Positions 1 through 49,321 of a DNA stretch of 49,321 nucleotides are shown in pieces. Source of the stretch: Catajapyx aquilonaris (Eukaryota); the NCBI GenBank assembly GCA_000934665.2, contig JYFJ02002898.1, positions 1-49,321 of the forward strand, written 5' to 3'. The notes under the pieces were generated by a model that worked only from the letters and a program-made list of their open reading frames with translations, was not told the origin of the DNA and did no database searches. The translations under genes were made by a program, and so were the position numbers. Numbering within the stretch: position 1 is the stretch's first letter; every line of letters begins with the position of its first letter.

Positions 1-3000
1 GGGTCATGAGGAAGGCTGGGAAAAGGCAATTAAAATCAAGGAAAAAAGAGAAGAAAAAAACAAGGCAAAGTAAGAACAAATAATTCGTCTCAAATCTTTT
101 GTACCAGGCTGAACATTTTGGTAATAAAATTTTTTCGGAAAAAGTCGGAATGGGGTCATGTGGGTCGCCAGAGATCTAGGACAAGTTGTCCATAGTGTCG
201 CGACGAAATCAGGTTTGGAATAATGCTGGATAATCAGAATAGACACGTCGTACATAGAGTCGTACCATTCTTTATGAGCGGAACTGTACATGTTTACTTG
301 GGAAATTGACACTGCTGGGAACACCATTTGAGTCATTGGAAATCAAAACTTTGACTCACGAGTCATTGGCCGCAAGTTGAGTGCTTTCCTCTCTCTGCAT
401 TATTTGACGCAAGTTTTGAGTGCATGGAGATGACAAATGTTGCATTGATTTCACAGACGCAACTCGTTTTGTGTCATTCTGTTACAGTCATAATATGTCA
501 ACAACTCGGAATGCATTCTTCCATGATCATTTACTGCAACGGGTTAGCTTTGCGCACAACTGAAATGAGTAACATGCCACAAACGCCAGGAAATAGTGTA
601 GGGCAGTAACGTTGCAAGGTGCAGTGGCATGTGCACGGGGGGCATGACCCCCCCCCAATGATGACGGTGACAATGACATCGGCCTAATATTAATTTCTAC
701 CCGCTTGGCCAGGACGGCTCCGTTTGAAAAGTGCGGCTTCCTTTGCGTCACGAATTGCGGCGATGCCAGATCCTGATTCTTCGCTGATACGGGGGTGGTG
801 GTGGCTGGGGGCGCAGAACAGTTGGCCGGCTGCCAATTCACTCGCGGACTATTGGTCCAGCGCGTACAATTGGCTCACGACATATATATAATATAGCGGA
901 ACTCTTTGGGACAGACACTCGGGGTACCATGGAGAGGCAATACTTAAAAATAAATGAACCAAGGGTCCACCGCTATCTGGATACTGAAGTGAATGTGTGG
1001 GAGGGCGTTGAAGTCACGGTCATGATTACGATATTAAAGTGATTTGTGATAGGCGGAGGGTGATTGGTGATCGGTGGTGGCTTGCATATACTGGTGTTGT
1101 GATGCTGAAATTTATTTTGTGTAATAATATCATTCTTCCTTGTATTATGAATGTTGAAGTATGAAATATAAGGTATACATGGTCATGGTCTCATTCGTTG
1201 TTAGGTAGTGTAAATGGTACTGATACGAGAATATAGACAGGTGCATGGTAACGGATACTAAATCCTACCGTCAGGCTATGTATCATGACATGAGGTAAGA
1301 ACCCTTGCACAGCATTGGTCAGGTTTCACTAATAATGTTTGAAAGTGATTTCCTGCTAGTGATATCATAAGAAGTGTGTACACTTCATGAGTAAACACTT
1401 TCAGTACTAATGATGTCTGGAAAAAATCTGTAGGACTACTTGTTCAATGAAAGTTTTTTTTAAAAAGTGTAACATATGAAGAATAAAACCATTTGACCAT
1501 TTGACATTATTTATGTCTTTCTTATAGGCTTTTATTGTGTGTGATATTACATGCAGGAGGTCCCATCGTAGACAGTATATGTGAACTGTTTTTAAAACTT
1601 ATATCAAAGTGTGGTTTTACAAGTGCAGTGTGTGTACTAGTTCTGATGTCATTTTTAAAGGACGTCATAACATTTCAAGAAACTAGTCAACATGTGCGTG
1701 ACATGGGGATAACCCAACGTAGAGTGTCAGTGTATAAACTACATGTAATACGGGAGAAGGGGTGTAATTGACTCGAGTTAATTCCAAGATGTTACCCTTA
1801 GTTATGGTAGACATGGGATTATACACACACGGTTATCGAGAGTCACTGTCAGTGGAATGACCATTAGGGAATATCCGTAGTCGCTGGGTGACTTCATGAG
1901 TTGCTCTTCTTGCAAACCATTTAAACACAAGCAGGTTTTTCTGTTCCAGTACTACTATTTAGCGCACTGCATTCCTCCGAAACTCCAGATGTCATGATGT
2001 TGCGACAAACCGGAGATCATTATCTGTATTTGCAGTACATTCATGTACAACCAGAAAGGCCTTAATGGGTTGTAGGAGACAGACACAGTGACCTGCTTGT
2101 CTCCTGAAAGCGGAACAGAGTCTGTTTCCAGTGGACATATGTGCTTGGATGGCCATTTCCTCATTGGCACCCTGTGCAATTGATGATATGAATCAGGTGG
2201 TCCTTCTTCTGGTGCCTGGCCAGCGAGGTCTTGTTTTGATTTGTAGCCCACATTGCGGTAACATCCTTTGTTATCATTCCGCCAACATTTCATATTTTTT
2301 TCTGTATTTAGTGCTCATGGCACATAAGGAATGTGAAACTTCAACAAAAGGCGTGTAGTGGAGTTCATGGTCTTTTGTCGTTTCTCTGCATGAAATTGTT
2401 CCGTTTTTGTACAGAATTCATTCATTGACTTCTTTTTGCGATATCCGATTCTAATGCCAACATAATTATTTTGTCGTCCTTCGTAATGGTTTAGCCATTC
2501 AGGCTTCTGACTCAAACACCGGTGTGTGCCAATGTCATTTAGTGACACTTTTTGACATCATCATATTCGATATGGCCACTGCACATTACAGCCCATTTCA
2601 GAAATATAGTTGGTTGTTGATGGACCAGTAAACTGCAAATGTCGCGATGTCCAAGTCGTCTTGAAACATTCTGAATAATATCAATTATTATCAATGATGT
2701 ATTCAGTACTCACGTTAGAGAGGAAGTGATGGTCATATCATGGAAATGTTTAGTGCATACTTACTCTGAAACTTGGTAATGATTATGCTGTAATTGTGGC
2801 GAGGATTCAGCCGGTTTGTTATTCCAATCCACAGTGCTGGGCATAACCCATACGTAGGAATAATGCAATGCCACAATGCTTCCAAAAGGCCAGAGTGAAG
2901 GGTACACAGGACACCATCCTATACTCCTTATACTTCTGGCGTATTTGTATCCAGGATTTGTCAAATTACTTTTTCATAAATGCTCAAAAATATTCAACAC

Positions 3001-3667
3001 AACTTTATTAAAGAAATCAAGTACGGGTGTTTAAACTGGCTGATTAGTCTCTTTCATGTCAATCACTGTTCAAAGAGTCAGCCTTTTCTGAAATAACATG
3101 ATTTGTTCCCATACATCAGAGGCCTCTCTCTTCTGTGGGTTCAGTGGGTTCATTCAAATGTGCTACCACAGCGAATGACAAAGAATGGATGTCAGCCACG
3201 TATGTCTGCAAAGTATAAATCAACCAATTGCTTGAAGGTGCTGATTGAGCACATCGTCATAATATGATTAGGTAGAGGGTAAAGCTAGTATTAACAATGA
3301 AACCGTTCCTATTGTTATACGGTATACTATAGATTAAGGTATGTTGGTGCCCTACATTGAGAAGTTGGTTCAAGACTTTATAATTGAAAACCCTAGTACA
3401 GGAACTTACTAGGATATATGAGCATGCAGTAGTACTTTACTTAAGCAAGTTTTAATTGAAGGCAGCTTGCAGACTTTATAAATTATTACGTAATAATATG
3501 GAATTATGCCATATTTTATTCTTATCGTGTGCGTGTGTGAGTGTGCTACCTAAACAGAGAGAAGAGTAAACATTGCTCTGTTATTCATACAAGTATTTGT
3601 AACATTATCAGGTGCAGGTGGTCACAGCACCCATGTGGCTGCCCAGTCGCACTGGTTGTGCAGTTGG

Positions 3668-3717
3668 CCTATTTGCGCTACATTGAACTGAGCCAAGACT
3701 ATTATGTAGGTGGTGAT
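3668..3717 (-). pseudogene. Orphan GR terminal exon remnant
   Basis: Minus strand reads ITTYIIVLAQFNVAQ, nearly identical in DNA to exon 4 of the GR at 6073-6132 (TTGAACTGAGCCArGACTATTATGTA shared). A 1-nt insertion shifts the stop out of frame, and no matching exon 3 is visible upstream. Confidence 0.75.
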
Positions 3718-4219
3718 TGGGAATGGCAAAAGGTGATTCCCCCGTGTCATGTGTCAAGAGAGTTATATCAAATTCTACTTCTCATGTCATATATTCAAGT
3801 GTGAAGGCTTCGAATCTCGATTTGCTTCAAGAGCTTCACTACATTGCCACTTATCGACAAAAATCATTTCAAAGCGAAATGAACATGGCGTCATTTATAT
3901 GGTATTTTAATGCTAAACATGGGGAGAGAAAGTCAAGGAAGATATAATGAATTATTGATCAGATTTTTTAGGTAAAAGACGGTAGTTTCCCTGTTCACAT
4001 GAATTGGGCTGTTCCCATAACCATAATGACCTTTACTTCAGTGTGGTGGTAGGCGTAGTCGATTCGTAGGCTGGAGTTGCATGCTCGTTTTTTAAGACAG
4101 ACAAACCTTGACCATCCCGCATTTTGGAGGATGAATGGAAATTATGTCCGTATCATATTTTTCTAATATATCACCTTCTTTGTTCTTACTGGCCAAGTAC
4201 ATTTATACTGATTGCATAG

Positions 4220-5509
4220 TTACTTAGGGATACTTTCATGAACATGGATCTTCCTTGTTGTTACTCGGCGGAAATGTTCTCTCTCAGCAATGAAGTGGCA
4301 GGAAGAAATGACCAAACCTGCCCCCAACAGCATCAGTGGTCCCACCATCTCTCTTGAGGTTCATCACCACTTCGTAGATCCTCCAGTCGCACGTGCCACC
4401 AACCAGCAAAAAGGCGTAGTCGTAGTTGTCCATGTAGAGCTGCAGAAATCCAGCGTCCACCTGCCACGTGGTAAACCTCCTGAGATGAGGACGCAACACC
4501 GTTCCGGCGTAGAACTTGCCAACCGCTTCACCGGTCGGGACAGTCGCGTACCGGTTGTACAATTCTGTGGTGCTGCATAGAGACGGAATCAGGATGACCG
4601 ACCTGACCACGAATCCGAACCTATCTTCTTGTCCAGCTCTCTCCACACATTCGGCCACACTATAGTACAGTACATACCAGAGTCCGCCAGATGCTTTTGT
4701 CTCGTGACTAGCTCTTTCTGCCACTGTGAAAAAAAGGTCCACGGCGAAATCGAAATTCAAATTCTGAAACAGGGTCTTAAATATCAGGGAAGAACAAGGC
4801 CGTGTCGTACTCTTCTTGCTTCCGTCTTACCCACTCTGGTGTGGACTTGTAGAACACCACTCCATGCACATGCTTTCCGTTGAGATTTCGGGTGAAGTCC
4901 GGGTACAGCTCGGCAGAGGTAGGATCAAGAATGACCGTCTGGGATGACCCCCTGTCGCAGAAGAAGCAGACTGTATGCAATCGTATCTGGCTGGAATTGT
5001 CAACGGACAGCCCGATCTTGAACAAAATATTATCAGCCTGACCGGAGTGCTGGTAACCGATGTCCTGGTCTCGTCTGTTCCAAAGCAAATACCAGTCCAC
5101 CGATGTCTTCATGCTTGTTTGGACAGCCAGGTGTTCCATCAGGTTCATGAAGTTGTCTGGCAGGTAGAAGAAAGCGTACACGATGCATCCTGCGTGACTG
5201 ACTGCTGTGGGGTGATGCATCCAGGAGAATAAGTCCTCTAGGCTCGGTGTCGGGAGAGGTTAGCTCTTGTTGGTGGCATGGGTCACTATCCGGGATCGGT
5301 GTTGGGTCAAGAGTTGGGTCAGGGATTCGGTAAGGGCTGGGAAGTCGTGTGCCAGGAGGAATATGCACTCGGGGTATTTCTCCTACACCTTATTGGTGAA
5401 TTGGGCCACCATTTTCATTCCTGCGTCGTTAGCAGTATGCAGCCGTATGCAGCACTATGGCTGAACGGACCACCGTCACCAAGAGGAGTAACTTCAGAAA
5501 TACAAGCAT
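4220..5509 (-). pseudogene. Divergent intronless ionotropic receptor (IR, iGluR-like) pseudogene with internal deletion
   Basis: Joining frames gives a signal peptide MLVFLKLLLLVTVVRSA (ATG 5509), then LHTVCFFC..ELYPDFTRNLNGKHV, IFKTLFQNLNF (S1 start), YYSVAECVER..VLRPHLRRFTTWQVDAGFLQLYM (S2 end) and a last TM EMVGPLMLLGAGLVISSCHFIAE, stop 4220-4222. Lesions: 10-bp duplication 5435-5453, stops at 5383-5385 and 5260-5262, frameshifts near 4785 and 4350; M1-pore-M2 absent. Confidence 0.75.
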
Positions 5510-6072
5510 TGTAAGTGTTGGTGTGAGGCAAATACATGAATCACAATATCTCGGTCGTCTGAGCATTCAGTACTGCACTTCTCGCATGCCGATGTTGTGT
5601 CTCCGTAGCTATGTAATTGCCATAATCAATATGACAGCAATGGCTTGTTGTTTGGCCGGAAATGTGGTAGGAATTAATATTATTCGAAAATGCACCAGAA
5701 TATGGATTGAATGTACCCCTTCGTCTAGAGAGACCGGCGACAGTAGCATGTAAGTGCTACGAATATTTAATGTCATGTAAGCATACCGAAACAATAAGAT
5801 CCGTTGGTGGTAGTTTTCCAATTTATCTAAAATGTGCAGCTTGACTGAATGTATTAATAGAGCTTACATAGCTTGTTATGTATGATGAGACAACAGTTAA
5901 AAAAAAGGTCTGCTTGATTAACACCTTCTGGTCCTTTATTATCCATCATAATCACTGTGAAGCTTATTGACCATGTTAGTCATTCAAGTGTCGTGCAGTG
6001 AAGAGAAACATGCAACAAGTACATGACAGGCAATTATTGATCTGTCCACACTGAGGCTACACTCGGCCTAGC

Positions 6073-7466
6073 CTATTCCGCTCCTTTGAACTGAGCCAGG
6101 ACTATTATGTAAGTTGTGATTGCGGCTGTAATCTAGGTAAAAGTGATGTCACAAGTTGTTATTAAGTTACATATTACTTGAGAACTCACTGAAGTCAGCA
6201 GACTGCGGCTAATGGCGAAAAAGTTGGAGGCTGTGATTTGCAATGGAGGACCACTCATCTCATTCATCAGGGCTTGAATCTGCAATTAGCATTTTCGTGA
6301 AAATACATTATCTCAACTACATATGTCCACCAGGATGTGGGATATGAAATACAGATTTTTGTATCTGAAACTGACCAATTCTTTGCAACCTGCACTCCTC
6401 AGCAGAGGGCGAACCCGAATCAGGTCCTTCAGAGATGCTGAAGCCTGAAATGAATATTATCAGGTCATTCTAAGGTAGATAAATCTGGTGGACTGAAAGT
6501 AGCATCAGATCGGAGTTAAATGTCACTAAAAAATAGAGCACTTACCTCATCGGGAACATCACTGAGTACAATGGTAAAAGCTGCAATTGACAGTCCTTTA
6601 CTGATTACGAGGCATATTAATAGGACGTTGTCCAACGTATTTGTTTCCGTGTAATCGTTCAAAACGACAGCGAATATGATGCTGGTGATAGACACCAACG
6701 AAAGGAAGTACATGACGAGGATGGAGACTCCATAGACTCGGTTAACTTTTTCCACCAGGTCAAAAACGAAGTGAATGTCCTTGGACTTTGCTTTCATCTT
6801 GTTCTCAAACAATGCTTCTCCATCCTGCTTCTGAATCTGCTGGCATGCACCTTTTATATCTCGATTGATCACTTTTAGAATGTTGCAGATGAAGAAGGCC
6901 AGGGTGGCAATCTGATCCAAGACCATGTTGTAGAGGAACTCGGCATGCCATGTGACCAGGATGAACATTATGGCGGAAGGACAACCCACTGCATTTCCGG
7001 CATCGAGAGTGGTGGAAAATGACAGCAAACAAGGCATGATCTGACACAGCACAACCCCTACCACTGCCCGTCTCCTCATTTTGCGCCAGTCGAAAGGGAC
7101 ACGCAAGGTAGCAATGTCACTCATGATTTCCCCAATTTCTCTCAATTTGACCTGCATGATGGCAAAGACCAGCCAAGGTCCGCATCGTGTCATCACATAG
7201 TAGGTGGTGACAGTCCCCTTCAGAGTGGACCCCATCTCCTCCAGTCGTTCCAGCTGAGGTGGCAGGTAGCAAGTCACAACCACGATGTACGACAGCAGTA
7301 ACATGAGGTGGATTACACCTATCAGACGCGTCCACCACTTTTTAGTTCCCATCACACCTGCTACGACACTCAGCAAGGCCACTGGTCGAAAAGCAGTGTG
7401 GAAATGGGAAGTGTCAACCTTGTCCTCAATCCAGCTAGTTTTACGATATGAATTGACTTGAGACAT
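6073..7466 (-). CDS. Gustatory receptor (7tm_7 family), intact, about 379 aa
   Basis: Exons 7466-6546, 6444-6376, 6279-6190, 6132-6073 with three phase-0 GT-AG introns. Multi-TM protein with VNRVYG, SGPPLQITASNFFAISRSLLTS and the GR signature TTYIIVLAQF. An in-frame upstream ATG exists at 7565. AATAAA on minus at 5935-5940. Confidence 0.92.
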
Positions 7467-9479
7467 TGTTTCCGCACACACTACGCATTTGTGTGTGCTT
7501 AGTCTGTACTTGGATGAGCTGTATCGATTAACGGTGTACACCTGCGAGGCAGTTGAAGTATGCATTAATTCTATGCTTCATTTGCTGACAGGTTGAAGGC
7601 ACGCACGGAATGGCATAGATTAATCATATTAAGGAATATTTTCCTATTAATGTGTTGTGAAATGTGTAATGTTTCGCGCTTGAAATGGTCATCCTGTGGG
7701 ATCTGGATGTGATCACCTCTAGGATGGTCTGAATGCCAATGGTGTGGGCCATCTATTTTATGAGTGACAAGAGGCTTGTAGAACAAAAGTGATCTAAGTC
7801 CAAAAATGTCAACCTAGGCAAATTCTCCTGAAAGTTTGGAAAACCCTGGAAAAATATTAGCCAGATTGGAAATCATTACATGACAGTCTTTTTAAAATGT
7901 AAGATTTGAACACGTCTTTTTCTGCACCTTGAAATAATTAATATTTATGGCTCATTGCAATGATTTCGTATCAATGCTCTGCACTGTAAATGTCCTCGAT
8001 CTTGTCGGGTGCTTATTCGATAGTATTTCCAAAGTCTGAAAGGTCTGCACAGCATTTCCCATGCAAACGTAACGAGGCGAGATTCATCTCTTCGATGATT
8101 GGCTTGGTAAGGAAGGCAGCTTTCATGCTGTGGCATGATGAGTCAGATCTATTTTGCAAGTCATTTTCATGTTGCAATTGTTAAGATGTTATAAATTAAT
8201 CTCGTTAAACTGAAACTCTCGGGATCTATAACCTTGCAAGCAAAATAATTGATTCTGTGAACGCTATTTAATGCCAAGAAGTAATCCTTGAACATAGGTA
8301 GGTTGCGACTAGTTCAAAACGACTATTACTTCTGAAGGCTTACTGTGTATCCTGTGTGTATCCCTATGAGTGTTGGTAGGCGCAGGGTGTGGTTTTGGAT
8401 CGGTATGTCATGCTTCAGTCATCAGGTCTATGCATTTGAAAGTGATGCCGCATTATATGTCTGAAATCTTTTCAATGCATGTTTTAAAAATGCAATGGTT
8501 TCCTCGTAATACACTCCATATCGTGCACTACATTATTGTCAAATGATATTAATCTGGTATCAAGGCTGATGAGCTGACAATTTTGAATTATTGTCAGAAT
8601 GTGACAGTGTTTATCGCAGTGTATACGCTGTGCATTTTGTGGACATACTGCTAGTGTCATGAAGTGCTATTGCCCAGAGAGGTCTAATCGGTGTTCTCTT
8701 TCTGGGAGATCTGTAGAAAACAAACAATTAAATTAAATATATGTATGAAATGTATTTGAAAAATGTATCAAGTATGTACAATATGCTGCACCTGATGAAG
8801 TTGTACTATGTATGTAGTGTACAGAACAAAAATCATGCTTGAATGTTTAGTGTGTCTCAAGGAATCGAGAGCCTTCAAAACCCTCCCAGCATACTTGACG
8901 CTTGTTAAAGGGCGTTGAGCATAGTAAATGTGTGAGCTATACTGTTATCATCCTTGAAAATCACATTCCCTTAATTTTGATTATGCCCATGACGTTCAGC
9001 GAACTTGATTTGTGCGTTACGTAACTTAACGCGAAGTTTGTGTTCCACCACTTGCATACGGTGCTTCTTATGGATGTTTTGAATCGTAAGTGCATGCTCC
9101 TCCTCTCGTTTCTCGTTTCTGATCCAGGCAAGGGCAGAAAAACGAGAGGGAGATATAATCGGCCGACAGGATTTTTTAAAATCTTGTTATTCATGGGGTT
9201 GGACATGAACTAAAGCTTCGTTCCCCCTCATGGAATCCTACAATTTCCAAATGCTTGACTAAGTTCTTGAATTTTTGCTTAAATGACTTCGTATTGTGGA
9301 GTCAACTTGCGACACTTACATCGCCTCGGATGATGCCTACTTCACATGATCAGGTCTCACACTTCAATGTTTAAAATATGCTAGTTGCGTGGACGGACCC
9401 ATACCTGCATCTGCCCTATGACGTCTCCCTGTTGAAATCATCTTCTCTTCTGCTGCCCTTCTCGATTTCATCCCAGAAT

Positions 9480-10260
9480 TTCTCGTCGGTTGTTGTGAAG
9501 CACCTTTGCGTAGTGATGATTGACCATATTTCTGGCGTTGGCTGTTATGTTTCATTATCAGTCCATTTCTCACATGCATTCTTGATTCCGAAGATATTCG
9601 AAAATTAATGTGCTTTATAGGGTAGTGTAACATTAATTTTTCTGGAAAAATAACAAGATGTTGCCATTTACCTTTGCTCAAACAAGGTGACTTTCCTCCG
9701 GAGACCAGGAACCTCCCTCCAGGCGGAACCTTCGGTCCACTATCTTCTTAGCGGTCCCGGTCAGTCGTCCCTGTAGTCCGTATGTCTGGATGGCGGCGTT
9801 TAAGACCCGGCAGGTCTCTCTAAGAGACTGGCCTGGCTGCTACCCCCTCTATTTGTACTGTTAACAAGGCATCCTGGGTATGGAGAATATGAGGCATGAC
9901 ACCTGGGGAAAAGGACAGTTGGTTGGTTTCCTCACAGTAATGACAAGGCGGTGTTACACTCACTGCTGACTTATGACTCGTTAATGTAAATACTTGTAAA
10001 TCTGGCTTTCCTGACTCACCAGGCATGCTGAAAAAGATTCAGGACGTAAGCTAGTTTAAAAAGGTCTTGATTTGCACTTACCGGCTGTCTTCCCCATGTA
10101 CAAATTGACTAAAACAGTGCATCATGGGAAACCTTCGGCAGAATTGTTTTCGGTCCATAAAAATATGAACCCACAAATGTACAAGTATATGCCGAATCAT
10201 GCCCTTTACTCGACGCAAGTCACAGTATAATATATTAAACCCTGCGTTGTGTGACATTAC
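9480..10260 (+). repeat. Local duplicated block, paralog at about 31770-32330
   Basis: Colinear shared runs, e.g. GTGTTACACTCACTGCTGACTTATGACTCGTT, GGCTTTCCTGACTCACC.GGCATGCTGAAAA and GAATCATGCCCTT.ACTCGACGCA; this copy has an extra segment of about 200 bp near 9700-9930. Boundaries approximate. Confidence 0.8.
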
Positions 10261-12669
10261 ATTTCAGGTTTTTATCAGACAGTGACCCTAAAACAGTTTA
10301 CTATCATGCATTAAGTAGTGGAGAGACGAGCACCCAAGATCAGTGAGACTCAAACGAAGTTGACCAGTGTCTTCCTGCAGAGAAAGTGCTGGATAAGAGG
10401 GCATATTTACTTGCAGGAAACCCTAAAAGAATATATTTCCAATTATCCTGCTTTTAAATAATAGTTGAGTGGGGAAGACCCGCCCCTGCTGTGGGAACTT
10501 TTTAATGTAAAAAGTGCAAAAATGATTTTACGCTTATGATGGATCTGAATAATAATCGCATGGATACATCAACAGCCAACAAAATGGCATTGATATAGTC
10601 CTTGCAGAAACAATTAAGTCGAATAAAATCACGTAAATTTTAACCCGCTGTTTTCACCTTTTTGTATTATGGAATTACAGAACCATTACGTCTTAGCGGT
10701 AGGCCGGTCGTGGCTTCGTGTGTGCACGTCCTTTGGCTTTCCGTTGTCCTTTCCTCTAGCAAAGAACTCATCCTTGTTCCTGTGAGGTTCGTGGTCTCTG
10801 TTCTCAACTATCCACAATAAATATAAATTAATATGTATATCCTAGTATTTGCGTACATTCTTATTAGGCAACGCAATTGAATTCAGGCAGTGTTGACCTG
10901 CAAGTTCGAAACATAAATACCTCAAGATTATTACCGTGTTAACGATATAATAATGAGAGAAATGGTCCAGAAAATGCGACGTCTGTCATTGAGTTAGATG
11001 CTCTTGGAGAATCTTTTGCACCATATGTACAGCTTTTGGCCTGGGGCACCATTTGCAGTTATTGTCGTACTGACGTGGACACATTAAAAATTTCACAACA
11101 TTGACTTGTTACCCACAAGACTCTCTGAGGATTGTGGCGCGCACCTTCTCATCATGGTCCTATTCGCGGCAGTGTTTTAAGCTGAGATCGCAGGGTAATC
11201 AGGGTTTTTCAAAGAAACGGCGAGCTGTATTTGTGTCGTTCAATAAGTGTCTCCAGTTATTCGCCAGTTGCCCTACTCAGGGAATCATCGTTGTTGTTGG
11301 CCACCACACTGATGCTCTGGAGCTTGAATTTTCGTGGAAATAGGTTGTATAACATTGCGAGGAATGTTTCGTTAATTTGTGTAGCCCACTGCATATGTTA
11401 CGAAATACACACATTATAAATGACAAATATTTAATAATTATTTCTTACGTCCTTATAAAGGAAGGTTTGAACTTAAAAATAATGAAGTAATCCAGTGAAT
11501 GAAACTAAGTAAGCGTATAACATTTAATTTTCCTTGTGGTGGCCTTATGAACCTTTGATAAATGAGTATTATGCACTGCTGCACTGGGTGATTGTGGAGA
11601 TTAGTATCAATAGTATGGGACTCTTTATCGTTTCGCTGTGGTGATTGCCATGAAGGTGTGAGTGGTTCGTGACCAAAGACATCATGTGGTTGCCTTTTTG
11701 AACTCACTGGGGTTGACCAAGCCATAGACTGGACTGAATGTCATTCAAATTAATCTATTTAATGTATGAGGTACAGAGGAGTTAAGAGAGTGTGATCGCT
11801 TGACATAGTTGGCGCCAGATTTCTTCTCATCGCAATTCGGCACTTATCAAAAACATGACGATTATTGGTTTGGATTTGGAGGTCGTAATGTTATGTAATG
11901 TAATGTAATTTTGTCACCTCCTTCAATTCCGCATAATTTATTACGAAGTGTCTCTCAATAACATGGTAAATATCCGTTGAAGGTTTCTCACGAAATTCTT
12001 GCACAAGAAGATGGTGGTTGACCTCAGGAAGAGCAGATCACCATTACAGTGACTGCCATTCTTGGAGCTTGATAAATGCATCACCTTACATCAGTCGTCG
12101 TGGCCTGAATGAGAAGTATTCCCTCTTATGTCAGTGAATCGCTAAAAATCTCTGAAACCTTTCCTATGATTTGCACCGAACTTTCTGAAGATTTTTTTTT
12201 ATCTGTGTGTGATCATGACTTCATTAGACGTCACTTTGATCTCCTCGGAGACTGTCAGATACACCTGATGAGGTTTCAAACGTTTAAAAGGCGAGATTGG
12301 GCGGAGAGACTTACCTGTACCCTATGATGTGTCCTGCTCCCCATCAGTAATTAACCCTAGAATTATACCTGAATTATTGTGACACACCCTCAGTCGGGAT
12401 ATGCATACCTTTTGATTTCAATAATATCACCTTATCAAGTAAGCTGATCATCCACAGAAGCCGAGAGATGACATGGTTTGGAGGTTTTTGGGATCAGGCC
12501 CTTGTCGGTCTCAGGTACTACTTCTGTATGGCTACTCCATCTTCCTCCTCATTGTCGGAGGATGTCGTGAATTCCACCTGCATACTGTTGAATTGCGGTT
12601 CTGTCTCCAAATCCCACAAGATGTCGCACTTCTCGGCCATATTTATTTTCTAACGTTGTCGTTTATGCA

Positions 12670-13020
12670 TCTCCCAGCTGGGTACCTTCATTCATCTTTC
12701 GATTTCTCAACGGCATGCCTGGTCTAGCAAATATTCTTAAATCAATGTGTCTCATAGTAGTGGAATATAATATTTCGCTATGCTTGTTTGTTAAAAATAA
12801 TGAGTTGGACACAGCAAGGAGACTCTTTGGATTGTGCCGAGGTATTTACAGCTTGTTGATTAACCAACTAGTTTTATAAGCGCTTTAATTATTAAAAAGG
12901 AACTTTCTGAGTGAGTACTCGTGGATGACTGTTAATGTCATGGCAGGAAATTGTGATCGTAATTATTGATGAATAAGGGTTCTCATGATGTTAGTGTCCG
13001 ACCTCACGTTGCGTTGTTCC
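12670..13020 (+). repeat. Local duplicated block, paralogs at about 21010-21330 and 32350-32600
   Basis: Shared runs CCCAGCTGGGTAC, GAGTTGG(G)ACACA.CAAG, AACTAGTTTTATA and GGCAGGAAATTGTGAT..TGTCCGACCTCACGTTG; boundaries approximate. Confidence 0.8.
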
Positions 13021-14149
13021 CATGCACGTCACTGTACGTCTTTTCAAGATGGACGACACCATCCGGGGGTGTATGAGTCGTGCATAAGCATTTCTTCAAT
13101 GGTCTGATGCAGGTCGATATGTTGGACCTGGTTGTTGCTCAAGAGCGTCCTAATTAATCATAATGTTCTGCTCTCATAGTTCCCTCCTGCCCAGTGCTGG
13201 TCCTGGCATTGGTCATGTACGGTCATTCATTCTGAGATAATACGTGTGTCAGGTGTGCAATCTTTTTCAAGCGTATAATATAATTACGTACGGTACAGTA
13301 CTTCCTCATACAAAATATTTTCACGCTGTAATAACAAGATATCGCAAACAAATGTACACTTCCAAGAGAAGTGAGCAACTGCTCGGGTAAATTCTGCCCG
13401 AAATTTCAGATTTGGCTGAATCATCATGAAAATTGCACATTTTGCGTCGTGGAGGTGGTTATCAAAATATATTTTTTAGATATGACTACAAATCTTATCT
13501 TGCCATTTGTGTATGTTGTCATGGAAGCTAAAATGGGTCTAAATTATGCTTTTGATTACAACTTCGTCATCCTCGGGTTTTCATTACGCTGTGATACGAT
13601 GAGAGCAAGTCTTTTTATGGCAATTCCAGCTCTTTCACACTCTATCATTACCTGATTGTGTGTGTTATCCACCGTAATTTCTTCATCATTTGACATGGGA
13701 AATTATCAATTAAAAAGAGCAATTCAGGGGCATATTCAATATTAACTTACGCCATGGAGTGGGTTTTTTTTTCTGTGAACACACTCAGAAGAAGTCTCCT
13801 CCTCGTCCTTCTGGTGTATCTGTATTCTGTACGCGGTACTATGTGTTTCTGGTCGGAGCTCCACTCGATGAGTGTTTTCCCTCACGTATGCATTTTCAGC
13901 ACGGTAAAGGGTAAACAGGTGTAGTGTTTTGGAAAATTTTGCTCTCTAGGGGTTCTCCATGAAGATCCTTAATCTGCAAGAATTTGAACAACAGTGATTG
14001 CCGATTACAGCAAATAAAGTTTTAATGGGGTATATTTTATTATCAGAGTATGGCAAACAATTAGCAACAGTGCAACACTGACCATGAATATCATTATTTG
14101 TGCGTGTTAAACTAATATTGTACGTTAAGAATACATAGCAAAGCATGAC

Positions 14150-16150
14150 TTCAAATATATCAAAGCCTATGATGCCAAGATATTCACACTTTCCCTGCGT
14201 CATTAAATAGCGTCTATTTTTCTGTAGAATAGCCACAACTACGTCATCCTTTTCTTTTAGAATACGTAATGCAAAATCTAGGATTCGCCCTAACCTGAGC
14301 TGAAAATACATCCGAACCCCCATCGTACAGAAAATGTATCAGACAATATTCCTTACCCAAGAACTTTCAAAACAACTCAGCTTCCATTTTTTTAAATGCG
14401 AACCAGAGCATTCTTCTTCCAGTGAATCGGCACATAAGTGACAGACAGACAATTCAGAAAAAAGAGTGAGAACATCATTCCAGCATATCCGGACGTATAT
14501 GCAAGTGACAAAAAATGTCCGTAATTACCATGTAATGGGAATATACTGTTGTTAATTACAATATAAATCTGATGTGAGAAGTGTGTTAGGTGTGTTTCAT
14601 AGCTGTGATAGTGGGCTACAGCAATATTATTTTTAATTTTTATTGTATTTGATCCGAACCGATGCGAACGTTACCCGTGGTTACTCAGCTTATACCTCGG
14701 CGAGGTTCAACGGCGAACCCTTCGCATTGGGTTGTAATTTTATTCCAAACCTATGGATAAATAAATTTATCTGCCAAAGTTTTTGGTGGTTCGTTTGGCC
14801 AATAATCTACCGACAAAAGGGGTGAAATTAAATCCAGATTGAGTATTTTTTTTAACAGTGAATGCATAATGTATACTTGTCACTCCAAGGACCTGACCAC
14901 TCGGATTCCCCAAAAGGATTTCTCAGACGTAATAAACAGACTTCTCCCGATTGCCTAGGATCCCTCAACTTGACTTTCTTGATAGCAGTCACGCTGTATG
15001 TATGATTTCCAAGTAACCCAAAATACTCTGTCATATCGCTGTAATATAGACACGTGACTTACATTTTCGGTTAGGTTTGACCGCTTAAAAAAATACGATA
15101 ATTGAATAATATGAGTCATACGTCTTAAGGAGCAGTCTAAAAATGAACCGCTCTCGTACATTTTTAACAGCCAGTCTATTGAAAGTCTGCATCCGCAAGA
15201 TTCGGTTATTCCTCCTGTAAAGTCTTGAAGTGCTTCGTTAGTAAATCCTCCGTCTATCGCTTCATAGCATCCATGAAGTCTGGGAAAATAACAGTTTGTA
15301 GGTTTTTGCTTGTAGGTCTTTCGGATATCTCAATTATTATGCTGTGTATTATACTTTGCAATGGATTTCTCCAATAAGGGACTCCAGAGCTCTTCGTTAG
15401 TCTGGGACTTCAAATGCACCAAATCCTCGTTCACCATCAAACGATCATCTATTACCACATCAATCCAACGTCCATTTTGCCAAAATCTGTAGCATTACGA
15501 TTGATCACATTAGTAGTGTGACAGGATGGCACAAGTCAAACAATGTGGGGGAAAAAGAAAAAAAGAAGAAGGGATAACACCTCGTCCGGCAATGTTCTCT
15601 GGCAACGAGGCGAAAAGAAAAACTTGTGGGGAGTAGATGGACATCAGAAAACAACACGACGCCATCGGTGGGTGCGTCCGGCAATGTTCTCTGACAACGC
15701 ACACTACAGATCACCAACACGTAAAGACACAATTACATTTCCACCACGGGTGTGGTTTTGTAGGTGGGTCGTTTCACTATCTCACGTGTAGAGGAGTTCA
15801 AATGGGTGAGGGTGGTTCCTCGTCATCATCCGATGAGCTGACCTCGACGACCGTAGGTTGTGGAGGTGGTGCGGAGTGACTCCGACGAGTGGTGTTATCA
15901 ATACGTAGAGGTATATGACTCCGAAAGACAGTACTGTCACAGTAGCATTGCATTCCGGACGTGCTACTCATCGGCCGTGACGTTGTACTAGTAGTCACAC
16001 ATTATTTTCGTGCACGACCCGATGTAATGCAATGTATTATATTTGAAAAGTGGTGTTTTCTTACCGAAAGTGAAATATTCCGGCATAATCGTCAGAGAAA
16101 CTCTGATCTGTGGGCACAACTTGGAAAAAGCGACGTATTTTGAGAGTTAA
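14150..16150 (-). pseudogene. Calpain (CysPc plus domain III) pseudogene
   Basis: Minus-strand exons: ..FFQVVPTDQSFSDDYAGIFHFR (ends 16065); FWQNGRWIDVVIDDRL..ELWSPLLEKSIAK (15486-15355); LHGCYEAIDGGFTNEALQDFTGGITE (15279-15122); GLLGNHTYSVT..LLRLRNPFGESEWSGPWSDK (15038-14877); FSELSVCHLCADSL..KW..FESSW (about 14490-14355); NPRF../VVVAILQKNRR..IGFDIFE (about 14300-14150). A phase mismatch and frameshifts are present; the QGxLGDCW catalytic Cys motif was not found. Confidence 0.88.
15517..15941. mobile_element. Probable solo LTR inside a calpain intron
   Basis: TGTGACAG...CTGTCACA 8-bp terminal inverted repeat with TG..CA ends, flanked by a 4-bp direct repeat GTAG (15513-15516, 15942-15945); internal direct repeat CGTCCGGCAATGTTCTCTG twice. 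Confidence 0.65.
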
Positions 16151-16639
16151 AAAGGAGGACCAAGAAACAGCTCGGCTCCTGATGGCCGATTTAGGTTTTT
16201 GGCCACACTAATTCGTGCGTAAGAAATTCAACGAGGTTACTCCGAGCTCTCTGCTACGCCGGGAAGTTCGAAATATTTACTATCCAGTATGTATTGTACG
16301 TATACTGGATGGTAAATTCACTGGTCGGGATTGGTGATTAATAAATGCATTTGTACTCCTTTTGCGTAAACTTCCAACTCTCTCTAAATTGATGATTTGC
16401 AGTCAGCTGAAATAAATATTGGAAACAACTTTTCTCATAGACTCAAGTCAAATATTTTCCAGCAGCAAAAATAAGTTGAACACTCAATGTTCAGGAGTAT
16501 CCAATGGAAGTCTTATAATATTGCTAAGTTCAGGGAAGTTAAAGTGATTATCTGTATATACACCTAAATGCCAATTTATACTTATTAAGAGAAAACTCTT
16601 AAGGTCTCTTTTTGGTATTGTGCAACTGTTAGCTCTTAA

Positions 16640-16765
16640 TTGAGGCTGATTTCCCAGCCTAGTAATCAAGGTTGCCAGTGGTTACCTCCTCTAACTGACA
16701 GGTTTCCAAATGAATGCAGCATGGCTCCAGTATAATTATAACCCAATAATCTTTTCCGCCATATG
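16640..16765 (+). repeat. Local repeat, copies at about 22260-22372 and 28435-28592
   Basis: CCCAGCCTAGTAATCAAGGTTGCCA is identical at 16653, 22292 and 28464, with similar flanks. Confidence 0.85.
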
Positions 16766-18492
16766 TACAGTACGTACTGTACGTATACTTTCCCATATGT
16801 ATTGATGAATGCAACCCCCCTCAGCAGGGACAGGCTTTGTTCGTTCTCCACTGCTCTAGGTGCAATTTTCACAATCTTTCTGGGCAAACAAACCATCTTC
16901 ACGCCCGTCTCGAGCACAACCTAGATCAGGGAAGAGTCTAGTCAGGGTCAACTTTTGATCTATATTCTTGGTCAGACCATTTTTCCTGTTGGACGCACGT
17001 TCCACACATACCAATATCTGGGCTCAACCACTGTCCATTGCACGTATTTTACGCCATGTGATGTGACTGGAGAGTTCCTTCCGCGTAATAGTCGTGTACG
17101 TGTCTCTCTTCTGTGGTTCTGGTGCCCAAAATTGGCGGCATGGCTGTATCTGCATCAAAATTGAAATATACTTTGCTCTGTGTAGTTGTTAACCTGTTTT
17201 GAGGTGTATGACTCCAAATATTATAATCTTATACCAAAAATTAAAGATGTAAGATATAAATACATTGCATCCACATTGGAATATGAGATTAATAAGCTTA
17301 TTCTCACTATTTGTACGTATGTTCTCAAAAGCATAAATGGATCGAACTTATGCTACTGGTCAAGACTGTATCTTGTGTTTTATATTACAGAACGGTAAAG
17401 TAACTGGTCGTGATATTTTATACTGATTGCACTTGGTAACTCATCTGTTAGCCTGAACAGCAAAAACAGATGTAAACAATCGCACTATTTGGGTGAGCAA
17501 AGAAAATGATTTGGCATGGTGACTGCAAGAAATGCATATTTAAAGTGTTCACTATGATACTTTCAGAGCCTCATAAGTTGAGGGAATTAAATGTGAATAT
17601 CTGACAATGCACTTAACTAACAATATAGGTCAAATTATATTTATTACTAGCAAATGTTATAATTAACACAAAGGACCTTGTGTATAAGAAACCGTGGGAC
17701 TCAATGGTAAATTTCTTGTGAGAATATGTTCTTGGGCTATGTGGCCATCTTCTTGTTAGTGATGTAAGTCTGACACTTTTTTAAATAATAATTATTATTC
17801 TTACACCGAAACCAATGATAGTTAAATTCTTGTTTCATCAAGACGGAGCACAAAAGATGTTTGGTGACTCCCTGGAATGTCGTACAGATGCGTGGACACA
17901 TTTAGTTGCCAGGGATGTTGCACCCGGGAAACTTAGAGAAGGTAGGCAGCTGGATGCCCTTTTTCATCACCTTTGTTACTCTTGCGGCGCCCAACAGCCT
18001 CCTCGTCTATGGGTCCAGCGGGCTGTAGCCCAGACAACTTCCCTGGCCTACCCCCAAGAGAGTAAGCATGCTCGTGGTTGCCACACACAGATTTTCAGTC
18101 CTCCTTGAATGACCAAACTGGGTAACACATGACATCGCATTTTTCCTGGGTGTACAAAATTGCGAATTTTATTACTTTGTATTTTGACCTACGTAAAGTT
18201 GCCATCATTCTCTGTTTTCGTTTGATGCCTTATCAGGCACGTGTGCTAGCCTTATATTTAAAAATGAGTCAGTTACTAATATCAAATATTGATAGTTACA
18301 GTTTGACAAGTGCGGTTTTACCCCCTCACAATAAGCGTTACATTGTAGTAGCTTGCTACCACCTAACTGTCTCCCATATCATCTCCTGAGACGTCGGGTT
18401 AAATCAGATCTGATCGGATGAGGTCTGGTGGTATACCGAACTTTAATGCACGCTTTGCAATGTATAGGTTGGCTCTAACTTGCTTATCTTAG

Positions 18493-18764
18493 GACTTAGA
18501 GCCATGTCATTGATGACAGTGAAGACTGAGTAAGAAGAGGAGATAACCATAGAGGAGACGTGGATGGTGCAGGTGAAGGAAGAACCCCCTGAAGAAGAAT
18601 CCCCGGTGTTTGAAATGGTGGCTGTGAAAGTGGAGGAACTAGATGATCCTAACGAGGTGGCGGACACTCATGGAGATGAATGTGGAGCTTTTGCGGACAC
18701 AAAGGAAGAGAATGTGGAGCAGGAGACGATCAGTGACTCAGGCGAAGAGTCTTTCATGGGCCAG
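18493..18764 (+). pseudogene. Orphan acidic VKxE-rich exon with in-frame stop, resembling arthropod zinc-finger protein N-termini
   Basis: Acceptor TTATCTTAG at 18492, ATG 18504: MSLMTVKTE*EEEITIEETWMVQVKEEPPEEE..VKVEE..TKEE; donor CAG/GTGCGT after 18764. No zinc-finger exon found downstream. Confidence 0.5.
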
Positions 18765-19333
18765 GTGCGTTTCAGGGGTATTTATTAGTCGACGGTGACA
18801 GCATGTCAAATATGTCTTATATACGCGAATTTCCCAAAATCACGTGACTGTCGTGACATCCAGTCCTATCTCCACGTCAGTACTATCTCCTGATCTGGAT
18901 CTGGAAACAAAGCTGAAGACACTAAAAATCGATATTTTTCGATATATCAATCCTCATATTTACTTGGCCATAAAAGCAAGTAGCTTTGAGGTGAGCCGCT
19001 TCAACCTCTCGTCGACCGAGAGCTTGTAATGGGCGTTGTTTCTGACTACGTTGATGAGAATCCGACCATCATGTATGAGACGCCTCATCGCGTCTTCCGT
19101 TCTTGGACATACTTCCCAATGCGCCGTATTGTAGATCTATGGATGCTTCCAGTAGGCCTATGCAATCTATCTCCACCTTCAACCCTGGTTGGGGGCCCGG
19201 GAAGATGATGAGCGCTTCCGTGATGTGAGCCCTATAGCCCACTCTGGGCTGGGTGGGAGCTCTGCCAAATAACTTGGCGAAGACAACTCACCTGTCTTGA
19301 TCCCTGTAATAACGTATAATTAGAGTGTCTAAG

Positions 19334-19424
19334 GTTTTTTTTTTTTTTTAGATATACCCCGTGCTAGGTAGGCCCTCTTAGGGAAGTGGATTACCACTAT
19401 CGTGCAGGGACAGGGTAGGGATAG
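19334..19424 (-). mobile_element. Short 5'-truncated retroposed insertion (LINE/SINE 3' end)
   Basis: Poly(T) tract at the left end (poly-A on minus); 11-bp TSD GAGTGTCTAAG at 19323-19333 and 19425-19435. Confidence 0.8.
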
Positions 19425-21984
19425 GAGTGTCTAAGATATATTTACGTTGTTAATCAGTGGCATGAACGTATTAGGCAGTTATATTTCCATTCTGCTCACC
19501 TACTGCACTGGATATAGTCTAGAGTCTAGACCATCGATCTTCAGGTCAAAGCGATCAATGCTCATATGAACAGTCGCTCTTTTTACTCAGAGAAGTATTA
19601 AGATTTTTTGAGACAGTACTGTATGTCTCTATAGTACTTTGTAATATAGTGTTCCTGATAATATTAAAGAGGGTATACATCCAGGGTTGCAGATGCAAAG
19701 TGTCTTTTATTCCCCCAGTACTTTGGGGGGGGGGGGGGGGGGGAATNGGGGGGGAATTCTAGCTGGAAAACTTGCTCGTTCCTTTGGTGTAAAGCCTCCA
19801 CCGAAACTAGTACGAACTAAGTTGAATTTCTCGAATTAATTTACAATGGAATTTATGGATGTTTTGTCTTTTCTGCATAGAAGTCGAAATTTGCGCTAGG
19901 ACATTTACTACCTCACAGTCACTTCCAATGGATTAAATGCTGGCCTACATCTACATGGTCTGATTTGAGTGGAGAATTCAAGTGTCGTTTATGCATCGCT
20001 GGTGACATTAAAACCATTGATTCAGAGCTGTAGTTGTGGTGGATGGTTGTGATATAACAACAATCTGGGGGTCCACAATTATGAAACAACTTGCAATACG
20101 GAGTTCTTTGACATAATCCGGAAGAACCCTTGTGTCCTCCAAAAGGAGCAGCTTCTCACGATGGTCCGTAAGGCAATGGTCATCATACTAATGTCTTTTT
20201 TGCATATTATGCTGAGGATCACTGGTAAAACCACGTTTCGTCGGGTGATGTTTTGATATCATCAGTAGACTTTTCAAGCTCTGTAATATGCTCACTAATA
20301 TGACAGTTCTTCAATAGACGTGACAAGTCCAGGGCATCTTCTGGCCGACTGGAAAACGTTTCGCATTTCGGAAACTCCCATCGTCCCATCTGCCGTTGCC
20401 TGCCATAAGGGTCCTCCCCTTTTCCATGTCGGGCCTGCAGCCTCGTGGCTCCGACGTTCCGACTAGGCTTTGTCCAATAATTAACTATAATAATTCCCAA
20501 CAAAAAAATGAAATTCATGATAACTCACCCAATTATTTCAATATAAAAATATGAAATGATAGATGGGTCAGTCTTGATGAAACGACAAATCTTTGGAATG
20601 AAATAATCCATAATAATAATAATAATATAATCAACATAAAAGGGATTAAAAAAAAAAAATCCCACACACAAAAATACAACTTTTAATGTCTGGCGCAGAA
20701 TGCTGCAGTCTCAGGGGACTCGAAATTTACCTCTTCGACCAAAGTCACGTTTCATCGGAGAAAGTCCAGAAACTGCTAATTATAAATATGTCTTGTGATC
20801 TCATAAAACCGGGTTACTCTTGCTCTCTCATTCTAATACACGTCGGTTGTCCTGTACCAGGGCAAAATAGAATCGCCAAAGTATGAACTTCCCTCCTCTG
20901 CTTTCGCGTACCAGTTATACCCCAGTGATGTAACAACGGAGTGGATGGAGGTAGTTTAAGGTTCGGGAATACAGCTTTTACTCATTTTGTGGTGTTTCGG
21001 TTGTGCAGGTCCCAGCTGGGTACATTGGTTCATCTCTAGATATCTCAACTTTATGCTTTGCCTAGAAAATATATTCTAAAATCAAAATGTGTCTCATAGT
21101 ATTGGAATATAATATATCCCTCTTACTTGTTTGCTATTAAAATAGTGAGTTGGGACACAGCAAGTAGACGTCTGTATTGTGCAGAGGTATTTACAGCTTG
21201 TTTAACCAACTAGTTTTATAATCGCTTTAATTTAAAGGTACTCATTGGTGATTGTTAATGTCACGGCAGGAAATTGTGATTGCAGTTGATGCATAAGGAT
21301 TCTCATGATGTCACTGTCCGACCTCACGTTGGTGACTCACTACTCATTATTGCTCTTATCATAGTCGCAAACGGTGTTCAAAGAGGAGTGAGCAACTTCT
21401 TGGGTAAAACCTGCCCAAAATAATAAATTGCAGACATCGCTGAATGAGCATGAAAATGTCACATTTTGCATCGTGGGGGTGGTTATTAAGTTCTTTTTGA
21501 GATATGACTACAAATCTTATATCAACAATTACCACTATTAACTTGTGGAACTTGTTTTGTTTCTTGTATTGCCACGGGCCTTGTTGGACAAGCACTATTT
21601 GAGCACAAGCCTATGGTTCGAGTGTTGGTTGTTCCCAGTCACGTACGTATAATATGAAGTGCAACCTTTAAAATTTACGTTTTCTGGTAATTATGCACGA
21701 AGATGATACACTCCAGCTATGGCGTATTGTGATGTTTACCTCTGAAATGGGTGAGCTAAACGTCTCAATTCTAGCTTTCACTTTTCATTTCATGTTATTA
21801 TGCCATTTTTATACCAAAGAAACGTTATTACCCAATATTAGCCTAATGTTACAAGTAGAGTCAGGCCACTGCCCTTGTTCCAGCATTGAAAGTCGAATAC
21901 CTCAGTGACCTCTCACGTACAGTTAATGTCCTGTACATTGTAAAGTGCAGTGGAAAAAACACAATAATATACTTTTAGGGTATG

Positions 21985-22205
21985 TCATCTCCAGCACGAT
22001 TCTGGAGCGTCACTTGTGCTCCAAAGTATAGTACAGCGTTGAAATCAAGCTGTCGTACCTCCCTACCTCGCCCGTCTCCCTGGAGAGCTGTTTCAAGATG
22101 GCCACTTCGTCCTGCTGTTTGATCACAGGGAACGACTCTTCTCATGATATGTCAGGTGCATCATGTTGAGGCACCAGACCTCCGGAGAAATCACATGCTG
22201 TAGCG
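21985..22205. repeat. About 220-bp duplicated segment, second copy about 24400-24597
   Basis: Shared GGAGCGTCACTTGTGCTCC, CCTCCCTACCTCGCCCGT, CCCTGGAGAGCTGTTTCAAGATGGC and GAGGCACCAGACCTCCGGAGAAATCACATGCTGTAGC; minus strand looks like decayed coding sequence of unknown identity. Confidence 0.85.
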
Positions 22206-22728
22206 TGGCTTATATGACATATGTGGCGTATATGACCTAACGGGAAGTGTGCCTTCTACCGTCTTAAGAATCTCGTGATTGTGGCTGATAACCCAGCCTA
22301 GTAATCAAGGTTGCCACTGGTTACTTCCGCTAACTTACAGGTTTCCAGTACTTATTACTACACTCCAATCCAGTGGTAATGAGGTGTACACTTCAAAGAG
22401 GAGGGAGAAACGACTCGGGTTAAATTTGCCCAAAAAATGCAGACATTGCTGTATCTGCATAAAAATTGGAATAAATTTTGCTTTGTGGAGGTTATTACCA
22501 TTTTGTGAATCGCCTGTTTTTCATTTCACTTGATGGCATATTGACCAATGATCCTCATGTCTTCAGTGTAGGACTTCGGCATCCTGGCTCCTTCCCACAC
22601 CCATTGTATTGTGGTATACGCCGCTTGACGGTCTTGATCAGCCTTCACGCTTCTTTCTTCACCAGCAGACGTTGCTGATGTAAGTCGGACATTTTTAAAA
22701 TAATAATATGGTTTTTATGACAAAACCA

Positions 22729-23199
22729 TCGCCCAAGGAGAGGGTCAGCACCGTCTTTCCAGAGGGACGAATGGGACGTACACCCGAGCATAAAGATGGA
22801 GAGGGCAAGCCTTCACCTTCGGCAGGCTGCTCTGCCAGTCTCAGCTATTACGGTATCAAATATACTGACATAAATACACGAACACACTACTGAAGCAGCT
22901 AACTCGGTCCAAAAAGAGTTCATTAATTTGAGTCGGATAAAGAAAGGTCAAAAAAGGGCCTGCCGTCTCCATCTTTATGCTCGTGGGGGTACATCAGCAG
23001 CACGGAGTGTGGTCCATGGCGCCCGCTTCAACGGAGGTCGTAAAGACATTGGTATGGCTTCCCATACTGTCCAAGACACAGTGGAGGATACAGCCCCACT
23101 ATCAAGGAGAGCGATCCTTGGCTGGTCGTAAATGGAGACAGGTATGGTGGCGGCAGCAATCGTAGAGGTGTCGGAATCCATAGTGTGGGATGAAGTCAT
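22729..23199 (-). pseudogene. Retropepsin-type aspartic protease of the LTR element, interrupted by a MITE and truncated
   Basis: IPVSIYDQPRIALLDSGAVSSTVS..TTLRAADV; removing the MITE and one TA continues RPIRPSGKTVLTLSLGDG, the expected flap/strand pattern. Confidence 0.75.
22781..22989. mobile_element. MITE, TA-flanked (Tc1/mariner-type), copy 1
   Basis: About 30-bp TIRs CACCCG(CG)AGCATAAAGATGGAGA.GGCA / TGCCGTCTCCATCTTTATGCTCG.GGGGG with TA on both sides; near-identical copy at 30822-31032 in unrelated flanks. Confidence 0.9.
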
Positions 23200-23240
23200 C
23201 CTTCAGGATGCCCGCACTTCTGCTCGTACCTCTGCTCGTA

Positions 23241-23534
23241 CTACCCGCAGGCACTGCAGAGAAATGGAGCCAGGGAAGACGCTGACAACGACGGTTGAGA
23301 TGTTTTTGATGGATCAGAAGAAGACGTGGACTTGGGTTTCCTCTTGCTCTTTTGTATCCCGTCCTTCCACATGGCCTGAGGTCCATCGACCTCGAGGCGA
23401 CTAAAGTACAGTCCGCAGGCTTTACAGACTGTTTCGCCTTTTTCGTTGCGTCGCCACTGGCTGGTGGTTGCCATACCGCAGTTGGAGCAGCAGAGTCGCG
23501 GGGGTCGCGAAGGCTTCACCAAGGGTTGGTCCAT
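23241..23534 (-). CDS. GATA-type zinc finger ORF (97 aa) inside LTR element
   Basis: CSNC-GMATTSQWRRNEKGETV-CKACGLY is C-X2-C-X17-C-X2-C with WRR and GLY, followed by a basic tail PQAMWKDGIQKSKRKPK matching the GATA C-terminal finger plus basic domain. Expression unknown. Confidence 0.8.
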   Translation of the reverse strand: MDQPLVKPSRPPRLCCSNCGMATTSQWRRNEKGETVCKACGLYFSRLEVDGPQAMWKDGIQKSKRKPKSTSSSDPSKTSQPSLSASSLAPFLCSACG

Positions 23535-23550
23535 CCCACTTCTGACACCA
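23533..23550 (-). other. Primer-binding site complementary to tRNA-Leu 3' end
   Basis: Plus strand ATCCCACTTCTGACACCA is a tRNA-Leu 3' terminus including CCA, 5 nt from the LTR end. Confidence 0.85.
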
Positions 23551-25199
23551 TTTTATGTCACCAAATCAGGTAGGGACATAAAATACTGTGGGCTCAGCAA
23601 TCTATGCCTCTTTAATGTGCTGCAGAGTAATGATACATACAGTATGGGTAGGCGTATTTGGAAGGTGGGAGAGAGTAGGAGTATCGTCCAGTTCCCCGGG
23701 ATATTCTCCCGGGAAAATGGCCTGGAGTAGTCAGCGAGGTTGGCTTATATAGGATATAGGATGCGATACATTGTGGGAAGTTCTGGAGGGTTCAGAGGGT
23801 GACGTATTTACAATCGAGACAAGAAAGAATGACGATGGATGATGCAATGATGTGGCTTATGTACATATGAAAAATTCAAAGGTCACACCCGTGTGAGAAA
23901 TCGAAGTGGACGTCATTTTAGGCTGAGGTTATGATTACAGTAGATGAGGAGGATGAATGCAATAATAATACTACTTCCTGACACTTGGTGGTTTGCAAGT
24001 CGTTTTTTTCTTACAATCATAGTGAAATTTCATGATCGACCTTTGGCATATTGAGTTGGCCTAGAACGTACGATGCTGCTCTACATACGACTGGAATTAT
24101 TGTTACACATTCGAGTCGTGCACCGGTCTCTCTTCATTGCGTCTGATGTATGCCCACCTGAAGATACCTGGTTGGACCTGGTTGTTACTCAGAAGCGACC
24201 TAATCTGAAAGGACCATCATGTGATCTGAGTTGTCGCGTCATTTAGCTTCTTATTAGCATTCTAATATGCAACTCTGGATAATAATAATCAAGGTGGGGA
24301 AAAAAGGCGTTATGTAACATAATTACAAGATGTGAAAGAAAATTACACGGAGTATATTTTTGAAAGTTCGTCGCTGGTTTCCACACCTCTGCGGACATGA
24401 TCTCCAGCAAGATTCCGGAGCGTCACTTGTGCTCCGAAGTATAATACAGCGTTGAAATCGAGTGGTCGTTCCTCCCTACCTCGCCCGTTTCCCTGGAGAG
24501 CTGTTTCAAGATGGCGACTTCGTCCTGCTGTTTGATCCTATGGAAAGGTGCATTAGGATGAGGCACCAGACCTCCGGAGAAATCACATGCTGTAGCACGG
24601 CTTTAGTAGTACATTGATTGTGACAGATAAATTTATACTTTTAAAACCATGTGAATAAGCATGTTGCCTGCACTGAATCAGCTGAAGAATCATACTGGTG
24701 ACTTGACATGCTGAATCTGAATTTGCTCCAGGAGATTCTTAGAGACCAAGATGTCGTTGGGGCTTCAAGTGACTCAGTTTTGAGTGTTTTAACCTGTGAT
24801 AACATTTGGTGTTTTAAATTGGTAGATGTGTATTGACTGATTGACATATAATTACATACATACATCACGGCATAATCCCATAACTGGGATAACCAGCGAC
24901 GACTAGTTTCTGCCTAGCCGTCTCGTATGACCATTACAATGAATGAATGAATGAATGACATATAAGCACATGAATTCACATCCGGAACAATGATAAGTCG
25001 GTCTTGAGTAAATACGGGATGATTTGTAATGGTTGACAATCTGAGGCAAACAGCAACATGCGATGCTTTATAATAGACTTGCCCAAGTAACTTTCGTACG
25101 AACATAATAACCAGCACTCCAGCAAGGTGATAGTAATTTTAATTGCTGGCGTCATGTTGTGTCATCAAAAATCCATCCTTCAGCGCTGGTTATTTGCAT

Positions 25200-26254
25200 G
25201 ATATTTTGTTCCATATGTGACACTACTTTTAATATTGATTTTGCGTCTTGGGAACCACCCGTTCTTGGTTGATGGTGCTTCGAAAGCAGGCCGAGTCTTT
25301 TGAAGTCATCGGTATTTTCTGTATGTCTGTGATGGTCCATTGATGGGCTTATATGACATATTATTAGTTTCCAGAAAGAAGGACACAAAATCGTCATAAG
25401 CAGTCTTCATAACACGTCCTCACAGTGTTGCAAATACTGGTGTTTGTCCTTGAACATGTGCAATCTGGAAGAGAAGATTAGAATATTGTCGATGGATGTC
25501 GGCTGTCGACTACAAGCAGTACGCAGTAGGACATTGACAAAAAGTCGCTTGGTCAATAATCCCAGAAAAACAAGCAATGGGAAAATTGTTAGAAAAGCCT
25601 ATTGGAAGAAATATTTCAGGAGAGGTCCTCATTACGTAGATAACAAAATGCTTATTATATTTTTAGACATAATGGTCTAACTCGTCCTCTCACGAGCTCG
25701 GAATAGTGGTGACATATGTGAAGTTGGCGTTGGCTTTGACTTGGTCGTCTTTTGGTCATTAATATCTTTCGGTCAATGTGTCCGGCATTTTATTCCATAA
25801 TTGGCTTAATTCTTAACTCTGGCCCCTTTGTTTCGTGGACCTTTTTCTGTTTTGGTTTACGTCGGAGAACAGATCTGCCTTTGCAAAAAGATGCAGGTTA
25901 TTGGTAAATAAACTAAATATTGTACAAGTCAAAACAATAATTACAGTACCACGACGTGTTAAAATTATATTCATCATGCAACTGGCCTTTGCGCACTTTA
26001 TGTTTACAGTGATTTCTTAATATAAAAATGTTAACACCTATATTCTTCGGTAGGCCATGACAACGTGCCATCCTTCCAATATGAAATATTTTCAGCTAGT
26101 GGACATCCAATAGCTGTATTTTCTTTCCTCTCCGGCACTGCATCAAGTTCATGATCTACCTGCTTGAAAACACACATTTATAATAATCTTACGTATATGT
26201 CAAAAGCAGTCGGGATCGACGCGACGTTCAGTAGTTGGTAAGCAGGCCCTGTCG
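25200..26254 (+). repeat. Duplicated GR upstream region, paralog about 33120-34286
   Basis: Shared TGTGACACTACTTT..TCTTGGGAACCACCC, TCATCATGCAACTGG-like and ACCTGCTTGAAAACACA runs in the same order upstream of both GR copies. Confidence 0.8.
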
Positions 26255-27120
26255 ATGCGCCAAGCCGGACGCTTTTCCAGGAGTCCTGCTGCAGCCCTGG
26301 AGCTGAGTGCCTGGTAAGAACCAGTTGCCAGTGTTTGTCACCGCCTTTAGACCAGTGGCCTGGCTGGGAGTCTTTGGAGGAATCATGCTGTGTCCCTGGC
26401 CTAAGACGGATCCAACAAAAAGGCGGTGCAGCGGACGGTGGCCTGGCTTGGTCCACCAGGGGATGCTGGCCATCTACGTCTCCTTCATCGCCATTCACAT
26501 CCCTCCTCAGGGGAGGAGAATATGGGGCATATTGTGAGGGATTGTAGGGTAATGAAGGAGGAGAGGAGGAAATGGATACCGGCGGTGGAGGAGATGGAGG
26601 ATGAGGAAGTGTATAGCTTTGTAAAGAATGTAAGAAAAAGGGGTGCTCTGTGTTGTTATTTGTACGGGATGGTGAAAAAGAGGAGAGATACTATTTTGGA
26701 AAGAAAGGGGGAGGGGTTGAGTGTGAATGGAAATGTGTAAATGTAAATGTGTATTAAATGTAAATGTAAATGTAAACCTGCGAAGGAGGAGGAGGGTCGG
26801 CCAAGCGGCATGCGCTGCAGGCCGACGGTCTAAATAAAGCGAAAAAAAAAACAAAACAAACACATCCCTCCTCAGCTGGCCCATCTGACCAACCAGTGTC
26901 ACCTTACTGGCCTACTTTGGCACCACCAGGTTCGGCCCATGGATCGATCGTCTTCTGCTTGCTCCTGGCCTGGACACTCATCAGGGACATGTCGGACGTT
27001 CAGGTGCGTCTGGACCACCCACAGCTTCAGGATACACTCTGCTCTGTTCGTCTTCACTTGCTGGGCTTTTATTAGTTCAATCCTTCCCTTCATTTCAATT
27101 TACGAATCCACTGGCGGAGA
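26255..27120 (+). pseudogene. Truncated, disrupted duplicate of exon 1 of the GR at 34287
   Basis: Near-identical to 34287-34812 (PGKNQLPVFVTAFRPVAWLGVFGGIMLCPWPKTDPTKRRCS) with small deletions and frameshifts and a 350-bp LINE insertion; homology stops after CCACTGGCGGAGA at 27120. Confidence 0.92.
26511..26860 (+). mobile_element. 5'-truncated LINE 3' end inserted in GR pseudogene
   Basis: 15-bp TSD CACATCCCTCCTCAG (26496-26510, 26861-26875); ORF2 C-terminal knuckle remnant GEENMGHIVRDC; (AAATGT)n; GTCGGCC..GGCCGAC hairpin; AATAAA and A-rich tail. Confidence 0.9.
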
Positions 27121-27573
27121 GGTGTAGCTGGTACCTGGCGGGTTCATCCTTTGCGGACGTCTGTCTCCGTGATTAGCTTCAAAACCCTCCCACACTTGAC
27201 TGATGTTAAAGGGCGCTGAGTATAACTAACTTCAGTGCGACATATTTGGAACAGTAATTGTCTTCATGCTAGTATAATTCTGACGTTAGTGTCATGTTGT
27301 CCATCCTTACTCGCCCAGTTACAATATGGTTGAGGCCACTGCTGTTGTTCCGACATTGAAGGTCGAATAAATCAGTCAATCAACAAGTAAGGTGACCTCT
27401 CACGTACAGTAAGATGTATTATTGAAGGATAATTATGGGCCTCGTATATGTGCTCTTAAACGTGTACGTAAATTGCAACGTTCACACCAGCACACACACA
27501 CTCGTCTCACTGACTATGCACGTAAATGTGCGCCTAATCAGGGTGTTAGTAACGGAACTATCAAAGCACTCGG

Positions 27574-27895
27574 ATCCCACTTCTGACAGCACGTGTGACC
27601 ATGGCTGGCACGAAAAAACTGCGTTTCGAATGCTAAGAATAGTTTATTATCAGTACAAAATGTATATCACAAGGCAATAAGGAGATAGCAGAGGTAGGAA
27701 TGGTTATGGTAGGATGTGGGTAGGGTGACGGCTCAGCAAGGACTGGTCACGAGTCAGAAAGCGCTCCCGCTTATATAGGGGAGGTGCAAGGTGACATGGG
27801 AGAGTGGACCGAGGTCGAGCACTTGACCATCAGGGAAGGACTCACCGCAGGCAGGAAGATGCAACATAATACATGCATGGCATAATACTGTCACA
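27574..27895 (-). mobile_element. 5' LTR plus tRNA-Leu PBS of a second, truncated LTR retrotransposon
   Basis: LTR 27594-27895 (TGTGAC..GTCACA), minus-strand TATATAA near 27773 and AATAAA near 27645; PBS TGCTGTCAGAAGTGGGAT (17/18 match to the PBS at 23533) at 27591-27574. Confidence 0.75.
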
Positions 27896-27913
27896 ATATC
27901 AGAAAACTTGTCC

Positions 27914-28346
27914 AGCTACGAAGATCACTCACCTGACAATCATGAAGCTAACAGCAATATATAGAGGCGAAAAGGTCCCATCCGGCATCATGTCAGGGAC
28001 AGAACAAACCCACGACAGTCGCATGGAAATAAACGTGTTAGGCGAATAACTTATCTAAAGAGTACATTTCGGCCTCACATTACATGAGCGCCTGCCGTAA
28101 AATATCACTCTAATTGCGAACATAAGTCGCGAATCGGAGTCACTTAATAGAGCTACGAAGGTCACCTCACAATCATGAAGCTATGCATGTTGAGTTTGGA
28201 GATAAATTATACCAGCAATATATAGAGGCGAAATTGTCCCATCCGGCATTATGTCAGGGACATGCAGAACAAACCCACGACAGTCGCATGGAAAAAACGT
28301 GTTAGGAGAATCACTTATCTCAAGAGTACATTGCGACCTCGCATTT
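27914..28346 (+). repeat. Diverged tandem duplication, period about 237 bp
   Basis: AGCTACGAAG..CAATCATGAAGCTA..CAGCAATATATAGAGGCGAAA..CAGAACAAACCCACGACAGTCGCATGGAAA occurs twice (about 27914-28080 and 28151-28346). Confidence 0.85.
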
Positions 28347-28802
28347 AAACATGTACTGTGCAAAGTGCAGTGAAAAAAACCCACCAGAACTTATAGGCTG
28401 CGTATGGCTAAATGGGGTGTGAGTCTCCTACCGCCATAAGAATCTCGTGATTGTGGCTGATTACCCAGCCTAGTAATCAAGGTTGCCACTGGTTACTTCC
28501 GCTAACAGTCAGGTATCCAGTGGTTATTACTGCACTCCAATGCAGCATTGCTCCAGTATAATTATAACCCAACAATCTTATCCGCCAAATATGTTGTGGT
28601 AGAGATACGGGTAGTGGAGACCGGGACACAGTGGTCAAATCGTTCGTCAGCTGTCGACGTGTAGCAAGTTTGGCACTCATTCTTTCGGCGGATGTTGTGA
28701 TGTTTGGCATTCGCAATCCTCTAGGTTGACCAATGGTCACGATTGATGGTGTCTAGTTGACATTGGCAAGCGATTCAGAAATAGTTTTAAAATTATGTCG
28801 CA

Positions 28803-29336
28803 TTAATATGGAATGTCAAAAATTAGAGAACATGGATTGACGCCATTAGCAATAGCAACAGCAAATGAAATAGCGAAGACACCGTAATCAACACCATTAG
28901 ACTGCTGCTGCACGTCCTCGGAGATGATTGGAGGATGGTTATGAAATAAACGATCAAAGTAGTTGATCTGATCTTTCGTGAGATTATTAACCCTACTTGG
29001 GTTGGCACTGTCATAAACATGAATGGCACACATGTCATGAAAAGTGCATATCCAGTGACTGTTGATGCCCTGCCAGGCAGGATCTGGATATGCGGGAGAG
29101 CTGATCCGAGTTATGTAATTGAGCAGGTCCCAATCATAAATGAACAAAACATTCTGCATCCTGTAAGGTATTTGAGCTTCCAGGGTGGCATGGAAGGTGG
29201 TGATGTGGTCATCTGACAGGCACACGTTGGAGGTGACCTCACTCAGAGATGATCCTGACAAAGTGTGCATCACTGCCATATTTAGAAATGAGCAAGCAAA
29301 AGAAAGCAAGAAACCCCAACAGCAAACCCGAGGCAC
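28803..29336 (-). pseudogene. Ulp1/C48-like cysteine protease fragment, probably transposon-borne, catalytic Cys replaced by Tyr
   Basis: LSDDHI..HWIC..VYDS..VQQQSNGVDYGVFAISFA matches the H-D-Q-C order of Ulp1 proteases with DYG in place of DCG; intronless; interrupts the local host repeat (about 28593-29640). Confidence 0.75.
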
Positions 29337-30559
29337 CCTTGGAGAGAATAAGCGATGAGTTTAAGGAGGGTGACCTCAATCGACCCCAAGATACGCCTGC
29401 ACCTTGTCTTTCTGAGCACTGACCAAGGAGTTATGGACCGTGCGGTCTGATCGCACGCCCAGCTGGAGACTTACTGTTGGTACTGGGTTATTATTTTGAA
29501 CTGTTTGGTGATTTCTGTCGAATCCTGTTTGCCCGATCAACCGGTCGCTGTTCGCAGTCCTGCTCAGTTGTTCACGCTTCTATAGGGGGTTGCTAGTGAG
29601 GTGGGACAAACATATGTACGAACTTTGAGCTCTATGTATATAAGGGTTATATTTATTATTAGCAAATTATAATGAACACAAAAGATCTTGTCTATATACT
29701 CTATATGACAAACAGTGGAATCAATGGTAAATTTTTTGTGAGAGTATGTACTTGTGATTTCGGAGTGAGAATTTTTCATTTCCATTGATTACATACGTAC
29801 GTATTTACCAACGCTGCTCATCCTCACCGTATGTATTCGGTATTGTCTTTTATTGTGATCGGAAATGGCGGTAAAGTCGCAGTCAGTTTTCAAAGGTGCA
29901 TGTGTAGCAGACGTTACAATGTAAGTCGGACACTTTTTTTAAACAATTGTTATTACAACAAAACCAATGATAGTTTAAATTCGTGTTTCGTCATGGCAGA
30001 TCATAAAAGTATCATATATGTGTGGTGACTCGCTGGAATGTCGTACTGTACGTACCATACACAGTTTTTCAGAGGCAGTGGAACTAATCTACATGCCAAT
30101 GCGCGTTACCAAGAGCTAATAAGGTATTAGCTCTTGGCGTTACTTATTACAAGAATATACTTAGAAATACATGCAGAATACATACATGAAAGAGTTATAG
30201 AAAATTCGCACCTTGGTCGGTTGTTATATTTTTAAAATGAAATTGGTTAATTTGGGTGTTCCAGACGTCAATATGTGGCGCTCATAAATCGAAATGGACC
30301 TCATTTTAGGCTGAGGTCAGCTGAGGTTATGATTAGAGTAGATGAGGAGGATGAATGCAATAATACTACTGAAAGTGTAATATTCGTGACACTCTGTGGT
30401 GTGCTGTGCGATTTTCTCTATTGAGATTTATCGACCTTTGGCAAATCGAGTTGGTCTGGAACTTGCGTCTCTGGTGCTACGATTTCCTTCCTTCATTCGT
30501 AATGTATTGAATCGCTTGGAGTTCAGATCCGCCACGGGATCGCTTGTAATTCTTCTGCT

Positions 30560-31561
30560 TCCGGCTAGTCTGTCCTTACCACCGTATGTGGCAGAAGGAT
30601 TATGTATGAATTGTCACTGTGTTAATGTGTGGGAAATGACTCTGTGTTCCTTGATCTTTGCACGCCAGTCTTTGCTGTCCACTGCTGCTTTCTTTCTTTT
30701 TCCACGCCCATCCAAAGGAGACAAATTGACATCCTTAGCTTTTACATCCAATAATTGCACTCTGTTTCTGCTTATGACGTAAGTGTTGCACATTGTCGCA
30801 AGACATACACGTGCCTATGTACACCCGCGAGCATAAAGATGGAGACGGCAGCCCCTCACCTTCGGCAGGCTGCTCGGCCAATTTCAGCAATTGCTGTATC
30901 AAATATACTGTCATAAATACACGAACACACGCTTGAAGCAGCTAACTAAGTCCAAAAATAGTTCATTAATTTGAGCCGGATAAAGAAAGGTCAAAAAAGG
31001 GCCTGCCGTCTCCATCTTTATGCTCGCGGGGGTACCTTCAGGCAGAGGAATGTGATATCCAAATGGTGTTTTCCATTGTCCTTTAGGTTCCATGGAGACG
31101 ACGATTATGGGAAATGCTATATTCGTGTCTGGAGCTACACCTGCTGCGCACGGAACCCTTCTATTGCATAGAAGTCATTGAATTGCTCCTCTTAAGTAAG
31201 CCATCGTTAGTGTACATCAATCAAAAGGGTTACTTGCGAGCTATCTGGATAATTATTCTGGAATAATAATGATATGCAGCAATGAGCATTGATTATTATA
31301 CGTGACATGCTTTTCTTTGCCCTAATAGGCCTACCAGCACATCTCTTTTGGTGGACTCTTTCCCGGATTGGCTTTTCCTGCAGTAGTGGTATATGCTTGA
31401 CCTGTATTCCTCAGCAGCTTATCCTTATTTCTGTCCCATTCCGCCGGCCTTGCTATTTTTGTAGGCAAGTGTCGGTAGGTAAGTCCGACATGTCTAACTT
31501 CCAGTTGGTTCAACTTGATACTGGCACTTGCCTTGTTTTGGCATGCACAAAAGTGGGACAT
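30560..31561 (-). mobile_element. Decayed DNA-transposase N-terminal region (Sola-like), interrupted by a MITE
   Basis: Motifs in order: KLLRNTGQAYTTTAGK; FGYHIPLPEG/[MITE]/T*ARVCLATMCNTYVISRNRV; SPLDGRGKR..KIKEH. Superfamily assigned from recalled motif pattern only. Confidence 0.5.
30822..31032. mobile_element. MITE, TA-flanked (Tc1/mariner-type), copy 2
   Basis: 30-bp TIR CACCCGCGAGCATAAAGATGGAGACGGCAG with one mismatch; TA at 30820-30821 and 31033-31034. Confidence 0.9.
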
Positions 31562-34286
31562 AATTATATCAAAGGGTATAGAGTGATATTGTAATTATTT
31601 ACCTTCTTCATAATTTTGTAAGCACGTATGCTGGTGTCATAATGCAAAATCATTTGTAGTGCTGTCTGCCCCGCCGAATTATGTTATTATAATCAACTGG
31701 GCTGTTGGAGTCGTACCAAACCTTTTCCGTGTCTCCTGCTGTCCTTCTGGATTTAATCCCGGAATTTTACCTCGGTTATTGTTGAACACCCTGCGTAGTG
31801 ATGATGACCATATTCCTGACGTTGGCGGTTATGATTCACACAACTATGGTTCTTTGGTTATGTCTCGATTTCTCACATGAATTCTTGATTCAGAAGCTAT
31901 TCGAAAATCGGTGTGCTTCAGAGAAGGGGAGGATCCATTTTTCTTCAAAAATTACGAGATATCGTCGTCATATAACTACTTTGATCAAATTCACTGTTCT
32001 CTCTTGGAGGTTATGACAGTAATAATGAGGCAGTGTTACACTCACTGCTGACTTATGACTCGTTCATATAAATGCTTTTAAATCAGGCTTTCCTGACTCA
32101 CCCGGCATGCTGAAAAGATTATTAGGCAAGTATTTAAAAAAGGATTTGACTTGCACTTATTTGGTTTATTCCCAAGTACAAATTGATAAAAACAATACGT
32201 CATGGGATACCTTCGCGAGCATTGTTTTCAGTCCATAAAAATATAAACCCACAAATGTAGGCTATATGACGAATCATGCCCTTCACTCGACGCATGTCAC
32301 AATATAATTTATTAAACCCTCTGTTATGTGTTATGTGTATTTGAGGTACATGGTAGTGGAATCTTAATATTTCGCTCTTGTTTGTTGTTAAAATAATGAG
32401 TTGGACACATCAAGGCGACGCGACGCCTGGGTTGTCAATTACCCAACAAGTTTATTAATCGCTTTAATTTAAAGGAACTTTCTGAGTGAGGAGTACTCAT
32501 CGATGACTTTTAAGGTCACGGCAGGGAATATTGTGATCGCAATTGATGCATAAGGATTCTTATGATGATACTGTCCGAACTCAGGTTGGTTCCATGCGCG
32601 TCATTGTACGCCTTGCCAGTGGTCAATGCCACGACAGTTCAAATTTTGCAAATTTTTCAGATTTCCTTGGGAAATTATAGGCGTCTTTCCCGTAATTTCT
32701 TGTCTTTGGTTTTCCACAATATGAATTTTACTGGAAGCCTCGTAGAAACTAATGCATTTCATTTCAATTAAGAGGCCTGTTTCTATTCGAGCCTTTTGTC
32801 GTACTAACAAGTAAGTACACAGTAAGTTGACAGTTGTTCATTAGATCCTCCCGGGCGTGATTTTTATGAACAAAATAAGCTGTAATATGAATATGAATAA
32901 ATCATAAAGGCGAACATATTAAGTATAAATAAAATATAAATTATAAAGTGAATGATGGCTCTTACATTATTTGGCGTTTTAATTTATTTTCTCTTCGCTT
33001 ACGTAATTTCATAGAAGGAGAATGTTTGGGTTGTCACTGCAGACAATTTAACAGGATAAAGCAACATACCCTGTAGCCGTGACTCCAGTGTAGCGTCATC
33101 AGGACGCGATTGTCCAGTACTGATATTTTATTCCACGTGTGACACTACTTTCATTTTGATTTTGCATCTTGGGAACCACCCATCATTGCTTCATGGTGCT
33201 TCGAAAGGAGGCGAGTCTTTCGAAGTCGTCTTTATTTTCCGTATGTCTGTGGTGGTCCATTGATGGGCGAACTGAACGTCTCTTGTTTCCAGAAATAAGG
33301 ACAAAAATTGCCGCAAGGGGCAATGAGAATCAGGTTTTGGTAAAAATGAGAGAGCGGGTCATAAAATGTGCGTCGGCATATTAGTCAAGTAGTACTGGAA
33401 TGTTTTGTATATAATAACTTTCTGCACATTGAAATCCCAAAGATGAATATGTTTATTAAGCAATATGAGATATTCCCCAAATCGTCGTAGAGTTTTAATT
33501 TTTCTGATACTCAAGCACGTTAGACTACTGAAAGAAATATTACAAAAGAATTCCTCCTTACGTAGATGACATAATGCTTATCTTTCCACCCAGTTTTTGA
33601 AAGTCGTATTTTGGTCATTATTTCTGGGTGAATCTAGCTGAACCACCATGTTCCTTCCAACACTGGCCATAATATATATTACAAGTGGATCATACAATAA
33701 TATTGAATATGTTCCATACAATGAGACTCCTGTTAGATGTAATTTAAATCCTGAGTTTCACATACATGTCAGATTCTATACATCTTATATTGCCCAATAT
33801 TTTAATTGATTGGGCATATGTCCGCTCAAGTGCAGTCCAGCGCAATAATTTACACCTCATCGCAGAAACTGTATGGTAACTGTATGGTGGTCTGCCACCC
33901 CCCTATAACGACCAAGTAGTTGTATCACGGGGTAAATAAAATAAAAATAAAATAAAAATAATATATTAGTCAAAACAATTACAGTACCACTACTTGTTGA
34001 AATTACTCGTATGTTCGTCATGCAACTGGGCTTTAAGGACTTTGTTTGCAGTGATTTTCTAATGCCATAATATTAACGCCCATATTTTTCGGCAGGGCTT
34101 GACATTATTTCAATATGCAATTTTTCAGCCAATGGACATCTGCCAAAAACACTATTTTTTCCTCTCAGGCACTGTAATGCATCAAGCTCATGACATACCT
34201 GCTTGAAAACACATGCATTAATAACAAGCTTATATGTCAAAAGCAGGCTGGATCGACGTTAAATAGTTGGTAAACAGGCCCTGACG

Positions 34287-35878
34287 ATGCCCCAAGCCGG
34301 ACGCTTTTCCAGGAGTCCAGCTGCAGCCCTGGAGCTGGGCTGGGTGCCTGGTAAGAACCAGCTGCCAGTGTTTGTCACCGCCTTTAGACCAGTGGCCTGG
34401 CTGGGAGTCTTTGGAGGAATCATGCTGTGTCCCTGGCCTAAGACGGACCCAACAAAAAGGCGGTGCAGCAGACGGTGGCCTGGCTTGGTCCACCTGGGGA
34501 TGCTGACGGTTTACGTCGCCCTCTTCGCCATTCACGTCCCTCCTCAGCTGGCCCATCTGACCAACCTGGGCTCCACTGCCAGAGTCACCTTCCTGGCCTA
34601 CTTTGCCACCACCAGACTCGGCCCATGGATCGTCTTCTGCTTGGTCCTTGCCAGGGCAGAACACGCCTGGACACTCATCAGGGACATGTCGGACGTCCTG
34701 GTGCGTCTGGACCATCGAAAGCTGCGGAGACACTCGTCTCTGTTCGTCTTTACGTGCTTTGCTCTTAGTACAATCCTTCCCTTCATTTCGATGTACGAAT
34801 CCACTGGCGGAGATCCCATTGGACTGATGTTCGCCATCACCACTTGGCACTGCGAATTTCTTCTGCACGTCGTACCCACGCACATCTCGTGTCTGGTGAT
34901 GTATCTGTGCACAATCATGAAGGAAGTCAATAAGGAAATAGGTGGGGCTTTCGATTGGATTCCATGTAATAAGGGAACGTCCCAGATCAGTTTGCTGAAA
35001 CTGGAGGCCTGCTTGGACCTGGTGGAACGCATATGCAGCGTGTACGGCTTGCCCATTGCGCTGCTCTACTTCATTTACCTGGTGTCCATTACATGCAATT
35101 CCTTTTACATTATACTGGTCGGATTCCAGCAGGACCATCCCGTGCTGAGCGCAATGACCGCCACTTTTGTCTGTAGTAAAGTGCTGTCGCTTGTGGCTTT
35201 CACTCTCATACTAAGCCAAGTGCCAAAAGAGGTAATGGTGTGTCAAATCCCATTTAACGTGCAACATAATGATGTCCGTTCTTTTTTGGCAGGCCATGTC
35301 GTCTTTTAAGGACCTCCTTCGCATTCGCCACATGTCCGTTAATCCAGGCGCCAGAAATCAGGTCAGTTGCACCTCACGTCTCTGCATGGAGGCTACTGTG
35401 CCCGAAATTTTGTCCTACAATCTAATCACATTTTTTGTAGGTTCGAACACTATTGCACAGATTGAGTGGTCCTCCTGTTCAAATCACGGCTGCCAACTTC
35501 TTTCCAATCAATCGTGGCCTTCTCACCTCGGTAAAGTACACGGAGCAATAATTTTCACTAAAAGAAAATTGTGGCACTAATATTTTTCGTTAATGGGAGA
35601 GTCTTACCCTGGAAGTCCTTGTGTTTTATAATGAGAAATGATCGTTAGAAGACATGTAGGATGCTCTGTCGTATTTGAGTGATTTTGTAGTTAAGATGGA
35701 GACAAACTGAAGGACATTCCTGACTTTCCTCTCCACATGTCATACCTTGTGGTTACATGTTGTTTTCTAATATGTCGTCGGTTAGATTTCAGGTGCTTTC
35801 ACCACTTACATCGTCGTCCTGGCGCAGTTCAGGGGCGCCGAAAATCGAACCTGCTCCTGCAACTCGACTTCGGCCTGA
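34287..35878 (+). CDS. Gustatory receptor (7tm_7 family), intact, about 398 aa
   Basis: Exons 34287-35231, 35293-35361, 35441-35530, 35786-35878; three phase-0 GT-AG introns and 69/90-nt middle exons identical in size to the paralogs; motifs ICSVYG, SGPPVQITAANFFPINRGLLTS, TTYIVVLAQF. Confidence 0.92.
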
Positions 35879-38298
35879 CCATCTCGCACATATTCCAGCA
35901 GCGTGTGACCAGAGTGTGTAGGCCTACTTTACATACCGTAGTGACATTTAAGATCCGAATGTCATTCAGAGTGGCGTTTGATTTACTTTGCTTCACGTTG
36001 CAGTTATTTGTGTATTGGTTGCCACTTGTCATGCATCTGCAATTCTGTAATGCTAGTTCATCGATTTCCTTTGACTGCGGCGCGGCGTGTCATTGTTGAT
36101 GAGAATTACCATTTTGTATCCGTCAATTGGCTTTCAATAAATATTGACATAAACACTCCTACTTCTGGGAATATTTAGTACGCAATCTGTCATTTTTCAA
36201 GTAGCTTTAATGATGTCCATGTAAAAAAAAATGTGTACTCCTTTCGCGTCCTTTAGAGACCCCCTTTAATTAGTCACACCGGGACTTTCCAGTCTGCTAG
36301 AGAACATTATGCTGGTACTGTACATCCACCTAGCTGGAATGGTCTAAGCTCTAAGATAAATTAGTCGAACTGTGACCATACATTGAACTCTCCAATACAA
36401 TCCTTCATGCGAGGGCCCTCTTCTTCATAACTGCAACCAATCTGGTGTATGTGAAAAAAATGCATTCGTGAAATCATTATTCCTGAGTATGCTAGTGAGT
36501 GTGCATCATTAATATCCCGCATCACTATCATACTTTGAGCTCTTTCTCATCCACCCATTATGCAGGCAGAGAGCAGCATTTTTTGTTAATGGAATTGTGT
36601 GCTGCTTGGGCAAACCAACATGAGAACACGTGCAATTGTGCATTATTACCAACATGTGACATTGTGGATTTCATTATTCCATTATTGACATTCGGAAAAT
36701 CGTAATTGGGTATGTTAGCTTTACCTTGTATGATTCCTTGTACCCAAAGGATAACGGCCGAATATTTGAGATGCCAGTGATGTACCTATTTTCTTTATTT
36801 TTTCTTGTCCAATCTGACGTCCATGGCCACCTCTTCTTAATCATTCCGTTTTCTGTGGGCAGATGTAGTACTGTCATGTTGTCATGTTGTCAAGCAGGTG
36901 ATAGTGATGTGATGTATCTACTGCGTGCCTAGAGGCGCGATATTTCTTCAATTTTCGGTTTCTGATAGTGGAGAAGCAGGTCTGCGTGTCTGTGCATGGC
37001 TATTTTTGTCGCTCCTCTGCGGTCAAGAATTTATTCATACATTTGATTCGACTTTTCTGACTCCTATAAATGATGTACGACATTTATTTACATTTTAAAA
37101 TTTCACTCGCGTCTTGGGTTTGCCCAAAATTATTCATTGATGACAGTTCTCTGTGTGCTTCTCATATTATGCTTAATACAGGTGTGTGATATTTTACAGT
37201 ACCGGTACCGTACATCATTGGAAGATTTAAGTTCTCTTTTAGATACGGTAAATACTGTGCACGTGGGCTTATTTTTTTTTATTCCAATACTTCGCCACTT
37301 CCTGCACTTGTTTGATTTGCAGTCCCCATGGTGGATTATCATTCCGCCAACTTCTCACATTATTCAGAAATTTGTGTGCATAACACGTGAGGAACGTGAA
37401 GATTTAATGTTTGGGTGTGTTAAAAGTTTGGACCGTAGTTTTTCACAAATGGACAACCGGAGCAATTACCCTGTACCATTTGTCATTACCCGTTGAGACA
37501 CGGAGCAAATGAGCACACGGAGTGTACGGCGTACTTCCGCATCATCATTTTTTATACCTTGAAACCATGTTAATATTAATCACGTCATTCTGGGAATGTA
37601 ATTCGGTTTAATTAAGTGTAGCACTCGCAACCTATAATGAATCACATACAGGGTGTATGATTAATCCCATTCACTTGAATGTAACTTTGTACCATTGCAA
37701 TTGGTTGCGTTTCACATTGTGCGATGCCAATTTCGCCGTGTTTGATGATCAATGAGACCTTCAACCTGCAACTGTTACATATTAATATTGCTTTATCATA
37801 ATAACCGTAGGTAATTCATTGCATTTGACAATGTCATTTCGAGAGATGCTGATTCCCATTTGGTACGTTTGTTGGCATATCCATAAAAACTTCATCGAAT
37901 GTGTATGGTGATCATTTTGTCATTGTTGCTGGTGCAATGTTGCAGATTTTCCTATCTAAGTACGTCTGTCTCCTACCTGAAGAAAACCTTTCCAACATGT
38001 GGGACCCTGACAGTAGACGAAGATACCGCCGGCATAGCTCTTGGGGTCATGAGAGAAGCACAAGACCACTGCGCTGTCCGTTGCAATTAAATAAGTACAT
38101 GTGTCAGCGTAAAAAAAAACCGGGAAGAAGAACACACAGGTTTCTCCACTCCGATCGAGATTTCTAATATTTCTTCAGAAGTTTCGATGTTTACATATAT
38201 GCAATTAATGTACTCGTAGGTATGTGTAAGTTAGGCTAGTTTTTGTTTAGTGCAATTAGATTATATTGAGAAAGATATTTATCGCGAAATAACAAACT

Positions 38299-39879
38299 TT
38301 ATTTCTTAATGATTGGACGGAATACCTCATAGGTTTCGGGCCTGATAGCCTCTTCCCTAGGCTTGATCACAATCGACCCAAGAAATAGGAAGAGTTTGTA
38401 TTGCTGCGTCCTCTCCCTCATCTCCAGAACGAATTCCTGCGACGCTTTGTCCATCAGGACGCCGGTGAATCGCGCAAGGAAGAGGTGGTCTCCAAAGTGA
38501 CTGAACACCACAGTCGCAATGTCTGGAGTCAGTCTGTTGCTGGTGAGTCTCAATGCGTACAATTGCGACATGGGGTTGCATTGCAGGAGACGATGCACTG
38601 TCAGGTTGTCCAAGGATTTTTGTTGGACCTCCAGTGATATCAGTTCGTAGCACTGGGAGATGAGGTGCATGAAGTGATGTAAGGTGTAGGACTCATGATC
38701 GTCTGCAACGAGTAAGTGGTGCAGCGTCGTGAATGGCTTAGCCGTCTGGTGCGGGTCTATGGGGCTCACGGTTGTGTGAGACAAGACCAGGTCATTCAGT
38801 TGTGGGCAGAGGGTTGATAGCTGCTGGATATCCACCTGGTCACACTCGAACAGAACTAGTGTGACCAGGTTGGGCATACAAAAGCCCTTGACTCTCTCCA
38901 GGACGGAAATAATCCCTGAGATCTGGACCATTGCCAGCTGCTTCAGTCCAGACAACGCTGCTCCATTCGACGCAGACACCTCGTCCAGACTGCAACGAGT
39001 CATGTGCATGTTCCGCATTTCATTGAATCCATTGAGAGGAGTCAGATCAGTGCATCTAGAGAGGAACACTAGGTCCAGGTTGGGGAAATGTCTCGCCAGG
39101 CACGTCAGGAAGTCGGTTCCCTTAACAGTTATGGCTTTACTATCCCCACCATGAGTATGGGAGAAGAGCTTCAGTTGTTTCAGCGGGTAGGACTTGCGGA
39201 TATGTTGCAGGAGAGGAAGAAGCATACACCTCGGGATGTGCAGGATCTCCAACTGTGGTACGGAGTCGAGGATGTACTCGACGTCTTCCACTCTTGTTCC
39301 GCAGTACTCAACAAACACTCTTCTTAGCTTGCGACAGTTGGCCAGAGTCACCCGTTGGTTCCTGGACATCTCCCACTTGATGGATAGCTCCTCAAGATCA
39401 GGACAAAACTTGACCATATTCCTTAGCAGATCTGCCTCGTCCGTCACCACAGTGGCCATCCGAAGAGACTTGAGCTTTCGGAGTCCATGAAGATTCAAGG
39501 ATACATTACGGGCAATTTTCGGATTTTCCTTGGAACAGTCGGACCATCCCAGCCAGAGGTGGGTCAGATTTCTCAGCATGTTCAGGTTCACCAGTAGGTT
39601 GGTCGTCTCCTCTAAGGTGGCCACTGACACTCGGGTGCACCAGGGGCAGATGGCGTCTCTGATGTCGACCTCTTTATACCGCATAATATTAGAGGAGGCG
39701 AAGAGGACAGCTTCCATGTACTTGTTAGCCAGGGTGACGGGGATGGTCCTAGCCAAATCCCGGATTGCCTCGGATTCTCCCTCGGGAAACCGTTTGCAGC
39801 AATCTAGCATCCGTGTCACCACATTAATGAGGGATATGCTTTCCAGCCGAATGGTCGAATTCTGCGGACGTAGCGGCAT
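38299..39879 (-). CDS. Leucine-rich repeat protein (RNI/AMN1-like), 526 aa, intronless CDS
   Basis: Uninterrupted ORF with repeated LxxLxL/CxxL units (LRNLTHLWL, LRKLKSLRM, CPDLEELSI, FPNLDLVFL, CPQLNDLVL, CYELISLEV); probable 5'UTR intron 39978-39887 (GTAAGT..TAG). Confidence 0.85.
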   Translation of the reverse strand: MPLRPQNSTIRLESISLINVVTRMLDCCKRFPEGESEAIRDLARTIPVTLANKYMEAVLFASSNIMRYKEVDIRDAICPWCTRVSVATLEETTNLLVNLNMLRNLTHLWLGWSDCSKENPKIARNVSLNLHGLRKLKSLRMATVVTDEADLLRNMVKFCPDLEELSIKWEMSRNQRVTLANCRKLRRVFVEYCGTRVEDVEYILDSVPQLEILHIPRCMLLPLLQHIRKSYPLKQLKLFSHTHGGDSKAITVKGTDFLTCLARHFPNLDLVFLSRCTDLTPLNGFNEMRNMHMTRCSLDEVSASNGAALSGLKQLAMVQISGIISVLERVKGFCMPNLVTLVLFECDQVDIQQLSTLCPQLNDLVLSHTTVSPIDPHQTAKPFTTLHHLLVADDHESYTLHHFMHLISQCYELISLEVQQKSLDNLTVHRLLQCNPMSQLYALRLTSNRLTPDIATVVFSHFGDHLFLARFTGVLMDKASQEFVLEMRERTQQYKLFLFLGSIVIKPREEAIRPETYEVFRPIIKK

Positions 39880-40309
39880 GTCTCTGCTATAATAAGCAAT
39901 GGAACCAGAGACAACAATTGGAAATATTATGACGGAAGATTTCTGGAATTGATGTGGTGGTAAACGCTTGAAACTTACCCTTCGTTGTCCTTACTCCTGC
40001 CCCTTAGGCCCGGTCTACTTGATGCAATTCGAAACTTGCAGGATCTCGATAGAAAATAATTTAGAAGTTATCCTAAGAACCCTAGTGTAAAGCAAGGTAG
40101 CTTAAAGATTACTAAAGCAGGACTAAAGTTAGAATGCGTCTCGTAGCAACCGCACAAACTGTTGATTGTCATCTGACCATTTTAACCAAAGAGTTCTGCT
40201 ATTATGAGATTATACAGGATAAATACATACTAGCAGGTTCCCCGGGTATCTCCATCTGTATATTTAAGGAAGTTTGTAAAATTTTCTCCTTAGTCAGATA
40301 TTAACGGGG

Positions 40310-40656
40310 TTATTCCAGACCATGTAGGCCCTTAAACCCCGGGCCCCTGATGGGGCCTATATCATCACTCTCAGTCCCTTTCATCGTGGTCCGCCAGAGA
40401 CGGACCACCCGTTCGCTTCCGAATCGAACCCAAGCCGTCATATAGGGTCGACACTCGACCATCGGGACGGCTCCCCAGAGGAGCCGCCGGGCCACGATCG
40501 ACCCACCATCCTCACTATCGCTCCTCCGGCTCCATGGCTCATGACGGATCCATCAGTGAAAATCACCATCCCATCGTCGACTGGCCATCCTTCCCACGTC
40601 GGGACGTCCATCCTCTGCCAAGTGCAAGGCGCCGGAAGCGCCCCAATTTTCTCCAA
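40310..40656 (-). mobile_element. Decayed non-LTR retrotransposon RNase H fragment
   Basis: VIFTDGSVMSHGAGGAIV, paralogous to FLFTDGSVSANGAGGAVI at about 41270-41320; frameshifted downstream. Confidence 0.7.
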
Positions 40657-40931
40657 ACTATTCCAATAGGATGTGTAAAAAGATGAATGTGGATAGATTT
40701 GGGCCAGTAAAAGACTGGACGGCCACGGTTTTTTCTATCTTTTCTTTGTTTTGTTTTTCTTCAAAATATCTGTCTTCTCTACCCCCACGCCTGCCCCTCA
40801 TCCCCTACGTTTTCCTTGAAGAAATGTGCCTATTGCAGGTGGAAATTTTTTGAAACGATACGAACTCATGAGAGATGGCCATCGCGCCTAGGTTAGCGTA
40901 TAGTTGACAGATGCGTTGAATTGAAGGACGT

Positions 40932-40936
<5 letters not shown>

Positions 40937-40992
<56 letters not shown>
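40937..40992 (+). repeat. (AG)28 microsatellite
   Basis: Perfect AG dinucleotide run. Confidence 0.98.
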
Positions 40993-40995
<3 letters not shown>

Positions 40996-41056
40996 CGAGA
41001 CCGATATAATGGTGGCATTTCCACGGGAACTTGAAAATTGTGACAGCCTACATTGT

Positions 41057-42391
41057 AGGTTCCCTCGTCCTGTGGTCGACTATCGCCTGCAAGGCCGACA
41101 TGGAGTCTGAAATGATCCATATCGTACCCTCACAAAGTGTGACCAACTCTCTGGCCCACTGTGTCGCCTGCATCACCATGGCCAATTCGATCTGGAATAT
41201 GGAGGCGTCCTTATTAAAACAAAATTGTCTTTTGTCCAGCACGACTTCCTGTGCGCTCATTGAAATCACAGCTCCTCCCGCGCCATTCGCGGAGACTGAA
41301 CCATCGGTAAAAAGGAAAGTCGAAACCCCATCAGGGACACCAGCCCACACCCCTATACTCCGATCCGTCCAACACCAAGGAGGAATCAGCTTCCCAATTT
41401 CCTGGTCCCCTCTCGAGGTACCCTCCTCCACCTGTCGCAGTAAAACCCGTCTCGTATCCCACCGAACCTGAGCCTGCAGGTCGGGAGGAAGAAGCCCCGC
41501 AAATACGTACAGGAGCTGCGACGGCGTGGTACGGTATGGATTTTGTCGGAGCTGGGTGATAGAGTTGAGCTGATCTGGGTAAAAGCTCACGTCGGTGTGG
41601 CTGGAAATGAAGCAGCGGATCAAGCGGCCAAGAATGCTTGTGCCTCGGAGTCACTTGAGGCTTTCTATCTCCCAGAGGTTAAGTCTGCCATTAAGGGACG
41701 TTTAATCAGAGTGGCGGAGGAGAAGTGGCAGGCCCGCTGGAATAGATCCTGCGATAAGCAGTATTTTCGGTATTTTCCTAGCGTCAAAATTAGCAAGGAC
41801 ACACTTATACATGGTCATACGGCGCGGCTTATATCAGGCCATGGTCCTTTTTTGACTTACCTCGTACGTTTTGGGATACGTAGAGGAGAGGGAGCTTGTC
41901 CGTGTGGTGGTGGACTCCAAAATCCTGACCATATGCTATGGCATTGTCGTTTACCGGGCCTGGGGGAGGCCCGTTCTAGGATTAGAAGTTTGTCGATGCG
42001 CTGTGGAGCAGGGTGGCCCCCGTCCCCACGCCGTGTATTTGGCGTCCTCTTTGAGAGCTTCAACGCTTTATGTCTGGCTGTAGATGTCCTGCTGAGGGAG
42101 CTGAATAAATAGGCCTGAATGGACGCATTTGCGATCATTTATTAGGTTATAGTTCTAGGTTAGGTTCCTTGTTCATGTAGACACAGTCCATTTATTGGAT
42201 TTTCCTTTGGGGTTTCTGTCTCGAGAAGGCATTTCCTTAATCATTTTAGTTTTAAGCCTGGGGGGTTTATGGTTTTAGGGTTATGGCATTCTTGGTCCTC
42301 AACTCCAGTAGACTTTTGAGGAGCTTTGCTCCAGCAGGGGTGCAAGGCCATATTGGCCGGGTCTTCCCCACTCAACTATTATTTTTAAAAA
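41057..42391 (+). mobile_element. 5'-truncated, 5'-inverted RNase H-containing LINE (R1/LOA/I-group-like)
   Basis: Minus part 41057 to about 41538: YRTTPSQLLYVFAGLLPPDL..FTDGS..SIFQIEL..IISDSMSALQAI. Plus part about 41539-42112: LIWVKAHVGVAGNEAADQAAK..GHG..CPCG..HMLWHC, then 3'UTR and short A tail. TSD AGCCTACATTGT at 41045-41056 and 42392-42403. Confidence 0.92.
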
Positions 42392-43221
42392 AGCCTACAT
42401 TGTTGAAGGGATAGTGTGTTGATATTGTTAAGTGGGTTATTGTCGAGGGTAGTCGAGGTAGCTGAAGCATGCGGCATTAAATTTCTCGTAAACTGTAACC
42501 CCTGTTATGCTAGTTTAAGGCGTCGTAGGGCCATTCCCCTGGATTTTTATAGCGAACAAACTCACAAACTTAGATTAGATGATAGCAGAACTAATTGATT
42601 TTACCAAGCTAGATGAGCTTCACATAGGATGCTTATCCCGCCTTGGGAGGCCCTGCCAGTAGACTACCATCAGCATAGCTCTTCGGGGTCACGGGAGGAG
42701 GCTATGCAACGTTATTGGAACATGAAAATTTAGTCAAATTTTATCCAGATCAATTTTGCGAATCTTACCTAAATTCCAAGCTATACTGTTATTGTGATTA
42801 CGCACATAAGTGCTTAGCATGTAGCAGGTGTACTGTACTCGTAATTAATGACTTGTGAGAATGACTTAAGCGCAGTATATCACGAGTGCATGATCGGTGC
42901 CTTCCGTAATTTGTCTATTGCAACACAAGAAGAAAGACTGTTATTATTCTCTGTTGCAATTGATGGGCGTCTCGGCGACCAAGAAAACAATATGGAGAGA
43001 TATCGGCTGAGGTTCATGCCTCGGTAGAGAAGCACGCACCCGTTACGTGATAAATGGCTCATTCGTCATATTCGGGTGGGTCCAACAGTGAAATAATAAT
43101 GCATTGGTTACGTCTCAGTTGCAACTCAGGCACAATGGTGACCACAGTGAGGTCTAGATAAAAGGAATTGCAGGTGTAATTAGCCAAAGAGGCCTTACCA
43201 CCTGTGGGCAACAAACCAACA

Positions 43222-44887
43222 ATGTCCGGCTCCCAGATCCATACAGTCTGGGGCCGGGGCATACGAAACGTTCCAAGTCAATATTGTCCCAAGGAAGAAC
43301 CGGAGCCGAAGCCCCAGGCCCCCGGAACCAGCATTAGCCCAAGCCCCCCTGGGCCAGCGCCCAGGGGGACCAAACCTCCTACCCACACACACCAACAGCC
43401 CAATAAAAACCACAAACAAAACAGAGGTCTGTCCCGTCCCTTCATAGAGAAGCAGCCTGTTGGACAGAGCAGAAACCCAAGCCTCGGGACAGCCCATTCT
43501 GGATGGCATATCGTCCCGTGGCCATCCTGAGCGCCTTTTCCGGATACTTGGAGTACCCCTGGGCCACAGACCCAAATGATTTCGGACAGTTCTGGCCATA
43601 TCCTGACCATTCCAACAAGTGGTACAAGCGTTGCCCTGCAATGATCCACCTCGTCTTGCTCGTCTTGTACATGTCTGTGTTCAGCTGCCACATGCCGTCT
43701 CACTTCAATAATGTCCAAGAATTGGAGATGACCGAGAAGGCCACTTACTCCGCCTACTTTGTTGTCATCTTAGTGTGTCCTTGGGTCGTCTACATCCTGA
43801 TGCAAGCCAGGGTTGGACGGATTTGGAGGATCATGCACCGTATGTCCAATGTTTGCCCCTTGCCCTGCCAGTTGGGGCTGCGCAGGTACTCGGTCAGCCT
43901 CGTGTCGGTTTGCATCGTTACCACATTCATTTGCATACTGGAACCAATTGGTGCCATAATCGTGCACGGACGTGGGTCTCACCGATTTGATGCATTAACT
44001 ATATTGTACATATTTGCCAATTGGCATTGTGCTTTTGTCTTGTACGTTCTACCCTCGCAGATATCCTTTTTGGGAGTGGTACTTTGCAAAATTTTGAAGG
44101 TTATTAATTCAGGTATTAGAGAGCAGTGTTCTGTACAAAACCAAAAATCTGCTAAATTGGCTTTACAGTAACTGTTGGACAAACTCTTCGAAACATATCG
44201 GTTGGTGGAACTAGTGTCGGACGTGTATGGACTTCCCTTGGTACTTATTTATGCAGTTTCATTAGTGACCATCACGAGCATGACCTTCTACGTCGCGTCG
44301 TGCTGATAGGATTTGGAGGTGACACCTCATTGTTTGTCACAATAATTTCGGTTAAAGTGACGTCGAGTGTTGTTCTAACCATCTGGTTCACCAATGTCCT
44401 TGGATCAATTCCTAAAGAGGTAATTCTAAAACTACCGTATTGTAGTAATTGTCGTAAGTTGTAGTATGTATGAATCACGGTATAATGTGTATGATACTTA
44501 TATTGCAGTCGATAACTTCGTTGCAAGATCTAATTCGAGTTCGTACCCTGGGAATACTGCCGGAATGCAAGGCAGAAGTGAGTCCATATAATTATTGTGA
44601 CATATGAATTTTGCATATTGACAAAGTGTCTATTCTTGTGATGCAGGTGAAAGGTCTTATTCAGAAGATGAGTGGCCCACCAGTTCAGCTGACCGCGGCC
44701 AACTTCTTTGCCATTAACCGTGGCCTATTGACCTCAGTAAGTCGAAATTATGTAGCATAGTGGTTCGAAGTCGCTGCTGTTTTCTGATCAGATTGCAGGG
44801 GCGGTCACCACGTACCTCATCGTCCTGGGTCAGTTTAAAGCCGGAGCCAAAGATGAAGCAAGAAATATGACTACAATAATCTCCTAG
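43222..44887 (+). pseudogene. Gustatory receptor pseudogene (full exon set)
   Basis: Exon 1 to 44419, then 44509-44577, 44647-44736, 44792-44887 (SGPPVQLTAANFFAINRGLLTS, TTYLIVLGQF). Lesions: TAA at 44169-44171, 5-bp duplication at 44291-44300, probable insertion near the N-terminus. Start uncertain (ATG 43222 or 43503). Confidence 0.88.
43256..43421 (+). mobile_element. Probable retroposed fragment in the 5' part of the GR pseudogene
   Basis: C-rich segment ending in AATAAA (43402-43407) plus an A-rich tail; it carries stops in the GR frame, which resumes as SVPSLHREAACWTEQK. No clean TSD; boundaries approximate. Confidence 0.45.
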
Positions 44888-45269
44888 TAATTACGAAGTG
44901 GGGATGGTCACATTCAAGGCTGGAACAAGTCTTTTCAGCAGCTGATAAAGCACATAATTTCAACACATGCCTGTTGAGTGTGCGGTCACTTTTATTAACA
45001 ACAACACATAATTTTCTGCTTTCCTTTACATGTGCTTAATGTTATTAGTCTAGTAGTAACTTCAAATATTGTCACTTGATTCTGAATCCGCAATGGATGT
45101 GAATTGTTTTATGGTATTGATATTGGTGTATCGCATTATTGGCGTGAATTCTTTGTGAATGCCATAATCACATCGATTATGGTGTCACGGTGCACCTTCC
45201 TGACCACCATTGAACGTGGTGTTGGTAGTACGTGTCACTACACCCACTCGTAATGAATAGCATCAATCG

Positions 45270-45289
45270 GGGGTGAAAGCACTACCCCA

Positions 45290-45343
<54 letters not shown>
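45270..45343 (+). mobile_element. Minimal retroposed 3' end: hairpin plus (TTA)n tail
   Basis: GGGGTGAAAGCACTACCCCAG followed by about 17 TTA units, flanked by a 14-bp TSD AATAGCATCAATCG (45256-45269, 45344-45357). Confidence 0.85.
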
Positions 45344-45346
<3 letters not shown>

Positions 45347-47062
45347 AGCATCAATCGTTGCTTCTAAATAAACTATGACATTAGAATCTACAGTATTCGG
45401 CCTATGGATGAAATATTAATGTCACCATGCCTATTGAGTTAGTTCCCAGAAGAATGGACTCCTGTCGGAACTTAACAAAAGTGAGTGCTACAAAAAGCAT
45501 TGCATTGCTCTATGAATACGTATTTAGGGTTAGTAAAAAATGCATAGAAACATGCAGTTTGTGACTGATAATACTCTGTGAGAGTGAAGATCTCGGCGAA
45601 GTCCAGCATAACTCTGCTTGAGGCGCTGCGCTTGCCTTGAAAGTAAGAAAGTTCTTTTAAATCTTGGATTAAAGATTTTAAGACAGAATTTTCCTCATTT
45701 CTTTTCTATCTCATTCTGTACCAAATTAGTATTGCAGCTTGCGTTTCTCTCATGACCCCGAAGAGCTATGCCGGCGGTAGGTTCGTCTACTGACAGAACC
45801 CACCAAATTCGGACAGGTCGCATTAGTAGCTCAATGAAATGGAAGAGCATTCTGATTTACAATATAAGCTTAGTAAATAGATGTCTGCAAACCTTATTAG
45901 ACAGGTTCTCATCTGAAGTCCCCGTCTCAGTTATCCACTTGTTATTACGATTGTTGTCGAGTGATTGTATAGGCCTATGCTTCGTTACGTAATCATTTCT
46001 TACAGGTAGTGCACTCCCACCATTGTTGGATCAGCAGAAACATTTTGATGTGTTTTTGTGCTTACGAAGTGAAGTACAACAACAGTATATAATAATGCTG
46101 GTTGTACTACCAGGTGAGGTACACAGTCTCATTTATCATATGTTGTTGGTTGTTTACGAATTACTGTCAAAATGAATAACATTTATTAATTATGCTGTCA
46201 TTAATGCAGCCATTCATGTGCCACTCGATAATAATTTTACGCAAACCAAATGATTACAGTTAAAACTTGTCGTGCCACGTGATCTTACACTATTCAGACG
46301 CTATTTCCTTGGTGATGGCGTACCTTTGGTATTTCAGTTAACTGATACCCACTATATAATATTTTCTGAAATAGCCTTTGTTACTTTTATTATTTTATTA
46401 CTTTTTGTTATATAATAAGCCTCTATAAGAGCATTAGTTCCTCCCTGGCTATGTTGACTCCTGTTTCATGCGCTTAAGTATAAAACAGAACAGAAATTAT
46501 TGGATGCAACTGAGGGCGCAACAGCAATAAGTCATCAGTTGCATGAGATGTAACAGGTTGCTGGGGTGAGATCCACCTGCTTATCGAAATGCTAGATTGG
46601 GTCGCTTTGGCACTTTATTATTCATGACGTCTTTCTGGAGAGTCTGTGTTTCCGCCTGAGAAGTTAGAACCAGTTCCAGGAAAATATTATTGAGTATTAC
46701 TTTTCCCTTCACACCCAAACCGATGGGTCGTTACGTCACTATAGCACTACTATTCTAGTAGTGGGATGAAATGATAATCAGTGGCTCCTTGATTGGAAAG
46801 TAGCGGGATCTATTCATAAATGGTGACTTACAGCTGGGAAGTGAATGCTTCAAAGGAGATCCACGTCATTACATAACACGCGTCTGCATCGAGTGTCTGT
46901 TACATATTTGTACTTCTGTTTCTTACTCGTAATATATAAGCCATTGCTTTTGAAATCGTCATGACTTCCTATTTTTGATATGCGCATTTCCTCTGATATT
47001 ACCTCATTGCATATGTAATGTACTTTGTATTTGTAGCACACTACTCTGGTGACAGATCATAA

Positions 47063-47269
47063 TCACATTGGGTGGACATTTGTCGTGGCATTTGCTTTTT
47101 TACTCGTACAATCTCGGGTGAATCTTGCCGATATCTCGCCGATAAGTTTAAAAGAAGTCCCTGTGAGTCTTCTGAGACTTTGGCAGTAGACACTGGCACT
47201 GGTCTTGATTTGACGATATACCCTATATCCTATCCGCCTCGGAAGAAAATGGTCCGATAATATAGCCAT
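47063..47269 (-). mobile_element. Possible decayed Penelope-like RT thumb fragment
   Basis: YRVYRQIKTSASVY..S..LIGEISARFTRDCTS resembles the Penelope YRKxT..S..R..RICS pattern; no RT core motifs seen. Confidence 0.3.
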
Positions 47270-49321
47270 TGCAGAAAGTTATAATATGATAAAACTTCAG
47301 AAACCTTCTAAGCATGCTTTGTTGTGACTTGCGTGTCGGCAGATTTTTAGATAAGGTGCTGCTGAGGCTTCCCTTTCATTGCTGCCGGCAGGGATGTCGT
47401 CTCAATGTGAGATCCCATTCTCTTCTTCCATTTTTCGAATGACGCAGCAGCACGATTGAAAAATAATGAAGAGTAATCATTGTTTAGTAAAATGGCCTGG
47501 AATAATTGAAACCCTCTTTGTTTGCATCTTTTGTGACAATCCGTGTATCAGATGGTGGTGTCACTTCCCTTTTCTATAAATGAGCCTTCCAGCTCCTTGG
47601 GTCCACTTGCACTCTCTAAAGCTTATGGCGATGACCAGGTGGTCTTGATCATTGGATCCTAGGTCGATTACTCGAAGTGTGGCCTGTAGGGTGTCTTCTA
47701 GCAGAGTTGTCCACAATGGAGCGCTAAACCAATTAATCATCGTCGCGCCAGGTGATGGTATTTTACTACAGCCAGATAGCCACAGTTGCTTTGGCTTCTT
47801 CCTAATAAACCAAACCAAACCTCCACGATGCATCCCTCCTCTGAACTGGGCCATGCAACGCCTATATGGCAGCTCGTTGAGTCAGTCCCTTTTTGTAGCC
47901 CAGCCGGTACAGCGAGACATCCGGCGCGGTGTCAATGTTAGGATATCGTTAGGCCTGTAGTTGGAACAGCCTGGGTCTTGGAAGGTTCCAGTGTGTGTAG
48001 AATTGGGTTAGAACGTTCGACTAGCCTGATGTCTTTGTGCAATGATTGTGTGCTTACCTTTATGGGTGATCGAGTGTTTCCCACCCTATGTCTTATTGGC
48101 TTCGTGCGTTTCATTAATTGGGTCTCAGGCGGACTGATGGTTTCAAGATAATCAATGTTCATTTATTTACAGTTTATACAAACCAATATTCATCATACAA
48201 AATTCCACCCTTCTTAATTTAAGGGGGGGGGGGGGGGGGATACGNGATTACGCCCAAACTGCAGTAAGGAGGACGCCGCAGTTTGGTGGGGAGGTACAAC
48301 ACCAAGGTAAGGAGGACGCCAAGGTGTTGGAAAAGATTGTTTCAATTAAGATTTGAGATTGTTCAATTGGAATGAAGGTGTTGTATATTTTTATTTAAAC
48401 AGTATGTGACGTAACAATTTGCGTGTTTCTATTAGTGTTGGGAATTATTAGCTATTTCTTATCATTTGGATACTATTTGTCTAATGCAATGACCACTCCT
48501 CGCTCAGTCTAGCAAGTTGATGATTGTTTCAAGACAAGAAAACCGTCTGAAGTATGTGCAAATAAATAGATACGAGTCAGTTTTGGCACCCTTATGGCCA
48601 TCAGTGGGTAACAATTTGAAAATAACATGTGTATGTAACGGAAGGAAATTGTTTTCTGTCGAGCGTTTGTCCGAATCTGATGCAATGAGATCATAATGAA
48701 TATTAGCTACATGTAAAAACATTCAGTGTATTCACTATTCAGGTACAACTTTTCATAACATGTTGTGATGTCTTTTGTGGTTCCGTCCCTGGCCAAGGTA
48801 TTTTTTGATGTTGGGTGTTGATATAACTTGCAGCATTCTTCAAAGCGCGACAGTTGGGGATGATGATTCTGTGATGTTGGACATGGCCAAAATTATTCTG
48901 ACTTGGTCTGAGCTTACCTCCCATTTCGCCTCATCAAAAAATGAAGACGACTGGTTCTCAAGATGGCTATTCTAATAATGACGATAACTTTTCTGGGCTT
49001 GTTTTCGTTCACCAGCACTGGTAATAACATGACAACCTGAAAATGGAGCGCGCCACAGCAGATAGACATCTGTCCGCTTCTCAGCAGATGGCTGACTTCC
49101 CTCCCGTCCATCTCATCGTAATAATGCAATATCTTCAAACTAATACGATCATCAAAATATATTTTAAAGGTGGGTTATGCCCTTTACAATAAATCCTGGC
49201 TGTTTCATTTATGGAGGTGATGTTCAACAACAACAACATCACGACATTTCCCTATGAGGGGTAGTCAGCGATGAAGGGAGATGCAAGCTAACCCAACATA
49301 TGAACTAATAAAACTCATGAG

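Follow-up and report, generated by a model that had tools for sequence, protein, structure and literature searches.

The stretch of DNA analyzed here, hereafter the window (49,321 nt of Catajapyx aquilonaris contig JYFJ02002898.1), contains what appears to be an LTR retroelement with a GATA zinc finger in the position normally held by gag. The original prediction for this locus was that the element had captured a segment of a host GATA message and had thereby given rise either to a family that employs the finger for targeting or self-regulation or to a non-autonomous derivative by which a stand-alone GATA domain spreads. The question raised by the locus is whether it belongs to such a family or is the remnant of a single capture. 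The limits of the inserted block were taken from a comparison with two paralogous host repeat units (units A and C). Homology to both stops at 22728, exactly at the predicted left limit of 22729, and resumes in unit C at ~23896, which moves the right limit from the predicted 23804 to ~23887-23895. The 320 nt of unit C between its repeat blocks rep2 and rep3 are missing at the block locus. The putative LTR, primer binding site (PBS), GATA ORF, and protease-like frame are all on the minus strand and follow one another in the order given below, which runs from the putative LTR to a half protease.

22729-23895, minus strand: the inserted block, with bounds from the comparison with the two paralogous host repeat units
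23556-23887, minus strand: putative 5' LTR, 332 nt, by direct reading of the sequence
23551-23555, minus strand: 5-nt spacer TAAAA between the putative LTR end and the PBS, from the sequence
23533-23550, minus strand: PBS, 18 of 18 positions complementary to the 3' end of tRNA-Leu(CAA), including CCA
23237-23537, minus strand: host GATA-derived segment of ~300 nt, from Pfam, phmmer alignments, and the host alignment
23218-23241, minus strand: tandem 12-mer duplication (GTACGAGCAGAG / GTACGAGCAGAA) at the GATA/protease junction, from the sequence
22992-23202, minus strand: retropepsin-like N-terminal frame, from weak Pfam matches, an atlas lead, and one paralogous contig
22781-22989, no strand assigned: MITE of 209 nt with ~38-nt terminal inverted repeats, inserted in the protease part
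22729-22778, minus strand: the 50-nt piece that ends the inserted block, from the MITE to the truncation point

Four features went beyond the original prediction: a MITE lies within the protease, the block is truncated, RT and integrase are absent, and the finger is degenerate. A pair of 225-nt direct repeats (21987-22211 and 24400-24603, 83% identical) was considered as the LTRs of an enclosing element and rejected, with the PBS located ~850 nt from the nearer repeat. Rfam returned no matches for positions 20000-26000.

The PBS provides the clearest retroelement signature. It begins 5 nt past the putative LTR end, and its 18-mer (23550 to 23533) is identical to a tRNA-Leu(CAA) probe printed in a passage of PMC7997516 and is the exact complement of the final 18 nt, CCA included, of tRNA-Leu-CAA-2-1 as given in part of PMC10359600, both of these reference ends being mammalian and possibly different from the tRNA of the host. 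The predicted 18-nt tRNA-Leu PBS was thus borne out in full. ARAGORN detected no tRNA genes in the window, and a joint of 22992 to 23532 in the contigs, with 22 letters on its shorter side, was read as a MITE copy beside a tRNA-Leu-like 22-mer and given no weight. The adjoining putative LTR has ends that fit an LTR (TGTGACC at 23887 and GGTGACA at 23556), as do a TATATAAG box at 23751-23744 and an ATTAAA at 23616-23611, and its outer end lies 8 nt from the resumption of unit C homology. No second copy of 23556-23887 was found in the window or, at ≥80% likeness, in the contigs of the sample. The LTR call therefore stays putative: it derives from the position beside the PBS and from the end motifs, and the segment was never seen as a repeat. 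The putative LTR contains no WGATAR sites, which is uninformative because only ~0.6 would be expected by chance.

Immediately downstream, the first 5 nt of the GATA segment (GGGAT) overlap the PBS. The ORF extends from an ATG at 23534-23532, whose first two bases are shared with the PBS, to a TAG at 23243-23241, a total of 97 codons, and these coordinates, read from the sequence, agree with the predicted start codon over the PBS and the predicted 97-aa ORF. On the upstream side, the frame is closed by the TAA of the spacer, while the 3' limit of the segment was set at the point where a paralogous contig stops matching (23236). The segment begins with the end of the inter-finger linker, followed by the C-finger (23489-23415), a basic tail that reaches 23331, and a stretch rich in Ser. 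The finger (C-X2-C-X17-C-X2-C) matches PF00320 at E 1.8e-12 (47.1 bits, against a Pfam cut-off of 26.8), and the ORF has kept all four Cys, W-R-R, C-x-A-C-G-L-Y, and the K-R-K-P-K tail, confirming the predicted finger and basic tail. Searched exhaustively with phmmer, a set of 1.84 billion representatives yielded 3763 GATA matches at E≤0.001. Among the best 150 of these, 142 are two-finger proteins, with identities no higher than 58%. Among ten matches looked up by name, three had none, and seven are named as GATA-A, pannier, or GATA-4/5-like proteins of arthropods. The sole match of a word search among longer proteins was a tick GATA-binding factor A-like protein, likewise 58% identical. Judged by these identities, the closest relatives of the finger among the matches listed are arthropod GATA-A/pannier proteins, at ≤58%.

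The arrangement of this homology points to a message as its source. In one frame and without a break, it spans the G-M-x-x-P-L-V-K-P encoded by the first-finger exon, then the C-finger, and then the tail, with the phmmer alignments to host GATA factors beginning at residue 5-6 of the stop-to-stop frame. In doing so, the segment crosses a site at which five of 17 aligned host sequences bear an insert and at which the sequence P0098 begins. These inserts look like read-through intron, and a conserved exon boundary is placed at this linker site in passages of Gillis et al. 2008 (PMC2383905). An alignment gap of ~6 residues relative to host GATA factors is found at the same linker exon junction. 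The piece is an internal CDS fragment with no adjoining poly(A), and it lies in sense orientation between the terminal and coding parts of the element. All of this supports the predicted capture of a host GATA message between PBS and protease, with the C-finger and the tail preceded by the last part of the first-finger exon. The original prediction had also argued from the lack of an intron between finger and tail. The lack of interruption was indeed found, but the argument is weak because the best matches are arthropod pannier/GATA-A proteins, and the finger and tail exons of arthropod pannier and GATAd genes are described as fused in part of PMC2383905. The intron positions, the GGGAT microhomology, and the decay since capture are what we infer from sequences other than the host's own GATA gene.

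The protease-like frame opens 38 nt past the GATA stop and contains the codons for D-S-G-A at 23103-23092, as expected from the predicted DSG protease ~40 nt downstream, but its Pfam matches remain below the cut-offs (Asp_protease_2, E 0.069 and 14.3 bits versus 24.3; gag-asp_proteas, E 0.22). The top named ESM-atlas clusters for this piece are all retropepsin-like (scores 0.93-0.90). A longer-protein word search of a 5.8-billion-protein set gave 128 candidates, none at E≤0.01, and a comparison with PDB sequences gave none at E≤10. Only the first half of the frame survives. Compared with the GATA ORF it is shifted to the -1 frame, and a TGA at 23205-23203 closes it upstream, so that it is out of reach from the GATA frame. 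A frame at 22645-22812 was tried as the C-terminal part of the protease and rejected; 22664-22728 is common to host units A and C, and the frame has no Pfam match.

Little else of an element is present. Among 96 minus-strand frames downstream (10942-22844), Pfam found no RT, RNase H, integrase, or gag, and four of these frames match calpain exons; the 22 large ORFs of the window likewise contain no RT, integrase, or gag. None of the three frames between PBS and protease matches a gag family in Pfam: one is GATA, and the third (137 aa) matches no Pfam family. The prediction that the element has no space for a capsid therefore holds, and Pfam detected none of RT, RNase H, and integrase in the downstream frames searched. 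The order of these three domains distinguishes Gypsy, Copia, and BEL elements, and with half a protease left the predicted Gypsy type is only one candidate. The block is a stump of an LTR-type element, with one putative LTR, no RT, and no integrase. Its protease part was further interrupted by the MITE, which is flanked by TA at 22779-80 and 22990-91. A second copy at 30819-31035 is 90% identical, with 38-nt arms that are 95% complementary, and the summed contig depth of the MITE is ~34,000-56,000 compared to 23-33 in its flanks, a difference of >1000 times. An empty-site contig without the MITE joins 22777 to 22989 and matches at least 25 nt of the 22729-22778 piece. The MITE is short, with terminal inverted repeats, a TA duplication, a high copy number, and no coding capacity, as in Stowaway-like (Tc1/mariner-type) MITEs, a family name that we assume from the TA duplication. 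One run from another sample with the same species label (X5) covers just the MITE.

From these results, the block is probably the 3'-truncated and decayed remnant of one LTR-retroelement insertion, in which the leader and gag region had been replaced by ~300 nt of reverse-transcribed host GATA456-class (pannier/GATA-A-like) mRNA. In such a scenario, the GATA message would have been packaged together with the element RNA, and the reverse transcriptase would have switched templates from the element RNA, just upstream of the protease, to the GATA message, which it would have copied as far back as the point where the first-finger exon ends. Joining of the LTR-PBS strand would have followed, via the 5-nt microhomology GGGAT, the last bases of the PBS. 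As the join falls exactly at the end of the 18 tRNA-copied nt, it is suggestive of a misdirected plus-strand transfer. The chimeric copy would have integrated between rep2 and rep3 of a ~6-kb host repeat unit, and a later deletion would have taken away what remained of the protease together with RT, integrase, the 3' LTR, and ~300 nt of host DNA.

It is also conceivable, though rather unlikely, that independent events were involved, with a GATA fragment patched at the DNA level into an already dead remnant, either by break repair with cDNA or genomic filler or by LINE retroposition, and with no role for the reverse transcription of the element itself. The locus is a patchwork of repeats in which the MITE also landed, an RNase H-type ORF from another retroelement is found elsewhere in the window (41444-42109), and end joining also leaves footprints such as the 12-nt tandem duplication at the 3' junction. 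However, such patching fits poorly with a 5' junction that coincides exactly with the final bases of the 18-nt PBS, 5 nt being common to both, and with a GATA piece that replaces gag precisely between PBS and protease in the sense orientation. LINE processed pseudogenes also differ from this internal CDS fragment, which lacks poly(A), a 3' UTR, and a target-site duplication.

The state of the finger was judged from conserved columns, counted in 61 of 151 host proteins, chosen as short (≤445 aa, although not every short one was included). The ORF agrees with these factors in 28 of the 45 columns that are ≥90% conserved, and within its homologous part there are 13 departures (R9Q, R17P, G19R, T27M, L32Q, P41T, N44K, K51S, L52R, H53L, R57G, T68K, and R69S), whereas 54 of the 61 host proteins depart in ≤2 columns. 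Three of the altered residues (N44, L52, and H53) are invariant in all 61. By motif, the changes affect the N of C-N-A-C, the K-L-H after G-L-Y (K51S, L52R, H53L), and the L before W-R-R (L32Q), residues that we take to touch DNA, as in the GATA-1 finger structure. Since residues that never varied in the host factors have been lost, we read the open GATA ORF as a non-functional relic, for which canonical WGATAR binding is not expected. Alternatively, the odd residues could already have been present in the source, if this was a GATA-like paralogue that evolved fast, and they would then not represent decay. On the other side of the ledger, the ORF is open, has a good ATG, and keeps all four zinc ligands. 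The openness is weak evidence: in simulations that ignored indels, 4-29% of frames remained open after 0.1-0.3 substitutions per site, and 48 of the 4893 stop-to-stop frames of the window reach the length of the ORF.

The same observations bear upon the idea of an exapted mini-gene, in which the remnant LTR would drive a stand-alone 97-aa single-finger GATA-like protein used by the host, for instance to compete with full-length GATA factors or to act as a regulator that is specific to the lineage and evolves fast. The ATG directly behind the leader, the TATATAAG box ~200 nt upstream, and the retained Cys, W-R-R, C-x-A-C-G-L-Y, and K-R-K-P-K motifs would all suit such a gene, and lineage-specific, fast-evolving GATA-like genes do occur in arthropods (PMC9535882). 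No RNA run appears among the five runs listed as matching the window. Nevertheless, the loss of the N of C-N-A-C and of the L and H of K-L-H, the low weight of the open frame, and a word search of 56-181 aa entries that gave two candidates and no match to a short protein resembling the ORF together make it very unlikely.

If a family of GATA-bearing elements existed, further copies might be visible among assembled reads. Contigs were searched at ≥80% likeness in four runs that contain the locus, all from one sample that is possibly the source of the window; such contigs indicate presence, not absence, and copies that are <80% alike or unassembled would escape. A 1597-nt contig (run X1) begins at 22992, takes in the start of the protease, the GATA piece, the PBS, and the LTR, and continues into the host flank at a depth of 30, compared to 26.7 for a neighboring unique contig, and in the contigs of this sample the LTR, PBS, and GATA parts are single-copy at ≥80% likeness. 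The sole extra contig (445 nt) covers 22992-23236 with 92% identity (20 differences in 245 nt) and then continues for 200 nt unlike the window. Its match ends within the first copy of the 12-mer duplication, five bases from the GATA stop codon. Thus, propagation of the captured GATA piece in several element copies was not found in the contigs of this one sample at ≥80% likeness, and database protein searches found no protein in which GATA is joined to retroelement domains. It is most improbable that the locus represents a genuine LTR lineage with a GATA finger for gag, used in targeting, self-regulation, or non-autonomous spread, of which this copy is merely old and broken: the PBS, ORF, and -1 frame protease do resemble a gag-pro arrangement, copies >20% diverged would be invisible to the contig search, and decayed transposon ORFs are under-represented in protein databases, but the GATA part occurs once, the one further copy of the protease part has no GATA at that point, the protease piece occurs in none of the best 150 of the 3763 GATA matches (phmmer, E≤10), no GATA-carrying LTR family was found described in the full-text literature as judged by titles and abstracts, and a capsid-less element needs a helper family, none of which was seen in the window.

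Consequently, neither form of the predicted family, finger-using or finger-spreading, finds support: the GATA, PBS, and LTR parts are single-copy at ≥80% likeness in the contigs of the sample, the other protease copy stops matching at 23236, RT, integrase, and a second LTR are lacking, invariant residues are lost, and no GATA-retroelement protein turned up in the databases searched. What was found comes close to a one-off at this locus, with a single-copy GATA part and a firm GATA call, next to retropepsin calls that are sub-threshold. We consider it quite unlikely that the ORF is either a young, lineage-specific, LTR-promoted single-finger gene acquired by transduction or, from an old LTR lineage that carried GATA, the one copy still visible while the others are >20% diverged. 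If either were true, the altered recognition residues would confer a new DNA specificity or a role as a competitor of pannier factors.

The ORF shares with animal GATA456-class proteins (pannier, GATA-binding factor A, and GATA-4-like) the finger, W-R-R, C-x-A-C-G-L-Y, and the K-D-G-I-Q...K-R-K-P-K tail, with a best identity of 58% to insect, mite, and tick proteins. It differs from them as a single-finger, 97-aa frame with 13 departures and a ~6-residue linker gap, located within retroelement debris. The locus is probably an instance of the known capture of host fragments by LTR elements, a one-off that is now dead, and not a new working family. The transduction of oncogenes by acutely transforming retroviruses is a comparable capture of host messages. 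The locus opens no new element class and has no bearing on long-standing questions. If our reading is right, its value is modest, as a mechanistic footprint in which the junction at the tRNA-copied PBS end points to misdirected strand transfer, and as a caution for annotation, since a Pfam-positive GATA ORF would here belong to the debris of a retroelement rather than to a transcription factor gene. It would also add a neat animal case to a process for which most records come from plants and vertebrate retroviruses. Among the latter, the crocodilian CrocERV29 (KIT-ligand) and CrocERV31 (nectin3) similarly carry an intronless host message in a retroviral genome, and parts of PMC4299795 note that retroviral capture of host mRNA usually costs viral genes and leaves a replication-defective provirus. 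The crocodilian captures are described there as whole ORFs with several insertions under purifying selection, whereas the present capture is limited to ~100 codons in one copy that has lost conserved residues. In Bs1 of maize and other plant LTR retrotransposons, as described in passages of PMC13317346, host coding fragments likewise replace the element's own genes, yielding a defective element with a hybrid ORF, and read-through or template switching in reverse transcription has been proposed as the route. The Bs1, rice, and sorghum cases are, in the same passages, multi-copy elements with two LTRs that were mobilized after capture, whereas the present locus, from an animal genome, consists of one truncated copy and, unlike Bs1-type cargo, carries a transcription-factor DNA-binding finger.

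The original prediction placed an LTR retroelement with a GATA zinc finger in the Gag position at this locus. By direct reading of the sequence, all of its features were located and all lie on the minus strand. They are arranged as follows, together with the host repeat units that surround them.

16633-17826 (16.6-17.8 kb): unit A of the host repeat
22231-24067 (22.2-24.1 kb): unit B, the middle copy, which contains the element remnant (the stump)
28403-30467 (28.4-30.5 kb): unit C
23887 to 23556, minus strand: putative LTR of 332 nt, which starts TGTGACC and ends GGTGACA
23751-23744, minus strand: TATATAAG within the putative LTR
23616-23611, minus strand: ATTAAA within the putative LTR
between the putative LTR and the primer-binding site (PBS), minus strand: the five bases TAAAA
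23550-23533, minus strand: PBS 18-mer TGGTGTCAGAAGTGGGAT
ATG 23534-23532 to TAG 23243-23241, minus strand: GATA ORF of 97 codons
23241-23218, minus strand: tandemly duplicated 12-mer at the GATA/protease junction
from 23202, minus strand, -1 frame: protease-like frame with hydrophobic-x-hydrophobic ... A-L-L-D-S-G-A
22781-22989: MITE of 209 nt with ~38-nt inverted ends and TA on both sides, inside the protease part

Around the stump, a ~6-kb host unit is present as three diverged copies (71-91% identity in pieces) with the blocks rep1, rep2 and rep3 in identical order in all three, and the stump replaces the rep2-rep3 spacer of unit B. Homology of unit B to units A and C ends at 22728 and resumes at ~23896; therefore, the foreign block is 22729-23895. 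Its outer end and the proposed LTR start are 8 nt apart, while its inner end coincides with the left limit of 22729 originally assigned to the element. The rep2-rep3 interval of unit C holds 320 nt that are absent from unit B, a shortfall that fits a deletion in which the remainder of the element was lost along with some host DNA. Pfam searches found no RT, RNase H, integrase or gag in any of the 96 minus-strand frames of at least 38 aa from 10942 to 22844. Nor did any of the 22 large ORFs across the window match RT, integrase or gag, and the LTR, GATA and protease parts each occur only once in it. The whole stump is also bracketed, at 2.4 kb, by direct repeats of ~225 nt (21987-22211 and 24400-24603, 83% identical), which probably belong to some other dispersed repeat, present here twice, rather than being LTRs. 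Unit C contains a 185-aa open frame on the minus strand (28806-29360) with no Pfam match, the end of which resembles by eye what we take to be an Ulp/SENP-type cysteine protease motif.

Four minus-strand frames (13949-16207) matched Peptidase_C2 (E 1.6e-14 to 6e-05), accompanied by a weak Calpain_III match, and thus a calpain gene lies downstream of the stump on the minus strand, with the stump either upstream of this gene or in a 5' intron. Elsewhere in the window, intronless ORFs of ~350 aa at 6519-7577 (minus strand) and 34263-35306 (plus strand) matched the Pfam chemosensory receptor family 7tm_7 (E 1.3e-09 and 1.3e-08), and similar pieces occur at 26.2-27.1 kb and 43407-44168 (plus strand), so that the window appears to contain a number of gustatory-receptor-like paralogues or fragments. 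Together with the arthropod identity of the best GATA matches (below), these receptor ORFs make it likely that the host is an arthropod. A 222-aa ORF at 41444-42109 (plus strand), which matched RNase H (E 1e-05), is probably derived from another retroelement, and a 563-aa ORF at 38302-39990 (minus strand) had a weak LRR match alone (E 8e-07).

In LTR elements, the PBS usually measures 18 nt and ends immediately before the T-loop. By full-text search, TGGTGTCAGAAGTGGGAT was found to be the start of a probe against tRNA-Leu(CAA), a mammalian tRNA, in the available text of PMC7997516, and the last 18 nt of the mammalian tRNA-Leu-CAA-2-1, CCA included, are its complement in that of PMC10359600. 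No tRNA genes were found in the window. Judged by this match to mammalian tRNA-Leu(CAA) ends, we regard the predicted tRNA-Leu PBS as real, and it is the sole hallmark of an LTR element that the stump firmly displays.

The predicted GATA finger was upheld by Pfam, as the 97-codon ORF matched PF00320 at E 1.8e-12 with 47.1 bits (cut-off 26.8). Searched exhaustively with phmmer, 1.84 billion representatives yielded 3763 matches at E<=0.001. Among the best 150 of these, identity to the ORF was <=58% throughout, and 142 proteins had two fingers, three had three, two had four, and three had one. Seven of the ten matches examined by name are GATA-binding factor A, pannier or GATA-4/5-like proteins from insects, mites and a louse, the other three having no name, while a word search of longer proteins gave, as the single match among 91 candidates, a GATA-binding factor A-like protein from a tick, 58% identical to the ORF. 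In the stop-to-stop frame, the alignments start from residue 5-6 and comprise G-M-x-x-P-L-V-K-P (the first-finger exon tail), the C-finger, K-D-G-I-Q...K-R-K-P-K and a Ser-rich stretch. We consider the finger to be real and host-derived.

A cDNA origin had been argued from the missing intron between finger and tail. According to the available text of Gillis et al. 2008 (PMC2383905), the double-finger domain spans three exons whose boundaries are conserved (ZF1 of ~50 aa, ZF2, and a conserved 3' portion of ~30 aa), the second and third of which are fused in arthropod pannier and GATAd genes. Because of this fusion, the argument is unsafe for an arthropod source, and the first exon boundary is the better one. 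In our alignment of GATA proteins (A2), five of the 17 displayed host sequences (P0009, P0011, P0012, P0013 and P0175) show additional residues precisely between K-R-L and T-A-T-R-R, presumably because the gene models run into an intron, and the short genomic ORF P0098 starts at this point. The window ORF continues across it without a change of frame; it lacks about six residues there and has no insert. The GATA piece is also an internal coding fragment with no adjoining poly(A) or UTR, which speaks against an ordinary processed pseudogene made by a LINE. Overall, the piece looks like a copied mRNA.

The predicted DSG protease fared less clearly. D-S-G-A is indeed encoded at 23103-23092, but the frame matched Asp_protease_2 (E 0.069, 14.3 bits) below the cut-off of 24.3 and gag-asp_proteas at E 0.22, in both cases over profile positions 1-37 only, and the piece had no match among longer proteins (word search, 128 candidates) or PDB sequences. 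Retropepsin-type clusters filled all named top places in an ESM-atlas feature search (scores 0.93-0.90), which is a lead rather than evidence. Thus, the sequence weakly supports a protease identity. The frame is closed by a TGA (23205-23203) downstream of the GATA stop and is therefore unreachable by frameshift from the GATA frame in this copy.

A mechanism may be proposed for both junctions. As predicted, the ATG overlaps the PBS, its first two bases being common to the 18-mer and the ORF start. GATA homology starts at G-M (GGG ATG) and the PBS ends in ...GGGAT, giving five common bases, which would put the 5' join right where the tRNA-copied stretch ends. Plus-strand strong-stop DNA ending in the PBS copy may have annealed by microhomology to cDNA of a co-packaged GATA message, creating the 5' junction, while the minus strand would have changed templates just upstream of the protease, leaving element RNA for GATA mRNA and thereby creating the junction with the duplicated 12-mer. 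The 12-nt tandem duplication may be a trace left when the two parts were joined. Among LTR elements, template switching and read-through are the accepted routes of capture (available text of PMC13317346), and ERVs have taken up host mRNAs while losing their own genes (available text of PMC4299795). Patching at the DNA level could be proposed instead of retroelement capture, but we consider it unlikely.

We aligned the ORF with 61 of 151 host GATA proteins, chosen as short (<=445 aa), with some short ones left out. Forty-five columns were at least 90% conserved in the 61 proteins, and the ORF matched in 28. Four of its 17 departures fall in the PBS-encoded, non-homologous residues 1-5, and 13 in the homologous part (R9Q, R17P, G19R, T27M, L32Q, P41T, N44K, K51S, L52R, H53L, R57G, T68K and R69S), where N44, L52 and H53 are invariant in all 61 host proteins. 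Among the host proteins themselves, 54 depart in at most two columns (39 in none, 12 in one, three in two), and the remaining seven in 4 to 23. Several of the departed residues presumably contact DNA in the GATA-1 finger structure. The ORF falls within the Pfam definition of the domain but does not keep its invariant residues. The open frame, which would speak for an exapted mini-gene, is weak evidence of constraint: simulated frames were still open in 29% down to 4% of cases after 0.1-0.3 substitutions per site (indels ignored), and 48 of the 4893 stop-to-stop frames in the window have at least 103 codons. With its finger in this state, such a mini-gene is very improbable.

Four of five sequencing runs cover the stretch, all from one sample that is possibly the window's own source and none of them RNA. 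Their contigs were matched at >=80% likeness to 22230-24390, and thus show presence rather than absence, copies below 80% being invisible. A 1597-nt contig (run X1, depth 30) extends from 22992 across the protease start, GATA, PBS and LTR and reaches the host flank, and the unique contig on the other side has a depth of 26.7. In all three runs, depth across the bins from 23252 to 23689 was that of one contig or close to it, with slight rises at 23471-23689 and at 23690-23762. Of the further contigs, only one is substantial (445 nt, depth 21.9): it aligns to 22992-23236 with 20 differences, ending within the 12-mer duplication (23218-23241), and its other 200 nt are unlike the window. Since it diverges at 23236, five bases from the GATA stop codon, it represents one protease paralogue without the GATA piece at this place. 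The MITE, in turn, has a second copy at 30819-31035 (90% identical) and a summed contig depth of ~34,000-56,000 versus 23-33 in its flanks (three runs), more than 1000 times the unique flanks. A contig from the same sample joins 22777 to 22989 without it, and the insertion is therefore polymorphic or absent from a paralogue. A family of GATA-bearing elements, as originally envisaged, is thus not borne out in this sample at >=80% likeness and is very doubtful; full-text searches likewise found no described GATA-bearing LTR family among the titles and abstracts.

We therefore favor, with reasonable though far from complete confidence, the view that the feature is genuine yet ordinary, the locus being the dead, chimeric stump of a retroelement and a one-off. 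Bs1 and the captured-mRNA ERV families have several cargo-bearing copies, a feature that the stump does not share, but it resembles both types in that the locus works like a retroelement transduction.
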